A stretch of 64,000 nucleotides of DNA from positions 58,151 through 122,150 of the forward strand of contig JAWODI010000081.1 in NCBI GenBank assembly GCA_046483365.1. The letters run 5' to 3'. Shown one piece after another: positions 1-64,000 of this stretch. The stretch comes from Archaeoglobaceae archaeon (GTDB taxonomy: Archaea; Halobacteriota; Archaeoglobi; Archaeoglobales; Archaeoglobaceae). How positions within the stretch are numbered: the first letter of the stretch is position 1; each line of letters opens with the position of its first letter. Under the pieces are notes generated by a model that saw only the letters and a program-made list of their open reading frames with translations, was not told where the DNA came from and did not search any database. The translations under genes and the position numbers were made by a program.

Positions 1-1
1 C

Positions 2-1174
2 AATAAAGAGCATTCCGACTTTTTGCAACTCTACAGGTACGATAAGAATGGGTATAAGAAGGTGTGGAGCTATACCATACCAGATGAAAGCAAATATAGC
101 GGGGTAATGAGCATTACTGCCGGAGATGCAGACAACGACGGTCAAAAAGAGATAATCGTGTCAACTGGCCAGCAAAGCGGTTCACGAGGAGTCAGTAAAC
201 TGAGGATATTCGATAAGGATGACGGGAAAGTTCTGGGTGCGTTCGAACAGGTATACTCCTACGATCTGAACCAGAGAACGAGCCCTGGATCTATCAAAGT
301 AGGTGATGCAAATAATGATGGAGAGAACGAAGTTGTGGTAGGTCTGAGCTGGTACTCCGGCAAAATATTACAATTCAAGTACAATGCCTCCGCCGACAAC
401 TATCAGGTGAGCACAGTCCAGAACACAGGGAGCGATATCAAATCAATTAACATAGCTGACGTAGACTACGACGGAGAGAACGAAGTTGTGGTCGGGACTT
501 CCTGCTGGGATGGTTACGATGTAAGGATATTGGAGCAAAGAGATACCTACGAGAATTCATGGAAGAAGAACTTGGGATATACTCTTGCCACCACGGGTAA
601 CCTCAATAACGACACCAAACCAGAGATACTGGCTATAAGTGGTACACATTGCGGAAATGCGGACATTCCTCAACCACGAGTTTACATATTCAACTGCAGC
701 AGCAATTTCCAGGGACACAGCAGATACCATGAAATGTGGAACGAGAGCTTCAAGAGAGGTGAAGGCTTCGGGCAGGGTGGCTGTTTTCCTGTAATAGGTG
801 ACCTCATAGGCAGTGAAACCAATGAGTTCGTCTTTCCCATGAACACAAATAAAACTCACAAAACAGTTTACATCTACGGTCAGGTAGACGGACAATTCAA
901 ACAACTTCAGACCATAAAGATAACTCCTTCAAATCTATTCATTGGAGACTCGGATAACAATGGAGTTAACGAGCTGTTGATCTGTGATAAACACAACAAG
1001 AAAATAAAGATCTACGAGCTACAAGAGGAAAAAGCATCGCTCAATAATACCATAAAACAACCTGCAAACGGTACAACAGACGTGGTATCCAGCACGAACA
1101 GTTTGCCTGGTTTTGAATTTGTAATTGCGGTTCTGGGTATGGTTATTACGTTAATAAGTAGAAAATGGAGATGA
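2..1174 (+). CDS. FG-GAP/VCBS-like repeat surface protein with PGF-CTERM-type anchor; 5' end runs off the window
   Basis: Frame is open back to the window edge. Repeated GDADNDGQKEIIV / GDANNDGENEVVVG / ADVDYDGENEVVVG / GDSDNNGVNELLI motifs. C-terminus LPGFEFVIAVLGMVITLISRKWR = PGF + TM helix + basic tail. Confidence 0.7.
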   Translation, partial: NKEHSDFLQLYRYDKNGYKKVWSYTIPDESKYSGVMSITAGDADNDGQKEIIVSTGQQSGSRGVSKLRIFDKDDGKVLGAFEQVYSYDLNQRTSPGSIKVGDANNDGENEVVVGLSWYSGKILQFKYNASADNYQVSTVQNTGSDIKSINIADVDYDGENEVVVGTSCWDGYDVRILEQRDTYENSWKKNLGYTLATTGNLNNDTKPEILAISGTHCGNADIPQPRVYIFNCSSNFQGHSRYHEMWNESFKRGEGFGQGGCFPVIGDLIGSETNEFVFPMNTNKTHKTVYIYGQVDGQFKQLQTIKITPSNLFIGDSDNNGVNELLICDKHNKKIKIYELQEEKASLNNTIKQPANGTTDVVSSTNSLPGFEFVIAVLGMVITLISRKWR

Positions 1175-1198
1175 TCTCCTTATTACATTCAATTATTA

Positions 1199-2371
1199 CT
1201 AAATCCTTTTTTTGAACTCGTTGGGTAAATTCAATACGCTTGCCAGTGCTATAAAATTATCTTTGGATATTACACCGTCAGCAACTTCTTTCAAGGTCTG
1301 TTTGGCATTAAACGCAATGCCCAGACCCGCGTTCTCTATCATTATTCGGTCGTTGGCTCCATCTCCAACGGCGACAACGTTCTCTTTATCCATACCCTCT
1401 ATTTGAGCCAGCTCATCTATTATACTTGCTTTTTCTCTGGAGTCGATTATCCTTCCCTTGATCTCACCAGTTAGCTTCCCATCCTTTATCTCCAGCTCGT
1501 TTCCGAAAGCATAGTCAAGTCCCAGCTCGCTCTTGAGCTTTTCAGTGAAGTAGGTGAACCCCCCACTCACCAGCGCAACCTTGTATCCAGAGTCCTTGAG
1601 GGTCTCAATAAGTTCCTTAGCACCTTCTGTCAGTTTTATGTCGCTGTATATATTTTCCAGCACCTCCACGGGAAGTCCTTCCAGCAGCTTGACCCTCTGC
1701 TTTAATGCTTCTTTGAAGTCGATCTCGCCGTTCATCGCCTTTTTTGTCAGCTCTTCTACCTCTTTTTTCGCGTTAGCCGCCTTGGCAAGCTCCACCACCA
1801 CTTCTGTGTCCACTATGGTGGAGTCCATATCGAAAACGATCAGTCTTCTTTCTCTTCTAAAGGCAGGATAGCGCTGGATCACAATATCCAGTCCGAATTT
1901 CTCTACGTCCTCTCTCAAGGCGTTCTTTATAGTTTCCGGATCGTTTTCTTCAAAATCGACCAGGAATTCTATGGAGATGAGGTGATCCCTGGCAGTGGCG
2001 TTTGCCTTCTTGATGCTTATTCTATAGTTCTGTAAAATTTTGGTTATACCATATATGAGGCCTACTCTGTCCTCACCCAGAACCTGAAGGGTGTAGAGCT
2101 TTTTTCTGATCCTCTTTCGCTTCTGGAAAGGAGATACCTGAATATTCAGCCCCAACTCCTCTGCCTTATCATCCAGCTCTTTTTTCAATTCGATCAGAGA
2201 AATAGGACATTTCTTAATATCCCCTACGATGAACATGGCAAATAATCCCTGGATTACATTCTGTTCAATATCCACTATGTTTACAGAATTCTGGGTTAAA
2301 ACTCCCGATATGTTCGGGATGATCCCAGGTGTATCTTCTCCAAACACGGATACTGCTATTAGTTTTTGCAC
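1199..2371 (-). CDS. serB: Phosphoserine phosphatase (two ACT-like domains + HAD domain)
   Basis: HAD motifs IVFDMDSTIV, ALVSGGF and VGDGANDRIMIENAGLGIAFNAK; about 170 aa of N-terminal ACT-like regulatory region. Confidence 0.85.
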   Translation of the reverse strand: MQKLIAVSVFGEDTPGIIPNISGVLTQNSVNIVDIEQNVIQGLFAMFIVGDIKKCPISLIELKKELDDKAEELGLNIQVSPFQKRKRIRKKLYTLQVLGEDRVGLIYGITKILQNYRISIKKANATARDHLISIEFLVDFEENDPETIKNALREDVEKFGLDIVIQRYPAFRRERRLIVFDMDSTIVDTEVVVELAKAANAKKEVEELTKKAMNGEIDFKEALKQRVKLLEGLPVEVLENIYSDIKLTEGAKELIETLKDSGYKVALVSGGFTYFTEKLKSELGLDYAFGNELEIKDGKLTGEIKGRIIDSREKASIIDELAQIEGMDKENVVAVGDGANDRIMIENAGLGIAFNAKQTLKEVADGVISKDNFIALASVLNLPNEFKKRI

Positions 2372-2508
2372 ACCTACATCTCCCTGACAGGCTATTTTTA
2401 GTTTATCCTTTGGGGGAAAGTTTAAAAATGTTCAGGATTAATGATGAACCATAATACTATAAATTCAGTAATCAATATAAATATAATGTAATAATAAATT
2501 CCAGGAAT

Positions 2509-4818
2509 ATGAGAATAGGAGTATTCGTTTGCCATTGCGGCTTGAACATAGCCAGAAATATAGATATTGACGAAGTGGTTAGCTATGCTCAGCAACTGGA
2601 TAATGTTGAATGTGTAAAAGATATCAAGTTTGCCTGCACCGAATCAGGGCAGGAAGAGATCGCCAATGCAATAGACGATTATGAGCTGGACGGTTTTGTG
2701 GTCGCTGCCTGCTCCCCCAAAATGCACGAAGCCACGTTCAGAAGGGTGGCCATCCAGGCAGGGCTCAACCCTTATGTAATGGCCATGGCCAATATAAGAG
2801 AGCAATGTAGCTGGGTCCATCAGGATAGAGACGATGCCACTGTTAAAGCAAAAGATCTGGTCAGGATGGCCGTGGCAAGGGCAAGATCCTCTGAACCTTT
2901 AGAGAGGAGAAGAGCCAGTGTTAAAAAAGCTGTAGCTATAATAGGTGGTGGTGTTGCCGGTATTGAGGCTGCCACCATTCTGGCAAAATCAGGTATCAAG
3001 GTTTACCTTATCGAGAAAAAACCCACCATTGGGGGTCATATGGCTCTGTTGAACGAGGTATTTCCCACCAACGACTGCTCCATCTGTATCCTGGCTCCCA
3101 AGATGAGTGAAGTGTGGAAGAACCCCAATATAGAGGTTATAACCAACGCAGAATTGAAAGAAGTCAGTGGAAGGGTAGGAAAATTCAGTGTCAAGCTGAC
3201 CAAGTATCCTCGTTATGTGGACACCGAAAAATGCGTGGGTTGTATAGACGATTGCTCTTCAGTATGCCCTGTAGAAATTCCCAACGAATACGACCAATCC
3301 ATGGGCGCCAGAAAGGCTATTTACCTGCCCATACCTCAATCAACTCCCTTCTACGCTGTTGTTGACTGGGAGAACTGCATAGGCTGTAAATTGTGTGAAA
3401 AAGCCTGCGCCCCGGAAGCAATCGATTTCGATCAGAAAAAGGAAGAAGTTGAACTGGATGTGGGAGCTATAATAGTTGCTACCGGATACAAGCCTTTCGA
3501 CCCCCGAAAGAAGCCGGAGTACAGGTACGACAGCTACAAGAATGTTATCACCACTCTGGAGCTGGAGAGACTGCTTTCCGCCAGTGGACCGACCATGGGA
3601 AATTTGAACCTCAACAATGATTCCAGGATCGCTTTCATCCAGTGTGTGGGTAGCAGGGATGAGAAGACAAATGAGTACTGCAGCAGGGTTTGCTGTATGG
3701 AGAGCCTCAAAAACGCTTTGATAATCAAAGACCGCTATCCGGATTCAGAGGTTTCCATCTTCTACACCGATATACGGGCATCAGGAAGGATGTATGAAGA
3801 GTACTACAAGAGAGCGCTGAAAAAAGGGATACGGTTCGTCAGAGGTGGAGTGGGTAATGTATGGGATAAGGACGGAAAAACTGTCCTCAGCTATGAAGAC
3901 ACCCTGAACGATGAGGTAAAGAAAGAAGAGTTCGACCTGGTGGTGCTGGCCATAGGTATGGAAAGCAATCCCGAGCTGGCACAGAAGGTAGGTATCACAT
4001 CAGGAGAAGACGGATTTTATGAAGTAGCTCACCCCAAACTCAGGCCCGCGGAAACCGATGTCAGAGGTGTTTTCGTTGCGGGAACGGCTAGTGGTCCCAG
4101 AGATATTCAGGACACCATAGCTTCAGCCGGACTGGCGGCTTCCAAAGCTATGGACATAATCCTGTCCGAAACCGTAGAGTTCTATCCCTATAACGCATAT
4201 GTAGAAGAGGACAAGTGTACAGGATGCAGGATATGTGTAGACTTGTGCAACTTCAAGGCAGCCTTCATGAAGAACGGGACTGCGGAAATAGATCCCAATG
4301 CATGTACCATGTGCGGAATATGTGTTTCTGCCTGCCCTGTAGATGCCATAAATATGGGTTTCTTCTCCAACGAGCAGCTTACGGCTCAAATAGAGGCTCT
4401 GGCGGAAGAAAAGAGCATGGAACCCATCATCCTGGTCTTTGCCTGCTGGTATTGCAGTTATGCTGCAGCGGATCTAGCGGGAATGACCAAAAGAGAGTAC
4501 AAACCCAATGTCAGAATCGTTAGAGTCTTGTGCGCCGGAAGAATTGACGCAGAATGGATCTTGAAGGCGCTGGAGCTGGGGATAGATGGGGTAATGATCA
4601 CGGGGTGTAGAGAAGGTGAATGTCACTTCAAATGGGGGAATGAGAAAACCGATACCAGAGTAGAGACACTGAAGAACGTCCTGTCCGAGCTGGACATAAA
4701 CCCCCAGAGGATCAAGACCGCCTGGCTTTCGGCAGGGGATGCCCGGGCAATGGCCAGAGAGATCTCCTCCTTTGTTGATGAGGTAGAACAACTGAATAGG
4801 GATGAATATGGAAGTTGA
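2509..4818 (+). CDS. hdrA: Heterodisulfide reductase subunit A-like flavoprotein fused to an MvhD-like C-terminal domain
   Basis: N-terminal GVFVCHCGLNIA Cys motif, FAD fold IIGGGVAGIEAA, several CxxCxxCxxxCP ferredoxin motifs. C-terminal ILVFACWYCSYAAADLAG...RVLCAGRID...ITGCREGECHF matches the MvhD/FlpD pattern. Confidence 0.85.
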   Translation: MRIGVFVCHCGLNIARNIDIDEVVSYAQQLDNVECVKDIKFACTESGQEEIANAIDDYELDGFVVAACSPKMHEATFRRVAIQAGLNPYVMAMANIREQCSWVHQDRDDATVKAKDLVRMAVARARSSEPLERRRASVKKAVAIIGGGVAGIEAATILAKSGIKVYLIEKKPTIGGHMALLNEVFPTNDCSICILAPKMSEVWKNPNIEVITNAELKEVSGRVGKFSVKLTKYPRYVDTEKCVGCIDDCSSVCPVEIPNEYDQSMGARKAIYLPIPQSTPFYAVVDWENCIGCKLCEKACAPEAIDFDQKKEEVELDVGAIIVATGYKPFDPRKKPEYRYDSYKNVITTLELERLLSASGPTMGNLNLNNDSRIAFIQCVGSRDEKTNEYCSRVCCMESLKNALIIKDRYPDSEVSIFYTDIRASGRMYEEYYKRALKKGIRFVRGGVGNVWDKDGKTVLSYEDTLNDEVKKEEFDLVVLAIGMESNPELAQKVGITSGEDGFYEVAHPKLRPAETDVRGVFVAGTASGPRDIQDTIASAGLAASKAMDIILSETVEFYPYNAYVEEDKCTGCRICVDLCNFKAAFMKNGTAEIDPNACTMCGICVSACPVDAINMGFFSNEQLTAQIEALAEEKSMEPIILVFACWYCSYAAADLAGMTKREYKPNVRIVRVLCAGRIDAEWILKALELGIDGVMITGCREGECHFKWGNEKTDTRVETLKNVLSELDINPQRIKTAWLSAGDARAMAREISSFVDEVEQLNRDEYGS

Positions 4819-6118
4819 CAGATCTGTAGATGTTCATGACGACCGGAAATTCAGGTTCATCCAGAAGGCAGCCGATGAAGTCAGGGAGCTGGTCTTCGAT
4901 CCTGTTAAATGCAACGGCTGCGGTATCTGCGTTTATTCTTGCCCCGTCAGGGCGATAGAGCTCTCCGAGATTCACGAAATTGCCAAAGGGCTGGACATGC
5001 CTCCAGTTATAATCGACCACCTTCAATGCGCCTATTGCGGTATATGCTATGCTTTCTGTCCCTTCGATGCCTATGAGTTCTACATCAATGGAGAGAAGGT
5101 GGAGAAGGACGAGCTCACCATTTCGCCAGTGGCAACAACCCAAAAGCTGGACAACTGTGAGGAGTGCACCCTGTGCTACAAGGTGTGCCCCACTGAAGCG
5201 ATCGAGAGAAAGATACACCTCCATAGGGACGATATACCCCAAAAGAATGAAGAGGGTATGGAAGGAAAGCTGGAGGTAGATAAAGAGAAATGCAATCTGT
5301 GCGGCATCTGTGCAGAGTTCTGTAGGGCTTTCCAGATGGTAGATAAAGAGGTAAAGCCGGACAGCATTATGCCTTACGATGATATCCTTACTGATGAAGA
5401 TAAATGCGATTACTGTAAACTGTGTGAGGAGATCTGCCCTGAAGACGCCATCAAGGTGGAGGGAAAGAGGATCGAGTATGAGCTGCCGGAGAAGATAGCG
5501 GAAATAATTGTTGACCAGAAGTTGTGTTCTTACTGCACTTATTGCGTGCACGTCTGCCCCTACGATGCTGTCAAGACCATAAAGCCCACCGAAGGTACCC
5601 TCAAACTATACGAGAAAAGGATGGATAAATGCGAGCCTCTTGCCTGTATGGCATGTGTGAACATCTGCAAGAACAACCACGTGTGGTGGGTTGAAGATAA
5701 ATTACGATTTAATGAAGATTACTGTATCCACTGCGGTGCATGTGAGAATGCCTGCCCCTACGATCTGATAGAAGTCCACAGAAAAGCCTTCTATTCTAAA
5801 GAACGTCTAAATGAGCCCTGGAGAGAAGCGTGGAACAAAGCACTTGAGAGGGTGATCAATAAAGAAGTTGTAAGCATTGAAGAGATCCAGGTGCCCATTG
5901 AAGAACCTCCCGAAGCTGAAAAGATAGCCTCCAGGCCAAAAATGGAGAGAGTGCAGGTCAAAAAATTTGAAGATATGATCAAGATCTCTACTTATAAAAG
6001 GTTGCAGAATATTTTAAAAACACCAGCCTATAGAAGAGCATTTGAAAAGGGTAATGCAAAATTGATGCTCAAAGCAGTGAGAAAACATGCATCCGAACGA
6101 CTTACAAAAAAAGAGTGA
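4802..6118 (+). CDS. Polyferredoxin (about 8 predicted 4Fe-4S cluster motifs)
   Basis: Eight CxxCxxC(xxxCP) motifs, e.g. CNGCGICVYSCP, CAYCGICYAFCP, CDYCKLCEEICP, CIHCGACENACP. Overlaps the hdrA stop by 17 nt, suggesting coupled translation; an alternative ATG lies at 4808. Confidence 0.8.
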   Translation: MNMEVDRSVDVHDDRKFRFIQKAADEVRELVFDPVKCNGCGICVYSCPVRAIELSEIHEIAKGLDMPPVIIDHLQCAYCGICYAFCPFDAYEFYINGEKVEKDELTISPVATTQKLDNCEECTLCYKVCPTEAIERKIHLHRDDIPQKNEEGMEGKLEVDKEKCNLCGICAEFCRAFQMVDKEVKPDSIMPYDDILTDEDKCDYCKLCEEICPEDAIKVEGKRIEYELPEKIAEIIVDQKLCSYCTYCVHVCPYDAVKTIKPTEGTLKLYEKRMDKCEPLACMACVNICKNNHVWWVEDKLRFNEDYCIHCGACENACPYDLIEVHRKAFYSKERLNEPWREAWNKALERVINKEVVSIEEIQVPIEEPPEAEKIASRPKMERVQVKKFEDMIKISTYKRLQNILKTPAYRRAFEKGNAKLMLKAVRKHASERLTKKE

Positions 6119-7271
6119 CAAACTGAAAGGAAAAAAAGTTGTGCTGGCAGTCACCGGCAGCATTGCGGCTATCGAAAGTGTAAAACTGGCTAGAGAGCTG
6201 GTGAGAAGAGGGGCCGAAGTAGTAGGAGTAATGAGCAATGATGCTCTCAAGATCATTCATCCCTACGCTCTTGAATTTGCTACCCATGATCTGGTCACTG
6301 AGATCACCGGAAAAGTGGAGCACGTTGGCCTTCTTGATGCCGATCTGCTGCTTATTGCACCTGCTTCGGCGAGCACCATATCCAAGGTGGCGAAGGGTGT
6401 AGCAGATACCCCGGTAACCCTTACGGCTGCTACGGTCCTGGGTAAAATGCCTGTTATTCTAGTCCCTTCTATGCATGAAAGCATGTACGACAATCCCATT
6501 ATCAAGGAGAACGTAGAGAGGTTGAGAGATCTGGGTGGAGTTGAATTTGTGGAGCCTCATCATGAAGAGGGCAAGGCCAAATTCCCCCCCATAGAGACGA
6601 TTTGTCTTCACGTAGAGAGGGCATTATACCCCAAAGATATGAGAGGAAAAGATATAGTGGTTACTTCAGGCCCCACGTATGAGCAGATAGACCCCATCAG
6701 GTTCATCAGCAACAAAAGTTCAGGATTGATGGGTAGAGAGATCGCTCTGGAGTTGTGGAGGAGAGGAGCTTCCATAACCCACATCACGTCCCACCCCCTC
6801 AATCTGGAGCTTCCAGAGTTCAGAGAGGTTTATACTTACTCCGTTAGCCATATGCTGGACGCTTCTATAACTGAAGTTGAAAGCGGTTGTGATCTATTTG
6901 TCTCTGCAGCAGCCCCCTCTGATTTCGTAGTAGAGATGAACGATAAGAAAATGAAGACCGGGGAAACAAATATAAAGCTCGGAGCTGCTCCCAAGATCAT
7001 CAAGGAGCTACGCAAGTTCTATAAAGGACCTATGATCGGATTCAAGGCAGAAACCGGAGTTCCAGATGAGGAATTGTATCAAATAGCCCACGAAAAGATG
7101 GTGGAAGATAGACTGGAGATGGTGGTGGCCAACGACGTCAAGGAGAAGGGTATGGGGACAGAGGATACCAGAGTGCTGATGCTCACCGGTAAAAGGAATG
7201 ACTGGTCAGAGGGTTCAAAATCACAGATAGCGGAGAAGATCGTTAAAGCTTTTGTAGAAGACTGTTTATAA
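6087..7271 (+). CDS. coaBC: Bifunctional phosphopantothenoylcysteine decarboxylase / synthetase
   Basis: N-terminal flavoprotein motif KKVVLAVTGSIAAIE; CoaB-type SSGLMG motif; length 394 aa. Confidence 0.85.
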   Translation: MHPNDLQKKSDKLKGKKVVLAVTGSIAAIESVKLARELVRRGAEVVGVMSNDALKIIHPYALEFATHDLVTEITGKVEHVGLLDADLLLIAPASASTISKVAKGVADTPVTLTAATVLGKMPVILVPSMHESMYDNPIIKENVERLRDLGGVEFVEPHHEEGKAKFPPIETICLHVERALYPKDMRGKDIVVTSGPTYEQIDPIRFISNKSSGLMGREIALELWRRGASITHITSHPLNLELPEFREVYTYSVSHMLDASITEVESGCDLFVSAAAPSDFVVEMNDKKMKTGETNIKLGAAPKIIKELRKFYKGPMIGFKAETGVPDEELYQIAHEKMVEDRLEMVVANDVKEKGMGTEDTRVLMLTGKRNDWSEGSKSQIAEKIVKAFVEDCL

Positions 7272-7272
7272 C

Positions 7273-8097
7273 ATGACCTTCTTCTCTCCCGCAAGCATTA
7301 CCTGCTTTTTCTCAGTCCATTCTGCTGACGAGCCACGTCTCAGCGGTTCTTCAGGAGTTGGATTAACACCCGAGATGGGAGCCAGGGCGAGCATTTCTTC
7401 CAGAGGGTCGGGGATCAGGGTCAACGGGGTTGCCCGGGATTTTCCTACGGTAGAATACGTTATGGATAAACTGGGATGTAAGTGTGGAATGGATATCGAA
7501 TTGGATTTCCCTGCCGAATGCGGATTCGGAATGAGTGGCGCTTCGGCCCTTACCACTGCCTTTGAGGTCGATAAGACTTTTAACCTCAAGAGATCCTTTT
7601 ACGAGCTGGCGGACCTTGCTCACGAGGCTGAGATCGTGTGCAGGACCGGGATGGGCGATGTTGTCTGCCAGTGTTCCGGTGGAGTGGTGGTGAGGAAAAT
7701 GCCTGGTGCACCCTCACGAGCGGTTATTGATAGGTTCCTGTGGGATATGGAGCTCGATCTGTTGGTATTAGGACCTCTTTCCACCAGGAATCTTTTAGAT
7801 GATGATGAGAAGGTCAATCGCATCAATGAGCTGGGAAAAGATTATGTTGGCACTTTTTTGAGCGATCCTCAGATGGAGAATCTTTTTAGGCTATCCAGGA
7901 ATTTCGCCACCGAAACTGGGTTGCTTGACAGCAAGCTGGAGCACATCATCGATGAAGTAGAATCCGCAGGTGGCAAGGCTTCTATGGTCATGCTGGGGAG
8001 AGCGATCTTTGCCGTCAATGGATCTGAAGTTCTACAGGACTACGGAGACCTGTACAGGGTTCCTTTAAGCCATTGTGGAGTTAAAAAGGTTAATTAG
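7273..8097 (+). CDS. GHMP-family kinase, probably archaeal pantoate kinase
   Basis: GHMP motif GFGMSGASALTTAF; N-terminal SPASITCFFSV pattern; starts 2 nt after the coaBC stop. The CoA-pathway context supports pantoate kinase. Confidence 0.6.
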   Translation: MTFFSPASITCFFSVHSADEPRLSGSSGVGLTPEMGARASISSRGSGIRVNGVARDFPTVEYVMDKLGCKCGMDIELDFPAECGFGMSGASALTTAFEVDKTFNLKRSFYELADLAHEAEIVCRTGMGDVVCQCSGGVVVRKMPGAPSRAVIDRFLWDMELDLLVLGPLSTRNLLDDDEKVNRINELGKDYVGTFLSDPQMENLFRLSRNFATETGLLDSKLEHIIDEVESAGGKASMVMLGRAIFAVNGSEVLQDYGDLYRVPLSHCGVKKVN

Positions 8098-8228
8098 ATA
8101 TAGTTAATAATTATATTATACTGTCATCAATTAATTACCTCCTTATCAAAGCCTTAAATTCCAAGCTATCTATTATGTTGAATAGAGTAACGTGCAAAAT
8201 TCGCTAATTTTTTATAAGTTAAGGCTCT

Positions 8229-8810
8229 GTGATGACCATGGTTGGACTTTTTGAACTGGATGACAAGGATAAACTTATTCTGGAGATCCTGGAAAAAAAC
8301 TCTGAAATCTCTCAAAATGAAATAGCTAGACAGGTGGGACTTTCTCAACCCTCTGTAGGTGCCAGGATCAAGAGAATGAGGGATATGGGAATAATTAATC
8401 ATAGTTACGGTATTAACATCAAGGAGCCAGGACTTTATGTTCTTAAAGTGGATGTGAAATGCAGACAGCCCAGAGATCTGCTTAAACTGTTTGAAGGATG
8501 CCCCTTTTTCCTAAACGGTTTTATAGTCGCAGGTAACAGGAACTTGACCATGATGTTCATAGGTGAAGACCTATCCACACTGGAGGCAATTGTAGACCAG
8601 CACGTCAGACCCAGCCCCGACGTATACGATATTGACGTAGGGATCGTGGTCAGAGCCGAGAGGAACACAGTGGTCCCCATGAAGATCCACGTAGAGCACG
8701 CCGAAACGCCCTCATGCAACTTTACCTGCGGTCAATGCGATTACTGGAGCAACCAGCTCTGTCTGGGTTGTCCAATAACAGGTCATTATAGAGGAAATAT
8801 TTGGAAATAA
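8229..8810 (+). CDS. Lrp/AsnC-type HTH regulator with Cys-rich C-terminal domain
   Basis: N-terminal LDDKDKLILEILEKNSEISQNEIARQVGLSQPSVGARIKRM HTH; C-terminal CNFTCGQCDYWSNQLCLGCP. Confidence 0.6.
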   Translation: MMTMVGLFELDDKDKLILEILEKNSEISQNEIARQVGLSQPSVGARIKRMRDMGIINHSYGINIKEPGLYVLKVDVKCRQPRDLLKLFEGCPFFLNGFIVAGNRNLTMMFIGEDLSTLEAIVDQHVRPSPDVYDIDVGIVVRAERNTVVPMKIHVEHAETPSCNFTCGQCDYWSNQLCLGCPITGHYRGNIWK

Positions 8811-8812
8811 CC

Positions 8813-9394
8813 ATGTTAAGCCTCCTGAAATACAAAGTAGAAGAAATACTGCTGCCCCTGACCAGGCTGGCAGTTAGAGCAGGGTTAAAACCCAATCACA
8901 TTTCTCTGCTCGGCTTTATTCTGGGGATCGCTGCCGGTGTGGCCATTGCGGTATCGGAATTAATTACGGGTGTTATTCTTCTGGCTCTCAGCAGCTTCAT
9001 GGACGTCTTCGACGGAGCCATGGCACGAGGCGGGGGGAAAGAAACGGAGTTCGGAGGATTTCTTGACTCCGTTTTCGATAGGTATGTGGATATAGCCATC
9101 TTCACCGGCCTCGGAATTTATGCTGCCAGAGAGATCACTTCACCCATACCCATATGGCCCCTGGTGATAGTAACACTGGCAGGAGCAATGCTGGTGAGCT
9201 ACACCCGAGCCAGAGCAGAGCACGCCATACCCAATTGTGACGTTGGGGTTGTTGAGAGGGGGGAGAGGATAATTCTGATAGTTATCGCCCTTTTGACCGG
9301 GTACATCTGGCAGATATTACTTATAATTGGGATATTCTCCCATATTACTGCTATTCATAGGGTATTGTATACTTATATTAAGACCAGGCAATAA
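8813..9394 (+). CDS. CDP-alcohol phosphatidyltransferase (archaeal polar-lipid head-group synthase family)
   Basis: Signature D-x2-DG-x2-AR-x8-G-x3-D-x3-D present as DVFDGAMARGGGKETEFGGFLDSVFD; multi-pass membrane protein. The ATG at 8813 is preferred over the TTG at 8801. Confidence 0.8.
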   Translation: MLSLLKYKVEEILLPLTRLAVRAGLKPNHISLLGFILGIAAGVAIAVSELITGVILLALSSFMDVFDGAMARGGGKETEFGGFLDSVFDRYVDIAIFTGLGIYAAREITSPIPIWPLVIVTLAGAMLVSYTRARAEHAIPNCDVGVVERGERIILIVIALLTGYIWQILLIIGIFSHITAIHRVLYTYIKTRQ

Positions 9395-9536
9395 ATCTAT
9401 TTCCAACGGACAGTCAGAATGCTTGTATAAAACAATCCCTTCAATAAATCGCAACCAAAAATATAATTAACGATAACAAAGAAGGGTATAGATTGGTTAG
9501 TTGGTTAAACCACTTAAGAAAAGCTATCGGTTTAAT

Positions 9537-9992
9537 TTAGTGTTCTTTCGGAATGCTGGTGTATCTGAATGCCACAGGTACCTCGTGGATTTCCATTTTT
9601 TGTGCCTCGTCATCGATTATCCCGCATACATTATCCAGCGTGTTTTTTGATGGGGTTGAGTTCTTATCAATACCCACTACGAAGTAACCCTGGCGATCAT
9701 GTCCATAGCTGATTATAGGGCCATTTGGATAAAAATAAGGGGACAGCGAATTGTTCTCTCTTATATTATCACCGAGTCTATCAAGCTTGTTTAACCAACT
9801 TTGACCTTCTTCGATTTTATATTCGGATGAAATGTTCCCATATGTTGCAAAATAATCATTAGATTGATTATCAAGTGTAACTGGAGAAGACATAATGGTT
9901 GGGGTGGGAGTTGGCTTGGGTTCCTCTTGTTGTGAACAACCAAGTAAAGGTAGCGCCAGCAACAAACAAACCAAATAAACCTTAGCTCTCAT
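9537..9992 (-). CDS. Secreted lipoprotein, unknown function
   Basis: Signal peptide with lipobox LLGCSQQ, then a Pro/Thr linker PKPTPTPT; preceded by Cassette A. Confidence 0.5.
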   Translation of the reverse strand: MRAKVYLVCLLLALPLLGCSQQEEPKPTPTPTIMSSPVTLDNQSNDYFATYGNISSEYKIEEGQSWLNKLDRLGDNIRENNSLSPYFYPNGPIISYGHDRQGYFVVGIDKNSTPSKNTLDNVCGIIDDEAQKMEIHEVPVAFRYTSIPKEH

Positions 9993-10060
9993 TCCAACCC
10001 AATCCCCTTTAGTTTAGCCAAATTTATATAGTGGTTTTGTTTTGGTAAGTTTTTATTAAT
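9993..10060 (-). promoter_or_regulatory. Cassette A copy 1 (promoter/leader)
   Basis: Gene-sense reading: TTAATAAAAACTTACCAAAACAAAACC..TATATAA..AAAGGGGATTGGGTTGGA-ATG. Confidence 0.55.
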
Positions 10061-10073
10061 AACAATTTTTAAA

Positions 10074-10268
10074 TTATGGAATACGCCAAGGACCAAAGAA
10101 TGCATTAACCACAATCCACAAAATAATCACTAATACTGCAAGTCTCTTCAAAAGTCCTTTAGAATGACTTATCCTATAAATGAGGAATAAGACCAAGAAA
10201 AAACAAAGTGGATAAACCAACGCTACCAATACAGCTACTAAACCCTCAGACTCCGGATACAGATTCAT
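10074..10268 (-). CDS. Small two-helix membrane protein
   Basis: Hydrophobic ORF; internal ATG (MNLYPESEG...) preferred over the track's upstream start. Confidence 0.35.
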   Translation of the reverse strand: MNLYPESEGLVAVLVALVYPLCFFLVLFLIYRISHSKGLLKRLAVLVIILWIVVNAFFGPWRIP

Positions 10269-10430
10269 AAACCATAAACCTCTTACCAAAGTGAAGTTAA
10301 ACGAACTGCTACCACAGACTCACATTTTACCCGGCAACCCACCAACCCCTTGAGAACCTCATACTTTTCATGTTCCCTTCGCTTAACGCTAACTTCCATG
10401 CCACTAAAATCCCCTTTAATTGTCAACTGA

Positions 10431-10880
10431 TTAAATCAATAAGAGGATGGTTAGGAACATTGCAGCGTAGGAGATTGCGGTAGCCCTTGCGACGTATCCG
10501 AGCTTTATAGAAGAAACCAGAACAACTAATGGTATCAGTGGAAGAAGATATGGAAGCTCCCTGTAAACGAATGGAAGAGTTCTGGCTATCTCGTTTCCCA
10601 TTACAAATGGTGGGGAATAGGTTAACACCACCAACGGTATTGCCAGGAGGACTGACAACACCATTTCCTTCAGAGAACCTCTAACCACGAAAAGCACTGC
10701 AGGAAGAAAAACCAACCACACAAGCAACGAAGATATTAATTCAGTGCCCATACCCGATGCCGACAAACCAGTATCAAAAGGTAAGTTTATACCAATCAAA
10801 GCAGTAATAAGCCCAGTTACAAAGAATAATAGATAGTAAGATTGCTCACCAAGCCGTCCTCTCAAAAATCCTTTATTCAT
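10431..10880 (-). CDS. Polytopic membrane protein, paralog of 27757..28266
   Basis: Shared C-terminal SSIKLGYVARATAISYAAMFL versus SSMKFGYAARATAISYAAVTL, and a shared SLKEMVLSVLLA / SLRDVGLAVGLA segment. Confidence 0.5.
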   Translation of the reverse strand: MNKGFLRGRLGEQSYYLLFFVTGLITALIGINLPFDTGLSASGMGTELISSLLVWLVFLPAVLFVVRGSLKEMVLSVLLAIPLVVLTYSPPFVMGNEIARTLPFVYRELPYLLPLIPLVVLVSSIKLGYVARATAISYAAMFLTILLLI

Positions 10881-10940
10881 ACTAACAAACCTCTAACACC
10901 ATCACCTATCAAAACCTTAACCTAATCACAGTATACATTA

Positions 10941-12584
10941 TTATCTGATTGAGGGGCCTGCCCCATAACAGAAACCCTCCCCAGAAGGACAGGTAGTATT
11001 CTCGATAGATACTATATTCTCCTTTATAGTGATAACGTAAGACAACGGAGAATTGTTTATCTTGACGTACATCTCCTTAAACTTCTCCTCATCTGTGAAC
11101 GGATTCACGAACTTTACCATCCGACTGACATTATAGTCCTTCCCTGCTATAACCTCTCTGACCTCGGAATCGTTTAGAGCAAGTGAAAGCATTTCTTCTC
11201 TTTCCTGGGGTGAAACACCTCTGGGATGAGTTGTCTTTACGTATGGATAAACATGCTGATCAACCAACTCCCCATTTTCATTCAAGTAAAACCATACTTG
11301 AATCACATGTTCCCACTCACCTTTGTGAGCCCACAAATCCACGTAAAGCATTTCTTTGCCATCTCTCTCAACCAGACGCTTCTCAGTAACATTAAATTCC
11401 CAGTGACGGTATTTCTCACCGAACTCATCATACCTCAACGCAAAATCAATAACCTCCTCACTCGTGAGATTAGCCAAATCCAAACCAGATGTGGCTGATG
11501 CGTTTATTATGACATCAATGTTCACGTGACTTATTACTGGCACTTCCGAAGAAATCCCCACACTACCCAGAGGGAATTCTGAGGGACTGATTCTCTTTGG
11601 TAGATCAGGGATGCTTACTGTAGCAGTAACCGGAACGGTTTGATTATCCTTCAAATAAACCATAGACTTATTGTAATTTACCAGCTGGTTAACATCGAGG
11701 ACTCTTCTCTCAACCACATTACTCTCCTCATCCAGAACAACGTAGCGCTGCTCAATGGAGACCCCCTCATCTGTACCCAATTCCACTTTCACCTCCGATA
11801 AATTACCGTAAGAGACAAAATGGAGATTGAAGGTGACATTGGCTTTATCTCCCCTCCCCACCTCCAGTTTCTCCACATCCTCATCAGAAGTAATTTCAAC
11901 ATAACCGGGAATCCCATATTCAGAGGCGACTTGAGGGTCCTTGATCTGCATGTGAGTCAGAAAAGGTATGCTCTCCACTGCCTGACCCCCAGTATCTCCC
12001 GTGTTATTAACTATCTCCACTTCACTCTCGTTCAAATGCTCACCAATAACACCACTATTACCTCCATTCGGAAAAATTCTGTAGCTATCCAACGGCTCCA
12101 GGTCCTCCGTGGCTAACTGAACAGGGCGCACATCAAACACAAATCTGGTGGTCTTGTTTGCTTCAATCTCAAAAGGTTTGTTGATCTGAAGATTCCCTGC
12201 AGACATGTCAGCCAACTCACTCTCATTATTTACCAGAACAGCGTGAACATTCCTTACGTGAAGTATTACTCTCTCGTATTCTCCCGGCGGTAAGTTAGCA
12301 TAAGCAACTGGTATGGCCCTCTCACCCTGCACCTGCCTCAAATCAACGCTCTTGTTTACGTCTACCCTAACCTCTTCCACACCCCTGACTTCCGCGTAGG
12401 ACAAGTTGACCACAATCCTTTCAAAATCGTCAAAATCCACAGGAGCCACATCACTAATCAATAACTGAAAATTGCCGGTAGAGTCGGTCTCTAAACTTCC
12501 GTTCGTTGGCTTAGTGGAGTTAAAGTTTTGAGTGCATCCAGCAAAGATTAAAGTAAGGGTGATTATCAGCAGTAGTTTCTTCAT
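10941..12584 (-). CDS. Large secreted lipoprotein, DUF4382-like N-terminal domain
   Basis: Lipobox FAGCTQN. N-terminal FQLLISDVAPVDFDDFERIVVNLSYAEVRG...LPPGEYERVILHV pattern recalled from DUF4382. Many N-x-S/T sequons. Confidence 0.5.
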   Translation of the reverse strand: MKKLLLIITLTLIFAGCTQNFNSTKPTNGSLETDSTGNFQLLISDVAPVDFDDFERIVVNLSYAEVRGVEEVRVDVNKSVDLRQVQGERAIPVAYANLPPGEYERVILHVRNVHAVLVNNESELADMSAGNLQINKPFEIEANKTTRFVFDVRPVQLATEDLEPLDSYRIFPNGGNSGVIGEHLNESEVEIVNNTGDTGGQAVESIPFLTHMQIKDPQVASEYGIPGYVEITSDEDVEKLEVGRGDKANVTFNLHFVSYGNLSEVKVELGTDEGVSIEQRYVVLDEESNVVERRVLDVNQLVNYNKSMVYLKDNQTVPVTATVSIPDLPKRISPSEFPLGSVGISSEVPVISHVNIDVIINASATSGLDLANLTSEEVIDFALRYDEFGEKYRHWEFNVTEKRLVERDGKEMLYVDLWAHKGEWEHVIQVWFYLNENGELVDQHVYPYVKTTHPRGVSPQEREEMLSLALNDSEVREVIAGKDYNVSRMVKFVNPFTDEEKFKEMYVKINNSPLSYVITIKENIVSIENTTCPSGEGFCYGAGPSIR

Positions 12585-12653
12585 AGCCGACCCTGTTCTT
12601 TTTAGTTCAGCTGAATTATATATTGGTTTTGTTTTTGTAAGTTTTTATTAATT
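12585..12653 (-). promoter_or_regulatory. Cassette A copy 2
   Basis: Gene-sense: TTAATAAAAACTTACAAAAACAAAACCAATATATAATTCAGCTGAACTAAAAAGAACAGGGTCGGCT-ATG. Confidence 0.6.
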
Positions 12654-12679
12654 TTAATTTAAATATTATTCACTTCTCA

Positions 12680-13147
12680 TCAGCCCAAAAACTCATCCCT
12701 AAGTTCTACTTTTTTGGCTACCCCATTCCGGTATCTTATTATAATACCCTTTCTCTCCAGTTTTCCAATTATTCTTGAGATTGTTGCTGGACTAAGCTCA
12801 GTTTTTGCAACGAGTTCATTTTGCGTCATTACATTTTCACGAATCAAACACTCTAAAACAATTCTTTCATTTTCACTGAAAAACCTTAGGACTTCTTTGA
12901 TATCACCTTCAGCTTTCTCCTCGTTCACATTTTCTGATTTATTCGATTGATTTTGATGTAAAACGTAAATAAGAATCAGGAGAATTCCAGGTACCAACCA
13001 AAAGAACAATCCTACAAATACGATTAAAGCCCAGAAAAGAGGATTTTTCCCCTTCTTTTTTGCGTCAAAATAAATAATAATTGGCGGTATAATAGCGATT
13101 AGAATTACCGTTAGAAGTTCAGTCAATCCAAACCCGAGTGCAAGCAT
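12680..13147 (-). CDS. Membrane-anchored winged-helix regulator
   Basis: N-terminal YFDAKKKGKNPLFWALIVF...ILIYVL membrane module, acidic linker, then C-terminal wHTH MTQNELVAKTELSPATISRIIGKLERKGIIIRYRNG. Confidence 0.6.
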   Translation of the reverse strand: MLALGFGLTELLTVILIAIIPPIIIYFDAKKKGKNPLFWALIVFVGLFFWLVPGILLILIYVLHQNQSNKSENVNEEKAEGDIKEVLRFFSENERIVLECLIRENVMTQNELVAKTELSPATISRIIGKLERKGIIIRYRNGVAKKVELRDEFLG

Positions 13148-14224
13148 TCACCTCACCTCAGCCTTTGTTGTTCTATAAAATATCAATAAAGATGCAACCA
13201 AAGCAAGAGGTATCATTACCAGAACTGGTGAAAGAGTATCAAAGAAAAAGTTCAATTGGGGATAAAGTCTCGAAAGTATGATTAAATACGTTATCGCTAA
13301 CATTACTGATAAAATTATAGTAATCGACATATTAAGTAAATACTGGGAAAGTAGACGGACAGAGTAACCAAACTTCATTAGCTTCCCATACACTCTCCTG
13401 TTACGGTTAGCGTAGGCTGTTGACTCCCTCAAGAGTAAAACTATGAACAAAATAATTCCACTATAACTTAATATTAAAGCCAGTGGGTTGCCAAATTCTT
13501 TTTCATAGTAACTGGATAGCTCTCTTACCTTCTCATCCCTCGAAATTACGTTATTGCTACCAAGGAGTTCATTAGCATATCCAGCATACAGTTCTTTATC
13601 ACTATCTTTAAATTTTATATATGTCTCTCCATATGTTGCATTCATCGGTAAACGGGAACTAAAATATTCTTTATATACTTCTGGATATCCTATAAATACG
13701 TCAGCAATTCGAGTGCTAATTGTAGAATATGCGATACCAGAAACTTTCTGATTTAACTGGTAATCACTATGAATTGGAGTAATGACTACGTTTTCTCCAA
13801 CATCTAAGCCCATCTCTTTTGCGATCTCCTGGTTAACAATAACAGCACCTTTTTCAAAGCTACCTGATGTCAGGGTTGACGGATTATAAATGGTTAAATT
13901 AGCCTTTTCGATGTTGCTTATAAGAGCAGCCGTAACCCTTTTATCATTCAGTTTGATATCACTTATTAAAACAAAAACAATGTCTTCTATGTAATCTTCT
14001 TTCAGCAGATTTTCTCTGACGCTTTCGTTTATCAAGCTTGTAAACTTATAATCGTATTGAGCTTTTGCGTATGGCTCAATCGAGTGTTGCTTTATTGTCT
14101 CAGTAAACGCAATCATTGAGAGAGTAGAGAAAATCAAGATACTCCACAAGATTACGATCTTGGCGTACCTACCCCTATTTTCACTTACTTCTTTTAAAAA
14201 ATTAAATAAAAGATTTAGTATCAT
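13148..14224 (-). CDS. FtsX/MacB-like permease with no adjacent ABC ATPase
   Basis: N-terminal TM helix, about 230 aa extracytoplasmic domain, then a C-terminal three-helix bundle with RNRRVYGKLMKFGYSVRLLSQYLL resembling the FtsX motif. Confidence 0.5.
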   Translation of the reverse strand: MILNLLFNFLKEVSENRGRYAKIVILWSILIFSTLSMIAFTETIKQHSIEPYAKAQYDYKFTSLINESVRENLLKEDYIEDIVFVLISDIKLNDKRVTAALISNIEKANLTIYNPSTLTSGSFEKGAVIVNQEIAKEMGLDVGENVVITPIHSDYQLNQKVSGIAYSTISTRIADVFIGYPEVYKEYFSSRLPMNATYGETYIKFKDSDKELYAGYANELLGSNNVISRDEKVRELSSYYEKEFGNPLALILSYSGIILFIVLLLRESTAYANRNRRVYGKLMKFGYSVRLLSQYLLNMSITIILSVMLAITYLIILSRLYPQLNFFFDTLSPVLVMIPLALVASLLIFYRTTKAEVR

Positions 14225-14230
14225 ATCTTA

Positions 14231-14731
14231 TCACTCAACGTAAAGATATCCAGTTGCCCAGTTAGACCCAAATGTGCCTCCATGTTCAGGATCTGCACCA
14301 GCTTTTCCTACATATGTGCCAGATGATGTAGCATAGGTTTCAAGTTTTGCCCACATCTTAATTGGCGTCCCATAACCCCAGCCAGTCTCTACAATTTCCC
14401 ATGCTCCACCAGATATCACATCACAGTCAGAATGGTAAACTATTTCATAGCTGGGTAGATTTGTGGATACCAAGGTCGGTTCAGCAAGATCTCCATCCAC
14501 TAAAAGAGCAAAATACCACATGTATGCAAGAGAAGGTGGCACTGGCCCATTTTCAGTTTCCCCATACGCTATAGTTTCTTCGTAAGTGCTTACAGAATAC
14601 GGATCGAATTCCATAGCTAAGTTATAGAGAGCTTCTGGTTCAACATCGCCATCTGGTGGTGCTGCCATAGCTAACGCTGTAGATGCTAACATCAACAACA
14701 TTGCAATCCCAACGAATCCAATCTTTTTCAC
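14231..14731 (-). CDS. Secreted protein, unknown function
   Basis: GGAGGTG Shine-Dalgarno then GTG start gives MKKIGFVGIAMLLMLASTALAMA, a signal peptide. The track's longer N-terminal extension overlaps the upstream gene and was dropped. Confidence 0.5.
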   Translation of the reverse strand: MKKIGFVGIAMLLMLASTALAMAAPPDGDVEPEALYNLAMEFDPYSVSTYEETIAYGETENGPVPPSLAYMWYFALLVDGDLAEPTLVSTNLPSYEIVYHSDCDVISGGAWEIVETGWGYGTPIKMWAKLETYATSSGTYVGKAGADPEHGGTFGSNWATGYLYVE

Positions 14732-14804
14732 ATCCAACCACCTCCATGAAAATAATAGTTGAAAAAGATTATAATGGTATCGTGAAAAAAGCTGAAAAAA
14801 ATGG

Positions 14805-15683
14805 CTACTCCCGGTCAGCGCTCTCATTTAAAGCAACCGCAACACAGATCTCCTCTCTAAGCTCGTCAAAGACCCAGGCCTCTATCTCCGGTTTACGTCC
14901 AGTTGACACTATAAAGGAGCTGTTCTCTATCTTATTCTCAACGTGAACGCATTCACAGGAGAAGTTCATGGAGACGTTAACCCTTTTACCATCAAATTTG
15001 AGAACAGCTTTCGCTTCAACATCATCCTCACACTCGGCAGTAACTCCCGAATAAGTTTCAATTTCAGCTAAGCTTGCATTGTGGTTTCTTGCGAATTCAA
15101 CCTCCTCACGAACGTCTTGCAGTGTATAGTTATCCTTCAGTTTATCACTCAATTCTTCATAGATCTCTTGAGCGTCCCCTTCATTATATCCCGCTAATAA
15201 GACGCGAACTGCTGTGGAGCAAGGATAAAAATGCAAGACACGCGGCCCATGATATTCCTGAACTCTTTTTATCCTGTCCAGAACCCAGTTATCGATCCTG
15301 GGCGAATCATCAACAATCTCAAAAGTCAACAGCAACCAACCAGACTTATGGCCAAATACTGCACTCATATTGGCCGTAACAAAGGTCTTGTTCTCTCTTC
15401 TGGTCACATTACAATCTACCACATCCAGGGAGTTATTACCATCTACCGCAAAAACATTCTCCACATCACTCAAAGAATGATACAACCTCACATCCCGGGA
15501 ATGAAGAGAATAAACACCAGAAGCATTCCCTTGATTGTAATACTCAACGAACTGCTCAACCACTCTTTCAGCATCTACGCCAGCAACATCCCCAGTATCT
15601 ACAGGCGTTGGAGATCCTTGCTCTTGTTGAGTGCAACCACAAAAGATTAACACAAGCAAAATTATTAGGAGTAATCTCTTCAC
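14805..15683 (-). CDS. Lipoprotein with two NTF2-like repeats, paralog of 19092..20312
   Basis: Lipobox FCGCTQQ. VEQFVEYYNQGNASGVYSLHSRDVR and EVEFARNHNASL match FIEYYNERNANGIYSLASEDVK and ELAFARNHSIKI in 19092..20312. Confidence 0.5.
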   Translation of the reverse strand: MKRLLLIILLVLIFCGCTQQEQGSPTPVDTGDVAGVDAERVVEQFVEYYNQGNASGVYSLHSRDVRLYHSLSDVENVFAVDGNNSLDVVDCNVTRRENKTFVTANMSAVFGHKSGWLLLTFEIVDDSPRIDNWVLDRIKRVQEYHGPRVLHFYPCSTAVRVLLAGYNEGDAQEIYEELSDKLKDNYTLQDVREEVEFARNHNASLAEIETYSGVTAECEDDVEAKAVLKFDGKRVNVSMNFSCECVHVENKIENSSFIVSTGRKPEIEAWVFDELREEICVAVALNESADRE

Positions 15684-15991
15684 TCTGACTCCTCCTTCTC
15701 GCTTACACTATCCGCATAACCTTCCTTGAACTTCTCCCAGCACAGTATTACTACACCAATTCCAATGATGGTCTTCCCCAATCCTATAAATGCTGCAATC
15801 ACTCCATTTCCTTCCAAAATCACTGATGATGCCATCGACAACAGCACTATAACCAAACCCAGTACAAAAATCCCCTTCAGAACCTTATTGTAGGGATTTC
15901 CGATGCTCCTTGTACCCCTGACCAGTAGATAGACCACAACAATCGCAACCAGCATAAAAACCAATGTCAGTAACTGAGTTGCCAGATTCAT
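15680..15991 (-). CDS. Small three-helix membrane protein, paralog of 20595..20891
   Basis: MNLATQLLTLVFMLVAIV...PYNKVLKGIF...CWEKFKEGY versus MNLETQLLTLVLVLVAIV...PYNKVLRGFI...SWEKFKEGY. Confidence 0.5.
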   Translation of the reverse strand: MNLATQLLTLVFMLVAIVVVYLLVRGTRSIGNPYNKVLKGIFVLGLVIVLLSMASSVILEGNGVIAAFIGLGKTIIGIGVVILCWEKFKEGYADSVSEKEESE

Positions 15992-16015
15992 CTAATCACC
16001 TTCTATCTCTTATTT

Positions 16016-16144
16016 TTATCGCCCAATCTCGGTCTCATCTCTATTTTTACGACCGAAAAAGGAGAACAACTTGTACAGTATAAATATCACAACAATTGGT
16101 ATCAAAATCCTAAGTAACATTACCTCATTAAGACTTAAACCCAT
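16016..16144 (-). CDS. 42-aa single-helix membrane peptide (below the ORF-track cutoff)
   Basis: Hand translation MGLSLNEVMLLRILIPIVVIFILYKLFSFFGRKNRDETEIGR. Conserved in the duplicate locus at 20927..21031. Confidence 0.4.
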   Translation of the reverse strand: MGLSLNEVMLLRILIPIVVIFILYKLFSFFGRKNRDETEIGR

Positions 16145-16147
16145 TTT

Positions 16148-16468
16148 TTACCATCTACCCCCTGACACCACTCGTTTCCCTTTAAACGTTCTGAGGAGGC
16201 TCCATACGCCCAAAATTATCAGAATTATGAAGATAAGATAGGAAACTAAGCTTATCCATCCCGCATGTAGGGAACGTGGTGAATAACCAGCTAAACCAAT
16301 CATATAAATGTAAAGAAATCCAGTGAACTCGACCACGGCTGCCAGCCCCAGAATACCTAAACCTCTGATTCTCACCCTCCTGTAAGCATATAGCCAGGTA
16401 ATTACAACAATGATTCTTGCTAAAACAATGATCCAATCTCCAAGTAAAGCAAGCCAGCCACCTATCAA
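16148..16468 (-). CDS. Small polytopic membrane protein
   Basis: Hydrophobic; shares the WLYAYRRVRIRG motif with the next gene (WSYAYYKLRVRA). Confidence 0.45.
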   Translation of the reverse strand: MIGGWLALLGDWIIVLARIIVVITWLYAYRRVRIRGLGILGLAAVVEFTGFLYIYMIGLAGYSPRSLHAGWISLVSYLIFIILIILGVWSLLRTFKGKRVVSGGRW

Positions 16469-16779
16469 TCCAATACCTCCTCCCCATTTTCTACTGCCTC
16501 ATAGAGCCTGACCAATTTAATTATACCGTATAATGACAATGAAGCGAATAAAACTCCAGTAACAATGTTAGTAACAGCTCCATAGACTCTGACCAGCAAA
16601 AAAGGATCTATCTCAGTATAGGTAAGCAGCAAGGTTGTGATTTGTCTCCCAACCAGAAAAATGAGAAACGCTACCCCCAGGACGGCAAAAGCCCTGACCC
16701 TTAACTTATAGTAAGCGTAAGACCAAGCCAACAAGACAGCAGCCAAGCCAAAATACATTAACAGAAAATATACGTTCAC
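16465..16779 (-). CDS. Small polytopic membrane protein
   Basis: GGGAGGGAGG Shine-Dalgarno then GTG start (MNVYFLLMYFG...). This removes the 88-nt overlap with 16800..17093 present in the track ORF. Confidence 0.45.
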   Translation of the reverse strand: MNVYFLLMYFGLAAVLLAWSYAYYKLRVRAFAVLGVAFLIFLVGRQITTLLLTYTEIDPFLLVRVYGAVTNIVTGVLFASLSLYGIIKLVRLYEAVENGEEVLD

Positions 16780-16799
16780 AAGCCTCCCTCCCAATTCAT

Positions 16800-17093
16800 T
16801 CAACCACCAGAACCGATTTGCTTGGGTCTCAAGAGCACGTAAAGGACCAAGCCAACTACATTCAAGAAAAGCACCACCAGCCCCCACAAGATTGGTTCAT
16901 AACCCCCCTCGGGATACCGCTTTGCAGCATCAAACCTCACCCAAAGGATCACAGCAATTATCACTGCATACATAGAGTAGGCCATAAAAGATGAAAGATA
17001 AGCTGCTGACGTTAAATAGCTGCCAATTGCTGCTAACAACGCAACTCCAAGAACTATTAGACCGATAGTAACCGTCAGATAGCGTTTATCCAT
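16800..17093 (-). CDS. Small membrane protein with a FDAxKR...W...LY..LRP module
   Basis: VRFDAAKRYPEGGYEPILWGLVVLFLNVVGLVLYVLLRP. The same module forms the N-terminus of the 12680..13147 regulator. First gene after Cassette A copy 3. Confidence 0.45.
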   Translation of the reverse strand: MDKRYLTVTIGLIVLGVALLAAIGSYLTSAAYLSSFMAYSMYAVIIAVILWVRFDAAKRYPEGGYEPILWGLVVLFLNVVGLVLYVLLRPKQIGSGG

Positions 17094-17162
17094 TCTCGAC
17101 CCCTCAATTTGGTGATTCTGTGAAATTATATATTATTTTTCTTTTTGTAAGTTTTTATTTAA
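17094..17162 (-). promoter_or_regulatory. Cassette A copy 3
   Basis: Gene-sense: AAATAAAAACTTACAAAAAGAAAAATAATATATAATTTCACAGAATCACCAAATTGAGGGGTCGAGA-ATG. Confidence 0.6.
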
Positions 17163-17177
17163 AATAGTATTTAGGGA

Positions 17178-17235
17178 TTCTGACCATATTGTTAGAATAT
17201 AATTTGATTTTAATTTTCTGAGGTTATGGTCACAA
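17178..17235. promoter_or_regulatory. Motif C inverted pair: TTCTGACCAT (17178-17187) and ATGGTCACAA (17226-17235)
   Basis: 10-nt arms about 38 nt apart in the divergent intergenic region. The whole ~85-nt block is homologous to 42647-42720. Confidence 0.5.
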
Positions 17236-17328
17236 ACCTTATGTGCTAATTTGATAAACCTTGGCAGGGGACGGTGGGATGTCCAGGGTTATGAGAAGCG
17301 TTAATATTAAGGGAGAGGTAGCATTCTT

Positions 17329-18030
17329 ATGGGCTCCTTAAGGTATCAGGCTTTACTACTCCTTTCTTTGACCTTACTCTTGAATCCTTTGGCTGTTTCA
17401 GCTTTTGAGGTTGAGCCAGCCAATGTTACGGACGAGGAGCTTGAGGAAATAATCAAAAATGATGTGGATGATGAAAAGAAAATTACTTTCTGGGAGTTAC
17501 CATTATGGATTAAGATTGATCATATCATATTTCTCACAGTCTCAACGCTTTCAGCCGTAGGAATAGGAAAGTTTTTACCTTTCGTTCTCACCAGGATAAA
17601 GTCCATTCTCCACAGCGAGAAGAGGCAGCAGATAATTGATTACGTGCAATACAGTCCGGGAGCAAGCATAAAAGAGCTTGAAGATGCGCTTGACGTGAAC
17701 AGGAGCACTCTCCGCTATCACCTCCGCATCCTTGAGATGAGGGGGTTAGTGTTCTCCAGAACGGTTGGTAAGGAGAGACTGTTGTTTCAAGAGCCACTTC
17801 CAGATAGTGAAGTGAATAGAATCGCTGCCCTCAAGTCTGAAACCAGAAAGAAAATCCTTGAACTATTAACAGATAATGGCGAGCTATCCACCAAGGATAT
17901 AGCTCAAGAACTGGGTTTAAGCCCCAAAACAGTTCATCACCACCTCCACATACTCCAGAAATGTGATGCGATCAAATTGACAAGAGAAGGGCAGAACACA
18001 GTAAAAATGAATGATGTAAGTGATACTTGA
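17329..18030 (+). CDS. Single-pass transmembrane regulator with two cytoplasmic winged-helix domains
   Basis: Signal peptide (..LAVSA/FE), acidic ~45-aa ectodomain PANVTDEELEEIIKNDVDDEKKITFWELPLWIK, one TM helix, then IIDYVQYSPGASIKELEDALDVNRSTLRYHLRILE and KKILELLTDNGELSTKDIAQELGLSPKTVHHHLHIL (ArsR-like). Paralog of 43161..43913. Confidence 0.65.
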   Translation: MGSLRYQALLLLSLTLLLNPLAVSAFEVEPANVTDEELEEIIKNDVDDEKKITFWELPLWIKIDHIIFLTVSTLSAVGIGKFLPFVLTRIKSILHSEKRQQIIDYVQYSPGASIKELEDALDVNRSTLRYHLRILEMRGLVFSRTVGKERLLFQEPLPDSEVNRIAALKSETRKKILELLTDNGELSTKDIAQELGLSPKTVHHHLHILQKCDAIKLTREGQNTVKMNDVSDT

Positions 18031-18192
18031 ACCCATTCCTAACGAGTAATCTAACTCCCAGACTATCAGTAGGCCCCTGTACTCACGTTCCATTAAATGG
18101 AACGCTCCTTATAAGCTGTTCCAATTTGTTTCACGTCAATCTTATATGTTAGCTCAAAGCAAATAATCTAAACAGAAAGAGAGGATGAGATA

Positions 18193-18601
18193 ATGAGATT
18201 AGAATTGACAAAGGAATGTGTGCTCATTGCAGTTGCGGCTTACCTCATTGGCCTTACCATAGATAATTTCTTCACAGGCGTAATAGCGCTTCTACTCTTC
18301 CTCCTGATCTTTGGAGTTGTTAAAGACCTATCTGGAGGAATTGCTCAGTAAGAACGGTGGAGACGAAAGCCCTGCAGGTTCTGAAGATACTGAGCCAAAA
18401 ATAACTAACCTATTGAGGGATAAAGAGCAGAAGATAGTTAACGCTTTGAAGGAAGGAGAGATGACGCAGACAGAGCTTATGGCTCGAACGGGGATGGCGA
18501 AATCAACACTTTCAAGGACACTGAAAGATTTGGAGGAACGAGGTGTAGTAATCAGGTATGACAGCGGTATGAGCAAGATCGTTAAACTGACCAACCAATA
18601 A
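18193..18601 (+). pseudogene. Membrane-anchored wHTH regulator split by a frameshift (or two overlapping ORFs)
   Basis: ATG at 18193 encodes a TM segment (MRLELTKECVLIAVAAYLIGLTIDNFFTGVIALLLFLLIF...) that stops at 18351. The wHTH part (MTQTELMARTGMAKSTLSRTLKDLEERGVVIRYDSG) is in another frame from 18311. The architecture matches the intact 12680..13147. Confidence 0.45.
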
Positions 18602-18652
18602 TAAATCTGTACTGTGCAAATAGACATAAGTATAATATTATATTCTCAAATC

Positions 18653-18662
18653 ATGGTCAGAA
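18653..18662 (+). promoter_or_regulatory. Motif C copy ATGGTCAGAA
   Basis: Exact decamer in the intergenic region upstream of the ArsR-like gene 18783..18989. Confidence 0.4.
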
Positions 18663-18782
18663 AGATTAAAAATCAAAGCCACGATAGAACAATAATGCTT
18701 AGCAGGCAAGAATCAGCAAGAGATCCTCGAAAGGTTGAGGGGGTCGGTTCAAATAACTGAATATAGGGTATCAAAAACTAAG

Positions 18783-18989
18783 ATGGAGCTGCTTAAGAGT
18801 TTGGGGAAAAGGCAGATGACCCTGACAGAATTATCGAAGGAGCTGAACATATCCAAACCCTCAGCGAAAGCTCATTTAGAGAGGCTTGTGGAGCAGGGGT
18901 TGGTGGAAAGGGTTGAAGAGGGAAGGAAATGGATATACAATGAGTTAACCACCAAGGGAAAACAGGTCTCCATGCAAGCAGAATCATAG
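18783..18989 (+). CDS. Short ArsR-type winged-helix protein with no membrane anchor
   Basis: MELLKSLGKRQMTLTELSKELNISKPSAKAHLERLVEQGLVERVEEGRKWIYNELTTKGK aligns with the HTH parts of 32129..32623 and 37027..37569 but lacks their TM hairpin. Confidence 0.6.
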   Translation: MELLKSLGKRQMTLTELSKELNISKPSAKAHLERLVEQGLVERVEEGRKWIYNELTTKGKQVSMQAES

Positions 18990-19091
18990 CATCAAAACCC
19001 GGTACAATAAAAAATTCACGTATTTTAATGAAAACTGACTAAATCAAAAGTTATGTATAATTAGAGTTCTAAACGTGGATGGGGAGCCGGA

Positions 19092-20312
19092 ATGAACATG
19101 TATAAGAGTTATTTAATTCTGGGATTTGTTCTGGTTGCTTTATTTACCTCTGGATGCGTCCAGAAAGAGAATGAGAGGGATGAGGAAGTTAGAGAGCTGG
19201 TTACCTCCTTTATTGAGGCATATAATAATGGGAGTGCTGGGAAGTTGTATTCCATGCTTTCTGATGATGTGAAAGCTGATTATTCTGTGGAGGATGCTCA
19301 GGAGCTGGTATATCGATTTGGCTCTGATTTTACGTTGAATGTTACGGAGTTTAGGTTAAGTGGGAGTAAAGTTGTGGTTAACACTACTTTAAATCCTCAT
19401 GGTGAACCTGAGTGGGCTTTGCTAACCTTTCAGATCGCTTACAATGATTCTAAGCCAGTTATTAATAATAGTGGTGTTTTTTACAGAATTGAAGAGATTG
19501 AAGATTTTGCGATATCGATTCAGCCTACTCCAAGTTTTTATCACTCTGAAACCTACCGCAAGTTCATTGAATATTATAATGAAAGGAATGCAAATGGAAT
19601 TTATTCACTGGCCTCTGAAGATGTGAAGAAGAATCACACCATCGAGGAAGTCAGGAAAGAGCTTGCATTCGCCAGAAACCATAGTATAAAGATAATATCC
19701 TTTAGCAGACCTGAAACCCCAACAATAAGTTTTAACGGAAACAGTCCAGCAAAAATGCCCACCGTATTAGTAATCAATGGAAGTAAGGTTAACTGCTCCA
19801 TTAAGTGGGTCCTATATTGTGAAACTATCAAAGAGAATCTAAACAATAGTTCGCTCTCAAGAATAACTGGATACACAACAAAGATGGGTGACTGGGCCTT
19901 CGAGGAGCTTAAAAAGTGTTACAATTCAACGTCAACTCCTGACACCGAACTACCGGCTATCAAGGTGAATTTCAGTCATTACAAAGATAATGAGACCCAC
20001 TCACTTGAGATCAATAATGTGGGACCTGCAATGATTAATAAGAGTCAGGCGCCTTCACTATACGTTGAGCCTCCCCCTGGAATCCATGTTTTCGCTTATA
20101 ATGAGCAGGAAAGAACACCCATCACCCACCTCCCACTGGATGAGGAAGGAGATGCTATCGTCACTTACATAGGGTTCAAAAAACCTGAAACGGTTCCCAA
20201 GAAGGGAGAAAAGATTTTGGTGGTAATCGATATTGTGCATAATGGTGATTCCTTGAACACCGAAAACGAAACGATAACATGGAACCTGGAGTGGGAGCCA
20301 TCTAAAGACTAA
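19092..20312 (+). CDS. Lipoprotein with two NTF2-like repeats plus a C-terminal domain
   Basis: Lipobox TSGCVQKE; repeats homologous to 14805..15683. Confidence 0.55.
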   Translation: MNMYKSYLILGFVLVALFTSGCVQKENERDEEVRELVTSFIEAYNNGSAGKLYSMLSDDVKADYSVEDAQELVYRFGSDFTLNVTEFRLSGSKVVVNTTLNPHGEPEWALLTFQIAYNDSKPVINNSGVFYRIEEIEDFAISIQPTPSFYHSETYRKFIEYYNERNANGIYSLASEDVKKNHTIEEVRKELAFARNHSIKIISFSRPETPTISFNGNSPAKMPTVLVINGSKVNCSIKWVLYCETIKENLNNSSLSRITGYTTKMGDWAFEELKKCYNSTSTPDTELPAIKVNFSHYKDNETHSLEINNVGPAMINKSQAPSLYVEPPPGIHVFAYNEQERTPITHLPLDEEGDAIVTYIGFKKPETVPKKGEKILVVIDIVHNGDSLNTENETITWNLEWEPSKD

Positions 20313-20594
20313 CAGATAGATTAAGGTGTGTAAGGTGGTATAAGAATGAGAAGAACTGTTTTACTGCTTGTATTGGTTGCTTTGGGTTTACCGTCTTTAG
20401 AAATTATCATAGGGATGGAAAGAACAAATCCGGAGTGTTAGACATTACTCCTCACTTGGAGCGAATGAACACAAAGAGATGAACCTCACCGTGACTACAG
20501 AAGGCGGTGCAGAGTAAAGGTTAGGGAAATCAGTAAATTCCTAAAGGAATCCAAGAAAGATAGCCTTCATTTCAAGCTCTTATGAAATATTCTA

Positions 20595-20891
20595 CTACTT
20601 TTTTCTTGTTCTACTCTCCTCGTAACCCTCTTTGAACTTCTCCCAGCTCAATATCACTATATCGACTCCTAAGATAGTCAATCCAAACCCCATAATGTTC
20701 CATCCTCCCCTCTCAAAACCAAATAGCTGCAAAATCGCTGATAATAGAACCATCAACAAGCCAACGATGATAAAACCCCTCAAAACCTTGTTGTAAGGAG
20801 CTTCAACGCTCGCACTCCTGAAAAGGAATGAGGCAGTAACAATAGCAACTAAAACTAATACCAATGTCAGTAACTGAGTTTCCAGATTCAT
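20595..20891 (-). CDS. Small three-helix membrane protein, duplicate of 15680..15991
   Basis: See 15680..15991. The DNA at the 5' ends is near-identical (ATGAATCTGG(C/A)AACTCAGTTACTGACATTGGT). Confidence 0.5.
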   Translation of the reverse strand: MNLETQLLTLVLVLVAIVTASFLFRSASVEAPYNKVLRGFIIVGLLMVLLSAILQLFGFERGGWNIMGFGLTILGVDIVILSWEKFKEGYEESRTRKK

Positions 20892-20926
20892 CTAATCACC
20901 TGCTACCCCAAATCTCGGTATCATCT

Positions 20927-21031
20927 CTATTTTTTACGACAGAAAAAGGAGAACAACTTGTACAGTATAAATATCACAACAATTGGTATCAAAATCCTGA
21001 GTAAAATTACCTCATTAGGGCTCAAGCTCAT
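20927..21031 (-). CDS. 34-aa membrane peptide, duplicate of 16016..16144
   Basis: Hand translation MSLSPNEVILLRILIPIVVIFILYKLFSFFCRKK. Confidence 0.35.
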   Translation of the reverse strand: MSLSPNEVILLRILIPIVVIFILYKLFSFFCRKK

Positions 21032-21121
21032 TTTATCATCTTCTCAACTCTATCCTCATTCTTCCCTCTTTATTTTACTCGGTTTGATAGTCATCTTTAC
21101 TCCTTCGCATCAACAAATTGA

Positions 21122-21835
21122 TTAATTCAGGATTGAGGTACGACTTAACAAATATTTTTCATCTCTATCCACATGGATAACTGTAATGAAGTCCCCGTCA
21201 AGCTGACAATGAATCAGAGTAGTCTCATTTTTCGCCGTGAAATTATTCATACCATATCTGATTTGGAATCCAGAACCAGCGAGTAATTCTTTGTATTTCC
21301 CATAAGCTGTCCCGGAATCTGTGTAACCACAAAAAAACTTCATGAACAGATGTTTTAGCCCGAAATGGATTGGGTTATGGGATGTACTGCTATAGTAAAA
21401 GGTAGCGACTTCTAAAGAAGTGCTCCCATACCTGCTAACGCTAAACTCTGAATAACACTTGGGTTTATAGAACTCCCAGTCTGAATTCCCCCAGTTTGGA
21501 TCCACATTCCCCTCTTCATCACGAAGAACCCCCAGCAGATGCATGTACGTCAACTGTTCCGGTCCTGGCCCTATAAGCAAGGAATCATAAACAAAGCATA
21601 AGCTAAAAGCAGACGACAATATTAGCAAAACTACAGCTACAGCAATAGCAGAAGCTTTCTCTTTCTTTACTATAACTACGAAGATAGATGAGACCATCAA
21701 GAGAGATATACCAATAGGAAGCCACACATCAAACCTAAACATTAATACTTCATTCAAAAATACTGCTACAACAAAGAACAGTGGACCCGCAAAAAGTCCC
21801 AAAAGAATTGAGAGAAAATATTTTAGTTTATTCAT
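21122..21835 (-). CDS. Membrane protein (three N-terminal helices plus an extracytoplasmic domain)
   Basis: Hydrophobic N-terminus. Last gene of the apparent operon 23600->21122. Confidence 0.45.
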   Translation of the reverse strand: MNKLKYFLSILLGLFAGPLFFVVAVFLNEVLMFRFDVWLPIGISLLMVSSIFVVIVKKEKASAIAVAVVLLILSSAFSLCFVYDSLLIGPGPEQLTYMHLLGVLRDEEGNVDPNWGNSDWEFYKPKCYSEFSVSRYGSTSLEVATFYYSSTSHNPIHFGLKHLFMKFFCGYTDSGTAYGKYKELLAGSGFQIRYGMNNFTAKNETTLIHCQLDGDFITVIHVDRDEKYLLSRTSILN

Positions 21836-21848
21836 TGTCCACCCAATC

Positions 21849-22445
21849 TCACCTCATAAAATAGAATAGGTAGCCCAACACCACTGGCATGGGTACAAAG
21901 ATTAGAAAGGTTTCAGCTCTTCTGTAGGCAAGACAGAACGCTATAGGAATTACTGTAGACACAGAATATACTGCCAGCGGTGACAGCACCGAACCTATGC
22001 CAAGGCGGGGGTAAGGGAGTTCGTGGCCTGTGGGAAGGTTAAACAGAATTGCTATCCCTACAGACACCAGCACCCAGATAAAGAAGGCCACAACCTCTCC
22101 ACTGCTGGGCCTGACAACTCTTATCAGGTACGAGGTCGCCACAAAAGCTGGTAGCAAGGCATAATTGAGTATCTTTAATGGTCCTTCTATAGCGTAGGGT
22201 ATGTCCGTAAACTGAAGAGAAAGTAGAACAAAAACGCCAACCATAAAGAACGAAACAATCACGTATTTGCTGGCGACTCTTTCAGGGTACTTTAACGCCA
22301 ACAGGGGAAAAGCAAAAATGAAAGCAATGAATAACACGAGTTTAGGGATGGACGAGAAACTAATGTCGTACAGCCACAGCCCAAAAACCACGGCAGCCAG
22401 TAAAAATAAAAAAATGATGATCTTTACGTATTGTTTAACCTTCAT
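21849..22445 (-). CDS. Polytopic membrane protein (~6 helices)
   Basis: Hydrophobic throughout; starts 4 nt after the stop of 22449..23600. Confidence 0.45.
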   Translation of the reverse strand: MKVKQYVKIIIFLFLLAAVVFGLWLYDISFSSIPKLVLFIAFIFAFPLLALKYPERVASKYVIVSFFMVGVFVLLSLQFTDIPYAIEGPLKILNYALLPAFVATSYLIRVVRPSSGEVVAFFIWVLVSVGIAILFNLPTGHELPYPRLGIGSVLSPLAVYSVSTVIPIAFCLAYRRAETFLIFVPMPVVLGYLFYFMR

Positions 22446-22448
22446 TTT

Positions 22449-23600
22449 CTATCCTCTCACATACTTCACCAGGCCAAGGGTGTATTTAGCTGTTTCAAGC
22501 AAGCAATTCTCAGTTATAGTCTTCAAATTGGAATTACTCCGCCACGTATCTGGGTTATCATAGATTATGTCGAAGACAGTATCTACATATTGATGTGAAT
22601 AGCTGCCCAAATTCTTGGTTGACTGCTCTGGATCACTGATTGAGTAGTAATACCAGTTGTCATCAACAACTGATTTAAAGTTATACCCAGAATCCCAATT
22701 ATCCGATATATAATCTTCATATGCAAAATGGATGTCTGGGTTCAAATATTGTCCCCATTCTGCCCCAGTGTGGAGTGGTTGGCCAACATCAGTCAAAAAG
22801 TGGCTAGAATAACCGAGATTTGTATACGCAGTGTTTCTGTTGCCTGAATCGTAGTTGTTTTTTGCTATATCCGCGTAGTATTCGCATTCACTCGGTGCTG
22901 AACCGGTTTCTACACCAGTTCCAGCCCAATCCGGATTATAATAGTGTGTCCAAGAATGCATCACATCCATTATAACATTCCATAGCCAATCAGGATAGCC
23001 TGAAGGCGGGGGAACCTGTGTCCAAAAGTCCGGATCATCTGCTGAATCTCTTGCAGTCTCATTATAAGGCTTCCCAACACCCCATTTGTTACACGAGATG
23101 TATGTAATGCTACGGTGCGTACTGGGCTCCCACAGTATGCCAACTCCTCCATTAGACTTCTCAAAGTATTCTGATACGGTATTTGCAACTTTTCCAAGTT
23201 TAGCGTTCTCTTTATCAGTTAGGTTAACGTTCTTACCTACGCTTTTTTTGAATTTAATCAGAGTTATCCTATCTTCTTTCTCGAACTTTATAGGGTATTT
23301 GTTCCACAGTTCTATCATAAAACTCTTCAATTCCTTTTTCTCATCTCCAGTCAGTTCAGCACTACTCTCGATGTATTTGAATGTGGCTCCTCTTCCGTCC
23401 TTAGCTGCAGCAAGTATAATCCAGAAAGGTGTTGCATTCTTTATGGATTGATCTATCTTTACCAGTTTAACGTTCTTTGGCAGTTTGTTCTCTTTTTCAA
23501 CTGGAATTGGTTTTGATTCAATGTCATTCGCAGACAATACAGGTGTTGTTGCGCTTACCATCATTACCAATACAATAAACAATGCTATAGCTCTTTTCAA
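22449..23600 (-). CDS. Secreted zinc-dependent phospholipase C / P1-nuclease superfamily-like protein
   Basis: GGAGGTGA Shine-Dalgarno then TTG start gives signal peptide MKRAIALFIVLVMMVSA. C-terminal half carries WEPSTH, HSWTHYYNPDW, GYSSHFLTDVGQPLHTG and HFAYEDYI, resembling the W1/H, HFYDPD, HY..D...P.H and H..fE Zn ligand motifs of Zn-PLC. Confidence 0.5.
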   Translation of the reverse strand: MKRAIALFIVLVMMVSATTPVLSANDIESKPIPVEKENKLPKNVKLVKIDQSIKNATPFWIILAAAKDGRGATFKYIESSAELTGDEKKELKSFMIELWNKYPIKFEKEDRITLIKFKKSVGKNVNLTDKENAKLGKVANTVSEYFEKSNGGVGILWEPSTHRSITYISCNKWGVGKPYNETARDSADDPDFWTQVPPPSGYPDWLWNVIMDVMHSWTHYYNPDWAGTGVETGSAPSECEYYADIAKNNYDSGNRNTAYTNLGYSSHFLTDVGQPLHTGAEWGQYLNPDIHFAYEDYISDNWDSGYNFKSVVDDNWYYYSISDPEQSTKNLGSYSHQYVDTVFDIIYDNPDTWRSNSNLKTITENCLLETAKYTLGLVKYVRG

Positions 23601-23654
23601 TTTTTCACCTCCATCCTTTAACCAGTATAACAATCAATAACCTATATACCCAAC

Positions 23655-23693
23655 GATTTCGTTCGCTAAAAGGCGAACGTTTTCGTAAAGTTT
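23655..23693 (-). promoter_or_regulatory. Motif B copy a
   Basis: Gene-sense: AAACTTTACGAAAACGTTCGCCTTTTAGCGAACGAAATCG, followed by GGTATATAGG and the leader ..TTAAAGGATGGAGGTGAAAAA-TTG. Confidence 0.6.
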
Positions 23694-23866
23694 AAAAATA
23701 AGCTGAGAACTCGCCAATATACGCATCAGTCACCAATAATCAACAGAAAAGGTTATCCTTCGATGTACGCATAACAAGCAGTATGGCAACCGAGCCAGCA
23801 GTAGCCATCTCCCCGTCAAGTATAACCACCAGGTTTAGCTCAGTTATGATAATGTTTCACGGATAA

Positions 23867-25018
23867 CTATCTCCCTCTGAGAAGATATACCACCAATAAG
23901 CCAGCAATTGCAGATATTACTTCAAATCCTCCAGTGGATTTTGCTTCCCCTACATGAAGTGAGCCTTCTTCAATGATATCAACTGCTTCTTGAGGGATGT
24001 TCAATTTCTTTATTTCCTTTTTCACTGCCTTTATCTGTGATTCTTCTGCTGTCTCCACACCAACTTCTAACTTGTTCTTCGTATCCTCTATATCAACTGA
24101 AGTAACCTTTAAATCATCATCCGAGAACAGCTTGATCAGCTTGCCTTTCCACTCCATCAACTGGCTGAAGGTATAATTACCCTTCAGAATCACCAATTCC
24201 ACATCCTCATAATGGGAGACGACCTCCTTAATCTTCTCGGCATCTTCCTGACTCTTTACATACACGTAAATTGTGGAGTTCTCCCGATCGACAAATAAAC
24301 CTCCAAAGGTGGGTACTTCATCCCCAATCTCGCCTTTTACCTCACGCAAACCCACCAAATCCCTAATCGCCCCTCTTGCTGCCCCTACTTCGAACACTCC
24401 AGGGGGTTTCCCTTCTAATGGCTGATATGGACCTACTTCAATTATATCGACTGCTTCTTGGGGTATGTTCAATTTCTTTATTTCCTTTTTCACTGCCTTT
24501 ATCTGTGATTCTTCTGCTGTCTCCACACCAACTACTAACTTATTTTTCCTCTCATCTATACCAACTAAAGTAACATTAAAATCTTCTCTATTATTCCCAA
24601 GAAAAGGTTTTGTGAGGTCACTTTTCCATTCCATCAACTGGCTGAAGGTATAATTCCCACGGTGAATCACCAATTCCACATCCTCATAGGAAGAAACAAC
24701 CTCCCTAATCTTCTCAGCATCTTCCTGACTCATTACATATACGTGAATCGTGGAGTTCCCATGGTCAACATACAAGCCTCCAAAGGTGGGTACTTCATCC
24801 CCAATCTCGCCTTTTACCTCACGTAAACCCACCAGATCCGTAATCTCCTTACTTGCTTCAGAAACTGATTTATTCTCTGCTTCCTGGCCATTCACACACA
24901 TAAAATTACTTATCAGCATTAATATAACAAGAAAAAGTAAAATTCCTTGCTTCAACCAACTCACCCCTACATTTTCTCTAAATCTTAGCTTAGTTCCGTT
25001 TATTACACTCTTTCTCAT
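23867..25018 (-). CDS. Surface-anchored protein made of two tandem alpha-lytic-protease-type pro-domains, no catalytic domain
   Basis: Two ~156-aa repeats (DLVGLREVKGEIGDEVPTFGGL(Y/F)VD..NSTI.VYV.SQEDAEKI.EVVS.YEDVELVI..GNYTFSQLMEWK...VGVETAEESQIKAVKKEIKKLNIPQEAVDIIE), homologous to the pro-region of the S1 protease at 37648..39036. C-terminus GGFEVISAIAGLLVVYLLRGR is PGF-CTERM-like. Confidence 0.6.
   Translation of the reverse strand: MRKSVINGTKLRFRENVGVSWLKQGILLFLVILMLISNFMCVNGQEAENKSVSEASKEITDLVGLREVKGEIGDEVPTFGGLYVDHGNSTIHVYVMSQEDAEKIREVVSSYEDVELVIHRGNYTFSQLMEWKSDLTKPFLGNNREDFNVTLVGIDERKNKLVVGVETAEESQIKAVKKEIKKLNIPQEAVDIIEVGPYQPLEGKPPGVFEVGAARGAIRDLVGLREVKGEIGDEVPTFGGLFVDRENSTIYVYVKSQEDAEKIKEVVSHYEDVELVILKGNYTFSQLMEWKGKLIKLFSDDDLKVTSVDIEDTKNKLEVGVETAEESQIKAVKKEIKKLNIPQEAVDIIEEGSLHVGEAKSTGGFEVISAIAGLLVVYLLRGR
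23950..24880 (-). repeat. Intragenic tandem duplication, 2 x ~468 bp
   Basis: For example 23970-24065 and 24438-24533 are nearly identical at DNA level (..CTGCTTCTTG.GG.ATGTTCAATTTCTTTATTTCCTTTTTCACTGCCTTTATCTGTGATTCTTCTGCTGTCTCCACACCAAC). Confidence 0.8.
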
Positions 25019-25086
25019 TTCGACCCCTCTTTACGTGATTCTGTGAAATTATATCTTTCTTTTCTTTTTGTAAGTTTTTATTAATA
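25019..25086 (-). promoter_or_regulatory. Cassette A copy 4
   Basis: Gene-sense: TTAATAAAAACTTACAAAAAGAAAAGAAAGATATAATTTCACAGAATCACGTAAAGAGGGGTCGAA-ATG. Confidence 0.6.
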
Positions 25087-25127
25087 TTTCTGATAATTAA
25101 ATTACTCGCTTTGTATCTTAATCTCAT

Positions 25128-25937
25128 TCAAGCTAATGAAAAGCCGACTCTGTATTGGCTACCATTATAACTGACGCAATCTCTCACATTTATCTCCCTC
25201 CACTCTTCTGGTGGTGTTTTCAGAGTGGCTTCACCACTCTCACTTGCTTTTTTCAAGGCTTTCTGGAGTGTTGGATATTCTTCAAGTTGTTCCTTGGTTA
25301 CAGACATACAACTTGGGGTTTGGTATCTACTAAGGCTGAGGTTGGTCTCCACGAATACCTCGTAGTACTCTCCTTCAAACTTTATTACGTTGCTCTCCTT
25401 CACGAGGTCTTTAGCCTTACGGAGGTCTTCAGCAGACTTATAGTATTTAGTTGCCCTATACTTGGGATATCTCTCACCATAAACTTTCGTATCTGGCTCA
25501 TTCTCAATAATAGACATTATTAGGTCCTCAACCAATGAGCAGTTCTCCAGCTCCTCTCTGCTCACAGTCGTATAGTTATCAACCTCCTCAACCTTAGCCT
25601 TACTGCCTTCAGCTGCCCAAGTTAAGTGAACCTTATAGACAGTACCATTAATTTTTAGGTAATCCCAGCTACCAACCAAGTTCCTTACCCTAAAATACTC
25701 ACCAACATCCAACTGAACCTCAGCACCCGCCTCATTCACTGCTTCCTTGAGAGGTGGGCACTCATCGACCTTACTGGTCAAATCCAGATAATTAGGCCCC
25801 TCTATCTCGCTAACGTGAATATACTTGGCTTGATAGTGCTGGTAACCTGCCCAGCCCAACAAGACAAAGGGGATACTAACGATTATCCCTCCAATCAATA
25901 ATGCAATTAATACCAGCTTTAACTCTCTTCTCTCCAT
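25128..25937 (-). CDS. Membrane-anchored secreted protein of the 'YNGSYY' paralog family
   Basis: N-terminal TM anchor. Repeats ending in LKINGTVYKV, IKFEGEYYEVFV and VSYNGSQYRVGFSLA, with YP.LK.A helices. Paralogs at 26655..27707 and 28292..29078. Confidence 0.5.
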   Translation of the reverse strand: MERRELKLVLIALLIGGIIVSIPFVLLGWAGYQHYQAKYIHVSEIEGPNYLDLTSKVDECPPLKEAVNEAGAEVQLDVGEYFRVRNLVGSWDYLKINGTVYKVHLTWAAEGSKAKVEEVDNYTTVSREELENCSLVEDLIMSIIENEPDTKVYGERYPKYRATKYYKSAEDLRKAKDLVKESNVIKFEGEYYEVFVETNLSLSRYQTPSCMSVTKEQLEEYPTLQKALKKASESGEATLKTPPEEWREINVRDCVSYNGSQYRVGFSLA

Positions 25938-26006
25938 TCCGACCCTCTTTCCCTGCTATTATACCTCAAACACTTATTAATTTTGTTTTGATAAGTTTTT
26001 ATTGAA
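25938..26006 (-). promoter_or_regulatory. Cassette A copy 5
   Basis: Gene-sense: TCAATAAAAACTTATCAAAACAAAATTAATAAG..GGTATAATAGCAGGGAAAGAGGGTCGGA-ATG. Confidence 0.5.
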
Positions 26007-26012
26007 GAGTGA

Positions 26013-26630
26013 CTACTCTGCGGGCTGAAGCCACGCAGCTTCTTTAGTTCTTGTATTGGGTGAGGGTGGTTTGGTGGATTTTTGGTTGGTTTTGAACATA
26101 GTTCTTGGTTGTATCCAGGTCCACGTCGCCTACACTCCTAAAGAACTTTCCTCTGCTCCAAAAATTGCCTTTCGGATATCTTAATCTGAATTTAGGTTCT
26201 CTCTGGAAGAGTGCGCGAGAAGACGCTCCCTTTAACCTTTGAAAAGCTTCAGAAATGCTTATGGTTGGTGGTATGGAAACAACCGCGTGAATGTGTTCGG
26301 GCATAACACTAAGCTCAATTATCTCTATTCCGTGTCTTTCAGCAACCTCTTTCAAGATTTCTTCACAAAGATTTTTATTCTTCTCCTTCCTAAACATCTT
26401 GAATCGATATTTAGGGCACCACTCAAAGTGGTAAATCGCCTGACCAACATGATGGCTTCCGCTAACTAACATATTTCCTCCTGGGTGGGGTTCCAATTTA
26501 TCGCGCCTTGGCGCGGCGCGCAAAAATCCCCACCCAACCAAAGTCATCATAAAAGAGATAAAGTTTAGCCTTGAACGCTATTCATCCCAACTGGCTAAAG
26601 CCAGGGGATTTCTAGCTCACCAATAGTTAA
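26013..26630 (-). mobile_element. IS200/IS605-family element with tnpA only; ends approximate
   Basis: Y1 transposase gene flanked by subterminal hairpins: CGCGCCTTGGCGCG (26502-26515), CTGGCTAAAGCCAG (~26592-26605) and CTGCGGGCTGAAGCCACGCAG (~26019-26039). No tnpB is present. Confidence 0.65.
26044..26472 (-). CDS. tnpA: IS200-type Y1 (HUH) transposase
   Basis: YHFEWCPKYRFKMF, MPEHIHAVVSIPP (HUH motif) and WSRGKFFRSVG (catalytic Tyr region). GGAGG + ATG at 26472 gives 142 aa; the track's 26-aa N-terminal extension covers the end hairpin and was dropped. Confidence 0.85.
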   Translation of the reverse strand: MLVSGSHHVGQAIYHFEWCPKYRFKMFRKEKNKNLCEEILKEVAERHGIEIIELSVMPEHIHAVVSIPPTISISEAFQRLKGASSRALFQREPKFRLRYPKGNFWSRGKFFRSVGDVDLDTTKNYVQNQPKIHQTTLTQYKN

Positions 26631-26654
26631 GAATTAATTTTAACTCTAATTCAA

Positions 26655-27707
26655 TCAAGCCATTGCGATACGGATTTTATAGTAGCTCTCATTGTATTTG
26701 ATGCAGTTGCTCCACCCCTCAGGTAAGTCGCTTATTGTTGCGCTACCCTCTTCGCTTGCTCTCTCCAGGTCCTGCTTTAGTGCGGGGTGGTCTCTCAACT
26801 CTTTTTCACTCACGTTCGTGCAGGCTGGATGGAGGGAGTAGTCTTTGTTCAGAAGTAATTTGCAATCAACATAAACCCTGTAATAGCTCCCATTATACTT
26901 GATCACACCATCGAACTCCCTGGCTTTTACAAGCTCTTCAAGGGTGACGTTGGTCAACACGAAACCATCAGGTAAAATCACTTGAGTGCCACCCCTATCC
27001 ATCCTGTATCTGGCATCATCAGGCATTGACCTTATTCTTGCTGATGATTTAGCGTATGAACCCTCATAAATCGTGGCCAACTCCTGCTCCAAGAAGGGAA
27101 GTTCACCAACACTAACGCCACCCTCTGCAGCTACTTCTTTGGCTATCAGGATATCGTATAACTTAACTCCATAGTACTTGCCGCCTACTTCAATGCAGTC
27201 ACCTAACCCTCTCAGCCGCGAAATCTCACTTAAACTCACGTTGACAGCTACTTCATCCCCCTCCCGCTCAATAGCCTCCTTAATAGCCGGATAATGGTTC
27301 AACTGAGAACTCGATAAATCCCTACAATCTGCTTCATTCAAGGACTCCATCTTAATAATGTGGATACTCTTCGCCTGATGCTGGGAAGCTGACCACCAGA
27401 AAACACCGATGAATGCAGCTGAACAAACAACAAAAGCAATACCCAATACGGACACCAGCTTTTGAGGAAATCCATTATCCTGTCTCTTTATCCGCATAAA
27501 AATGAGGATGACTAAGCTGATTACGAAGACGAACCCCAGGATAACAGACAAAGGATATAGGAAATTGGGAAAGACAATGAGCTGTGAAATAATATCAACT
27601 TGAAAAACTCCCAACCAAACGGATCCACCATGCAAAGCAGTTAAAATAATTATGAAAACAATGCCCACAGGAACCACCATTTTTGTAACCAAACCAATGC
27701 CTCTCAT
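26655..27707 (-). CDS. Membrane-anchored secreted protein of the 'YNGSYY' paralog family
   Basis: Three N-terminal TM helices, then IEVGGKYYGVKL, IKYNGSYYRVYVD and IKYNESYYKIRIAMA repeats with YPAIKEAIE / HPALKQDLE helices. Confidence 0.5.
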   Translation of the reverse strand: MRGIGLVTKMVVPVGIVFIIILTALHGGSVWLGVFQVDIISQLIVFPNFLYPLSVILGFVFVISLVILIFMRIKRQDNGFPQKLVSVLGIAFVVCSAAFIGVFWWSASQHQAKSIHIIKMESLNEADCRDLSSSQLNHYPAIKEAIEREGDEVAVNVSLSEISRLRGLGDCIEVGGKYYGVKLYDILIAKEVAAEGGVSVGELPFLEQELATIYEGSYAKSSARIRSMPDDARYRMDRGGTQVILPDGFVLTNVTLEELVKAREFDGVIKYNGSYYRVYVDCKLLLNKDYSLHPACTNVSEKELRDHPALKQDLERASEEGSATISDLPEGWSNCIKYNESYYKIRIAMA

Positions 27708-27756
27708 TTTACACTCCGAAGTTTATTTTGATTAACTCTCTTCTTAAACTCACCTA

Positions 27757-28266
27757 TCACAGCCCCATCCCCCCTAATAACAGGTACAAAAAGAATGCCA
27801 GAGTTACTGCAGCATAAGAAATTGCGGTAGCTCTCGCTGCATACCCAAACTTCATGGAGGATACAAGAAATGCTATGGGTATTATTGCCTGGAAGTAGGG
27901 AAGAAATCTGATGGAAACCGGAAAGTGCTCTATGCCTAACACAAAGACTGGGTAGTAGGTTAATAACACCAAGGGAGCAGCCAAACCAACCGCCAAACCA
28001 ACATCCCTCAAAGACCTCCTAACTCCATAAAGCACTACCAAGAGGAGGGGTAGCCAGGTAAGTAGCGATGTTATGAGGTCGGTGCCTCCACCCGAAGGCG
28101 ATAAAAAGTTTGGGGCGTAAACCGATAACCGAGTACCAACCAAGAGAGCAGCAAACCCAACTAAAAGAAAAGCAAGGTAACTGAACCGCTCCCTGGTAAC
28201 TATGAAGGTGTAAACACCTAATACGGTAATCCAGATGACTGCCAGCAAAATTATTTCCCACAACAT
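27757..28266 (-). CDS. Polytopic membrane protein, paralog of 10431..10880
   Basis: See 10431..10880. Confidence 0.5.
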   Translation of the reverse strand: MLWEIILLAVIWITVLGVYTFIVTRERFSYLAFLLVGFAALLVGTRLSVYAPNFLSPSGGGTDLITSLLTWLPLLLVVLYGVRRSLRDVGLAVGLAAPLVLLTYYPVFVLGIEHFPVSIRFLPYFQAIIPIAFLVSSMKFGYAARATAISYAAVTLAFFLYLLLGGMGL

Positions 28267-28291
28267 GAGATCATCAACCTATTCACTTTAT

Positions 28292-28840
28292 CTATGACAC
28301 TGAAGTCCATATTCTTGTTTCGTAGTAGCCCCCATTGTATTTGATGCATGTCTCATTAAACCCTGTTTCTTTCCTATAGTTTGGCATGCCTATTTCTACG
28401 TAGGCACGCCCTTTCGCACTTGCTTCCTTAACCACTTCTTTGAGTTGAGGGTATTTTTTTAGATCTTTTTCAGTGAATTTGGTACAATTTTGGGGTGGCT
28501 CGTACTCGCTTAGGGATACATCTATGTCCACCAGCACTTCATAGAACTCACCGCCATACCTTATTTGTCGTCCATACTTATTCACGAACTCCGCTGCCCT
28601 GACAAGTTCTTCACGGGAAACATTACTGTTTCCTCGGTGTATTCTCATGTAATTTTCCATCTCTGTCTCTCTTATTTTCTCCTCAACCCGCATAATAAAC
28701 CCCTTGATCTTGGGGTAGGTACTCATTTCCTCTTCGCTGACAACAGAATAAGTCTGAGGTTTCTCTATCCTGTGAACAGACACAAGATCAGAAAAACCAA
28801 TTGAATAGTAACTATCGTTAATCTTAACGTACTCAACCAC
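28292..28840 (-). CDS. 'YNGSYY' family protein, C-terminal portion (possibly the second half of a split gene)
   Basis: VKINDSYYSIGF, IRYGGEFYEVLVD and IKYNGGYYETRIW repeats. It has no signal peptide of its own; GTG start. Confidence 0.45.
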   Translation of the reverse strand: MVEYVKINDSYYSIGFSDLVSVHRIEKPQTYSVVSEEEMSTYPKIKGFIMRVEEKIRETEMENYMRIHRGNSNVSREELVRAAEFVNKYGRQIRYGGEFYEVLVDIDVSLSEYEPPQNCTKFTEKDLKKYPQLKEVVKEASAKGRAYVEIGMPNYRKETGFNETCIKYNGGYYETRIWTSVS

Positions 28841-29078
28841 TCAAAACACCCCGAAGCCTAAAGTAGTTCTCTGGAGAAGTCTCCAATACATACTTAGCGC
28901 AACTATAATTAGTCCTCAACTCTTTTTTGAGGACAGGATACTCACCCAACTCACCAGTTAAATTAACAGAATTATTGACAGAAGGAGGCACTAACTTTGT
29001 AACCAACAGATTATAGTGTGTACCACCACAACCAGCCAAAGCCACAGCCAAAACAACAATCAAAAGCAATCTCCTCAT
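28833..29078 (-). CDS. Lipoprotein signal plus first helix of the 'YNGSYY' family (possibly the first half of a split gene)
   Basis: Lipobox LAGCGG; GEYPVLKKELR and FRLRGVLSG align with HYPAIKEAIE and SRLRGLGD in 26655..27707. Stops 8 nt inside the start of 28292..28840. Confidence 0.45.
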   Translation of the reverse strand: MRRLLLIVVLAVALAGCGGTHYNLLVTKLVPPSVNNSVNLTGELGEYPVLKKELRTNYSCAKYVLETSPENYFRLRGVLSG

Positions 29079-29146
29079 ATCCGACCCTAAAACCCCTAAT
29101 TTATGCCTTTATATCTCACTTTTGTTTTCGTAAGTTTTTATTAAAT
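29079..29146 (-). promoter_or_regulatory. Cassette A copy 6
   Basis: Gene-sense: TTAATAAAAACTTACGAAAACAAAAGTGAGATATAAAGG..TTAGGGTCGGAT-ATG. The upstream box overlaps the stop codon of 29141..30574. Confidence 0.55.
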
Positions 29147-30574
29147 TAACCCATTTATTGCTGTCACCACTATCACCAAGGTAACCAGCCCTATGACAGC
29201 AAGTAACAACAGCAAAAGCGCTCTTAATACCCTCCTCATACTCGTCCTCAATTCCATCCTGCCCAGCTTGATGTACATTCTTACTGCAAAGTAGATGCCA
29301 AAGATAAATAGTAAGAATAGAGCTGGGAAGAACAGGGGTTTCAAGCCAGTGGCTAAAGCCGTTAGAGCAGTCGTGGTTCCAGCAAAAAGGTATGACACCA
29401 AATCTCTCCTCTCTACCCCACTTACCATATTCCTTATTTTTCCTTGAGCAAAGTAGAAGAGCCCTGGCAAACCCAGCAGGGTGGAGAAAGTCAGAACAAT
29501 CATTCCCATAGGTTGCCTTAACCACACACTATCGCCTTCTCCAAGGCTGTAGGCTCCTTTAATACTTAAAAACACAACAGTATCCTCCACGTAACGAGCC
29601 AGAGAATCCAGGGGGGTTGGCACGTAAACTTCTTCGATTTCTAAGTCCCTGGTCAACTCCTGGGTGTTCCCAGAGTATTTAGCGTGCACAAAATAAGCTC
29701 CATCCATAATCTGTAGTTGAGGGCTTATCTCCCTTAACTCAGATCTGCTCAAGTAAATGTAGTCCTCATAACCCACTTCCCCACGGAAACCATAATCCTT
29801 GAGACTTTTCTCCTCAACTATTCCTGGAGAAAAGATGAAGAGATTAATCTCCGTCACAGAATTAATGGGGGCAGTGATCTCCAAGGGATAGTATATCTTA
29901 TCGCTCTTGAATCGGTACAGGATGGGGTCTACGCTCCTCTCTTCAGAAGTAGCGTTTATCACATCAATCGCCAGATAATCGTAACCCCTCCCAACATAAT
30001 CACCAATAATTTGATTAAATTCAACTGGCACCTCTCTATCATAACCCTTCTGCCTCACAAAACCCTTAAACCACTCCACAAACTCTTCAGACCTATTAAT
30101 CTTCACCACAGAAATGTTATGGGCACCGATCCTCTCTTGAGACACAAGATGGAAAGCAGATTCTCTGCCTTGACCGAAACCAAAACTTGGGTACTCCGGC
30201 TCCATCTTCATGTTAACATAGTTTTCAACCATGTGAAAGGAAATCATTTCAGCCCCCTCAATGTGAGGCTTCGACGGCAAGGGAAGAACCTCAACCACCG
30301 CTGTCTGGCTGGAAGCTTTCACGTTGGTGGAAAGAATTAAAACCTCTTCACTACCATTCCATCCAATGATAGCGTTCTGCTCCGGCTCATCCAAATCAAC
30401 GTGATATACAGGGATCATACCCTTGTCGGCTGAAGCTGGAGTTGATAAAAACAAAATAAATAAACAAATCGCAGTAGCCATCAAACTCAACTTATCATAA
30501 TTAATTAATCTTAACTGCAAGTAACTTGTCAGAGCATTGGCTACATTAACAGCATTCTCTGTTGTACCCTTCAT
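29141..30574 (-). CDS. Secreted domain plus C-terminal multi-helix membrane protein (weakly DUF2330-like)
   Basis: Signal peptide ..STPASA. EQNAIIGWNGSEEVLILST...AVVEVLPLPSKPHIE is reminiscent of the DUF2330 pattern. About 4 C-terminal TM helices. The true start may be the internal ATG at about 30481. Confidence 0.4.
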   Translation of the reverse strand: MKGTTENAVNVANALTSYLQLRLINYDKLSLMATAICLFILFLSTPASADKGMIPVYHVDLDEPEQNAIIGWNGSEEVLILSTNVKASSQTAVVEVLPLPSKPHIEGAEMISFHMVENYVNMKMEPEYPSFGFGQGRESAFHLVSQERIGAHNISVVKINRSEEFVEWFKGFVRQKGYDREVPVEFNQIIGDYVGRGYDYLAIDVINATSEERSVDPILYRFKSDKIYYPLEITAPINSVTEINLFIFSPGIVEEKSLKDYGFRGEVGYEDYIYLSRSELREISPQLQIMDGAYFVHAKYSGNTQELTRDLEIEEVYVPTPLDSLARYVEDTVVFLSIKGAYSLGEGDSVWLRQPMGMIVLTFSTLLGLPGLFYFAQGKIRNMVSGVERRDLVSYLFAGTTTALTALATGLKPLFFPALFLLFIFGIYFAVRMYIKLGRMELRTSMRRVLRALLLLLLAVIGLVTLVIVVTAINGLI

Positions 30575-30648
30575 CTTTTCCCTCTATCTAAATTGGTAAG
30601 GAAATCAACATCTAAAAATTTTCTATTAAAAATAAAAAAAATTTAGAA

Positions 30649-31938
30649 TTATATATATGTATCACAATCTCCTTTTTCTACTTGTAAATCACAATACTCA
30701 AACGCTATAGCGTTGTTAGCTTCAATCCTTGAGGTATGAGCAGTTTTTTGATACCAATCAGAGTCTATATTTCCGGTTGCTTTGTCCCAAAACGTATCGG
30801 CCCAGTCTGAACACCAAGTATCAAGATAATCGTTAATAGTTCCCTCATCACCAATCACGCACTTCACACCTTTGTTGACTAGTGTGGGGGCTAGATTATT
30901 ACCAGCGTTACATGAATTGATTACAAATAACCGAGACTGTAGATTATCTGAAGCGTCCCAACTACAATACCAGTTGTCCCCACTGAGGCCTATACAGTCA
31001 TCACTACCGTGTCCAGAAAAATAAACTGCTTCATATGTTGTTAACATATTATTGACTTGGTAATCATATAAGATTATGCCATAGTTCACAACTGCTGGAT
31101 CCCAACCGGGGTCTTTTTCCATTGATTCTTCTGCAGCAGCAATATCATTTGGCGATAGGTACCAATCGTCTCTTCCTACAGCTCCTTCGTCGTTATCTAA
31201 AGCTAAGATTGAAAAACCTCTTTCTTCAGTAGAGCTACTATCTGCTTTTCCATGCAATTTCCCGAAGTCGACTGTTGTCTTGTATAACTTCTTTATGGAC
31301 TCCATGAACCTCTCTTCACTAACCTTTTTTCCATTTGTAGCATCAATAACTGTGTTATTAGTGGAAATCCAGAAAACTCCTTTTTCAGGAACTATGATGA
31401 GTTTAGCGTGATCTGAATTCGTCATCTTTAAAGCCTCGTTCTCTGTTACATTTACATTGGGTTTGAAGTTTATTTCTTTTGTAGGCATTTTCCGATATGC
31501 TGCAATTTCACCTGTCATCTTATTTATGGAGATATAACCACTCTCCCCAAAAACACTGATACCATTTATTTGTCTTTCAAACTGAATATCAAAGTCATAT
31601 GGGTTTTCAACTGCACTAACCATCGTATAATCATCACCAAAGAACTTGGTTGCCAACCCAATAGCTTCTTCCTTCGACATCACTGGCTCACCATCAAGGT
31701 TCTCATTAACAGCAGTACGATTAAACCTAAGTACCGTGCTCCCCGTTTTTAAGTCAACCAAAGAATAACCATACTCATCTATTAAAACACTTACCTTATA
31801 TCCAGCATAGAACGTATTATTCTTTATCTCCTCTCCACCTGAAGAATTTTCCTTTTTATTCGTAGCCATTACTGTTGCAGTTACTACACTTGTCGATATC
31901 ACTAACACTAACAACAGCACTAAGACTCTCTTATTCAC
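30649..31938 (-). CDS. Secreted PepSY-like N-domain plus clan-CD-like (gingipain/caspase-fold) cysteine peptidase candidate
   Basis: AAGGAGGTGA Shine-Dalgarno then GTG start gives MNKRVLVLLLVLVISTSVV. N-half EEAIGLATKFFGDDY...ISINKMTGEIAAY. C-half has the His-Gly/Cys dyad pattern VYFSGHGSDD ... LFVINSCNAGN. Confidence 0.45.
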   Translation of the reverse strand: MNKRVLVLLLVLVISTSVVTATVMATNKKENSSGGEEIKNNTFYAGYKVSVLIDEYGYSLVDLKTGSTVLRFNRTAVNENLDGEPVMSKEEAIGLATKFFGDDYTMVSAVENPYDFDIQFERQINGISVFGESGYISINKMTGEIAAYRKMPTKEINFKPNVNVTENEALKMTNSDHAKLIIVPEKGVFWISTNNTVIDATNGKKVSEERFMESIKKLYKTTVDFGKLHGKADSSSTEERGFSILALDNDEGAVGRDDWYLSPNDIAAAEESMEKDPGWDPAVVNYGIILYDYQVNNMLTTYEAVYFSGHGSDDCIGLSGDNWYCSWDASDNLQSRLFVINSCNAGNNLAPTLVNKGVKCVIGDEGTINDYLDTWCSDWADTFWDKATGNIDSDWYQKTAHTSRIEANNAIAFEYCDLQVEKGDCDTYI

Positions 31939-31989
31939 ACAATTCACCTCCTTTAACCAGTATAACAATCAATAACCTATATAACCACC

Positions 31990-32028
31990 GATTTCGTTCG
32001 CTAAACGGCGAACGTTTCCGTAAAGTTT
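31990..32028 (-). promoter_or_regulatory. Motif B copy b
   Basis: Gene-sense: AAACTTTACGGAAACGTTCGCCGTTTAGCGAACGAAATCGGTGGTTATATAGG. Part of a ~150-bp block (31945-32091) nearly identical to 23607-23756. Confidence 0.6.
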
Positions 32029-32128
32029 AAAAATAAGCTGAGAACTCGCCAATATACGCATCAGTCATCAATATTCAACAGAAAAGGTTATGTAGTCAAT
32101 TTCAAGATGATTAGTTGGGGTCTCTGCA

Positions 32129-32623
32129 TTGAGCGATAACAAAATTCAGCTGGACAGGGAAATAATGAGTGCATTATCCTCTGAAAGCAGGATAGCCATT
32201 TTGAGAAGAATCCATGAAAGACAGAAGACTGTGACTGAGCTGGCAAATGAGCTGGATTTATCGAAGTCCACAGTACATAAGCACATCAATAAATTGAGTA
32301 ATGCCGGACTGATAGAAAGGATTGAGAATGACAGCAAATGGGTTTATTACCAACTAACCAAAAAAGGGAAACTGATCCAGGCCGGCAAAGCAGAAGCCAT
32401 TCTATTGCTATCCATGTCCTCTGTGGCCTTCATAGGAGGTGTGATCGAGCTCTACCTCTATTTTGTTGGTATCAAATACCAAGCTCCAGGCACATCTCAT
32501 GATCCAGTCTACCTGATCTTGGGGCAGGTCTTGCTAATTGTGGGAATTGTTGCAGGATATTTTGGCTATAAGATCCTCAAAGAGAAGCGGGGATTGGCCA
32601 AGTTGGAAGGAAAAGTCTCTTGA
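32129..32623 (+). CDS. Membrane-anchored ArsR-type winged-helix regulator (HTH + TM hairpin)
   Basis: SRIAILRRIHERQKTVTELANELDLSKSTVHKHINKLSNAGLIERIENDSKWVYYQLTKKGK, then two TM helices separated by a 13-aa loop (KYQAPGTSHDPVY). Confidence 0.65.
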   Translation: MSDNKIQLDREIMSALSSESRIAILRRIHERQKTVTELANELDLSKSTVHKHINKLSNAGLIERIENDSKWVYYQLTKKGKLIQAGKAEAILLLSMSSVAFIGGVIELYLYFVGIKYQAPGTSHDPVYLILGQVLLIVGIVAGYFGYKILKEKRGLAKLEGKVS

Positions 32624-32652
32624 GATTCTTTCATTTTCCAAGACCCTTTTTT

Positions 32653-32694
32653 AAGCTTTACGATGTTGTTCGCCAAAAAGCGAACGAATTCGCG
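32653..32694 (+). promoter_or_regulatory. Motif B copy d
   Basis: AAGCTTTACGATGTTGTTCGCCAAAAAGCGAACGAATTCGCG, flanked by AGACCC...GGGTCT and followed by TTAAATATTTT. Confidence 0.6.
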
Positions 32695-32765
32695 GGTCTT
32701 AAATATTTTCAATTCTAATTTTACTTTGGCATGCCGTCTGGGGCCCCTCTATAGGAGGTGGAATA

Positions 32766-33524
32766 ATGAAGAAAAAGTATGTGTTATTATCTATTCTTAT
32801 GGTAGCTCTGGTGGCAATGGTGATGGTCGCTGCTACCGGGATTGATGGCCCCAGGGTGGACAGGGAGAAGGCAAAAGACATGGTCAGAGAGTATATAAAT
32901 GATTCTGAGGCTGAAGTCGTTTATAAAAAGAGTGAGAGCCTTAATCATGGCGACTACCTTGTGATGGAAGTAGAAAACGACTGTTTCTACGTTAATTCCG
33001 ACACAGGAATTATTGAGAGAGCTACATTCAATGATGCCAGACAGAACTCCTCAAAAGTCTTGTTGAGCGAGAGGGAAGCGATGAAGCGAGCAGAAAAGTT
33101 CGTCAAGCAGAAATATAGTATTGGGGATATGGAGCTGGTGAGAAGCGATCTGCTCGATCACGGAAATGTGAAGGAGTATCTTTTTATCTGGGCAGAGAAA
33201 ATCTCCGGGGTGGAAACGAATAGAATGGCAGTCTCCGTAAATCCAAATACAGGGCAGATAATCTCCTTCATGGGAATTTTCAGGGAGGCTAAGGTCCAGC
33301 TGCAGCCGGATATCTCCAGAGAAAAAGCAATAGAAATAGCAAATAACCAGTTCAATGTCCAGAACGCTCAAACAAAGGCCAGATTAAGCATTGAATACCC
33401 AGAAAAAGACGTGCAGAAACTCGTGTGGGTGATAGAAACTGAAAGCGAGGAAAGCCTGAACGGTGGTATGGCCATTATCGATGCCTTATCGGGTGAGGTT
33501 TTAATGGCAAGTCCTTATAAATGA
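32766..33524 (+). CDS. Secreted protein with about three PepSY-like repeats
   Basis: AGGAGGTGG Shine-Dalgarno and TM/signal anchor. Repeats begin REKAKDMVREYI, EREAMKRAEKFV and SREKAIEIANNQF, each ending in a ..D..TG.I.. strand (SDTGIIE, PNTGQII, ALSGEVL). Confidence 0.5.
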   Translation: MKKKYVLLSILMVALVAMVMVAATGIDGPRVDREKAKDMVREYINDSEAEVVYKKSESLNHGDYLVMEVENDCFYVNSDTGIIERATFNDARQNSSKVLLSEREAMKRAEKFVKQKYSIGDMELVRSDLLDHGNVKEYLFIWAEKISGVETNRMAVSVNPNTGQIISFMGIFREAKVQLQPDISREKAIEIANNQFNVQNAQTKARLSIEYPEKDVQKLVWVIETESEESLNGGMAIIDALSGEVLMASPYK

Positions 33525-33542
33525 GGACTCACCCCTTTTTTA
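33510..33542 (+). terminator. Hairpin plus T-run
   Basis: AGTCCT-TATAAATG-AGGACT (33510-33529, spans the stop codon) followed by CACCCCTTTTTTT. Duplicated at 39093-39127. Confidence 0.5.
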
Positions 33543-33552
33543 AGGTGGTAAG

Positions 33553-34173
33553 TTGAAGAAAAAGCTTTACATAGTTTTGATTGCTCTGGCGGTTCTGATT
33601 GGGGTGGATATAGCTCTGATCCTCTATACGCCGACTCCCACTGGACCACCACCTACAGAACCCGTGCACCCTCTGGATGAAGTTGATGACTTGAGAATCG
33701 GTGATGTTGTAGTTACAGATAAAAATGGAGAATGGGAACTCTCTTCAGTTCAGTATCCCGGAGGCATATTAAGGGGAGAAAACTATACTGGGGGTGATTA
33801 CGACCCTGATGTTACTATAACCAGCAACAACATTTCGTTCAACATAGGGATTTTGGTAAGCCATCTTAATGAAAGTGGGAAGAAAGAGAGGGAGCTAAAA
33901 ATAATTGAATGGACTTATTCCAATCATGATCAGGCCAGCGTTAAGAAGAAGCAAAAGAGAATTCCAATTAATTTTGACACTCTGGGACTTAAAACCTTCA
34001 GATATAGCACAGACATTCCAGAATCAGACAATCGCACCATCACAAAGAACATCGAGCTGAGAGTGCCAGTGCTGGCAGAAAAACCCAATGGTGAGCTAAT
34101 CTATAGCTATGACTGCACTTTTGTGTTGCGGATTAATGTCCAGAAAAGTGACTGTGAAACTTCCCGAATTTAA
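33553..34173 (+). CDS. ~210-aa N-terminally anchored extracytoplasmic protein, paralog of 39139..39777
   Basis: AAGGTGGT Shine-Dalgarno + TTG start. LYIVLIALAVLIGVDIALILYTPTPTGPP...ELSSVQYPGG.L.GE...LKI.EWTYS... is shared with 39139..39777. Confidence 0.55.
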   Translation: MKKKLYIVLIALAVLIGVDIALILYTPTPTGPPPTEPVHPLDEVDDLRIGDVVVTDKNGEWELSSVQYPGGILRGENYTGGDYDPDVTITSNNISFNIGILVSHLNESGKKERELKIIEWTYSNHDQASVKKKQKRIPINFDTLGLKTFRYSTDIPESDNRTITKNIELRVPVLAEKPNGELIYSYDCTFVLRINVQKSDCETSRI

Positions 34174-34280
34174 ATCATATTTCAGACATTCTGGGGCCAT
34201 CAGATGGTAAAATGGATGGAAAGATAGTTTTAACAGTCAGTAATGCACAACAGAGTGTATGGTACTTCAAAGTTTATGGC

Positions 34281-34350
34281 GAATTGCTGTCCCAGAATGG
34301 GCCCTTATAAAAGGAAGAAATAGCTGAAATGACTGAACTCAATCCCAAAA
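34281..34350 (+). pseudogene. ~70-bp fragment of a dual-wHTH regulator gene (like 43161..43913)
   Basis: GAATTGCTGTCCCAGAATGGGCCCTTATAAAAGGAAGAAATAGCTGAAATGACTGAACTCAATCCCAAAA versus 43727-43797 GAATTACTGTCCCAGAATGGGTCCTTATCAAAAGAAGAAATAGCTGAACTGACAGGAATAAATCCGAAAA. Contains an in-frame TAA. Confidence 0.6.
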
Positions 34351-34358
34351 CCTCTTCT

Positions 34359-34397
34359 AAGCTTTACGATATTGTTCGGCAAAAGCGAACGTTTTCA
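34359..34397 (+). promoter_or_regulatory. Motif B copy e
   Basis: AAGCTTTACGATATTGTTCGGCAAAAGCGAACGTTTTCA, directly abutting the Top6A-like fragment. Confidence 0.55.
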
Positions 34398-34399
34398 TG

Positions 34400-34920
34400 C
34401 CATCAAACAGAGCAAAGACACCGGGGATAGGGGGTCTCCGGCTCCGTGCTCTATGCTCAATTAACTACTGGAAATCCGATAGTAATCACTTCCAAGACCA
34501 CCCCAGAAGAGAAAACCCAGAAAGTGGAACTATATGCCAGCACCAGGACTACGAGTCCCTACGTCCACCTCAAGGACAGCCCGCCAGAAGCACCCGAAGG
34601 CTGCTCAGAAGGCTAAATAAAGAGGTGGATTTACCGGTGATTATATTTACGGCGACCCCTCCGCCACCTTCATAGGTGTAATGCCTTCAGATATTGTCCA
34701 CTATGATCTACCATCTGACAAGCTCACCGATAAGGATATACGGGCTTTGAATTCCATTTTGACTGATCCCCGATTCGATAGCGATTTCTGGAAAAAAGAG
34801 GTGGATATGCAGCTCAAATTGAACAAAAAATCAGAGCAGCAGGCTCTGGCCAAGTATGGGTTGGATTTTGTTACTGATACTTATCTGCCGGATAAGTTGA
34901 GTGAGTTGGGGATTGTCTAA
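34400..34920 (+). pseudogene. Decayed 3' fragment (Toprim to C-terminus) of a topoisomerase VI subunit A / Spo11-like gene
   Basis: [25 protein letters not shown] matches the Toprim motif G-x-PD-x-ATR-x-FL..L....LPV. A shifted frame gives [22 protein letters not shown]. The final ORF (34681-34920) [56 protein letters not shown] matches the Top6A C-terminal pattern. At least two frame changes are needed and the expected segment after DPYG is missing. Confidence 0.55.
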
Positions 34921-34932
34921 TCTGATCATTCT

Positions 34933-35487
34933 TTATTGAGGTTCTATATCTATCCATGAATTGCGTATTTCACCATAACCTGTTGACATCTCGGGGGTTT
35001 CCACATGGACATGCTTCATGACCACATAGTATTTTCCAGGGCCTACCAGATCTCCGTTACTATTTCGTTGATCCCACACATAGGAATACGTTATCTCCTC
35101 CCCAGGCTCCAATTCAATTTCCTTATTTCCCGGGGGGAAATGGCGCACTACCTCTCCAAATGATTTCTCTATTTCCAGTTTTGGGGGAAATGGACTAAAA
35201 TTGAGTTTTTGTATCCCCTGGTTTCTGAAAGTGAAATTGATGTGAACTTCTTTGCCGCTTGGAACATAGTATTTCGAACCATCTATTTCCAGCGGAGGTG
35301 ATTCAGGTGAGAGAACGTGTTCGGGAGTTTGCTCTACTTGCATAGAAGTCTCTTCTGTAACCTGAGGAAACTGTTCTTGGGTAGTATTTGTGACAGATTC
35401 TTTTGGTAGCGAATTATTATAATCTCCATTTTGCGCGCAACCAATCGCAAGTAAGGCTAGTAATATAACCAATACTATTATTTTCAA
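34933..35487 (-). CDS. Lipoprotein with BsuPI-like (proteinase-inhibitor fold) domain
   Basis: Lipobox AIGCAQN. LEPGEEITYSYVWDQRNSNGDLVGPGKYYVVMK matches the remembered BsuPI pattern (..pGE...y...W.......G..v.pG.Y). Confidence 0.4.
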   Translation of the reverse strand: MKIIVLVILLALLAIGCAQNGDYNNSLPKESVTNTTQEQFPQVTEETSMQVEQTPEHVLSPESPPLEIDGSKYYVPSGKEVHINFTFRNQGIQKLNFSPFPPKLEIEKSFGEVVRHFPPGNKEIELEPGEEITYSYVWDQRNSNGDLVGPGKYYVVMKHVHVETPEMSTGYGEIRNSWIDIEPQ

Positions 35488-35544
35488 TTTAATCCCATCT
35501 ATTCCTTATCAGATTTTTATTTAAAGCTTCTTACAAGTTATTTA

Positions 35545-36507
35545 TCAGTCTACCCACGTATAATATGCGTAAGCATCTCCTTCTATTGAATGAGACTCAT
35601 ATATAGGGCACGAACCCTGAGGCGCTTCCCACCATTCCGTATCCACTTGCTCATCCCACCATACTGAAAAATCTTGTACATGGAGTTTTGAGTTCTCGTG
35701 TTTTGCAATTCCTTCATCATCAGTATAAACTCCTGTATCTGACCATATTTCGTTCGCTTGATCTACATTATTTTCTTGGTGCCCAAGGTGGCCACTTCTT
35801 ACCCATTGACCGTCAATCCAAATGTCATATACGTATCCCCAGGCATCCACTTCATTTGAGACGTAAATTACGTAGCTTGTTTTAGAGGACGAATCTGTAG
35901 TTCCGTGGAATTTCCACTGGCCTTCATCATTATCATACGTAAAGTAGTTTATATCTGTGGGATTTCCGTCAACTAACCATCTGACGACGCCTGCTTCAGT
36001 CCAACAAGGTTCTCCAGCTACCTCTTTACCAACGTGTGTGGTGATCACATGCTGTGTCGTCTCATCTGGATCTAATAGCATCTCACTTGGTCTCATGTAA
36101 TTACCTATACCCCGATATACTTCGTTTTCAACTTCCATTACTTGGTTTGCTTGATCTGGAGACGGGACATGCGGAGGAGTTAGAGGCTTTAATTGTTTTA
36201 TTTCCTCATCACTTGGACAGTTACCTGCACATTTTCTCCAAGTTGCTCCTGTTTTTGGATCCCACCCAAATCCTTGATTATTTAGTTCTTTGGTAATCTC
36301 CTCTTTATTCTTTCCCTCACCCTTCATCCTCTTAATCAGTTTTTCTGCTGGGTTTTCAAAATTATTAAGCTCTTCTATATCTTTTTTATCAGGTAATGAT
36401 TTATTGTCTTTAGGTTGTCCACTATTCTCTAAGTTTGCCTTTGCTACTACACTTCCCACCATCACTAATACTAAAACCAGTGTTAAGATTAAGAACTTCT
36501 TTTTCAT
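35545..36507 (-). CDS. Secreted 320-aa protein, unknown function
   Basis: Start MKKKFLILTLVLVLVMVGSVVA (signal peptide). Lys/Glu-rich pro-like region, then a Trp/Tyr/Asp-rich C-domain (WTEAGVVRW, YFTYDNDEGQWKF, YDIWIDGQWV, ANEIWS). Driven by Motif B copy c. Confidence 0.5.
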   Translation of the reverse strand: MKKKFLILTLVLVLVMVGSVVAKANLENSGQPKDNKSLPDKKDIEELNNFENPAEKLIKRMKGEGKNKEEITKELNNQGFGWDPKTGATWRKCAGNCPSDEEIKQLKPLTPPHVPSPDQANQVMEVENEVYRGIGNYMRPSEMLLDPDETTQHVITTHVGKEVAGEPCWTEAGVVRWLVDGNPTDINYFTYDNDEGQWKFHGTTDSSSKTSYVIYVSNEVDAWGYVYDIWIDGQWVRSGHLGHQENNVDQANEIWSDTGVYTDDEGIAKHENSKLHVQDFSVWWDEQVDTEWWEAPQGSCPIYESHSIEGDAYAYYTWVD

Positions 36508-36557
36508 TATCTCACATCCTTTCATCTTAAGTCAGTATCCTAACCTATATAACCACC

Positions 36558-36593
36558 GATTTCGTTTGCTAAACGGCGAACGTTTCCGTAAAA
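36558..36593 (-). promoter_or_regulatory. Motif B copy c
   Basis: Gene-sense: TTTTACGGAAACGTTCGCCGTTTAGCAAACGAAATCGGTGGTTATATAGG. Confidence 0.55.
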
Positions 36594-36865
36594 CTTATAA
36601 CTGTAGCTCGAGAACTTCTTAAACCAATTAAATGATAAACTAGTTTATCAAAATAGAAAGAGTTATGTAAGCTGTTTTAACTAGATCAGAGAGAGGAAAT
36701 CAAAATCCATCACTGATGTCAAATAACACGCTCCATTGTTGTTTAATCCATTTATTTGATCTTGGTTTGTACTGCTAATTGTTGAAGTTGTGGCAGGACA
36801 AGGAGTGGCGGGTTTGGCCAGACTCATAAGAACTCTCAATCTTAAGATCTTTTCAAACCTCTTTT

Positions 36866-36915
36866 AAGCTTTACGGTGTTGTTCGCCAAAATCGAACGTT
36901 TTCATAAAGCTTAAA
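36866..36915 (+). promoter_or_regulatory. Motif B copy f
   Basis: AAGCTTTACGGTGTTGTTCGCCAAAATCGAACGTTTTCATAAAGCTT, with outer arms AAGCTTTA..TAAAGCTT as well; about 115 nt upstream of 37027. Confidence 0.55.
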
Positions 36916-37026
36916 AACTAAAAAATCAAACTGTAAAACAGAATGAAAGTAACCTGATCTTTAGTTTTCTTATTCATAATCCCGATTATATCCTAGAAAT
37001 TTTTCATATATTTCCGTTAATTTTTT

Positions 37027-37569
37027 ATGTTATTTGTTTATCCTTATACTGTGGGGACGGACATTGATTTATCACTGGACAATCGGATGTTTGAAGCTCT
37101 ATCTTCAGGTTTGAGGGTAGAGATATTGAAAAGACTTAAATCAAGGCAGATGACTGCAACAGAGATTTCGAAAGAGCTGGATGTTTCCAAATCTACTGCC
37201 ATCGAGCATTTAAGAAAGCTGGTGGAGGCTGAGCTGGTTATAAGGAGAGATGATGGGAGGAAGTGGATTTACTACAGTCTCTCTGATAGGGGAAAGACGA
37301 TTTTACATAAAAAAGAGTTAAGAGTGAAGATCTTATTTTCTTTTGCAACCATCTTAATGCTTTCTGGTGTGGTACAAATATATGCTTTCGTACAAAGGCT
37401 GTTCGAAAGATTATCGAAGGCTCCCATATTAGATGCTAAACACCCGCCAGAAGTTCCTTACTTATATATAGCTACCCACGATTTCCGGTTCTTGACTGGA
37501 GTAGCTCTTGTAATAGGAAGTATAACGGTATTCTACATAGCTATAAGAAAGTACAGATCCTATTTTTAA
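37027..37569 (+). CDS. Membrane-anchored ArsR-type winged-helix regulator (HTH + TM hairpin)
   Basis: LRVEILKRLKSRQMTATEISKELDVSKSTAIEHLRKLVEAELVIRRDDGRKWIYYSLSDRGK, then two TM helices. The start is uncertain (internal ATG at MFEALSS possible). Confidence 0.6.
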   Translation: MLFVYPYTVGTDIDLSLDNRMFEALSSGLRVEILKRLKSRQMTATEISKELDVSKSTAIEHLRKLVEAELVIRRDDGRKWIYYSLSDRGKTILHKKELRVKILFSFATILMLSGVVQIYAFVQRLFERLSKAPILDAKHPPEVPYLYIATHDFRFLTGVALVIGSITVFYIAIRKYRSYF

Positions 37570-37570
37570 T

Positions 37571-37595
37571 TGTTCGGGAAATCCGAACGATCTCG
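37571..37595 (+). promoter_or_regulatory. Motif B copy g (core palindrome only)
   Basis: TGTTCGGGAAATCCGAACGATCTCG, immediately after the regulator stop and 53 nt before the protease start. Confidence 0.5.
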
Positions 37596-37647
37596 TAATT
37601 ATTTTAACTTAAAAAGATAACCCAGTATCAAATCAGAGGAGGTGTTG

Positions 37648-39036
37648 ATTGTGTGGAGCAAGAGAGTGCTGTATCTGCTGGCCGTATGCATTTTTTTCTC
37701 TCTTACGTTTGTAGTGGGTTCGGCCTTCGGAGATGGCGAAAAAATTCTGATGGGTCCAGAAGAACTGGAGATTAACTGGACAGGCTACGATGGTAGAGTT
37801 ATAGACTACTATGTGCATGAGAATGGAGAGTGGATCGAAAAACAAAGACCTGACTTCTGGTATAAGCATTTAAAGTTAGAGAACCTAAAAGTCCATCACC
37901 CAAATTCGAATAACACCTACGGTAATGTTGCAGGTTCGGCAGTATCTTTGAAGGAAAGTGCGTCAATGAAGGTACCAAGTTATGGTGGATCGTTCATGGA
38001 CCCTGAAAGTGGTATTCTCTTCGTCTATGTTACCAATGAGGAAGATGGAAAAAAGATTCTGGAGATGGTTAACGGGACAAAAGTCGTCTTGCTTGAAGGA
38101 AAATATAGTTACGAACAGCTGGTAGACTGGGAAGATAAACTGCTTCATAAAATAGAGGCAGAAGAGAATAGTTCAATTGCATCACGATGGACCATGATGG
38201 CTCCAAGTGATAAACTGAATAAGATACGCATTGGTCTAAGCTCGGTCGATGATAAAGCTATTAATGAAATCGAGAGCATGCTCAAAGAATTAAATATCCC
38301 ACCTGATGCAGTAACTGTTGAAAAATTCGGCAAGATACAGTTAGATATAAGTCGTTCCGATCGCATAAGACCATTAATTGGAGGAATACAAATTGACAAC
38401 CCCAATTATGGTGGATCTGGAGAGGGCGATTGTACACTTGGTTTCATTGCAACAAGAAATGGTGTCTCCGGCTTCGTAACAGCAGGTCATTGTGGTAATG
38501 AAAATCATCCTATATACCAACCACTTTATACTGGCGATGATTATACTAATTTAGTGGGAGTTGTGACTGATGATCAGCAAGGTAGTAGATTCAGCGATTC
38601 AATGTGGGTCGAGATATATGATAGTTCGTATGATTTCGAAATATACAACCAGTATGACCCCTCAAACCATTATCCTGTTTTCAGTGAAATGCAATCGCAG
38701 AGTACAGGCATGTATGTGTGTCAAGGCGGATTCGAAACCGGTGAAGCCTGCGGTGAGATTGCTGAGGTTAACGTGGATGTAACCCACCCAGAGTACGGCA
38801 CACTATACGACCAGGTACTGGCAACCTATAATCGCGCTGGTGGCGATAGCGGAGCACCTATCTACCATGAACCCCTTGATAGTTGGGTCAGAGATTACTG
38901 TGTAGATACTTATGGTGTAACCTGCCAGGACATCTACGGTATTCACTTTGGATATAACGGTACTGTCAACCGTGCCATATATAGTCCAATAAGCGGAATA
39001 GAGACTGATCTTGGAGAACTTGACACAGATGGATGA
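37648..39036 (+). CDS. Secreted chymotrypsin-fold serine protease, S1E-type (alpha-lytic/streptogrisin-like) with N-terminal pro-domain
   Basis: GAGGAGGTG Shine-Dalgarno + GTG start, signal peptide. The pro-region (YGGSFMDPESGILFVYVTNEEDGKKILEMV...GKYSYEQLVDWEDKL...INEIESMLKELNIPPDAVTVEKFG) is homologous to the 23867..25018 repeats. Catalytic motifs CTLGF..VTAGHCG and GGDSGAPIY. Confidence 0.75.
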   Translation: MVWSKRVLYLLAVCIFFSLTFVVGSAFGDGEKILMGPEELEINWTGYDGRVIDYYVHENGEWIEKQRPDFWYKHLKLENLKVHHPNSNNTYGNVAGSAVSLKESASMKVPSYGGSFMDPESGILFVYVTNEEDGKKILEMVNGTKVVLLEGKYSYEQLVDWEDKLLHKIEAEENSSIASRWTMMAPSDKLNKIRIGLSSVDDKAINEIESMLKELNIPPDAVTVEKFGKIQLDISRSDRIRPLIGGIQIDNPNYGGSGEGDCTLGFIATRNGVSGFVTAGHCGNENHPIYQPLYTGDDYTNLVGVVTDDQQGSRFSDSMWVEIYDSSYDFEIYNQYDPSNHYPVFSEMQSQSTGMYVCQGGFETGEACGEIAEVNVDVTHPEYGTLYDQVLATYNRAGGDSGAPIYHEPLDSWVRDYCVDTYGVTCQDIYGIHFGYNGTVNRAIYSPISGIETDLGELDTDG

Positions 39037-39092
39037 CTAGAACATTGGGAAAAATCAAGTCTGATTATTTTTAGCCCGAGGTTTTAATGGCA

Positions 39093-39127
39093 AGTCCTTA
39101 TAAATAAGGACTCACCCCTCTTTTTTT
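39093..39127 (+). terminator. Hairpin plus T-run, duplicate of 33510-33542, preceded by a PepSY gene 3' remnant
   Basis: 39075-39104 GAGGTTTTAATGGCAAGTCCTTATAAATAA reproduces the last codons (EVLMASPYK*) of 32766..33524. AGTCCT..AGGACT stem then TTTTTTT. Confidence 0.55.
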
Positions 39128-39138
39128 AAGGTGGTAAG

Positions 39139-39777
39139 TTGAACAGAAAGCTCTACATAATTTTAGGTGCTCTGGCAATACTAATTGGGGTGGACATAGC
39201 TCTAATCCTCTATACGCCGACTCCCACTGGACCACCATCAACCATACCACAGCTCCACCCTCTGGAAGAGGTCAATGGGATAGGGGTTGGTGATATCGTA
39301 GTTGTGAATAGGAATGGTGTCTGGGAGCTCTCCTCAGTTCAGTACCCCGGAGGCGTATTGAAGGGAGAGGAGCTCAATGAAAGCTACAACTACCACCCCA
39401 ACATCACTATCCATAGAGATAGCAATACGATCTCCTTTGATATGGGAATTCTGGTGGAACACCTTAACCAGAGTGCAAAGAAGAACAGGGAACTGAAGAT
39501 AGTTGAGTGGACTTATTCAGGACGTGTTGTACTTGATGAAAGTGAGGTAAGAAAGAGCGCTCAGCTCAACCTCAGCCCCGGCCTCAACAACATCAGGTAC
39601 ACCACCACCATACCTGAATCGGATAACTGCACCACTAACAAGGTCATCGAGCTGAAAATCCAGGTGCTGGCAGAAAAAGAAAAAGAAGGAGAGGATGGTG
39701 AGATAGACTATGTCTACGATCAGACAAACGTAGGAACAATTGAGGGCCATAAATGCAATTTAACTAAGAAGAACTAA
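39139..39777 (+). CDS. ~210-aa N-terminally anchored extracytoplasmic protein, paralog of 33553..34173
   Basis: Same Shine-Dalgarno/TTG start and the same N-terminal 35 aa as 33553..34173. Confidence 0.55.
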   Translation: MNRKLYIILGALAILIGVDIALILYTPTPTGPPSTIPQLHPLEEVNGIGVGDIVVVNRNGVWELSSVQYPGGVLKGEELNESYNYHPNITIHRDSNTISFDMGILVEHLNQSAKKNRELKIVEWTYSGRVVLDESEVRKSAQLNLSPGLNNIRYTTTIPESDNCTTNKVIELKIQVLAEKEKEGEDGEIDYVYDQTNVGTIEGHKCNLTKKN

Positions 39778-39876
39778 CTCTTTTCCTTCAATCTTTCCTT
39801 CTTCTTGTTTGTCGGGTAAATTATTTATGAGAAGTAAAACAAAGTTAAGATAAGTTGTATCTTGGAATGGTGTCGT

Positions 39877-40044
39877 ATGTTTGATGTGGAGAAGAAGAGC
39901 AATGAGCTGGGAGTTCCCAAGGACGTTTATAATAAGCTGGAAGAGGACGCTAGGTCTGAGTTTCCAGATGATGATATGATGTTCGAGCTTCACCTCCTCA
40001 GGGCCTTGGAAACTTATTCCAAAAAAGTGAAAAGCTTGATTTAA
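39877..40044 (+). CDS. 55-aa acidic protein, candidate antitoxin of the adjacent PIN remnant
   Basis: MFDVEKKSNELGVPKDVYNKLEEDARSEFPDDDMMFELHLLRALETYSKKVKSLI. Ends 10 nt before the PIN start codon. Confidence 0.35.
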   Translation: MFDVEKKSNELGVPKDVYNKLEEDARSEFPDDDMMFELHLLRALETYSKKVKSLI

Positions 40045-40054
40045 ACTGTTGTTT

Positions 40055-40183
40055 ATGACCAAATCCACTTACCTTAATACTTCAGTTATTAGCGCATTAT
40101 TTGATGATAGAACTCAGGGAAGAAAGAAAATGACTGAGGGGTTCTGGATTGTTGATACAAAAGTTGAGCTCACTATGGCTTGA
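40055..40183 (+). pseudogene. PIN-domain (VapC-like) toxin, N-terminal 42 codons only
   Basis: MTKSTYLNTSVISALFDDRTQGRKKMTEGFW... = the canonical YLDTSV..alfD PIN start; premature TGA at 40181. Confidence 0.5.
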
Positions 40184-40202
40184 ATATGAGTTGAGATATG
40201 AG

Positions 40203-40457
40203 TTAACGTTTATACACCCTTTTTCTCCAATCAACCTTCAAAACCCGGACTTCATCACTTGTAACTGTATAAAGAACTCTAAAGTCTCCGACACGGATTC
40301 TGTATGTCTTATTTCTACCTTTAACTTTTTTGTAAGGCAAGCAAAATGGGTTGTCTGCAAGTAATCTGAGTTTCTCTTTTATTCTCTCTTCTGCAGCTTC
40401 TTCGAGGTTTTTAAGGAATTTCTCAGCCCTTTTACTGAGAAATACTTTATACTTCAT
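40203..40457 (-). CDS. relE: RelE/ParE-family toxin
   Basis: KTYRIRVGDFRVLYTVTSDEVRVLKVDWRKRVYKR, the typical RelE C-terminal pattern; 84 aa. Confidence 0.75.
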   Translation of the reverse strand: MKYKVFLSKRAEKFLKNLEEAAEERIKEKLRLLADNPFCLPYKKVKGRNKTYRIRVGDFRVLYTVTSDEVRVLKVDWRKRVYKR

Positions 40458-40627
40458 TCTAAAAGGGTTTTCTCTCCTCTCTCCATCTCTTCTTCTATCT
40501 CATCAAGCTCAGACAATTCCTCTCCTGAAAGCTCCTCAAATCCAAGAAAATTATCTATCTTACTGTTTATCAGCTTCAATTCTTTCTCAATTCGGAGCAG
40601 ATGATCAAGAATCGTTTGTTCCTGCAT
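40454..40627 (-). CDS. 57-aa acidic coiled-coil protein, candidate antitoxin (below the ORF-track cutoff)
   Basis: Hand translation MQEQTILDHLLRIEKELKLINSKIDNFLGFEELSGEELSELDEIEEEMERGEKTLLE. Its TGA overlaps the relE ATG (ATGA). Confidence 0.5.
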   Translation of the reverse strand: MQEQTILDHLLRIEKELKLINSKIDNFLGFEELSGEELSELDEIEEEMERGEKTLLE

Positions 40628-40895
40628 ATAGATATTATAGCTTAGAAGTTAAAAAAAGTTTTTGATGAATAGTCCGCAATTAATCTCACAAATAAGAGCT
40701 AAGATAATAAATCTATAATAAATCCGTCCCCGGCGACTCTGTTGTGAATAGAACCTTAAAGCTTCTTATAGATTGTTGTCATACAAATAAAATAATAGAA
40801 AATCGAATCGAACTACAAACCAATGCTAATATAACCATTCCTTTTTAACACTTATTCTCTCAGTCTCAAAAAGGTGGTTAGACCCTCTAAGATAG

Positions 40896-41507
40896 CTATT
40901 TAATGACTCCTCCAGCCTCCACCTCAACCCCTTCATTTGAGTAGATTCTTTGCTCAATCCACGGATATTTGTGCTCTACTGGTTGAGGCAAACGCAGAAC
41001 AAATTCAGTTTGAGAAAAAGACTCGATATAGGGTCCAGATGCACTTTTATTTTTGGCTTTCTCCTCGAAGCTCCAGCCAAACCCGTACGATTCGTGCCAG
41101 GAATCGACCTTATAGTCACCAGTCTCTGAGTTATAGCTCACCCTCTGGAAGTAACCCCACTGCTTTTGCCCCAACCTGTTCTCCCCATAAATGCCAGCCG
41201 TATAATTCGTTATACCTCCATTCGTGGCTTCAAGGTTAATTGTCTCGCTATCAACTACGGACATACATACGAGGTAGTATGAAACAAGAGCCAGAAGGAC
41301 CACTCCAGCTGCGACGGCCACAGTGGATAACTTCTTGACATTCCCCTTACCCGATTTTTTATAGATGTAGGTTCCGCCCAGTAACAGCCCTACACCTGCA
41401 CCCGGAGCTAAAACCGGAAAAACAAAACTCAAAACCAGGGCAATTAAAATAGTAAGACCGAGCCTCTTAAAATCGACTCGATTAATAGATTCTTTATCCT
41501 CAACCAT
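40896..41507 (-). CDS. Membrane-anchored protein with extracytoplasmic domain
   Basis: Two or three N-terminal TM helices; preceded by Cassette A copy 7. Confidence 0.45.
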   Translation of the reverse strand: MVEDKESINRVDFKRLGLTILIALVLSFVFPVLAPGAGVGLLLGGTYIYKKSGKGNVKKLSTVAVAAGVVLLALVSYYLVCMSVVDSETINLEATNGGITNYTAGIYGENRLGQKQWGYFQRVSYNSETGDYKVDSWHESYGFGWSFEEKAKNKSASGPYIESFSQTEFVLRLPQPVEHKYPWIEQRIYSNEGVEVEAGGVIK

Positions 41508-41593
41508 AGTCCTTCCCCCATTCTCATTTCAACCCTCATTAGTTCAGCCAAATTATATGTTAGTTATTCTTTTAGTAAGTTTTTATTAAACTA
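41508..41593 (-). promoter_or_regulatory. Cassette A copy 7
   Basis: Gene-sense: TTAATAAAAACTTACTAAAAGAATAACTAACATATAATTTGGCTGAACTAATGAGGGTTGAAATGAGAATGGGGGAAGGACT-ATG. Confidence 0.5.
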
Positions 41594-41635
41594 TTTGATG
41601 GCGGATTTTATCCCTTTTTTCTTTTAGGAAATTTC

Positions 41636-42394
41636 TTATGTGTAGATAATCCTAAGGTCTTCAACTTCACCCTTCTTGTTCAGGTAAAACCACATGTAGG
41701 CCACACTATCTTCCTTAACGGATTTGCCGTGGACGTAAAGCACTCTTCTGTTATCATTAAACGCTATCATCTTCTCTTCAACCTGTAACTTTGAACCCTC
41801 AAATTTGGTTTTGAATTCATTATCCATCATGGCAGTCTCAATTATCTTCTCATCTGTAAGGTTAGTAAGATTGAGATTAAGGTTGATGATATTTGTTTTA
41901 TTCTCCGGTTCCCAGGAATAATCTGGTAGTATTTCTTCAGGGATTTCATGTTCAGGTGTCCCATTAACAACTTCAAAAGTCTCTGATAAAGTAATAGAGG
42001 TTTCACTTCCTTTAACTCTAATCTCTTTACTGACCCTATACTTTCCCTCTTTTACTGGAAACAATTCTATGGATTGTTTGAAGTCGATGAAAGGGCCCCA
42101 TGGAGGTAATTCATATCCAATATCCTCCCAAACCGGTGGATACAGCCAACTACACTCTCTCCATGTATCGTTCAGAGAATACTCAATAGTATAATACTGT
42201 CCAAATTGTATGGTTCTCCCCACCAATAAAGGCTCGTTATTCTTGATGGTCAGTAACAGCTCATCCCCACTTGAATAATTCTCCTTGTTTAGGGTCAAAG
42301 TAAAGGAATCAACCATTAAAGTCCTGATACTTATCCCAGCAACAACCAATATGAGAACCAATAAAATCAATACCCATTTAGATCTTGAGGACAT
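41636..42394 (-). CDS. N-terminally anchored secreted protein
   Basis: TM anchor WVLILLVLILVVAGISI; beta-rich domain; several N-x-S/T sequons. Confidence 0.45.
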   Translation of the reverse strand: MSSRSKWVLILLVLILVVAGISIRTLMVDSFTLTLNKENYSSGDELLLTIKNNEPLLVGRTIQFGQYYTIEYSLNDTWRECSWLYPPVWEDIGYELPPWGPFIDFKQSIELFPVKEGKYRVSKEIRVKGSETSITLSETFEVVNGTPEHEIPEEILPDYSWEPENKTNIINLNLNLTNLTDEKIIETAMMDNEFKTKFEGSKLQVEEKMIAFNDNRRVLYVHGKSVKEDSVAYMWFYLNKKGEVEDLRIIYT

Positions 42395-42397
42395 ACA

Positions 42398-42592
42398 TTA
42401 TGTATTCCCAATTTTATTCTCCACTTCCTTAAGACCTACATAATTAATTAACTCTCTATAAGCTTTGTGAACCTCCTCTCTATTAGGATTTACTTTACAG
42501 GTTTTCTCATCTGTTGCTGTGACTGATGCTACTGCCAATGTGCTTCCCACTATCATTAAGACCAATAGCAATATCAAGACCCTCTTATTCAC
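42398..42592 (-). CDS. Short secreted peptide: signal peptide plus the first strand of an alpha-lytic-type pro-domain (probable truncated paralog)
   Basis: TAGGTGA Shine-Dalgarno + GTG gives MNKRVLILLLVLMIVGSTLAVASVTA. The C-terminal LINYVGLKEVENKIGNT aligns with DLVGLREVKGEIGDEV at the start of the 23867..25018 repeats. Confidence 0.4.
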   Translation of the reverse strand: MNKRVLILLLVLMIVGSTLAVASVTATDEKTCKVNPNREEVHKAYRELINYVGLKEVENKIGNT

Positions 42593-42649
42593 GTATTTCA
42601 CCTACAAATTTAACTTTAATTTCCATTAGAACAAATTCTCTATTTAGCA

Positions 42650-42707
42650 ATTCTGACCATTGCGTTAGAATATAAATTCATTTTAATTTTCAAGGCCCAT
42701 GGTCAGA
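42650..42707. promoter_or_regulatory. Motif C perfect inverted pair: TTCTGACCAT (42650-42659) and ATGGTCAGAA (42698-42707)
   Basis: Perfect 10-nt arms 38 nt apart, with GTTAGAATATAA between them as in the 17.2-kb copy. Confidence 0.55.
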
Positions 42708-42815
42708 AAACTTATTTATCATGAACCAAATAACCGATTAATAAGTTATTTAGAGAAGTATTAATGATTTTAGGTCTAAAAATCAGAAAAATATAATTTT
42801 TTATGTTCTAGTACC

Positions 42816-42825
42816 ATGGTCAGAA
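42816..42825 (+). promoter_or_regulatory. Motif C copy ATGGTCAGAA
   Basis: Exact decamer 34 nt upstream of the ATG at 42859. Confidence 0.45.
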
Positions 42826-42858
42826 ATCTTAATACCTTGCTATTTTTATATTACATCC

Positions 42859-43227
42859 ATGAAAATAGGTTGGCTTTGTTTGGTTGGATTGGCTGTTCTG
42901 TTGATGTCGGTGCCAGTCGGTGCAATAAATGTAGAGCCAGAAACAATCTATGACACCATAACGGAAGGAGAAACGGACTGGTTTAGTAGAGATATCTCAT
43001 CATCGACATTTGATGTTCATCTTGATTGGGGCGATACATCTGATAGCTTGACTCTGACAATTTATTCACCAGACGGTAGCTATCAAACATTTAGAGACAA
43101 AGATGATGGAAGGGTTGATGGACGGATAAGTTTAACAATATACGATGCGACGTACGGGTCATGGGACTTCAGGGTTCACGGCGAAGAAGTGAATGGAGTA
43201 GAGTACTACTCTTTTACTGTAGTTTAA
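42859..43227 (+). CDS. Secreted PPC-like (pre-peptidase C-terminal type) beta-sandwich protein
   Basis: Signal peptide. EGETDWFSRDI...FDVHLDWGDTSDSLTLTIYSPDGS resembles the PPC pattern (..w..f.v......l.v.L......DlDL.ly.p.G). Confidence 0.45.
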   Translation: MKIGWLCLVGLAVLLMSVPVGAINVEPETIYDTITEGETDWFSRDISSSTFDVHLDWGDTSDSLTLTIYSPDGSYQTFRDKDDGRVDGRISLTIYDATYGSWDFRVHGEEVNGVEYYSFTVV

Positions 43228-43913
43228 CTATCTTATTCCTTTTTTTTATTTCTCAAGCTTCAGCATTCGGAGTTAAACCCGCCAATGTTACCGATGAAGA
43301 ACTCGAAAAGATAAAACAGAACGACATCGATGACGAAAGGAAAATCTCTTTCTGGGATCTTCCTTTATGGATAAAAGCTCACCACATTTATCTTATCACG
43401 CTTTCGGCTCTCGCAGCTCTCGGACTCTGGAAATACCTTCCCATCCTACTTGGAAGAATCAAGTCTGTTCTAAAGAGTACGAAGAGACAACGAATATTGG
43501 ATTACTTGGAGTGGAACTTTGGGGTTAGCATAAGAGAACTCGAGGAAAATCTCAACATTAACAGGAGCACCCTCCGCTACCATTTAGCTTTGCTGGAAAG
43601 ATGGGGTAAGGTTATCTCAGTTAGTTGCGGTAATGAAAGGCTATTTTTCTCTAAAAACCAGCTTACAGACGGTGAACTGGGTCTGGTGACCTTTTTAAGG
43701 TCAGAAAATAAGAGACGTATACTTGAATTACTGTCCCAGAATGGGTCCTTATCAAAAGAAGAAATAGCTGAACTGACAGGAATAAATCCGAAAAACTTAT
43801 ACTATCACCTTAACCACCTCAAAAGTTCAGGTATGTTAGAGAAAAATGGGGAAGAGTTTCGCATCGATCCTGAACAACGGGGAAGATTCTTGAGTTTATT
43901 GAGGTACGCATAA
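43161..43913 (+). CDS. Single-pass transmembrane regulator with two winged-helix domains, paralog of 17329..18030
   Basis: SAFGVKPANVTDEELEKIKQNDIDDERKISFWDLPLWIK ectodomain, TM helix, then RILDYLEWNFGVSIRELEENLNINRSTLRYHLALLE and RRILELLSQNGSLSKEEIAELTGINPKNLYYHLNHL. The only in-frame start overlaps 42859..43227 by 67 nt. Confidence 0.6.
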   Translation: MGLQGSRRRSEWSRVLLFYCSLTILFLFFISQASAFGVKPANVTDEELEKIKQNDIDDERKISFWDLPLWIKAHHIYLITLSALAALGLWKYLPILLGRIKSVLKSTKRQRILDYLEWNFGVSIRELEENLNINRSTLRYHLALLERWGKVISVSCGNERLFFSKNQLTDGELGLVTFLRSENKRRILELLSQNGSLSKEEIAELTGINPKNLYYHLNHLKSSGMLEKNGEEFRIDPEQRGRFLSLLRYA

Positions 43914-43920
43914 CCTAATT

Positions 43921-44175
43921 TTGTATCTTTGTCCCAAAAAATTTCAGCCTTTTAAACTCTTCAGAGAAATGGATACATAAAGAACGATATACATGGCTTA
44001 GGTCATCCTTGATCTATCAAGTATCAAAAGCTCTGGGGAGGAATTACGAGGGATTGGCCAATAAGGGAGGGCGAAAGAACTGCAATCCTCTGGCTTTGCA
44101 GCTCTGGACGCTCTTCATATATCCTGCGCCGAAAATGGGAGCGCTGAAGTCATGCTGACAACAGACATAGTTTAA
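43921..44175 (+). pseudogene. PIN-domain toxin, C-terminal ~85 codons with three in-frame stops
   Basis: A single frame reads LYLCPKKFQPFKLFREMDT*RTIYMA*VILDLSSIKSSGEELRGIGQ*GRAKELQSSGFAALDALHISCAENGSAEVMLTTDIV*. G....DALHi..Ae...a....TtD is the conserved PIN C-terminal acidic motif. Confidence 0.5.
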
Positions 44176-44249
44176 TAAGGTTGTCATCCCAAGTTGAATT
44201 AAAGGTGGGTGTGAAGAATCCGTGTACCTGGATTATGGAGGTGCTCTAA

Positions 44250-44462
44250 TTGAATATTAATGCCATTTCCCCGGATGAGATAAGGATTGCAGGACTAAAA
44301 GCTCTTGAGAAGGAGCTGGGGCCGGTAGGTATGGTCAGATTCCTCCAGCAATACGAATTGGGAGAGGGGGACTACACCAAGGAGAGAAAGAAGCTCTTGG
44401 AGAAGTACCCTGAAGTAGATAAGATAATTGAAGAAATCGAAAAGATGAGGAAAGACGGATAG
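44250..44462 (+). CDS. 70-aa conserved small protein (possible antitoxin-like partner)
   Basis: GGAGGTG Shine-Dalgarno + TTG start. LGPVGMVRFLQQYELGEGDYTKERKKLL is a motif I recall from small proteins adjacent to PIN genes. Confidence 0.4.
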   Translation: MNINAISPDEIRIAGLKALEKELGPVGMVRFLQQYELGEGDYTKERKKLLEKYPEVDKIIEEIEKMRKDG

Positions 44463-44470
44463 CTAGCAAA

Positions 44471-45193
44471 TCAGCCCCTGGTAATCAGATCCGGGTCCAC
44501 CTCAGCCCTCACTACCTCTGGAACGTTCCCTGCAAACCCCATCAACTCCCCCTTGACCGCAAAAATACCTTCCACATAATCCTTATCCTTACACCTCTCC
44601 CAGAATTCCTCCATAACAGAAGTAAAATTCTCTTCATCCACTTCCTCTTTGATCTCGTTCCCCAATGCGGTAGCAAAGGCATCGGCCACACAGGCATCAT
44701 CGCCAAATACTGTTGCCGCGTCAGCATAACCAAAACTGATGGAGTGCCCTATTCTCCCACTGGACGTGCATATAGCCCTTATCTCCTCAGGTGGCTCTAT
44801 CTTAAATCCCAGTTTCATGTTGGTGCCAGTATAAACGCCTATCACCATCTCTTGCTGACTGTAGATGGCCATATCTCCTCCGTTGTCCACCACCGCAAAA
44901 TCCGCTCCCTCTTCCACCATTTTCTCCACGGCGAACTGAGAAATCATTCCCGCCACAGAAGCCATTGGTCCCAATCCAGCCGCTTCGGCTGCCTCAACCA
45001 TCCTTCTGGTCACTGCCCCTTCATAAAAGTTGTAGGGTTCGAGTGAGGAAAAGAAAAAAGGGTCCGACCTTATTACTGACTCTATCTCTTTTCTGGCTTC
45101 CAGTATAGCGTTGACGGCAACATCGTAATACCTGTCATCCTCCACCAGAATGGTTACAATGGTCTCCTTATGCTGATACCTGTATCTCTTCAT
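44471..45193 (-). CDS. UPF0280 / COG2122 ApbE-like protein (sulfur assimilation / homocysteine pathway-associated)
   Basis: GLGPMASVAGMISQ, VVDNGGDMAI, ICTSSGRIGHSISFGYADAATV and ADAFATALGN match the UPF0280 pattern. Confidence 0.7.
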   Translation of the reverse strand: MKRYRYQHKETIVTILVEDDRYYDVAVNAILEARKEIESVIRSDPFFFSSLEPYNFYEGAVTRRMVEAAEAAGLGPMASVAGMISQFAVEKMVEEGADFAVVDNGGDMAIYSQQEMVIGVYTGTNMKLGFKIEPPEEIRAICTSSGRIGHSISFGYADAATVFGDDACVADAFATALGNEIKEEVDEENFTSVMEEFWERCKDKDYVEGIFAVKGELMGFAGNVPEVVRAEVDPDLITRG

Positions 45194-45230
45194 TTTGCTT
45201 TCTTTGCTTTTTTGCTTTAGCGTTTGTTCT

Positions 45231-45620
45231 TCAAGGAAGGTGGAGGGCGTTTACGGGACAGACATTGACGCAGACCCCGCAGTGAATGCACTTCTCGGTC
45301 TCCGCCATTACTTTGTTTTCGTCGTCCAGATAGAATACCTCCACAGGACATATGCTGATGCAAGCTCCGCAGTGAATGCAGCTGTCGTCCTTGTTTATCT
45401 TTTTCTCCAGCCTGGTTACGTCGATCCCTTGCCTTTCAAAGGCTTTAATGACGTCCTCCACCTTTGATTTCTCTACCTCAACTACCATCTCTCCTTCTCT
45501 GGCTCCCACGTTGGCTCTTATGATGTTTATCAGGCTGTTGGTCTCCAGGCTGGCTTTGGAGATTATGGGTTCCTTAACCTTGTGTGAATCGAATTGTATC
45601 TCCAGCATCATTTCAATCAC
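45231..45620 (-). CDS. NIL-domain / 2x[4Fe-4S] ferredoxin protein
   Basis: N-terminal NIL-like domain; CIHCGACISICP and CIHCGVCVNVCP. 8-nt overlap with the upstream gene. Confidence 0.75.
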   Translation of the reverse strand: MIEMMLEIQFDSHKVKEPIISKASLETNSLINIIRANVGAREGEMVVEVEKSKVEDVIKAFERQGIDVTRLEKKINKDDSCIHCGACISICPVEVFYLDDENKVMAETEKCIHCGVCVNVCPVNALHLP

Positions 45621-47094
45621 CCGAAAGCAGTTTGCTCAAGTCTTCAGCGGTCACCAGCCCCACTAAACGATTTCTGGTATCGGTTACTGGTAGAGCAGAT
45701 ATGTCGTGCTTCTCCATTTTTCTTGCTGCCACCTGGACCGGGTCCTCTGGAAGGGTGGTGACGACTTTTTTGACCATTATGTCCTCTACTTTGCCTACTT
45801 TGCCCATAGCCACCGCCTTGGCAACGTCCCAGGAGGTGACGATCCCGATGAGAGTGTTATCATTGTCGACCACGGGCAGATGGTTCACTTCTTTACGAAT
45901 GATTATCTTGGAAGCTTCTTCCACACTCGTTTCCGGACTTATGTAGATGGCAGAGGTCATAACGCTTTTAACCACCCTGATAGCGGTCTGCTTCATGGGA
46001 TTGAACACTTTCTTTGTGGGAATGCTCTCCACGGGAAGTGACAGGGAGAACTCACCTTTAACGACCCTGTTCTTCAACTCTTCAGATATCTTTTGGGCGA
46101 TATGCTGGCTGGAAAGTGGGGAGACTCTTACGTCTTCTCCATTCATCTCCACCTTACCGCTCTTCAGCTCTGCATAGGTCACATTCCTCATTACAGGTCT
46201 GTCCCTTCTGGGAACACCAAAGTCGATTATCTGGGTCTCTATGTCCTCATCTCTGACTGCAGCGGCAGAAGCCATATCGGCATCCAGAATGGGTATGGGG
46301 ACGCCAATTCCAATGTACATGGTTACTCCGTATCCCGGAAAGACGGCTGCCTGCATGTACTGAGGGTCCATCTCCTTCAGATCACCTTTGACCATCAGCG
46401 TTCCGAATGGTGGACTGTGCTGGGTTCCCTCCCCCACCACGTATCCCTGAGCACCGCATAGGAATATTTTGGTCCCTGTACCTATGGTCCTGTACTGGGG
46501 ATCGTTATTCAGGGGTGATATCTCTCCAGTTCCAGCGAATGTTATATTCCCGTATCTGGGGAGTAATGTGCCCAAGTAAGTTCTCAACATCTGGTTGGAA
46601 GAGTTGGTTGCGGACTTATACCTCTGATAAGCGTTCCTGGGATTCAGCATGGTGGCCTGATTCAGATCGTCCAGAGAGAGCTCGGTTACTATCTCTTTTC
46701 GAGGGTAACAATCGGATCCGTAACTCGTCGCCCTCAAACTCACTTCCTTACCTTTTACAAAGTCCTCTATTACGTGTGCCCCACCATATTCCATTCCCCT
46801 TGTTTCTGATAATTGAGTTGCGCCTATGTAGGCGTCAATGGCAGCTATTCCTGTATAGGCTTCTACATCGTTAAGCCATACTTTCTGCATTTTGATGGGG
46901 GGATCAGAATGACCGAAATTGAGAAATGCTCCCGAGGAGCACATGGCACCGAAAGTCCCTGTGGTGACCACATCAACTTCTCTGGCAGCCTGCTCTGCTC
47001 CCACCTCATCCACAAAATCCTTCATTTTGTCGGCGGTTACTACAGAGACATTTCCTTCCTTGATCTTTTGGTTGATATCCTCAATAGATTTCAC
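45613..47094 (-). CDS. COG1900 (DUF39) homocysteine-biosynthesis protein with two C-terminal CBS domains
   Basis: VDVVTTGTFGAMCSSGAFLNFGHSDPPIKM is the typical COG1900 N-terminus. The C-terminal CBS pair includes HLPVVDNDNTLIGIVTSWDV and ALPVTDTRNRLVGLVTAEDL. Confidence 0.8.
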   Translation of the reverse strand: MKSIEDINQKIKEGNVSVVTADKMKDFVDEVGAEQAAREVDVVTTGTFGAMCSSGAFLNFGHSDPPIKMQKVWLNDVEAYTGIAAIDAYIGATQLSETRGMEYGGAHVIEDFVKGKEVSLRATSYGSDCYPRKEIVTELSLDDLNQATMLNPRNAYQRYKSATNSSNQMLRTYLGTLLPRYGNITFAGTGEISPLNNDPQYRTIGTGTKIFLCGAQGYVVGEGTQHSPPFGTLMVKGDLKEMDPQYMQAAVFPGYGVTMYIGIGVPIPILDADMASAAAVRDEDIETQIIDFGVPRRDRPVMRNVTYAELKSGKVEMNGEDVRVSPLSSQHIAQKISEELKNRVVKGEFSLSLPVESIPTKKVFNPMKQTAIRVVKSVMTSAIYISPETSVEEASKIIIRKEVNHLPVVDNDNTLIGIVTSWDVAKAVAMGKVGKVEDIMVKKVVTTLPEDPVQVAARKMEKHDISALPVTDTRNRLVGLVTAEDLSKLLSGD

Positions 47095-47314
47095 GTGGAG
47101 AGGAACTTTTTCACTGTATATAAATATTACTAATTTTTGAACGCCAAATTATTACTAATAATAATTTTTTAATTCCATTCCCTACAATGATGGACATACC
47201 AGTGAAGGGATATAAATAGTAAGGTGGACTTGAAGTGTAAAAGATGGTGAAGATAATGGTAAAAATAGAGATAATCAAAAAGAATTGAGAATATTCAGGG
47301 GATCAAGGTTGCCT

Positions 47315-47503
47315 CTATGTCCTCTTCTTCATAGCTTCTTCCAGCCTCCTCTCCAGAGGCTCTTCTTGAGTGTGGGAGCATGACAAGTAATGATCCACCG
47401 CCCTGGCAATGGCGTCCTTGGTTGCGATTTCTCCAGTTTTGCTCTTTAATTCACTGAGAACTTGTTCAGCTAATACTGTTTGTGCATGAACGATCTTTAC
47501 CAT
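47315..47503 (-). CDS. 62-aa hypothetical protein
   Basis: ORF with a plausible start; no recognisable motif. Confidence 0.3.
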   Translation of the reverse strand: MVKIVHAQTVLAEQVLSELKSKTGEIATKDAIARAVDHYLSCSHTQEEPLERRLEEAMKKRT

Positions 47504-47595
47504 ATCTTATCACCTATATGAGAATGATGGACTTAAAGGCTTAAAACATTTATCATTATTATAAAGATGTGATCTTTATGGTGTGTTTCTTTGAG

Positions 47596-48936
47596 CTATT
47601 TCAAAAGGTGATTAACCCACTGGATCACGTTGTCTATCCTCTTTCCAGCGGTGCCCAGATAGTTCTCAGGTTTAAGGATTTCCTTTAATTCGTCCTTGCC
47701 AATGTACCTGGTTACCTCATCACTGGTGGCGAGCTCTTCATAGAGCGTAGATGTACCCCTGGTGTTCAATGAGGCTTCCCTTATCACCTCGTGTGCTTCC
47801 TGCCTGCTCATACCCCTTCTGGTAAGGGCCATCATAACCGCCTCACTCAAGTTCAATCCTTTCTGCATGTCCAAATTCCTCTTGATGTTATCTTCATCAA
47901 GTGACATCGACTCCAGTAGCTTGTTCATTTTGGCCAGAATGTGGTCCACCAGCACTGTAGATTCCAGCAGAGTGATCCTTTCGGCCGAAGAGTTGCTTAG
48001 ATCTCTCTCCTCCCATAGAATAGCACTCTGGTGCTGGGGCTCAACAAACCCTCTCGCAACCCTGGCCAGTCCACATATGTTCTCACTATCTATAGGATTT
48101 CTCTTGTGGGGCATGGTAGAGCTACCTACCTGCTTTTTCCCGAATTTCTCCCATATTTCACCTACTTCAGCCCTCTGAAGGACTCTGAAGTTTGTGGCGA
48201 CCTTTTCCAGGGTGGTGGCCAGATTGGCCAGGAACTCAATATATTCGCAGTAAATGTCCCTGGGAACGATCTGGCTGGAAGCCATCGCCGGTTTCAAGCC
48301 CAGCATCCTCATAACATCTTCTTCAAGCTCTATACCTTCTTCACCCAGCGCTGCCTGAGTGCCGACCGCTCCGCTGAATATCCCCACCAGCAGTCTTTCC
48401 CGCAATTGCTGCAGGCGGATGTAATGTCTTCCCACTTCAGAAGCCCAGATGGCGAACCGAAACCCGTAGGTGGTGGGTAAAGCTGGCTGACCATGTGTCC
48501 TGCCCAAGCACACAACATCTCTGTATTCATCGGCTTTTTGAGATAAAAGGCGGAGCAGTTTCCTGATCCTGGATTCCAGAACCTTAAAGGAATCCCTGAG
48601 CTGGGTCGCGGTTGCCGTATCAATGATGTCATTGGAGGTCGCTCCGAAGTGAACCCACCTGGATGCTTCACCGGAAACTTCTGAAATCGCTTTTACTAAA
48701 GCCATTATATCGTGCTTTATCTCGTCCTCGATCTCTCTTACCCTGTCAGTGCTGATATTCAGTGACTGTCTTTTAGCTTCATCCACAGTAGAGATATCCA
48801 GGTAGCCCTTATGAGCCAGTGCTTTAAGAATAGCCATCTCAACCCTTATCATCCGTTTGATCTTGCTCTCCTCCGACCAGATTCTCTTCATTTGAGAAGT
48901 GCCATATCGATAATCAATGGGATGGACGATCATCAA
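47596..48936 (-). CDS. purB: Adenylosuccinate lyase
   Basis: Fumarate-lyase signature GSSTMPHKRNP; 446 aa. Confidence 0.9.
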   Translation of the reverse strand: MMIVHPIDYRYGTSQMKRIWSEESKIKRMIRVEMAILKALAHKGYLDISTVDEAKRQSLNISTDRVREIEDEIKHDIMALVKAISEVSGEASRWVHFGATSNDIIDTATATQLRDSFKVLESRIRKLLRLLSQKADEYRDVVCLGRTHGQPALPTTYGFRFAIWASEVGRHYIRLQQLRERLLVGIFSGAVGTQAALGEEGIELEEDVMRMLGLKPAMASSQIVPRDIYCEYIEFLANLATTLEKVATNFRVLQRAEVGEIWEKFGKKQVGSSTMPHKRNPIDSENICGLARVARGFVEPQHQSAILWEERDLSNSSAERITLLESTVLVDHILAKMNKLLESMSLDEDNIKRNLDMQKGLNLSEAVMMALTRRGMSRQEAHEVIREASLNTRGTSTLYEELATSDEVTRYIGKDELKEILKPENYLGTAGKRIDNVIQWVNHLLK

Positions 48937-49057
48937 CTTTGGTTTTAAGCAATAGCTTAAAAATATTTAGTTTTGTTAAGTTTTGGATCTCGAGGCAACG
49001 ATTGGTCAATTGAGGATTAAGGTTAAAAATTTATAATCATCTCACCTGGGCAGGGTT

Positions 49058-50083
49058 ATGAGAACCATTTACTGGGACGATGGTGTAAAGCTGATCGATC
49101 AGACTCTTTTACCTGACAAATTCGACATAATGAGCTGTAATACGGTGGAAGAGCTGGCAGAGGCCATAAAAAGGCTGTCCATTAGGGGTGCCCCCGCCTT
49201 GGAGGCTTCAGGAGCTTATGGGATGGTTCTGGCTGCCCACCAGAAGAAGACCAGTTCAGTAGAGGAGCTAAAGGACTTTATGAAGGATTCCGCAGAGTAC
49301 CTGGATTCCACTCGCCCCACCGCCGTTAATCTGTCTTACGGCATCCACAGAGTGCTCTACAAAGCATTAGTGGGGCAAAGCGTTGATGAAGTCAGGGAGT
49401 TGGCTTTTAAAGAAGCCGAGAAGGTAGTTGAAGAGGACGCTAAAAGGAATAAGGCAATAGGTGATAATGGGGCTGAATTGCTCAAAGACGGGGATACGGT
49501 CCTTACTTACTGTAATGCAGGTAGTCTAGCCACCGTGGAGTGGGGGACTGCTCTGGGAGTGATAAGGAGCGCAGTGAAAGATGGTAAGGATATCAAGGTC
49601 TATGCCTGCGAGACCAGACCCCTGAACCAGGGCTCCAGACTGACTACATGGGAAATGATGCAGGAAGGAATAGACGTTACTCTAATAACCGACAGTATGG
49701 CAGGAATAGTGATGCAGAAGGGATTGATCGATTGCGTGGTGGTGGGAGCTGACAGGATCGTGAGCGATGCAGTGTTTAATAAGATCGGGACATATACTGT
49801 TTCCGTAGTGGCAAAGGAGAACTCGATCCCCTTCTACGTCGCAGCACCGGTGACCACATTCGACTGGAGCAGGAGCATGAACGACATCAAGATAGAAGAG
49901 AGAGCTCCAGAGGAGCTGACCTACTGCCATATCAAGTGTAAGAGCTGTAAAATAGCTCCTGAAGGTGTCAAGGTCTATAATCCAGCCTTCGACCCAACTC
50001 CCCTTAGCTATGTAACAGCATTAATAACGGAAAAAGGGGTAGCGTACCCTCCCTACAATGAAAGTGTTCCGCCTATTCTATGA
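49058..50083 (+). CDS. mtnA: Methylthioribose-1-phosphate isomerase family (eIF-2B alpha/beta/delta-like)
   Basis: IRGAPAL, TRPTAVNL, CNAGSLAT, ETRPLNQGSRLT and GADRI motifs. Confidence 0.8.
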   Translation: MRTIYWDDGVKLIDQTLLPDKFDIMSCNTVEELAEAIKRLSIRGAPALEASGAYGMVLAAHQKKTSSVEELKDFMKDSAEYLDSTRPTAVNLSYGIHRVLYKALVGQSVDEVRELAFKEAEKVVEEDAKRNKAIGDNGAELLKDGDTVLTYCNAGSLATVEWGTALGVIRSAVKDGKDIKVYACETRPLNQGSRLTTWEMMQEGIDVTLITDSMAGIVMQKGLIDCVVVGADRIVSDAVFNKIGTYTVSVVAKENSIPFYVAAPVTTFDWSRSMNDIKIEERAPEELTYCHIKCKSCKIAPEGVKVYNPAFDPTPLSYVTALITEKGVAYPPYNESVPPIL

Positions 50084-50141
50084 GAGATTATCCTTATTTG
50101 TTTTTAGAATTAAAGAAGAAAGAAAGGGATCAAGTTTAGTT

Positions 50142-50501
50142 TTAGTGTCTGTGCTCCTGGCAGGCGCTGTCCAGATCCGCTTCTGAGAGCTGCCCCTCTT
50201 TCAACATTTTGATCAGATCCTTGACTTTAGAGCTGCCAGGATATCTGTAAACCTTGATGCCCAGCTGCTCGAACATCATTACTGCCTTAGGTCCTAGGTT
50301 GGAGCATACGACCACATCAATGCCGTTGCTTGCCAGAAGCTCGGGAGGCTTGCCTGAACCGCCCATATGGTCACTGGTGTTCTTTATGACGCTTACTTCT
50401 CCGGTTTCAGAATCATAGACGGTAAAAGTAGGAGCTCGACCGAAGTGCTCCATCACGTAATCCTCTTCACCACCACTCTCAGTTGGTATAGCTATCTTCA
50501 T
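50142..50501 (-). CDS. NifX/NifB-type cofactor-binding domain protein
   Basis: MKIAIPTE...HFGRAPTFTVYD...VVVCSNLGPKA pattern. Confidence 0.6.
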   Translation of the reverse strand: MKIAIPTESGGEEDYVMEHFGRAPTFTVYDSETGEVSVIKNTSDHMGGSGKPPELLASNGIDVVVCSNLGPKAVMMFEQLGIKVYRYPGSSKVKDLIKMLKEGQLSEADLDSACQEHRH

Positions 50502-51256
50502 GCTGTGACCTCCTTCTCCAGCTGTTTCAGTATTTTCTTGGTCAGCTCATCGAAGATCTCAGAGGCTTTACCTCCCAGCTCTACCATGGGCTTTCCTTTT
50601 TCACCACTATCCGACACCTCCGGGTTGAGGGGTATGGAGCCAAGGAAGGGGATCTTCATTTCTTGAGCCAGTTTTTCGCCTCCACCTTTGCCGAATACTT
50701 CAATGACCTTTTCGCAGTGAGGGCAGATCATTCCTGACATGTTCTCTACTACTCCCAGCACAGGTACCTCTGTCTGTTTGGCGAAATTAATCGCTTTCTT
50801 CACTTCTCCGTATGCGAGCTTCTGAGGAGAGGTCACTGCAACCACTCCATCCGGCTTGGCAACCTGCATCACGCTGATCGCTTCATCTCCTGTGCCCGGA
50901 GGCAGATCAATGACTAGATAATCAGCATCCCAATCGACCTGCTCGATCCCCTGCTGGATAAACCCGTGTTTTACCGGGCCCCTCCAGATAACTGGTGAAT
51001 CTGAAGAGGGAAGCAAGAATCCTATGGAAAACACCTTGAGGTTCCTGATGGTGACCGGCTCATATTTCCCTTCTTCATCTGACTGTGCAAGACCTCTAAT
51101 GTCTGTAAGCCCCAGCATTTGAGGAACGCTCGGGCCATGAATATCTGCATCAAATAATCCTGTCTTATACTCTCGAGCTAGTGCAAAAGCCAGGTTTGTT
51201 GCTACGGTGCTTTTACCCACACCGCCTTTACCGCTCATCACTGCTATTTTCTTCAT
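50498..51256 (-). CDS. Mrp/NBP35/ApbC-family Fe-S cluster carrier ATPase
   Basis: Deviant Walker A SGKGGVGKST; CPHC motif; 4-nt overlap with the downstream gene. Confidence 0.8.
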   Translation of the reverse strand: MKKIAVMSGKGGVGKSTVATNLAFALAREYKTGLFDADIHGPSVPQMLGLTDIRGLAQSDEEGKYEPVTIRNLKVFSIGFLLPSSDSPVIWRGPVKHGFIQQGIEQVDWDADYLVIDLPPGTGDEAISVMQVAKPDGVVAVTSPQKLAYGEVKKAINFAKQTEVPVLGVVENMSGMICPHCEKVIEVFGKGGGEKLAQEMKIPFLGSIPLNPEVSDSGEKGKPMVELGGKASEIFDELTKKILKQLEKEVTA

Positions 51257-51680
51257 ACCCTGAAAAGGGTTGTTGATTTAATAAGAATTTTGATTATTGA
51301 GGGTAGACCTCAATCACTTAGCCACACCTAAGAAAAACAATTCACCTGCTTATATATTATAAGGTCAGGCTTAATTATTAAAGACCGGAAGATGATAAAG
51401 ATTTCATTCCCATAATTTTGAATGAAGTGGGGTTAAAATTCATGACCGATAACTCTCGAAAGTTACTTAAATTGAAATGAACACAGTTAAATAGGGGGAA
51501 AACTAAAAGGGCTTTAATCTGTCCACAGAAATGTTGAGACCATTGGATTCCATTCAATGTGATGCGGTCATGAGTTGAGTTTAGAGTTACTTTTAAATAT
51601 CCTTCCGAAACCCTCTTCAAAATCAAAGGGGTGAAATTTTCAAACCCCCTGTCAAACTATCAAGATTCAGAGGGAAAACT

Positions 51681-52058
51681 ATGAGCAGAGTAAGGAAACT
51701 TCAGGATAGAAAAAGTGATCCAAATCTCATCAGGTTAATAGATGAACTGCTGGACGGTAATGCCACGAATGATGCTCCCATATGGAAGGATGTAGCAAAG
51801 AAGATTGCCAATTCAAGAAGGAACTATGCCGAGGTCAATATATCAAAAATCCAAAAACATTCCAGGGACAATGAAGTATTGCTTGTTCCGGGTAAGGTTC
51901 TTGGAGGGGGAGAGCTCTCCAGAGTAGTAAGTGTAGCTGCTATGTCATTCTCAGAGACTGCCAGAAGAAAGATCGAAGGCTCGGGTGGAAAATGTTTGAC
52001 CATCAGAGAGCTTATAGAGCAGAACCCCAGTGGGTCTGAAGTTAGAGTAATGGTTTGA
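51681..52058 (+). CDS. rpl18e: Ribosomal protein L18e
   Basis: Sequence pattern and its position ahead of L13-S9-RpoN. Confidence 0.8.
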   Translation: MSRVRKLQDRKSDPNLIRLIDELLDGNATNDAPIWKDVAKKIANSRRNYAEVNISKIQKHSRDNEVLLVPGKVLGGGELSRVVSVAAMSFSETARRKIEGSGGKCLTIRELIEQNPSGSEVRVMV

Positions 52059-52079
52059 TATTGCATGAGGTGAGCTAAA

Positions 52080-52547
52080 ATGTCAGTTAACGTGAAGAGA
52101 ATACTGGGAGATGAAGATTATACCGTGATCGATGCTAAAGGTCACATTCTGGGCAGGTTATCCAGTAAGATCGCCAAAAGATTGATCGATGGTGAGAATA
52201 TTGTGATAGTTAACGCCGAAAAGGCGGTCATAACCGGTCAGAGGTCCATGAACTTGAACAAGTACATTGAGAAGAGTGAGAGGGGCAGTCAGGAGAGCGG
52301 TCCTTATTTCCCCAAGCACCCTGAGAATATCTTTAAGAGAACCGTAAGAGGTATGCTTCCCTGGAAGAACAGAAGAGGTAGGGAAGCTTTTAAGGGACTC
52401 AAAGTTTTTATAGGTGTCCCAGACGAGTTGAAAAATATGCAATTCGAGCAAATTGATGATGCTTTAATGGAGAAGGTATCCAAAACTGACCGATACATAT
52501 CCCTGGGCGAAGTAAGCAAGTACCTGGGAAGCAAGGTGGTATCATGA
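52080..52547 (+). CDS. rpl13: Ribosomal protein L13
   Basis: IDAKGHILGRLSSKIAKRL..GENIVIVNAEKAVITG. Confidence 0.85.
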   Translation: MSVNVKRILGDEDYTVIDAKGHILGRLSSKIAKRLIDGENIVIVNAEKAVITGQRSMNLNKYIEKSERGSQESGPYFPKHPENIFKRTVRGMLPWKNRRGREAFKGLKVFIGVPDELKNMQFEQIDDALMEKVSKTDRYISLGEVSKYLGSKVVS

Positions 52548-52942
52548 AGGTCCTGGTCACCAGCGGTAAGAGAAAGACTGCCATTGCTAGAGCGACCATA
52601 AAGCCCGGAAAAGGAAGGGTCAGGGTCAACAAAATGCCTCTGGAAGTAGTGGAACCGGAAATGGTCAGGACCTTTATCATCGAGCCGCTTCTGATAGCCA
52701 GAGAACTTTCCGAGAAAGTGGATATCAGCGTAAACTCTAATGGCGGCGGCATTATGGGTCAGGCTGAAGCTACCAGAACTGCTATTGCTAGAGCTCTCTA
52801 CGGGTGGAGCAATGATGAGGAGCTTAGAAAAGCGTTCCTTGATTATGATAGAACTTTACTGGTCAACGACGTAAGAAGAAAAGAGAGCAAGAAACAGGGT
52901 GGCAAAGGAGCCAGACAGAAGAAGCAAACTTCGTATAGGTGA
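52544..52942 (+). CDS. rps9: Ribosomal protein S9
   Basis: GKRKTAIARATIKPGKG...; C-terminal KKQTSYR. Confidence 0.85.
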   Translation: MKVLVTSGKRKTAIARATIKPGKGRVRVNKMPLEVVEPEMVRTFIIEPLLIARELSEKVDISVNSNGGGIMGQAEATRTAIARALYGWSNDEELRKAFLDYDRTLLVNDVRRKESKKQGGKGARQKKQTSYR

Positions 52943-52947
52943 TATTC

Positions 52948-53148
52948 ATGTTCCCTATCAGATGTTTTACTTGTGGAAGCGTTATTGCCCAGCACTGGGA
53001 GCCGTATCAGGAAAAGCTTAGAGAAGGTAAGAGCCAGGAAGAAGCTCTTAATGAGCTCGGAATTGAGCGATATTGCTGCAGAAGGATGTTCCTTACTCAC
53101 AAATCAGTGATTAAGGAGTTCGCACGCTTCCACGGGGCCGTAAGGTAG
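52948..53148 (+). CDS. rpoN: DNA-directed RNA polymerase subunit N (Rpo10)
   Basis: MFPIRCFTCG....YCCRRM zinc motif. The last 15 nt overlap the tRNA-Pro 5' end. Confidence 0.85.
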   Translation: MFPIRCFTCGSVIAQHWEPYQEKLREGKSQEEALNELGIERYCCRRMFLTHKSVIKEFARFHGAVR

Positions 53149-53207
53149 CCTGGTCATCCTTCGGCGTTCGGGACGCCGTTACCCGAGTTCAAATCTCGGC
53201 GGCCCCA
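53134..53207 (+). tRNA. tRNA-Pro (anticodon CGG)
   Basis: Hand-folded cloverleaf: acceptor GGGGCCG/CGGCCCC, D loop AGCCTGGTCA, anticodon stem CGGCG/CGCCG with loop TTCGGGA, T arm CCGAG-TTCAAAT-CTCGG, discriminator A. No encoded CCA. Confidence 0.9.
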
Positions 53208-53231
53208 TTAGGTTGAAAAAGGAGTGGAAAA

Positions 53232-53474
53232 ATGGCTTCAAAAACAAAAAAAGAAAGATCATTTCCATTTGAATATACTCGTTTTGAAAAAGCAAGAATC
53301 ATTGGGTCTAGAGCCCTTCAGATCGCTATGGGAGCTCCGGTGCTCATTGAGAGCACTGGTGGAGGGGGACCAATGGAGACAGCTCTGGAGGAATTCGAAA
53401 AAAGAGCGATACCAATTACTGTCAAGAGGAGAAGCGACAGTTTCATATGGCTCCAAAATTCAGATTATTTTTGA
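53232..53474 (+). CDS. rpoK: DNA-directed RNA polymerase subunit K (Rpo6)
   Basis: [25 protein letters not shown]. Confidence 0.85.
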
Positions 53475-53491
53475 GGAGTGAAAATAATTAA

Positions 53492-54694
53492 ATGATAATT
53501 GAAGATTTATTGTACAGAGTTGTTTTTGACAGCAGAGGGAACGAGACCATTGAATGTGAAGTCGTAACCTCTGACTCTGGTGCGAGCTCTATAGCCCCCA
53601 GTGGGGCTTCAACAGGGAGCGAAGAAGCAATAGTGGCCGATCCCTACAGGTATGGAGAGATAGAAGACAAGGTATCCAGGGCGCTGGTGGGGATGAGCAT
53701 CTTCGACCAGGGCACTGTTGATGCAGCCTTAAGAGAAGCCGATGGAACGGACAATTTCTCTGAGATAGGCGGTAATTTTGCTATCACCGCCAGTCTTGCG
53801 TGTGCGAAGGCAGCTGCAAATTATCTGGGGCTCCCCCTGTACCACTACCTGGGAGGAGCCTTTGCCAGTGAGCTACCCTACCCTCTGGGTAATGTGATAG
53901 GTGGCGGTGCTCACGCAGCGGGCACAAATATCCAGGAGTTCTTGATAATCCCTGTAGGAGCAGAAACTTTCTTTGATGCTCAGTTGACCAACACCCGGGT
54001 ACACAAGCAGATCAAGAAAGAGTTGGCCAACAAAGGAATCTTTACAGCTAAAGGAGATGAAGGCGGGTGGGCTGCTCAGATAAGTGATGAGCAAGCCTTC
54101 GAGATCATCCAGACTGCCATAGACCGCGTTGAAGACGAGTTAGGCACTAAGGTAAGGATAGGAACGGATGTGGCAGCCACCGAGTTGTGGGATGGAGAGC
54201 ATTATGTTTATCACGATAAGAAATTGAGACCCGATGAACAGATCTCTTATATTGGCGAGCTGGTGGACAAATACGACCTCCTTTTCGTAGAAGACCCTCT
54301 TCAGGAAAATGATTTTGAGGGTTTTGCACAATTGACCAGATCCGTAGACTGCATGATCTGTGGAGACGATCTTTTTGTGACCAACATCAAGAGGATCGAG
54401 ATGGGAGTTGAAGCAGGTTCAGTAAACTCCGTTCTAATAAAACCCAACCAGATCGGAACTCTGACAGACACTTTTAAGGCTGTTAAGCTGAGTAGAGATA
54501 ATGATTACGACGTTGTGGTCTCTCACCGTAGCGGTGAAACTGAAGATGATGCTATTGCCCATCTTAGTGTGGCTTTCAACGCAAAATTAATAAAGTCCGG
54601 CGTTGTGGGTAGCGAACGTTTGACTAAACTCAACGAACTCATCAGAATAGAAGAATACATGAGTTCTCCTTCCATGGTTAAACTACGTAGGTGA
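53492..54694 (+). CDS. eno: Enolase
   Basis: [17 protein letters not shown] and DDLFVTN motifs. Confidence 0.9.
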
Positions 54695-54701
54695 TTTCAA
54701 T

Positions 54702-55328
54702 ATGATAAAAGAAGGCGAAAAGATGATAAGGGACAGTGAGGAGGGCTACGATTACCTTCTCTCTCCAGACGAATACCTTGCAGCTGGTGTTCACATAGGG
54801 ACTCAAGTAAAGACCGGGGATATGAGGAAGTTCATATACAAGGTGAGGCCCGATGGGCTTTACGTTCTGGATATCAGACAGCTTGACGAGAGAATAAAAC
54901 TAACAGGCAAGTTCCTGGCAAAATTCAATCCGCAAAAGGTCCTGGTGGTCTCAGCAAGGCAGTACGGTCAAAAACCGGCGAAGATGCTGGCAAAGATCAT
55001 AGGTGCAGAGAGTATAGTGAACAGATTCGTGCCGGGCACGCTCACAAATCCTGTGCTCAAATACTACAGGGAGCCCGAAGTGGTGGTCGTCACGGACCCC
55101 GCCATAGACACTCAGGCTGTCCAGGAGGCAAGGGACATAGGTATCCCAGTAATAGCCCTGTGTGACTCCAACAACCTGGCATCCAACGTAGATCTTGTAA
55201 TCCCCGCGAACAACAAGGGTAGAAAAGCTCTAGCACTGGTTTACTGGCTAATAACCAGGGAAGTTATGAAGAACAAGGGCATAAGCGACTTCCCATATGC
55301 TATAGAAGATTTCGAAGCAGAGTTATAA
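54702..55328 (+). CDS. rps2: Ribosomal protein S2
   Basis: [11 protein letters not shown].. pattern and conserved position after eno. Confidence 0.85.
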
Positions 55329-55519
55329 CCAACCAACTTTTTAACTTATTTTCTATCTTCCGTTTTCTATCTTTTCGGATCCCATTATGTGTAGGGGCAA
55401 TCCACTTTTTCTATAAAGGCTAGGTGTGGTTGAGTTTGTAAAAACGAATTTGAAGTTTCCAAAAACTTTTCCACAAAATTACCACAAACCTCATATAATT
55501 AATTACCAACTTTAATTGG

Positions 55520-56950
55520 ATGGAAGACTACCTGTGGGACGAAGTGGTGGTTAAAAAGTCCACCTCACCTGTTTTTACTTTGAATGGAGAGCAGATCGAC
55601 TTATGGAGCGATGAATACCTCAAGTATCATTCCACCACAGTTACGGACTACATTAGAAAATCTCTGCTTTCATACGAGAAAGAGGGGTTAGACCCTTTTC
55701 ATGAGATCATTGGAAAAGAAGGGGAGAAAGATTCCTTAAAGAATGCTCTGATGAGCGGTTCGAGCATCCTTTTCAAGGGAATGAGAGGCTATGGGAAAAC
55801 CACATTCTCCAAAAGTATAGTGAAATTGCTTCCTCAAAAGCAGTTAGCCATCCAGGGATGTAAGATCAATGATGACCCCTTGAATCCGGTCTGTTTCTCC
55901 TGCAAAAAGAAGGTGGTTGAAGATGATGAGGTAGAGCTTACGTGGATACCCCAAAAGTGGATAAGGATCTCAGGCGACCCCATGATGACCACCAGACAGC
56001 TCATCGGGGGAATCAGCATTCAGAAATTAAAAGAAGGCTACGATCTGGATCATCCAGAGGTGTTTAACCCCGGGAGGATACTGAGAGCCCATAGAGGGAT
56101 CGGCTATTTTGATGAGCTGGGTGCCGTTCCATCGGCTCTCCAGACGCTGCTGCACGAATTGCTGGAAGAAAAACAGATAACCACGCTGGAGGGCGACCTC
56201 CTACCCATGAAGATCGATACAGTGTTCATTGCTTCTACGAACCCCGCCAACTATAGAGGAACTGCGGATATAAAGGAGCCATTGCTGGACAGGCTGGAAG
56301 AGATACCGATTGGGCCTCCCGGTAGTTTACAGGAAGAGATAGAGGTTGGGCTGAAGAACATGAGCCTCAAAATGGGGGCCTTCCTCCCCAGCTGGCACCT
56401 CAAGATACTGGCGAGAGCGGTTAGATGCGCCAGACAGAAAGACGGGTGTGGAGCAAGACTTGAGAGCGAGCCCTCTTGCAGGGCGACCATCAAGCTGTTC
56501 GACCACTTGAGAGCAGCGGCCACCAGAAGAAGGCATGAAGCAGCCATGCTCACCGACTATGGAGAGAACTATGGAGTGATAAAACTGGGCTTGAGAAGCA
56601 GAATTGAGCCCGAGTTCGGAGAAGAGAGCTCCAAAGAAGAGATCATCCAAAAGCTGGTGGAAGAGGCAATAAACCAGACATGCTCAGAGATCTACTCTGT
56701 CATCCCGGAAGAAGATTTTGGAGGTATTATGGAGGAGGTCTCTCTTATGAGCGATAACGGGATAAACGCGGAGGATGAGAGGGATTTTAAAGAGTATCCT
56801 CACTGCTGGAAGTTCCTCATATTGATGGCCCAATCACCGCACGAAGTCAAATCCGCATTCGAGATAATGCTGGAATCCATAAAAAGATGTACGAACCTCA
56901 TAGAGAAGACGGAACTGGGTATTTACACCTGTATAGGATATGAACAGTAG
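55520..56950 (+). CDS. ChlI/BchI-like AAA+ ATPase (divergent)
   Basis: Walker A GMRGYGKTT, ChlI-type Cys insert GCKINDDPLNPVCFSCKKK, Walker B GIGYFDELG, STNPANY...LLDRL. Confidence 0.65.
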   Translation: MEDYLWDEVVVKKSTSPVFTLNGEQIDLWSDEYLKYHSTTVTDYIRKSLLSYEKEGLDPFHEIIGKEGEKDSLKNALMSGSSILFKGMRGYGKTTFSKSIVKLLPQKQLAIQGCKINDDPLNPVCFSCKKKVVEDDEVELTWIPQKWIRISGDPMMTTRQLIGGISIQKLKEGYDLDHPEVFNPGRILRAHRGIGYFDELGAVPSALQTLLHELLEEKQITTLEGDLLPMKIDTVFIASTNPANYRGTADIKEPLLDRLEEIPIGPPGSLQEEIEVGLKNMSLKMGAFLPSWHLKILARAVRCARQKDGCGARLESEPSCRATIKLFDHLRAAATRRRHEAAMLTDYGENYGVIKLGLRSRIEPEFGEESSKEEIIQKLVEEAINQTCSEIYSVIPEEDFGGIMEEVSLMSDNGINAEDERDFKEYPHCWKFLILMAQSPHEVKSAFEIMLESIKRCTNLIEKTELGIYTCIGYEQ

Positions 56951-58181
56951 GAATAATGATAAAACCAGAATGGAGAAGCCGGAGTGCAGATTATGTTCCC
57001 CCAATGCTCTGAATAGAGAGCTTGCCGGGGAACTGCTCTACTCCATATTCAACCCCCATAACCTGGAAAAAGGGGTATTGGACCTATCTCAGCTCGTAAA
57101 GAAATATATAAGTGATCCAGAGCTGAAGAGGAACTACGAGCTAATTTCCCACCTCCTCGATGATTTTCCAGAGCATTTGAGCTACATCAATTTTCCTCAT
57201 AAAAAGCTAAAAGAATACAGGACAGCCAAAAAGAGAGCCTGGACAGAGATTAATGAGAAGCTGGATAAGGGAGAGTTGAGCAGGGAAGATGTCAGCACCA
57301 GCGACCTCGCCTATCACTTTTACGATGAGATCCTGCAGGATTTGACTGAAGACGGTTACATAGACAAGGTGGTAGAAGGTCTAAACCGCCGTATCCACTA
57401 TACGCCCCATGCGGAAAAGATCCTGGGGGAGAAAGTGCTGAAGATCTCCATTCAGGACCTCCAGAAGCACTGGCAGGGAGAGCATGAGACCTCTCAAAAG
57501 GGGATGTCCGTATATACTGGCAATGCCCTGGAAGAATATGACCCTTATCTCCATAACTTCGACATGATCGATGTTCAAGAGACCATGGTCAATACCGCTC
57601 TAAAAGACCCTCAGCTCAAGCTGGAGGAAGAAAATATTGTGGTCAGAGAGTTAAAGCACACCGAAAGATGTATTTACGTATTCCTTATAGACGCCAGCGA
57701 CTCCATGAGGGGAAGGAAGACACTGGGTGCTATTGAGGCTACACTCGCCCTGAGGAGAGCGATCAAATCCAGCAGCGACGATGTTCTGTATATAGTTGCT
57801 TTCAACCACACTACCAGGAGGTTGAAGGAAGGAGACATCATGAACATCAGTGTAAAGGGAAGAACCGATATCGGACTGGCTCTAAGGACAGCCAGAGAGA
57901 TTTTGAGGAAAGAGACAGGGACCGGGATAGTTTTCCTCATAACCGACGGTGAACCCACCAGCACCACACTGGAGAAAACTACACCGTGGAGCGCTTCCGT
58001 GATAGAAGCAGAAAAAATGAACTCTGTGGATGCCCGACTCTCCATAGTGATGTTCGGTAGAGAAAAGAGGTTTGTTGAGCTGTGCAACAAAATAGCTGGC
58101 AAGTGCCAGAACTCTCACATAGTGTTCTTCGAAGACCCCCTGAACCTCAAGAATTACGTCATCCACAGCTACCTCAGATAA
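56940..58181 (+). CDS. von Willebrand factor A (vWA) domain protein
   Basis: MIDAS motif VFLIDASDSMRG ... TDI ... ITDGEPT in the C-terminal half; 11-nt overlap with the AAA+ gene. Confidence 0.65.
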   Translation: MNSRNNDKTRMEKPECRLCSPNALNRELAGELLYSIFNPHNLEKGVLDLSQLVKKYISDPELKRNYELISHLLDDFPEHLSYINFPHKKLKEYRTAKKRAWTEINEKLDKGELSREDVSTSDLAYHFYDEILQDLTEDGYIDKVVEGLNRRIHYTPHAEKILGEKVLKISIQDLQKHWQGEHETSQKGMSVYTGNALEEYDPYLHNFDMIDVQETMVNTALKDPQLKLEEENIVVRELKHTERCIYVFLIDASDSMRGRKTLGAIEATLALRRAIKSSSDDVLYIVAFNHTTRRLKEGDIMNISVKGRTDIGLALRTAREILRKETGTGIVFLITDGEPTSTTLEKTTPWSASVIEAEKMNSVDARLSIVMFGREKRFVELCNKIAGKCQNSHIVFFEDPLNLKNYVIHSYLR

Positions 58182-58221
58182 GCTAAGTTCGAGATTAAAA
58201 AGATAAAGATAAAAAGAAGAA

Positions 58222-58887
58222 TTATTTTTTCTCCGTTCTGAAGTCAGTGATCTCCAGAAAGCCTGCATCACCTTTCCATTCCTTTCTGCTATCCTTTATT
58301 GCGATCCTATCTCTGAAAAGAGGAGCATCCAGGACAAGAGTTTCGTACTCTCCTCCTTCTCCCGCAATGTGCACCCCATACTCCTTGTTAAGGATCCGCA
58401 GTTTGGATAGGAGCTGCTCATCAATCTTCTTGCCCAGCCAGCTCTCATCCAGACCCATTGCAGAAGCACTGACAATTATTACACTGTAATCCTCTACAAT
58501 TTCCTTCATCAGCTCATTAACATCCCGATGCCATAAGGGCACAAACAACTCCAAACCAAGGTTCCGGCATGTCCTGTCGAACCGGCTCCGCTGATACTCT
58601 GATTCCACAGCGCCAGTAACGATACCGTCCACATTCAGGACATCCAGATGCTTTTCAATATCCTCTACCTCCTGCTCCTCTATCCCTGCAGTAGGGATCT
58701 TGAATATGGGGATCTGAAGGGAATAGGATATCACGTCGATGAGATGAAGATTATAAGTGTGGAACATATAGGAGTGAGGATTTTCGGGGATAGCTCCCAC
58801 CAGACAAACTATCTCATGATATTCAGCAGCCTTATGGAGAGCAAGCATAGAATCCTTACCACCAGAGATCAACGCCGCCAGCCTCAT
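58222..58887 (-). CDS. dph6: Diphthine-ammonia ligase (MJ0570-type ATP-pyrophosphatase)
   Basis: PP-loop ALISGGKDS; EGGEYETLVLDAPLF. Confidence 0.75.
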   Translation of the reverse strand: MRLAALISGGKDSMLALHKAAEYHEIVCLVGAIPENPHSYMFHTYNLHLIDVISYSLQIPIFKIPTAGIEEQEVEDIEKHLDVLNVDGIVTGAVESEYQRSRFDRTCRNLGLELFVPLWHRDVNELMKEIVEDYSVIIVSASAMGLDESWLGKKIDEQLLSKLRILNKEYGVHIAGEGGEYETLVLDAPLFRDRIAIKDSRKEWKGDAGFLEITDFRTEKK

Positions 58888-59001
58888 AAAAGAAAAACTC
58901 GTTAATAAAATAAAAAATTTGGCTCTTTGAAAAAGACTTAAGCGGTAGGAGAAATAGATGAGATTGCGAGCAGAAATAAAAACCTCCTCAACTCCACGCC
59001 C

Positions 59002-59169
59002 CTAATGTCCACCGGTTCGATGCCATGGATAGATTGTTCTCATTTCAATCTTATTATAAGGAGATTCAAAGCCTCTTGCTACTCTACCAATAAATAAACA
59101 ACAACAATGAGAAAAAGCAACTCCGAGAACCACCAAGGCAACAGTAACTATCAGATAACGATTATCCAA
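59002..59169 (-). pseudogene. Fragment of a 16800..17093-type small membrane protein gene (TTG in place of ATG)
   Basis: Hand translation (M)DNRYLIVTVALVVLGVAFSHCCC... versus MDKRYLTVTIGLIVLGVALLAA... of 16800..17093. Diverges after about 20 codons; preceded by Cassette A copy 8. Confidence 0.4.
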
Positions 59170-59243
59170 TCTCGACCCCTCTTTGCATTCTATAGCTCAA
59201 TTTAATTATATAATCCTTTTGTTTTAATCATTTTTTATTATGT
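59170..59243 (-). promoter_or_regulatory. Cassette A copy 8 (degenerate, outside the island)
   Basis: Gene-sense: ATAATAAAAAATGATTAAAACAAAAGGATTATATAATTAAATTGAGCTATAGAATGCAAAGAGGGGTCGAGA-TTG. Confidence 0.45.
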
Positions 59244-59465
59244 TTATTCATAAGGTTTATGAGGAGTTGCCAACCCAGTTGACATAATAAAAAAGGTAAG
59301 GAAGTGTAATGGATGCTAAAAAAATATCGCAGTGCAGTCGAACATAATTATAGGTCAGGTTAAAAAATTGGTTCTTTGAGATCATGTATTTTAATAATAG
59401 CAAATGTGTGTTAAAATGTGTGTTAAATCCTGTCCAATCAAAATTTATTAATCGTTTGTGCCAGC

Positions 59466-60356
59466 TTGAAAAGGATGTCCAGTATTAGGTCTGTACCAAC
59501 TGTGATCCTCGCCCTGACGGCCACAATTCTGGGCTGGGGCTGGGCTTTCATGAACATAAAGATCGCGTTGAATGAATTGAGTCCTCTTACTCTCACTATC
59601 CTCAGGTTTATTGTTGCTGACGCTTTATTCGTCCCTTACATCATATATAGAAAGGATCTGCATCTGCGGAGAGGGGATATTCCCTTTGTGTTCGTCCTGG
59701 GATTCGGTGGGGTTGCAGTGTATCACCTCTGCCTGAATTTTGGTGAGGTTTTCATCCCATCTGGTGTGGCGAGTTTGATAATCGCTACTGCACCCGTTTA
59801 CATATTCATTAGCTCCATATTCCTCTTGGGAGAGAGATTGATGAAGACCAGGGTTATGGGAACCATCCTCGCACTCACAGGAGTCATATTCATTATCGTG
59901 TCCGGAGACACGTCCTATGAGGTAGGTAATTATATTGGGGCTCTCGCCGTGCTCATTTCGGCTCTATCTGCCACCTTTTACACCATCTACGGGAAGAAGA
60001 TGTTCTCTCTGAACAGGTATCCACCTTCCATACTCACTGCATACTCCATCACTCTGGGGACGGTCCCCTTATTCTTCCTGTTAACGCCGGATAGGGTTGG
60101 ACAGGTGGTCGCTCTTCCTATGGAGATCTGGGCATCGGTGTTATTCCTGGGGGTATTCTCTACTTTCATTGCCTATCAAGGTTGGTATTACGCCCTGAAC
60201 AAGCTGGATGCTTCCAGGGCGTCAGTATTCCTCCAGGCTATACCCGTAGTAGCTGTAACCTCAGGAGTATTACTTCTTGACGAGCCCATCAATTCCTTCT
60301 TTGCCATCGGAGCCGTGATGGTAATAGCAGGTGTATACGTGGTAAACCGGAGATGA
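59466..60356 (+). CDS. EamA/DMT-family transporter
   Basis: 10-helix profile with two EamA-like halves. An alternative ATG lies at 59475. Confidence 0.7.
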   Translation: MKRMSSIRSVPTVILALTATILGWGWAFMNIKIALNELSPLTLTILRFIVADALFVPYIIYRKDLHLRRGDIPFVFVLGFGGVAVYHLCLNFGEVFIPSGVASLIIATAPVYIFISSIFLLGERLMKTRVMGTILALTGVIFIIVSGDTSYEVGNYIGALAVLISALSATFYTIYGKKMFSLNRYPPSILTAYSITLGTVPLFFLLTPDRVGQVVALPMEIWASVLFLGVFSTFIAYQGWYYALNKLDASRASVFLQAIPVVAVTSGVLLLDEPINSFFAIGAVMVIAGVYVVNRR

Positions 60357-60426
60357 CTTCCACAGCAGAAAACACCCCAAAGGGCTACCCAAAATAATAT
60401 ATCTCTTCTAAACTTTTTCACTGTGG

Positions 60427-61104
60427 ATGCTCGGAACAGTAATAAACGCTACAGCCATCGTAATCGCCAGTATAGCAGGGATACTGCTGGGTTCAAGACT
60501 AAATGAGGAGCTAAAAGAATCCCTTATAAGTGCTCTTGGCCTGGCTGTTATTCTAATAGGACTGAGTATGGCACTTGAGACCCAGAACGTGCTGGTAGTT
60601 ATCGCCAGCATGCTTATAGGTACAGCAATAGGAGAGATGATAGGGATCGAGAAATGGCTGGATAAGGGGGCGAACCGAATTGAAGCCCGATTTGAGGGCT
60701 CCAGATTCACTGATGGGTTCGTATCGTCTACTCTGCTTTTCTGTGTGGGTTCTCTGGCTATAGTGGGTCCCATACAAGAGGGTTTGACAGGTGATACTTC
60801 CATCTTGATGGCAAAGTCCATGCTGGACGGGATCGCAGCAATGGCGCTTTCTTCAACCCTGGGGATAGGAGTGCTGTTCTCTTCCGTTTCTGTACTTATA
60901 TATCAGGGATTTTTCACTCTCCTGGCCTCTTCTATGTCAGCTTATGCCACGGAACAGATAATCACCGAAGTCACAGCCACAGGTGGTCTGCTGATCACAG
61001 CGATCGGGATCAAACTGCTGCAGATAAGGAATTTAAAAATTGGGAATATGCTTCCCGCAGTGTTTGTTGCTCCTATTTTGACCCCCCTGCTTCAAGGACT
61101 TTAA
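60427..61104 (+). CDS. DUF554-family membrane protein
   Basis: MLGTVINATAIVIASIAGILLG.. is the typical DUF554 N-terminus; polytopic. Confidence 0.6.
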   Translation: MLGTVINATAIVIASIAGILLGSRLNEELKESLISALGLAVILIGLSMALETQNVLVVIASMLIGTAIGEMIGIEKWLDKGANRIEARFEGSRFTDGFVSSTLLFCVGSLAIVGPIQEGLTGDTSILMAKSMLDGIAAMALSSTLGIGVLFSSVSVLIYQGFFTLLASSMSAYATEQIITEVTATGGLLITAIGIKLLQIRNLKIGNMLPAVFVAPILTPLLQGL

Positions 61105-61692
61105 TCATTTGAAACAAGATTCGTAGAAGTTCAGAACATCCTGTACGAACTTCTGGGGATAATCCAGGTATGCTGGGTGTCTAGCGTTCTCATAGATCTT
61201 AAGCTCAGCACCCAGTGCTTCAGAGAGCTTCTTCATTTCTTCCAGGGATACGATCTCGTCCTTTTCTCCATATATTATGGTCTTCTGCCCCTCTATTTTG
61301 TGATAATTCTTCACCAGATCTTCTTCCAGCCCCCCGGTAGGAGCTATCAGCACTAAACCTTTTACGGGGTTTTTCACGCTGTATTTCAGTGCCATGTACC
61401 CACCCAGGCTCGCTCCCACAATTAGTGGTTCCTCTCCGACTGCCTCCTCAACTATCCTGACGCTCAATTCAGGATCCCTTCTTCTGGAGCTGCATTTGCT
61501 CTTGGCACCGTAAGGCATATCCAGGGCGAAAAAAAGTACTTTCTGTTCCTCAAGAGATGAAAGAAGTCCTATCTCCTTCCAGACTTCAGAAGTAAACATA
61601 TAACCGTGGAGAAGGACGACCGGTATACCTGAACCTTTCCCGCGGATCATCCTGCACTCCAGGTCCCCAACACCAACATTTTGCTCCCACAT
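61105..61692 (-). CDS. Alpha/beta-fold hydrolase
   Basis: VVLLHGY..., nucleophile elbow GASLGG, C-terminal ..ARHPAYLD. Confidence 0.6.
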   Translation of the reverse strand: MWEQNVGVGDLECRMIRGKGSGIPVVLLHGYMFTSEVWKEIGLLSSLEEQKVLFFALDMPYGAKSKCSSRRRDPELSVRIVEEAVGEEPLIVGASLGGYMALKYSVKNPVKGLVLIAPTGGLEEDLVKNYHKIEGQKTIIYGEKDEIVSLEEMKKLSEALGAELKIYENARHPAYLDYPQKFVQDVLNFYESCFK

Positions 61693-61768
61693 ACATATCC
61701 TTGAGCCACAGGAATTAATAACATTTGTGACATCGAATTTTTTGCTGTCTCAAATCAGTTTATAATGG

Positions 61769-61828
61769 CTGGAGAGGCCAGGAAGTTGGTGATATATTTT
61801 AAAGGGGCGAGATGAGCGGCCTCTCCAG
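61769..61828. other. Perfect 11-bp inverted repeat CTGGAGAGGCC / GGCCTCTCCAG with a 38-nt loop
   Basis: Read directly: 61769-61779 and 61818-61828. Confidence 0.6.
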
Positions 61829-61953
61829 TGTGGTTCCCACCAAAATTTTCTTTTCCCTCCATAAAAAGTGATTGAAAAACTCATGATGATTTAGCATGAC
61901 CACCAGCACGCTATTTCTAAACCTATATTACATTGCTAGACCTCATATTTTTT

Positions 61954-62011
61954 GAGGAGCCCATGGGGACACCTCTCCAATCGGCATTCTTAATTTTTAT
62001 ATGGGCTCCTC
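61954..62011. other. Perfect 11-bp inverted repeat GAGGAGCCCAT / ATGGGCTCCTC with a 36-nt loop
   Basis: Read directly: 61954-61964 and 62001-62011. Confidence 0.6.
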
Positions 62012-62352
62012 ATATCATAAGGGCTGTCATAAGGAGCTTGATAATAATTAGAAAAGATTATATGGTACTGTAAGAGATTGGATGTGCTAGGACAGATGGG
62101 TTGGAGTGTTGCCAGGGCGGGTCAAGACAGATGGTGTTGTAGAGTATGCAACGGCGGGAGTGGTAAAAGTTGCTACTCACCATAAGAGTTTGCTACCCAT
62201 ATTACCACCCTGGCATTTTATTGTATAAAAACTGATTTTATAACTTTTTCTATTGTTTGGGGTTAACAACCTATATCTCACAGGATTTCACTCTTCCAGT
62301 TTTAATAAAAGGTAAACATTTATTCGTAATACGATCTTCATTTTTTTCACCA

Positions 62353-62664
62353 TCACGGTATCAAATAGAACATCAGGATATAGGCTAAAACAAACACCAA
62401 GATCAACATAGTAATGGCACGAATAATGCTTTTCACGCTTTCTGTCAAATAATTTGTGCTGGAAGGTCTGAAAAGATGGTCCTCGGATTCTTCCCTAAGC
62501 TCTCCACAGAAGAGACACTTCCACTCACCAGTGACCAGATCGTATCTGTGTGAAGTGGCCTTACCACATCTCTTACATTTAAGGAACCTGTGAGTGACCA
62601 GTCCAATAGCCATGATGGATGCAAGTTTTGAAGAACCAGTATTCGTCCTCGAAAAAGTCATCAA
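62353..62664 (-). CDS. Zinc-ribbon protein with C-terminal TM helix
   Basis: CKRCGKATSH...CLFCGE (CxxC..CxxC), then a hydrophobic tail AITMLILVFVLAYILMFYLI. Confidence 0.45.
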   Translation of the reverse strand: MMTFSRTNTGSSKLASIMAIGLVTHRFLKCKRCGKATSHRYDLVTGEWKCLFCGELREESEDHLFRPSSTNYLTESVKSIIRAITMLILVFVLAYILMFYLIP

Positions 62665-62817
62665 TCATTTTTAAACGTTTTATTTGATAACGTTATCTGT
62701 TCATATTTTAACAACCTCCAGAATATCTACAGGTTCTACAGGTTCAAAGATAAGTAGGTAATGTGAAATCCTTTCAGAACGCACAAATATTATTAACAGC
62801 GATATTGAGGTCTTTAT

Positions 62818-63585
62818 ATGGACCAGATATCGATTTTTATGACAGGAACTGCTGGCTCAGGAAAAACTTATCTGACGAACGGGTTTTCAGAGTGGCTTGA
62901 TTTAAAGCGTTTGGACAGTATCACCGTCAACCTCGACCCCGGGGTAGATAAACTGCCGTATACTCCTGACGTAGATATCAGGGACTGGTTGACCCTGGAG
63001 AACGTAATGGATGTATATGGAGTGGGGCCCAATGGAGCTCAAATAATTTGTGCTGACCTGATAAGCACCAAGATCACCGAGCTGAAGGAAGAAATAGGTT
63101 ATCAGGGTGGTCAGTTCGTGATAATCGATACCCCTGGTCAGATGGAGTTGTTCACCCTCAGACAGAGCAGTCAGTTCATCGTTGATTCATTCGGGGCGAA
63201 GAACAGCGTGATGGTCTTTTTATTCGACCCTGTAATATCCAAAACACCTTCCGGTTTCATTTCTCTGCTGTTCATGTCGGCCTCCGCCGTCTTCAGGTTG
63301 AACCTTCCTCAGGTCATGGTCCTATCCAAATCCGATGTGTTGACCGACTCGGAAATTGAACAGGTGATAGGCTGGAGTACGGACCCCGAAAACCTCTATG
63401 ACTCGCTCAGCACAGGCACTTCAAGCGGATTGAGCGACGATCTCTTCCACATGCTGAGAGAGAGCAAACTGTTCAGACCCCTCGTTCCAGTATCCGCTAC
63501 CAACGGCTCCGGAATGGAGGACATTTACGACGGGATACAGGAGATCTTCTACGGCGGAGAAGATGTAGAGAGCATACTCTATTGA
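62818..63585 (+). CDS. GPN-loop GTPase
   Basis: GTAGSGKT (P-loop), GPNGA (GPN loop), DTPGQME, SKSD. Confidence 0.8.
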   Translation: MDQISIFMTGTAGSGKTYLTNGFSEWLDLKRLDSITVNLDPGVDKLPYTPDVDIRDWLTLENVMDVYGVGPNGAQIICADLISTKITELKEEIGYQGGQFVIIDTPGQMELFTLRQSSQFIVDSFGAKNSVMVFLFDPVISKTPSGFISLLFMSASAVFRLNLPQVMVLSKSDVLTDSEIEQVIGWSTDPENLYDSLSTGTSSGLSDDLFHMLRESKLFRPLVPVSATNGSGMEDIYDGIQEIFYGGEDVESILY

Positions 63586-63646
63586 TTTTTATCAATACTA
63601 AAAAAGAAAAGAAAGTTAGGTTATCGATTAGAACCACTGGATTTCT

Positions 63647-63889
63647 TTACCCTTTTTTCAGCTCATCGAGTCTTCTTTTTACTTCGTTAAGTCTTTCTTC
63701 CAGAAACTTTGCCTCTTCTTCCAGCATCTCTACTTCATTTTCTGTGTATTCTGGTCCATAGAAGCCATAAGCAGGACCTCCATAACCTCTTCCCGGCAAG
63801 AATCTCCAGCACCAGCCTCTACCGTACTTCCAGCCCGGTCTTTCCCACGGCGGGAGATGTCTCCACGGTCCGAAACCCGGATACCTCAT
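63647..63889 (-). CDS. DUF5320-like small protein
   Basis: Gly/Pro/Trp-rich N-terminus (PGFGPWRHLPPWERPGWKYGRGWCWRF) plus a C-terminal coiled coil. The ATG at 63889 is preferred over the GTG at 63892. Confidence 0.45.
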   Translation of the reverse strand: MRYPGFGPWRHLPPWERPGWKYGRGWCWRFLPGRGYGGPAYGFYGPEYTENEVEMLEEEAKFLEERLNEVKRRLDELKKG

Positions 63890-64000
63890 CACACATCACC
63901 TCCAATTTTTTTATACAATCTATAACAGGTGCGATCTCCTCTCCAGCGATCTGACATATGTTGGCCTCACAATCACCTCTTGCGATCGCCTTTGCGGTCT

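Follow-up and report, generated by a model that had tools for sequence, protein, structure and literature searches.

In an uncultured Archaeoglobus-like archaeon two neighbouring gene clusters (X and Y) each combine a small membrane-anchored DNA-binding protein with a palindromic site in front of genes for exported proteins, which raises the question of whether protein, site and cargo form one regulatory system and, if so, of what kind. Both clusters lie within the 64-kb stretch of DNA that was analysed as a whole (the window). The initial annotation had described them as two copies of one five-part cassette, and all ten ORFs assigned to them are present, at the expected coordinates or within a few codons of them. 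One start codon needed correction: the protease start placed at 37648 is an ATT codon, the usable starts being GTG at 37642, TTG at 37645 and GTG at 37651. The layout is indeed shared by X and Y but is not strictly five-part; the set of genes behind the palindromic site also takes in a phospholipase C (PLC)-like gene and probably a DUF2330 gene.

The membrane-anchored regulators

Alignment of regX (32129..32623, + strand) with regY (37027..37569, + strand) bore out the proposed homology of the two regulators, with 39% identity over the winged helix–turn–helix (wHTH) and first transmembrane segment (TM; E=2e-26). Both carry an ArsR/SmtB-type wHTH (Pfam HTH_5, E=2e-11 for regX and 7e-13 for regY; HTH_20 also matches both) and two hydrophobic segments, as had been supposed. 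Judged from hydropathy and from the architecture of its relatives, regX consists of the wHTH (approximately residues 12–84), TM1 (approximately 90–113), an outer loop of 11 aa and, after TM2, a basic tail; regY has a wHTH, TM1, an outer loop of about 30 aa and TM2. Sensing might run through the loop or through proteolysis, as the initial annotation suggested; the 11-aa loop of regX offers scant material for it, a point that counts against the regulatory reading set out below. Both proteins fall within the definition of a transmembrane transcription regulator as a predicted DNA-binding domain and at least one TM in one polypeptide (PMC10269533). In NCBIfam regX matches NF033788 with 58.7 bits against a cut-off of 55, and the SdpR model gives a sub-threshold match. 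Neither protein contains a single cysteine, and neither the sequences nor the alignment revealed an ArsR/SmtB metal or metalloid site (the alpha-3 Cys motif or the alpha-5 His/Asp/Glu site). The linker from the wing to TM1 is at most 10 residues, with TM1 of regX beginning at about residue 90, and because TM1 comes straight after the wing an alpha-5 helix is absent. The wHTH–TM–loop–TM architecture recurs in about 72 of 80 relatives, and relatives are spread over many archaeal phyla; the nearest kin of regY are the regulators of loci L023 (43% identity) and L020 (39%).

Motif B and its geometry

The promoter motif shared by the clusters is a dyad, GTTCG-N7/8-CGAAC (Motif B), of which the window holds seven copies against 0.8 expected for the N8 form. 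All seven are intergenic, and none is more than 14 kb from a regulator gene. Copies b, c, d, f and g are where they had been reported, and two more, a (dyad from 23661) and e (from 34374), were found. A TATA-like box follows the dyad at a fixed spacing of 10–12 nt, and the start codon lies 56–60 nt from the dyad for copies a, b, c and g (about 57–62 nt for g, given its uncertain start), the TATA boxes and transcription starts being placed from sequence alone. As the dyad stands 10–13 bp before a TATA-like box, or has an outward-facing one on either side, its centre would fall at about −50 from the predicted transcription start.

The dyad of copy b (31949..32091), at 31996-32013, has a TATA-like box on either side, both facing outwards: TTATATA on the pepX side and TTTAAAAATA on the regX side. 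Copy a (23614..23756, − strand) is a 143-nt bidirectional promoter module (dyad 23661-23678, GTTCGCTAAAAGGCGAAC) that is 96% identical to module b over 143 nt; together with the PLC-like gene that it precedes, it lies 8 kb away from there. The counterpart of b in cluster Y is copy c (36512..36616; module 81% identical to b), with one arm mismatch in its dyad (36564-36581) and the secY start 56 nt away. Copy d (32642..32692, + strand; dyad 32668-32685) begins its dyad 45 nt past the regX stop, with a TATA-like box 11 nt further on and the PepSY start 80 nt off; its counterpart, f (36855..36917), has the dyad (36881-36897) within an extended palindrome, TTTTAAGCTTTA...TAAAGCTTAAAA, with regY 129 nt downstream. 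Copy g (37569..37594, + strand; dyad 37572-37588) lies 3 nt past the regY stop with a TATA-like box at +10 nt, an arrangement found also in loci L020 and L023. Copy e (34348..34398, + strand; dyad 34374-34390) is an orphan at a rearrangement junction, 90% identical to f over 51 nt; neither a TATA-like box nor a gene was found downstream of it. In a half-site logo of 44 sites a T/A-rich box appears at +13 to +19 on either side, and a conserved TCG stands 5 nt outside each arm (CGA-N4-GTTCG...CGAAC-N4-TCG), which brings the extended element to about 4 nt from the TATA-like box.

Proposed mechanism

Our preferred reading, to which we give a probability of about 0.7, is that a membrane-tethered one-component regulator, acting locally, binds Motif B as its operator to control genes for secreted hydrolases. 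The evidence supports such control of hydrolase and PepSY genes by an ArsR-type protein, as the initial annotation proposed; what the sequences show is the anatomy, the homologies, the co-occurrence and co-variation of regulator and operator, the export of the cargo and the relics of rearrangement, and what we infer is binding, its sign, its local action and the signal. The regX and regY proteins would each hold an ArsR-type winged helix in the cytoplasm on a membrane hairpin, would bind the dyad as dimers and, from the position at about −50, would control their own genes and the flanking genes for exported proteins. The putative targets are the S1E protease, the putative Cys peptidase pepX (with DUF2330), the PepSY protein with p206/p212, secY and the PLC-like enzyme. 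With its DNA-binding domain tied to the membrane, each regulator would probably work chiefly on promoters close to its own gene, and such local action would explain why regulator, operator and cargo move together as a module. We lean slightly towards activation, because the operator is upstream of TATA, because the stretch immediately before TATA, where BRE would lie, is G/C-rich rather than A-rich and because ArnR and the bacterial transmembrane regulators activate. The precedent of ArsR-type repressors and a TCG-extended footprint that would reach into the BRE region fit repression equally well.

The alternative that survives best, although we hold it only tentatively, keeps the same protein–operator pair but makes the regulator an autorepressor that, once bound, would overlie the BRE in one flanking promoter or in both with its extended footprint, and whose induction would call for removal from the DNA, for example through cleavage of the hairpin or loop, through a change in membrane or secretion state, or through titration by a partner like p206/p212. 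ArsR-family proteins are classically repressors, ArsR/SmtB members including SdpR typically so, and the NCBIfam matches noted above are to HTH_metalloreg and SdpR-type models. The regulator genes themselves lie behind the same operator, so that autoregulation is implied, and secreted proteases among the cargo could provide feedback; the outer TCG extension, ending about 4 nt from the TATA-like box, also suits an autorepressor. Most archaeal repressors, however, bind over TATA or the start site, whereas the centre of the core dyad lies about 20 bp upstream of TATA and the dyad overlaps neither. Furthermore, an 11-aa loop would be a poor protease substrate, and the characterised membrane-tethered regulators that PMC10269533 and PMC6396743 cite are all activators.

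Association of regulator and operator across genomes

The link between protein and site was followed in a sample of 80 loci with genes for relatives of the regulator. Of these, 26 contain the exact dyad (32 hits, compared with 0–4 in 20 shuffles); the other 54 loci are without the exact GTTCG dyad, and in most of these the regulator has another type of recognition helix. The dyad accompanied the recognition-helix type K-S-[ST] in 19/26 cases and other types in 1/29 (Fisher p=6e-8, kinship among loci ignored). In the cultured Geoglobus acetivorans, where the recognition helix of the regulator is LSKPTILYHMKIL, both arms are altered symmetrically to GTTAG/CTAAC while the rest of the module is conserved, and two promoters carry TTTACGAAAA-TGTTAG-N8-CTAACA. 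Loci L001 and L004 have a dyad before every transcription unit despite divergent flanking sequence, and the gene order running from the regulator to PepSY-p20x was found again, with the dyad, in other genomes. An N-terminal hydrophobic segment was found in 29–35% of neighbouring ORFs against 14% (p=5e-4 to 1e-4, kinship ignored), a measure of signal peptides that uses a crude hydropathy heuristic on our own ORF calls. Among identifiable cargo, an S1E protease occurs in L020 and L023, an S8 subtilase in L017, a member of the secY family in L030, a DUF2330 protein in L018 and a DUF6345 plus PepSY-like pair in at least six loci.

These data also bear on whether Motif B might be read by a soluble factor, or be a generic promoter element of the secretome, with the anchored proteins as mere co-regulated cargo. 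Soluble wHTH paralogs are indeed encoded in the window; one shares 53% identity with the regY wHTH, and the 84-aa wHTH paralog at 18735-18989 would be a candidate. We consider this unlikely, since the dyad follows the anchored regulator across phyla, tracks its helix type and co-varies with it in G. acetivorans, and the dyad-bearing loci that were mapped had no soluble paralog as a regular neighbour.

Hairpins and the PepSY 3′ junction

Less likely still is that Motif B works in RNA, where its hairpin would end or stabilize transcripts, for instance as the terminator of regX or regY. The dyads are able to fold as 8–9 bp hairpins, copies d and g follow the regulator stops, and a consensus terminator scan calls e, f and d terminator-like; but copies a, b and c, like the G. 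acetivorans copy, are flanked by divergent genes, with nothing there to terminate, the arm sequence itself and not only its pairing is conserved (GTTCG in 42/44 sites), the spacing to TATA-like boxes and start codons on the downstream side is fixed, and no Rfam family matched.

A separate hairpin does lie at the 3′ end of the PepSY gene (33510..33541, + strand). It has an 8-bp stem and a T6 run, overlaps the PepSY stop and precedes p206, with its SD and start, by 12 nt (dG −13.5, z −3.2). In cluster Y the corresponding element (39078..39127, + strand, T7 run) follows the protease gene and includes the last ~10 PepSY codons (~30 nt), as seen in alignment with L004; the segments 33495-33541 and 39078-39124 are 96% identical over 47 nt, so the reported PepSY remnant is genuine. 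The stem–loop with its run of six or seven T residues is present in X, Y and L004, with fold energies of −11.5 to −13.5 kcal/mol across the copies (z about −3.2 to −3.6), whereas the more distant locus L001 lacks the hairpin and keeps the T-run alone. The claim of a homologous terminator stands as regards homology between X and Y; as regards function, a scan for terminators of the bacterial type did not flag the element. Since the SD and start of the next gene follow within 12 nt of the hairpin, read-through or attenuation is as possible as the putative termination.

Rearrangement history

Between the clusters lies a decayed topoisomerase VI relic (34437..34920, + strand), in which approximately residues 113–156 of Top6B are fused to residues 207–247 and 268–359 of Top6A; it was found by tblastn with the L004 Top6B and Top6A proteins, and its ORF at 34681-34920 also gives NCBIfam and Pfam matches. 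Next to it p184 (34933..35487, − strand), a lipobox lipoprotein with weak BsuPI and FlgD_ig matches (both below threshold), is 78% identical to an L004 protein and syntenic with the 178-aa gene that adjoins the intact top6A there. A regX-type relic (36714..36855, + strand), the decayed 3′ third of such a gene, shows 61% identity over 259 aligned nt when taken together with motif f (E=2e-13). This relic and the PepSY end flank the regY-plus-S1E pair, which is also adjacent in Geoglobus and Archaeoglobus MAGs, and the suggestion that cargo was swapped inside a conserved frame is thereby upheld. Clusters X and Y owe their origin to recombination, which took place at the repeated promoter modules and the PepSY-3′/p20x-5′ junction, and not to simple duplication. 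That their likeness is nothing but segmental-duplication debris in a variable island, with no common regulatory logic, is highly improbable despite the two relics, the orphan copy e, the lower GC of the island and an IS200-type transposase close by, since regX and regY, at 39% identity, are no recent duplicates, each has closer kin elsewhere with the same operator and cargo arrangement, and the operator is conserved far outside the lineage.

Cargo genes

The divergent genes of the two clusters differ, as had been noted, and show no homology to each other. In cluster X pepX (30649..31938, − strand) codes for a secreted protein of 429 aa that has PepSY-like repeats in its N-terminal part and a C-terminal domain rich in Cys (AF2 pLDDT <50). 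It is a putative Cys peptidase, with an SGHG...SAC motif whose SGHG (H310) and C343 (in S-A-C) are invariant in 12 homologs. Its homologs are found in Geoglobus and Archaeoglobus, one of them named ‘C13 family peptidase’ in UniRef; Pfam, NCBIfam and PDB searches gave no match and hhalign against the DUF6345 group was negative, so that the protein, called clan-CD-like in the initial annotation, is no more than a candidate member of that clan (C13/C11/C25/caspase-like). The Archaeoglobus homologs (L012, L013) have no regulator of the regX/regY family next to them and no dyad, which counts against the regulatory reading. Downstream of pepX, and probably co-transcribed with it, is the gene for a membrane or secreted DUF2330 protein (29141..30574, − strand; Pfam E=8e-8), probably part of the Motif B regulon; in L018 the DUF2330 homolog directly follows a regulator of this family. 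The cluster Y gene, secY (35545..36507, − strand), encodes a secreted 320-aa protein for which Pfam, NCBIfam and PDB searches gave no match, its L030 homolog (35%) lying behind a dyad.

On the other side of regX the PepSY assignment was confirmed for a secreted PepSY/DUF4901 protein (32766..33524, + strand; PF03413 E=1.8e-9, DUF4901 E=4.5e-8), which is 96% identical to its L004 ortholog. In cluster Y the corresponding place is taken by a secreted alpha-lytic/streptogrisin-type serine protease with an N-terminal prodomain (37642..39036, + strand; start at 37642, 37645 or 37651). Its assignment to S1E holds, with matches to PDB 2pfe (E=1.3e-8) and alpha-lytic protease (E=2e-5 or better) and aligned TAGHCG and GGDSGAP motifs; an NCBIfam Rv1815-type model matched below its cut-off, Pfam gave no match at E<=0.01, and the L020 homolog is 54% identical. 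The last gene of each cluster encodes one of a pair of paralogs, as predicted: p206 (33553..34173, + strand) and p212 (39139..39777, + strand) are 58% identical (E=7e-60), and p212 is 83% identical to its L004 ortholog, p208. p206 starts with a TM anchor and continues through a Pro/Thr linker into an all-beta ectodomain (AF2 pLDDT 76) whose model matches only generic beta-sandwiches; its family is an orphan one, with 5 clusters among 5.8e9 proteins and 10 hits among 1.84e9 representatives. Outside the clusters copy a would serve the secreted PLC-like protein (22449..23600, − strand), its start codon 60 nt from the dyad. This resembles zinc phospholipase C over ~90–115 residues (PDB 8cqm E=2.6e-6; B. 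cereus PLC E=1e-4), the Pfam Zn_dep_PLPC match being weak (E=0.009, 16.4 bits against a cut-off of 26.8). With the PADLOC defence-system models only the generic wHTH of the regulators matched, to the wHTH portions of Csa3/CasR, and the other eight proteins gave no match.

Relation to known systems

Winged-helix repressors set at the membrane are known from SdpR–SdpI of Bacillus subtilis and from BlaI–BlaR1 and MecI–MecR1, with sequestration by SdpI and signal-induced proteolysis by BlaR1, but there the repressor (SdpR, BlaI or MecI) is a separate soluble protein whereas the DNA-binding domain of regX and regY is covalently fused to its anchor. With ArsR/SmtB proteins they share the winged-helix DNA-binding domain, dyad-symmetric operators (here predicted) and autoregulation (here implied), but a membrane hairpin replaces the C-terminal dimerization helix and the cargo is unrelated to metals. 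ToxR, TcpP, CadC, VtrA and BcrR are likewise one-component regulators working on DNA from the membrane; in these bacterial paradigms the domain is of OmpR or XRE type, there is in most cases only one TM, and the periplasmic sensor is fairly large, in contrast to the ArsR-type domain, TM hairpin and 11-aa loop of regX. There is a resemblance in architecture to ArnR and ArnR1, one-component proteins that activate the archaellum operon of Sulfolobus acidocaldarius from the membrane and bind inverted repeats at −43 to −84 (PMC6396743). These too are archaeal, have an N-terminal HTH and two C-terminal TMs and occur as paralogous pairs within one genome, and their TCGAC-N5-GTCGA repeats precede BRE/TATA (PMC6396743). 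Motif B, as a predicted operator, is analogous in position and symmetry. ArnR, however, has HAMP-like and sensor domains between HTH and membrane (PMC6396743), whereas regX and regY have no extra cytoplasmic domain, and it needs two boxes of a different operator sequence where one dyad would serve the regX/regY family. Its targets are type IV pili and the archaellum, those of regX and regY putatively secreted hydrolases.

The initial annotation had taken the arrangement for an undescribed system. Transmembrane transcription regulators as a class are known, ArnR included (PMC6396743), and a census lists 1,384 of them in 404 archaeal species, about four per genome, but gives no operator or regulon for the regX/regY family (PMC10269533); this regulator family, its operator and its regulon do appear undescribed. 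As this set of regulator, site and cargo is found again in many archaeal lineages, it looks like a widespread uncharacterized switch for extracellular enzymes.

Membrane-anchored ArsR-type regulators

All the open reading frames named in the initial annotation are present in the window, and NCBI annotates the source MAG as Archaeoglobaceae archaeon (locus tags R6U44_10130-10180). Clusters X and Y each carry a gene for a regulator, regX (32129–32623) and regY (37027–37569), both on the + strand, in which matches to ArsR-type models are combined with a membrane hairpin. HTH_5 and HTH_20 match both proteins, and regX also scores above the cut-off for NCBIfam NF033788. The proposed homology of the two regulators is borne out by 39% identity over the winged helix and the first transmembrane helix (E=2e-26). 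In regX and regY alike the wing is followed within 10 residues by two hydrophobic helices and then a basic tail; the loop between the helices is 11 residues long in regX and spans about 30 in regY. Neither sequence contains a cysteine or an alpha-5 helix and we therefore do not regard the proteins as metal sensors. The nearest relatives of regY are the regulators of an Archaeoglobus sp. MAG (L023) and a Geoglobus sp. MAG (L020). Three further wHTH genes lie in a row at 17329–18989 with no GTTCG dyad nearby: these encode a 233-aa protein (17329–18030) that combines two ArsR-type HTH domains with a signal or TM region at its N terminus, a 96-aa wHTH (18311–18601) and an 84-aa soluble wHTH (18735–18989) that is 53% identical to the DNA-binding domain of regY and is followed by a 406-aa exported protein.

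Promoter geometry at Motif B

The palindromic dyad proposed as the operator of these regulators (Motif B, GTTCG-N7/8-CGAAC) occurs seven times in the window (copies a at 23661, b at 31996, c at 36564, d at 32668, e at 34374, f at 36881 and g at 37572), compared with a chance expectation of 0.8 that refers to the N8 form only. The dyad stands at a fixed distance from TATA-like boxes (TTATATA, TTAAATA or TTATTTTAA, 10–12 nt from the dyad end), the start codon lies 56–60 nt away for copies a, b, c and g and 80 nt away for d, and GGAGGTG precedes these start codons. Copies b and f have a second, outward-facing A/T box on the other side (TTTAAAAATA), pointing in b to regX (start 115 nt off) and in f to regY (129 nt). 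Because of the constant spacing and the outward-facing boxes, the module is read as a dyad operator centred near −50, with a pair of divergent promoters around it or a single promoter downstream. The modules of copies a and b, which run for 143 nt from the Shine–Dalgarno sequence (SD) of the cargo gene through the operator and 60 nt into the regX leader, are 96% identical and their flanking genes are unrelated. As copy a fronts a gene (22449–23600, − strand) whose predicted product is a secreted relative of zinc phospholipase C (PDB 8cqm, E=2.6e-6), the predicted regulon is larger than clusters X and Y. On the far side of copy a lies the gene for a 383-aa exported protein (23867–25018, − strand) built from two tandem domains that are homologous, at 28–31% identity, to the prodomain at the N terminus of the cluster Y S1E protease. 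The protein has a PGF-CTERM-like anchor but no catalytic part, and could be a free-standing prodomain that serves as inhibitor or chaperone.

The Motif B hairpins do fold, but a role as RNA hairpins or terminators is disfavoured because it is the sequence of the arms that is kept, not mere pairing, and copies lie between divergent genes, so that position and sequence conservation favour recognition as DNA; Rfam found no RNA family in the region. A different hairpin precedes the ∼210-aa anchored proteins p206 (cluster X) and p212 (cluster Y), where the initial annotation had placed a terminator. The hairpin and its T-run are real, but since the SD and start codon of the next gene follow within 12 nt in both cases, and the hairpin is absent from a related locus (L001), it is better read as a possible attenuator.

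Co-occurrence and co-variation of regulator and dyad

A profile scan with the regulator alignment, using one genome per species, gave 183 relatives, from which 80 loci were kept. They represent Archaeoglobi, ANME-1/Methanophagales, Methanomicrobia, Thermococci, Thermoplasmatota, Aenigmarchaeota, Micrarchaeota, Hydrothermarchaeota and Halobacteriales. The wHTH-TM-loop-TM architecture is retained in about 72 of the 80 relatives, whose loops range in length from 10 to ∼300 residues. Regulator and dyad co-occur and co-vary across these genomes. The exact dyad is found 32 times, in 26 of the 80 loci (534 kb), compared with 0–4 occurrences in 20 shuffles; its usual form is TTATATAA-N13-GTTCGGAAAA(A)CCGAAC-gttttcgatagTTTTAT, and it often lies at or overlaps the 3′ end of the regulator gene, as copies d and g do in the window. 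Regulator, dyad and secreted cargo recur together in other archaeal genomes. Regulators with a recognition helix of the type K-S-[ST]-x-x have the dyad in 19 of 26 loci and those with other helix types in 1 of 29 (p=6e-8, a value that ignores kinship). Groups with the same architecture and KTTVKEH, KATVHEH or KPTLLEH helices (loci L031–L090) almost never have a GTTCG dyad nearby, and presumably recognize different operators. In a logo built from 88 half-sites, T/A-rich boxes stand out on either side at +13 to +19. In L001, four dyads precede four transcription units around a regX homologue despite diverged flanks, and its p209 is 62–64% identical to p206. The cultured species Geoglobus acetivorans (L011, CP087714) has a 154-aa hairpin-anchored regulator, with recognition helix LSKPTILYHMKIL, divergent from an operon that holds a pepX homologue; both promoters carry the same module with the arms changed symmetrically, TTTACGAAAA-TGTTAG-N8-CTAACA. 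The contexts of two distant relatives (L014 and L015) differ and are non-secretome, and for this reason we limit the description of the regulon to the K-S-[ST] helix subgroup rather than the whole superfamily.

Secreted cargo

The genes associated with the dyad encode secreted proteins. Between dyad and regulator in the dyad-bearing loci almost all genes start with a hydrophobic segment, and by a crude heuristic such a segment is present in 29–35% of ORFs within 2 kb and in 14% of those farther off. The PepSY protein of cluster X (32766–33524, + strand) was identified by a domain match. The protease of cluster Y (37642–39036, + strand) belongs to S1E (alpha-lytic/streptogrisin), with TAGHCG and GGDSGAP motifs in a C-terminal catalytic domain; S1E proteases recur as cargo in L020 and L023, and distantly in L024. 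Other cargo comprises an S8 subtilase (L017, Pfam E=9e-29), a DUF6345 protein with a 248-aa partner of weak YycI likeness (L001, L021, L028 and L030; the partner is also near the regulator in L035, L042 and L063), a secY-family protein (L030), DUF2330 (L018), a 305/326-aa family with the signature DEDHP...NxWNHAM (L001 and L011) and pepX (L011). PADLOC models match no cargo protein, and a reading as a defence system was rejected.

The two divergently transcribed genes of the clusters, pepX and secY, are, as the initial annotation implied, unrelated when compared. pepX is probably co-transcribed with a DUF2330 gene (29141–30574). In the alignment of the pepX family the motifs SGHG and SAC are invariant, and many cysteines are conserved. 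The description of pepX as a clan-CD-like peptidase found no support in Pfam, NCBIfam, a phmmer search of PDB or a PDB profile search; hhalign against the DUF6345/236-aa group was also negative, and the AF2 model of the C-terminal domain was unusable. No family or structure match was found for secY. Next to secY, p184 (34933–35487, − strand) carries the lipobox LAIGC, matches BsuPI (which has a proteinase inhibitor fold) and FlgD_ig below threshold, and may be a lipoprotein protease inhibitor.

The homology proposed for the ∼210-aa proteins is clear, p206 and p212 being 58% identical (E=7e-60). Both combine an N-terminal anchor with an all-beta domain and they belong to a tiny orphan family (five clusters in 5.8e9 proteins; two full-length matches in 1.84e9 representatives, among which a profile search found no informative remote relatives of p206). 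The AF2 model of p206 is decent (pLDDT 76), and Foldseek against PDB returned only generic beta-sandwich matches with a TM of 0.36 or lower. A gene of this family lies directly 3′ of PepSY in the three long neighbourhoods recovered (L001, with two tandem copies; L004); none was found in Geoglobus or the mapped, more distant loci. As the family tracks PepSY in this way, we link it to PepSY rather than to the regulator. The tandem paralogues of L001 (6978–8260, 209 and 198 aa) are 49% identical, which suggests that the split between p206 and p212 is older than the rearrangement of the window.

Rearrangement of the clusters

The modules of the two clusters have been rearranged. L004 (identical to L016), a contig of a sister MAG with 87–92% nucleotide identity, holds a single cluster in the order top6B-top6A (the topoisomerase VI genes), p178(−), secY(−), dyad, 305(−), 212(−), dyad, regX orthologue (91% aa identity), dyad, 236-aa gene, PepSY (96% aa), p208 and flank. 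p208 is the orthologue of p212 (83%), the first 236 nt of its gene match p206 at 92%, and the downstream flank equals window 39777–40154. At the place matching the intact top6 genes, between clusters X and Y, the window has a frameshifted and internally deleted relic (34437–34920; top6B ∼113–156 fused to top6A 207–247 and 268–359), preceded by orphan copy e; because this copy is decayed, a functional one must be elsewhere in the source genome. The stretch between copies c and f retains a degenerate remnant of a regX-type gene, its 3′ third (E=2e-13); c corresponds here to b, and f to d. A 47-nt segment (33495–33541) comprising the last ∼10 PepSY codons, the 8-bp hairpin and the T-run recurs with 96% identity at 39078–39124, directly 3′ of the protease gene, where the last ∼30 nt are all that remains of PepSY. 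In both L020 and L023 a dyad after the regulator stop codon is followed by a homologue of the cluster Y protease (46–54% identical). A simple tandem duplication of X to give Y is out, since regY and the protease have closer relatives elsewhere, and is also contradicted by the regX-type relic in Y. Judged from these relics, cluster Y is an L004-like frame in which a regY-dyad-protease pair has replaced the regX-type regulator, the 236-aa gene and most of PepSY. The swap of cargo within a conserved frame suggested by the initial annotation is thus borne out by the relics in Y and the regulator–protease pairs of L020 and L023, and repeated promoter modules and the conserved junction of the PepSY 3′ end with the p206/p212 5′ end are the evident substrates of recombination. 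This history, a partial one, is drawn from one sister locus. L004 also holds a 65-nt relic of the protease prodomain region (12181–12333, 94% identical, 1.5 kb downstream of p208) and a secY orthologue broken into two ORFs of 141 and 89 aa (5275–5974), signs of further turnover in the same cargo genes.

The surrounding region (∼10000–44000) has a G+C content of 0.37–0.43, below that of its flanks (0.44–0.49), encodes mostly exported or membrane proteins without family assignment together with wHTH regulators, and looks like a variable ‘secretome island’. Within it are three paralogous membrane or exported proteins (25128–25937, 26655–27707 and 28292–28840, all − strand; 27–31% mutually identical), whose C-terminal segment matches ORFs beside regulators in L034 and L041, and an IS200-type Y1 transposase (26044–26550, − strand; Pfam E=5e-34). 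Just downstream of cluster Y is a ParE/RelE-type toxin gene (40203–40457, − strand; E=1e-10), and the matching flank of L004 has HicAB and PIN-like genes.

Discussion

We propose that the regulator, as a dimer, would bind the dyad from the membrane and control its own gene and the adjacent genes for exported proteins. With no more than ∼10 residues between its DNA-binding domain and the bilayer, the regulator probably acts for the most part close to its own gene; this would account for the tight linkage in cis and for the joint transfer of regulator and cargo. The sign of regulation is less clear. Three points tip the balance slightly towards activation: the position of the operator, upstream of the TATA box; the G/C-rich, not A-rich, sequence immediately before TATA, at the expected place of the BRE; and the precedent of ArnR and the membrane regulators of bacteria, which are activators (PMC6396743, PMC10269533). 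Repression is a serious alternative, as it is the usual action of ArsR proteins and a TCG conserved 5 nt beyond each arm extends into the BRE. The larger loops in relatives suggest that the outer loop is the sensory part of the family, although sensing by the 11-residue loop of regX, or by proteolysis, is speculation. A wider reading, unlikely at roughly one chance in eight, is that the family is a widespread archaeal device coupling extracellular events to transcription of its own locus. The regulator would insert into the membrane beside its own gene and tether the cluster there, cargo would be exported co-translationally at the membrane-held cluster, and the secreted protease, PepSY protein or p206/p212 relatives would clip or occupy the outer loop or hairpin. 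Each swappable hydrolase module would so gain a private feedback loop, and recombination would bring further cargo genes under the 143-bp promoter module.

Archaeal genomes commonly encode transmembrane transcription regulators (PMC10269533). In Sulfolobus, ArnR and ArnR1 are HTH proteins bound to the membrane; they have two C-terminal helices, and the inverted repeats to which they bind lie upstream of BRE/TATA (PMC6396743). The regX/regY family differs from ArnR in that its ArsR-type domain is joined directly to the hairpin, with no HAMP or sensor domain in between, in its operator, and in a predicted regulon of secreted hydrolases rather than pili or archaellum. No description of the family was found in the literature on HVO_A0261 (the matching Pfam domain name) or on archaeal membrane-bound ArsR regulators of proteases. 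Thus the class is known, and the family, its operator and its regulon appear to be new.

To our knowledge the transcriptional control of archaeal secretomes is almost unknown, and among the membrane-tethered archaeal regulators counted we know of only ArnR as characterized. For a family that ranges across Archaeoglobi, ANME-1/Methanophagales, Methanomicrobia, Thermococci and DPANN lineages, the present analysis provides a concrete predicted operator (GTTCG-N7/8-CGAAC) and the geometry of its promoters, together with a natural variant of the site's specificity (GTTAG) in a cultured species and a predicted regulon in which secreted proteases and PepSY-type proteins recur. These four results together permit a simple specificity-swap binding experiment, and the chief gain is an operator–regulator pair that is open to direct test and has a natural variant in a cultured species. 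The region shows promoter–operator modules as substrates of recombination, rewiring which exported enzymes a regulator controls, and the family gives a handle on when archaea deploy extracellular hydrolases.

Follow-up and report, generated by a model that had tools for sequence, protein, structure and literature searches.

A palindrome with the core GTTCG-N7/8-CGAAC, termed motif B, is repeated in the window, i.e., the whole stretch of 64,000 nucleotides that was analyzed. Motif B is most likely an operator for the adjacent, putatively membrane-anchored ArsR-type winged-helix regulators encoded at 32129-32623 and 37027-37569. Dozens of uncultured archaea show the same combination of regulator and site, which is previously undescribed. 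The core is the known MsvR box consensus, and membrane-helix proteins without a V4R domain on such a site would be a variant not previously described.

Copies of the palindrome in the window

The repeated palindrome is a real feature of this DNA. Scanning the 64-kb window for GTTCG-N6-9-CGAAC yielded six exact matches, all with a 7- or 8-nt spacer, at 23661-23678 (copy 1), 31996-32013 (copy 2), 32668-32685 (copy 4), 34374-34390 (copy 5), 36881-36897 (copy 6), and 37572-37588 (copy 7). A seventh, copy 3, has its core at 36564-36581 and deviates by one mismatch (GTTTG...CGAAC). The shuffled window contained a mean of 0.07 exact matches and never reached six. The original prediction of seven copies, at a frequency far above chance, was therefore supported, with the reservation that the copies lack full independence. 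A 143-nt duplication of 96% identity (23614-23756 and 31949-32091) contains copies 1 and 2, copy 3 has 60 nt in common with both of them, and 51 nt are common to copies 4, 5, and 6; copy 7 shares nothing beyond the core. Given this partial relatedness through recent duplication, the local count overstates how independent the copies are. As predicted, all seven are intergenic, lying in the noncoding DNA that accounts for approximately 16% of the window. The sole further one-mismatch match, at 38624, falls within a gene, with 2.6 such matches expected by chance. The spacer is N8 in the copies at 23661, 31996, 32668, and 36564 and N7 in those at 34374, 36881, and 37572. The N8 sites probably belong to the first regulator (regulator 1), and the N7 sites, including the apparent relic at 34374, probably to the second (regulator 2), the latter assigned by adjacency alone.

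Promoter geometry

A CTTTACG box had been described 5 nt upstream of the palindrome in six copies. The sequence CTTTACG-N5-GTTYG was exact in five window copies (0.02 expected), and copy 3 reads TTTTACG. CTTTACG is the reverse complement of CGTAAAG. The most suitable reading is that it represents the BRE and TATA-box start of an opposite-facing promoter (CGTAAAG+TTTAAAAA) and does not constitute an upstream box of its own; the palindrome would therefore often lie between two divergent core promoters. The TATA-like box anticipated after the three minus-strand copies, G(G)TTATATAGG or GGGTATATAGG, was present in each case. When 96 flanks from 48 distinct sites were combined, the consensus was CGAAC-R-WTTT-CG-nAAG-n-TTTAWAA, with a TATA-like box at +13 to +19 from the core. 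This fixed +13 offset agrees with the proposed location of the palindrome just upstream of TATA boxes. For the window copies, the distance from core end to TATA-like box was 10 to 13 nt. It should be noted that TATA and BRE assignments were made from sequence alone throughout.

Copy 1 (GTTCGCTAAAAGGCGAAC) is located upstream of the minus-strand secreted-protein gene 22449-23633. Its TATA-like box, GTATATAG (23642-23649, minus strand), is 11 nt from the core and is followed, at appropriate spacing, by a GGAGGTG Shine-Dalgarno sequence and the start codon. An orphan BRE/TATA-like element, CGTAAAG+TTTAAAAATA (23684-23700, plus strand), duplicates the regulator-side promoter with no regulator gene downstream. 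Copy 2 (GTTCGCTAAACGGCGAAC) is positioned between the divergent genes 30649-31968 (minus strand) and 32129-32623 (plus strand). The former gene has a TATA-like box, TTATATAG, at 31977-31984 (minus strand), 11 nt from the core; toward the regulator gene, BRE-like CGTAAAG with TATA-like TTTAAAAATA (32019-32035, plus strand) fits the pooled consensus and, on the opposite strand, corresponds to the CTTTACG box mentioned above. Copy 2 is conserved at the orthologous loci L001 (4070) and L213 (9868). Copy 3 (GTTTGCTAAACGGCGAAC) precedes the secreted-protein gene 35545-36525 (minus strand), again with TTATATAG 11 nt from the core (36545-36552, minus strand).

Copy 4 (GTTCGCCAAAAAGCGAAC) lies 45 nt past the stop codon of regulator 1 and precedes the PepSY gene 32766-33524, whose TATA-like box TTAAATAT (32699-32706, plus strand) is 13 nt from the core; the position of copy 4 is conserved in L001, L006, L007, and L213. 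Copy 5 (GTTCGGCAAAAGCGAAC) abuts a pseudogene fragment (34281-34353) and has neither a TATA-like box nor a convincing gene downstream; it is therefore probably a relic. Upstream of regulator 2, copy 6 (GTTCGCCAAAATCGAAC) forms the center of a 50-nt dyad, TTTTAAGCTTTACG...CATAAAGCTTAAAA. A BRE/TATA-like element, CATAAAG+CTTAAAAAC (36903-36918, plus strand), points toward the regulator gene 37027-37569, and its mirror image, CGTAAAGCTTAAAAGA, is found at 36860-36875 (minus strand). Copy 7 (GTTCGGGAAATCCGAAC), 3 nt past the regulator 2 stop codon, precedes the gene 37642-39036, whose TATA-like box TTATTTTAA (37599-37607, plus strand) is 10 nt from the core.

Predicted membrane-anchored regulators

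Both regulators are encoded on the plus strand and consist of an ArsR-type winged helix-turn-helix (wHTH) domain and two C-terminal hydrophobic helices. Regulator 1 (recognition helix SKSTVHKHI) contains zero cysteines, matches Pfam HTH_20 and HTH_5, and scores 58.7 against the NCBIfam ArsR/SmtB model NF033788 (cutoff of 55). Its hydrophobic segments begin at residues 88 and 123, and the AlphaFold model (mean pLDDT of 68.5) shows a wHTH domain with helices 78-116 and 126-163. Membrane anchoring is thus predicted on the basis of hydropathy and a medium-confidence model. Regulator 2 is a paralogue with 32% identity, and its start codon is perhaps at 37051. Its recognition helix, SKSTAIEHL, is divergent, and a search for homologues of regulator 2 gave none. 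The second-best match to the two proteins was the NCBIfam SdpR subfamily model (E = 2.5e-11 and 3.8e-14), below its cutoff.

Association of site and regulator in other genomes

The suggestion that the dyad suits a dimeric wHTH protein linked to the ArsR-type regulators gained support from other genomes and metagenomes, where the same palindrome adjoins homologous regulators. Beside homologues of 33 to 90% identity its placement is stereotyped: 43 nt ahead of the regulator ATG, at the regulator 3' end, or before neighboring genes. At 90% identity, L001 and L213 contain three sites each, placed as in the window, and the housekeeping flanks of L213 contain none. L006 and L007 (54 to 56% identity) have sites past the regulator stop codon and ahead of divergent genes. 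In L009, L012, and L013 (39 to 45% identity), the site lies between the regulator and a divergent gene for 155 to 158 amino acids; in L008, an exact site was not found. Across 79 metagenome loci with regulators of 33 to 55% identity (320 kb), there were 39 exact sites versus approximately 1 expected by chance. Site density was 0.95/kb in the 150 nt preceding the regulator gene or near its 3' end versus 0.034/kb elsewhere, a 28-fold difference. In 8 of these loci the site was exactly 43 nt ahead of the regulator ATG, and in 22 it was at the regulator 3' end. If the mRNAs are leaderless, the palindrome of the 43-nt group would be positioned at about -61 to -44. Down to 33 to 45% identity, flanks were unalignable, yet the 10 core bases were exact and in register with a TATA-like box.

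The presence of the site also varied with the recognition helix. Proteins with the helix xKS[TS][VI][HRY] had an exact site in 34 of 46 distinct cases, whereas among 33 proteins whose helix differed, 4 had one (Fisher P = 5e-8, kinship ignored). For the remaining 12 of the 46, it was not found on the DNA scanned, which was often a short contig. N7 spacers occurred only beside ...ENL helices (5/5) and N8 spacers only beside ...EHL or ...KHL helices (35/35), without exception. In relatives with the helix SKPTLLEHL or SKPAVLKHV, this position is occupied by GTTAG variants.

Comparison with known systems and alternative explanations

MsvR, an ArsR-type wHTH protein of Methanothermobacter and Methanosarcina, recognizes TTCG-N7-9-CGAA within the promoter of its own gene (PMC3729527). 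The window sites share this inverted-repeat core, i.e., TTCG/CGAA half-sites 7 to 9 nt apart, as well as important A/T-rich flanks and an occurrence both in the promoter of the regulator itself and at a divergent one. The binder is an ArsR-type wHTH dimer in the case of MsvR and would be one here. They differ in that MsvR has a V4R domain and the window proteins have two membrane helices (regulator 1 being cysteine free). Furthermore, the window half-site is one base longer per side (GTTCG/CGAAC), and MsvR targets are oxidative-stress enzymes, whereas those predicted in the window are secreted-protein genes.

Experiments on MsvR have defined a consensus that the core satisfies, and a different ArsR-type protein from this genome could therefore be its binder. 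The sites would then be MsvR boxes through which a cytoplasmic MsvR-type regulator (ArsR-type wHTH plus redox-sensing V4R), encoded elsewhere, represses secretome genes by redox, with the local regulators being targets and not binders. An HdrA-like gene in the window suggests a methanogen or ANME-like relative, and the closest named metagenome-assembled relatives belong to the GTDB phylum Halobacteriota. The DNA-binding domains of these regulators match the NCBIfam MsvR model at E = 1e-7 to 3e-10, those of the window regulators weakly at E = 1e-7 to 4e-9 (31 to 37 bits versus an equivalog cutoff of 220), which indicates related domains and makes cross-recognition plausible. However, the site accompanies the membrane-anchored family at fixed positions in dozens of loci, and both its presence and its spacer length covary with that family's own recognition helix. 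A V4R protein was found neither in the window nor in any locus examined, and V4R was likewise missing from all 63 close relatives of the DNA-binding domain. Published MsvR boxes overlap BRE/TATA or the transcription start site, unlike the fixed place upstream of BRE seen here. We consider control by MsvR improbable.

The absence of any dedicated factor appears more improbable still. In that case, the palindrome would be functionless, and its likeness among copies would reflect common descent of promoter modules duplicated along with paralogous secreted-protein cassettes. The extended flanks shared by copies 1 to 3 and 4 to 6, the paralogous cassette genes (33536-34083 is similar to 39122-39678), and the resemblance of copy 5 to a rearrangement relic are in line with such duplication, but descent does not account for copy 7, which has only the core in common with the others, for the 39 metagenome matches, or for exact cores in register with TATA-like boxes amid unalignable flanks.

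Least credible is an RNA hairpin at the regulator mRNA 3' end or target mRNA 5' end (terminator, stability, or ribosome-access element) or a MITE-like repeat: some copies fold well (copy 4, z = -3.6; copy 6, z = -5.0), a simple terminator scan flagged copies 5 and 6 (stem, then TTTTCAT), and the site is in or just past the regulator open reading frame (ORF) in many relatives, but folding was inconsistent (copy 5, z = -0.3; copy 7, z = -1.4; copy 2, z = -1.7), the terminator-like count equaled the shuffle expectation (6 versus 4.5), an Rfam search gave no match, and the palindrome would not be transcribed in the 43-nt group and at divergent promoters, where it lies upstream of both TATA boxes. 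Terminal repeats, target duplications, and copies inside genes each numbered zero, viral contigs gave single chance matches only, and MITE-like scatter in coding regions, named in advance as grounds for rejecting an operator, was not seen in the window, the 20.5-kb orthologous locus, or the 79 loci.

The operator reading has a parallel in ArnR of Sulfolobus acidocaldarius, a membrane-bound activator that combines an HTH with two C-terminal transmembrane helices and binds inverted repeats at -43 to -84 (PMC6396743). A census (PMC10269533) names no other experimentally studied archaeal case of membrane-based transcription control. ArnR/ArnR1 and the window regulators share the N-terminal HTH with two C-terminal transmembrane helices, inverted repeats upstream of BRE/TATA (about -61 to -44 predicted here), and cell-surface or secreted-protein genes as targets (predicted here). 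However, in ArnR the HTH is separated from the transmembrane helices by HAMP and sensor domains, whereas the window-type proteins (approximately 160 to 190 amino acids) have no intervening domain. ArnR requires two boxes (TCGAC-N5-GTCGA) instead of a single box with another half-site, and its lineage is Thermoproteota, versus Halobacteriota for the named relatives here. Against the NCBIfam ArnR model, the window regulators scored 26 bits (cutoff of 400). Among bacterial transmembrane regulators, ToxR, CadC, and TcpP control nearby envelope or secreted-product genes through a DNA-binding domain tethered at the membrane, and SdpR is a soluble ArsR-family autorepressor that is sequestered at the membrane by SdpI. 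These share the one-component logic proposed here. The fold of ToxR and CadC is OmpR type rather than ArsR-type wHTH, and their transcription machinery is bacterial, as opposed to archaeal TBP/TFB.

Proposed mode of control and predicted targets

A regulator dimer would expose its N-terminal wHTH domains to the cytoplasm, joined by the C-terminal two-helix membrane hairpin, and would bind the inverted repeat GTTCG-N7/8-CGAAC with its A/T-rich flanks (CGAAC-R-WTTT). The core ends approximately 5 bp upstream of BRE-like CGnAAG and 10 to 13 bp upstream of the TATA box, often with core promoters on both sides, so close that a single bound dimer would adjoin the TFB/TBP complexes at one promoter or at two divergent ones. 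The location just upstream of BRE, as with ArnR boxes, argues for activation: on balance, control would be signal dependent, by recruitment or stabilization of TFB/TBP from this position. Repression by BRE occlusion is a possible, more tentative alternative. The controlled promoters would include the regulator's own in many family members, among them both window regulators, and those of neighboring genes, nearly all for signal-peptide or membrane-anchored proteins.

The proposed tie to secreted-protein genes is reflected in the flanking genes. An N-terminal hydrophobic (signal or anchor) segment was present in 31 of 33 distinct flanking nonregulator genes versus 142 of 443 background ORFs (32%; P = 9e-13). 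Predicted targets on the minus strand are the signal-peptide protein genes 22449-23633, 30649-31968 (no Pfam family), and 35545-36525. On the plus strand, the predicted target operon 32766-34173 encodes the PepSY-domain secreted protein (32766-33524) followed by a 206-amino-acid N-terminally anchored protein (33553-34173), a gene order also found in L001 to L004 and L213. A second predicted operon, 37642-39777, encodes a 464-amino-acid signal-peptide protein (37642-39036) and a 212-amino-acid protein (39139-39777) that is a paralogue of 33553-34173.

Copies of the palindrome in the window

A search of the window for GTTCG-N6-9-CGAAC yielded six exact matches, at 23661 (copy 1), 31996 (copy 2), 32668 (copy 4), 34374 (copy 5), 36881 (copy 6), and 37572 (copy 7). 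Dinucleotide-preserving shuffles of the window produced a mean of 0.07 matches and never reached six. The core of copy 3, at 36564 to 36581, reads GTTTG...CGAAC and differs by a single mismatch. The original prediction of seven copies, far beyond chance, is thus borne out by six exact sites and one near-exact site, and all seven lie, as had been claimed, between genes, in the approximately 16% of the window that is outside long ORFs. The only other one-mismatch match (38624), located inside a gene, is within the chance expectation of 2.6. The half-sites are separated by 8 nt (N8) at 23661, 31996, 32668, and 36564 and by 7 nt (N7) at 34374, 36881, and 37572.

Only the 17- to 18-nt core is common to all copies. 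Copies 1 and 2 are part of a 143-nt duplication with 96% identity, copy 3 has 60 nt in common with them, and copies 4, 5, and 6 share 51 nt; due to these duplicated surroundings, the copies in the window do not all represent independent events. Each 143-nt block (23614 to 23756 and 31949 to 32091) comprises the operator, the predicted core promoters on both of its sides, and a portion of the 5' leader of the regulator. Because position 23757 is not followed by a regulator gene, copy 1 has an orphan predicted promoter directed rightward, which points at the 3' end of gene 23867-25018. This gene encodes a PGF-CTERM surface protein and contains internal tandem repeats of approximately 470 nt (23918-24118 with 24386-24586 and 24146-24380 with 24623-24857, 84 to 86% identity). 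A PGF-CTERM protein together with the promoter style identifies the organism as archaeal, and its proteins are most closely related to those of MAGs named Halobacteriota archaeon or Archaeoglobaceae archaeon.

Neither a TATA-like box after the core nor a convincing gene downstream was found for copy 5 (34374), and the surrounding stretch from 34174 to 34932 contains no convincing gene. Copy 5 abuts a fragment, 34281 to 34353, that matches the HTH-encoding portion of gene 43161-43913 (43725-43797) with 85% identity and is interrupted by a stop codon in frame. Its end coincides exactly with the start of the sequence common to copies 5 and 6. This junction looks like a recombination scar, and copy 5 itself looks like a relic of rearrangement.

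Promoter architecture

With the copies oriented alike, the core is followed by G-(A/T)3-TCG or G-TTTT-CAT and then by an A/T-rich TATA-like box, 10 to 13 nt from the core in the window copies. Next come a Shine-Dalgarno sequence (GGAGGTG) and the start codon, with a spacing that would suit an archaeal promoter. The G(G)TTATATAGG form of the box, earlier noticed after the three minus-strand copies, is indeed present there. A CTTTACG box located 5 nt from the core had been reported for six copies; it is exact in five, compared to 0.02 expected, whereas the sixth reads TTTTACG. On the opposite strand, the AAGCTTTACG box becomes CGTAAAG followed by (C/T)TTAAAAA, which we predict to be a BRE-like element and a TATA box directed away from the palindrome. 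At copy 2, one predicted promoter points toward the regulator gene 32129-32623 and the other toward 30649-31968, which encodes a secreted protein; the pair of boxes at copy 6 makes up a 50-nt dyad. Since predicted promoters flank the core in both directions at these two copies, the palindrome appears to be the center of a compact, often bidirectional promoter module. On the minus strand, the leftward CGTAAAGCTTAAAAGA box of copy 6 precedes by approximately 35 nt the start of a 49-aa ORF (36680-36826; MSLAKPATPCPATT...), which may be a small divergent target gene or of no significance.

Pooling 96 flanks from 48 distinct sites resulted in the consensus CGAAC-R-WTTT-CG-nAAG-n-TTTAWAA, with the TATA-like box at +13 to +19. 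The distance from the end of the core is 5 bp to the BRE-like CGnAAG and 10 to 13 bp to the TATA-like box, so that, judged from sequence, the palindrome and the core promoter elements do not overlap.

Two ArsR-type regulators with predicted membrane anchors

Two genes on the plus strand, 32129-32623 and 37027-37569, encode the candidate regulators, which are 164 aa (regulator 1; recognition helix SKSTVHKHI) and 180 aa (regulator 2; SKSTAIEHL) long and contain a winged helix-turn-helix (wHTH) domain. This domain passes the ArsR/SmtB family thresholds: NCBIfam NF033788 matched with 58.7 and 58.8 bits (cutoff, 55), Pfam HTH_5 and HTH_20 exceeded their cutoffs in both proteins, and the closest PDB sequences, PH1932, Phr, and HlyU, are of the ArsR type. 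Neither the metal- or metalloid-sensing site (alpha3N or alpha5) nor the soluble alpha5 dimer interface of ArsR/SmtB was found in them; regulator 1 is devoid of cysteine, and the wing is followed by two long hydrophobic helices.

The hydrophobic segments start at residues 88 and 123 in regulator 1 and at residues 98 and 153 in regulator 2, and both are kept across the regulator family. The structure modeled for regulator 1 with AlphaFold (mean pLDDT, 68.5) has long helices at 78 to 116 and 126 to 163, after the wHTH domain. Basic residues occur on the N- and C-terminal sides of both helices in its sequence. The model and the charge distribution fit a membrane hairpin in which both ends would be cytoplasmic and connected by a short outer loop. 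Each regulator thereby combines a predicted DNA-binding domain with at least one predicted transmembrane (TM) region in one polypeptide, which is what defines the class of transmembrane transcription regulators (TTR; PMC10269533).

The same palindrome accompanies homologous regulators

The decisive part of the case is comparative. A protein search retrieved few homologues of regulator 1, but their contigs carry the same palindrome. Two loci with 90%-identical orthologues (L001 and L213) have three sites each, at the same three places, and the housekeeping DNA that surrounds the L213 cassette (15 kb) contains none. At L006 and L007 (54 to 56% identity), it is located 15 nt past the regulator stop codon and before divergent genes; at L009, L012, and L013 (39 to 45%), it is located between the regulator and a divergent gene for a signal-peptide protein of 155 to 158 aa. 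The form TTCG-N7-9-CGAA occurs upstream of the regulator genes themselves at 31996 and 36881 and likewise at L009, L012, and eight metagenome loci.

A metagenome scan using a 6-sequence protein alignment yielded 79 loci with 33 to 55% identity. They contain 39 exact GTTCG-N6-9-CGAAC sites, whereas base composition predicts about one, with 0.95 sites per kb in the zones by the regulator gene ends versus 0.034 per kb elsewhere. The palindrome recurs at set positions: eight loci have it exactly 43 nt ahead of the ATG of the regulator, 22 have it at the regulator's 3' end (anywhere between 42 nt before the end of the ORF and 150 nt past the stop), and nine have it before other cassette genes. In the 43-nt group, the TATA box and the ATG are separated by 21 nt. 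This is the geometry of a leaderless mRNA, which would put the palindrome at about -61 to -44.

In many metagenome loci (L141, L151, L153, L165, L166, L168 to L170, L175, L179, L185, L187, L194, and L200), the operator falls within the last 10 or so codons of the regulator ORF, so that these bases would do double duty, encoding the basic C-terminal tail and providing the following gene with its promoter-proximal site. In relatives from soda lakes and sediment, the regulator adjoins an HSP20 small heat-shock gene (L009, 10001-11734; L012, 10001-11004; L013, 2805-3808). The NCBIfam model of the Phr heat-shock regulator matches the DNA-binding domain of the membrane-anchored regulator with E values down to 9e-11; no palindrome was seen before hsp20 in these loci.

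The palindrome covaries with the recognition helix

An exact site was found for 34 of the 46 distinct proteins with a helix of the type xKS[TS][VI][HRY], compared to 4 of the 33 with other helices (Fisher P = 5e-8, computed without phylogenetic correction on the DNA available per locus). Spacer length follows the helix as well: N7 occurs exclusively with ...ENL helices (5/5) and N8 exclusively with ...EHL/KHL helices (35/35). Where the helix is SKPTLLEHL or SKPAVLKHV, GTTAG...CGAAT or GTTAG...CTAAC occupies the equivalent upstream position, which points to coevolution of half-site and helix. The GTTAG variants belong to more distant regulators (L188, L190, L193, L196 to L198, L201, L202, and L204). 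Within the window, N8 sites are found around regulator 1, and N7 sites are found around regulator 2. A protein database search returned no homologue of regulator 2 other than the window's own protein; assignment of the N7 sites to this regulator is therefore by adjacency only.

Such covariation is expected if each regulator binds the palindrome by its own gene, and it is difficult to explain by an unrelated factor acting in trans. Our verdict is that the element is probably the transcription factor operator of a hitherto undescribed family of small ArsR-type regulators with a predicted membrane anchor, and its best-supported reading is as the operator of a membrane-tethered one-component regulator. 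The comparative data also support the original interpretation, a dimeric wHTH binding site by promoters of secreted-protein genes.

Alternative explanations

The core equals the MsvR box TTCG-N7-9-CGAA, demonstrated by EMSA for MsvR of Methanosarcina and Methanothermobacter (PMC3729527), and the NCBIfam MsvR model weakly recognizes the DNA-binding domain of the regulators. Binding of MsvR in trans could thus account for the palindrome itself; we regard it as improbable, because the site follows the regulator family and covaries with its helix. The NCBIfam equivalog matched the N-terminal domain only, with 31.5 and 36.7 bits against a cutoff of 220. MsvR has a C-terminal V4R domain with conserved cysteines, whereas neither window regulator has a Pfam V4R match and regulator 1 has no cysteines. 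Searches with the DNA-binding domain retrieved only short ArsR-type proteins and fragments, and the V4R architecture was present in none of 63 relatives. Specific kinship of this domain with MsvR is therefore unsupported beyond the weak NCBIfam match.

Copies 1 to 3 and 4 to 6 could also be regarded as duplicated promoter modules that are served by no dedicated factor, and the shared surroundings would suit this; the comparative data make it very improbable. An RNA hairpin or a MITE, for which the inverted repeat might be taken, is hardly credible: the comparative data speak against it, the palindrome would be untranscribed between divergent predicted TATA boxes, RNA folds disagree between copies, no Rfam match falls on the palindromes, and every copy is intergenic and keeps register with predicted promoters, with none in genes or viral contigs.

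Rfam over the whole window gave only the tRNA gene at 53134-53207. The window copies show no scatter regardless of gene boundaries, no terminal inverted repeats, and no target-site duplications. Ten single matches in a viral-contig scan were at chance level, in G+C-rich contigs, and devoid of the promoter architecture. A scan of genome contigs with GTTCGCNNNNNNGCGAACGANNTCG returned single matches, at least 120 of them; nearly all of those listed are from bacteria with a high G+C content, are attributed to chance, and carry no information on the source genome. Bacterial sigma-70 promoter and intrinsic-terminator scans, a method unsuited to an archaeon, gave the same counts as shuffles.

Predicted target genes and mode of action

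The region from 9.5 to 44 kb of the window is an island of signal-peptide and membrane protein genes between housekeeping genes. Predicted targets in it are genes 22449-23633, 30649-31968, and 35545-36525, by operator copies 1, 2, and 3, respectively, the PepSY operon 32766-34173, and the operon 37642-39777. Of the 33 distinct nonregulator genes whose start is located 15 to 250 nt away on the promoter side of a site, 31 encode an N-terminal hydrophobic segment (signal peptide or anchor), versus 142 of 443 other ORFs of the same loci (P = 9e-13). No single partner gene is conserved across all loci; the partners are diverse small secreted or membrane proteins, and the biggest families occur in only 10 or 11 of approximately 90 loci. 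To our knowledge, almost nothing is known about the control of secreted proteins in archaea.

A regulator dimer would cover the palindrome and its A/T-rich shoulders and end right at the BRE of one or two promoters. The activators Ptr2 and EarA bind just upstream of the BRE, as does ArnR, and the placement deduced from sequence would match such sites. ArnR boxes are found at -43 to -84, upstream of the BRE (PMC6396743), whereas the sites of known repressors, MsvR among them, overlap with the BRE/TATA or the transcription start site (PMC3729527). On account of this difference, we lean toward activation of transcription by the regulator; repression by BRE occlusion is a less probable, still realistic alternative.

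The short outer loop and the exported neighbors invite the speculation that the signal sensed is envelope related. We advance a joint reading only tentatively, and it may well fail as a whole: a widespread, unstudied archaeal family of minimal membrane-tethered activators, in which one dimer between back-to-back core promoters contacts TFB/TBP on both sides and, while anchored in the membrane, directly switches on divergent secretome genes, and in which N7/N8 spacing separates paralogous regulons. If this were true, transcription could be coupled to cotranslational export (transertion), or the regulator could sense exported partner proteins through its short outer loop. Operator spacing would be a code by which paralogous regulons of the same genome stay separate.

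Relation to known regulators

A census identified transmembrane transcription regulators in 367 of 404 archaeal genomes, ArnR-type proteins being the only ones studied in archaea (PMC10269533). The window regulators resemble ArnR in having an HTH domain and two C-terminal TM helices. However, at 164 to 180 aa, they lack its HAMP-like and sensor domains, and the NCBIfam ArnR model scored 26.4 bits against a cutoff of 400. ArnR uses paired TCGAC-N5-GTCGA boxes, whereas the palindrome described here is single and of a different sequence. No description of the regulator family or its operator was found in the literature searched, which may be incomplete, nor did it hold anything relevant on GTTCG/CGAAC in archaea or on HVO_A0261.

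ArsR-type proteins whose sensor modules differ considerably would share the MsvR-type TTCG...CGAA half-site, which matters for the prediction of MsvR regulons by motif scans. With a regulator of approximately 165 aa, a predicted operator of 17 to 18 bp, covariation at the level of bases and spacing, obvious targets, and a fixed BRE/TATA register, the system is compact and testable. It opens the questions of how a membrane-tethered factor communicates with TBP, TFB, and RNA polymerase, whether one dimer can serve two divergent promoters, and how close wHTH paralogues avoid cross talk.

Other features of the island

A second intergenic module, TTTTGTTTTnGTAAGTTTTTATTAA, is present in seven or eight copies, mostly before minus-strand genes for secreted or membrane proteins (10029-10060, 12621-12652, 17131-17162, 25054-25085, 25975-26006, 29114-29145, and 41559-41590, with a weaker copy at 59206). 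It is presumably the Motif A of the original prediction and may represent another promoter/operator type of the same island. Genes 17329-18030 and 43161-43913 are paralogues. Each encodes a signal/TM segment at the N terminus, another hydrophobic segment, and a pair of wHTH domains, and the two genes have an upstream repeat in common (17168-17242 and 42641-42715). Their predicted products would be another kind of membrane-associated DNA-binding protein in the island. Two further paralogous blocks, 15707-16147 and 20613-21034, comprise small three-TM proteins and their upstream regions and are 75 to 92% identical.
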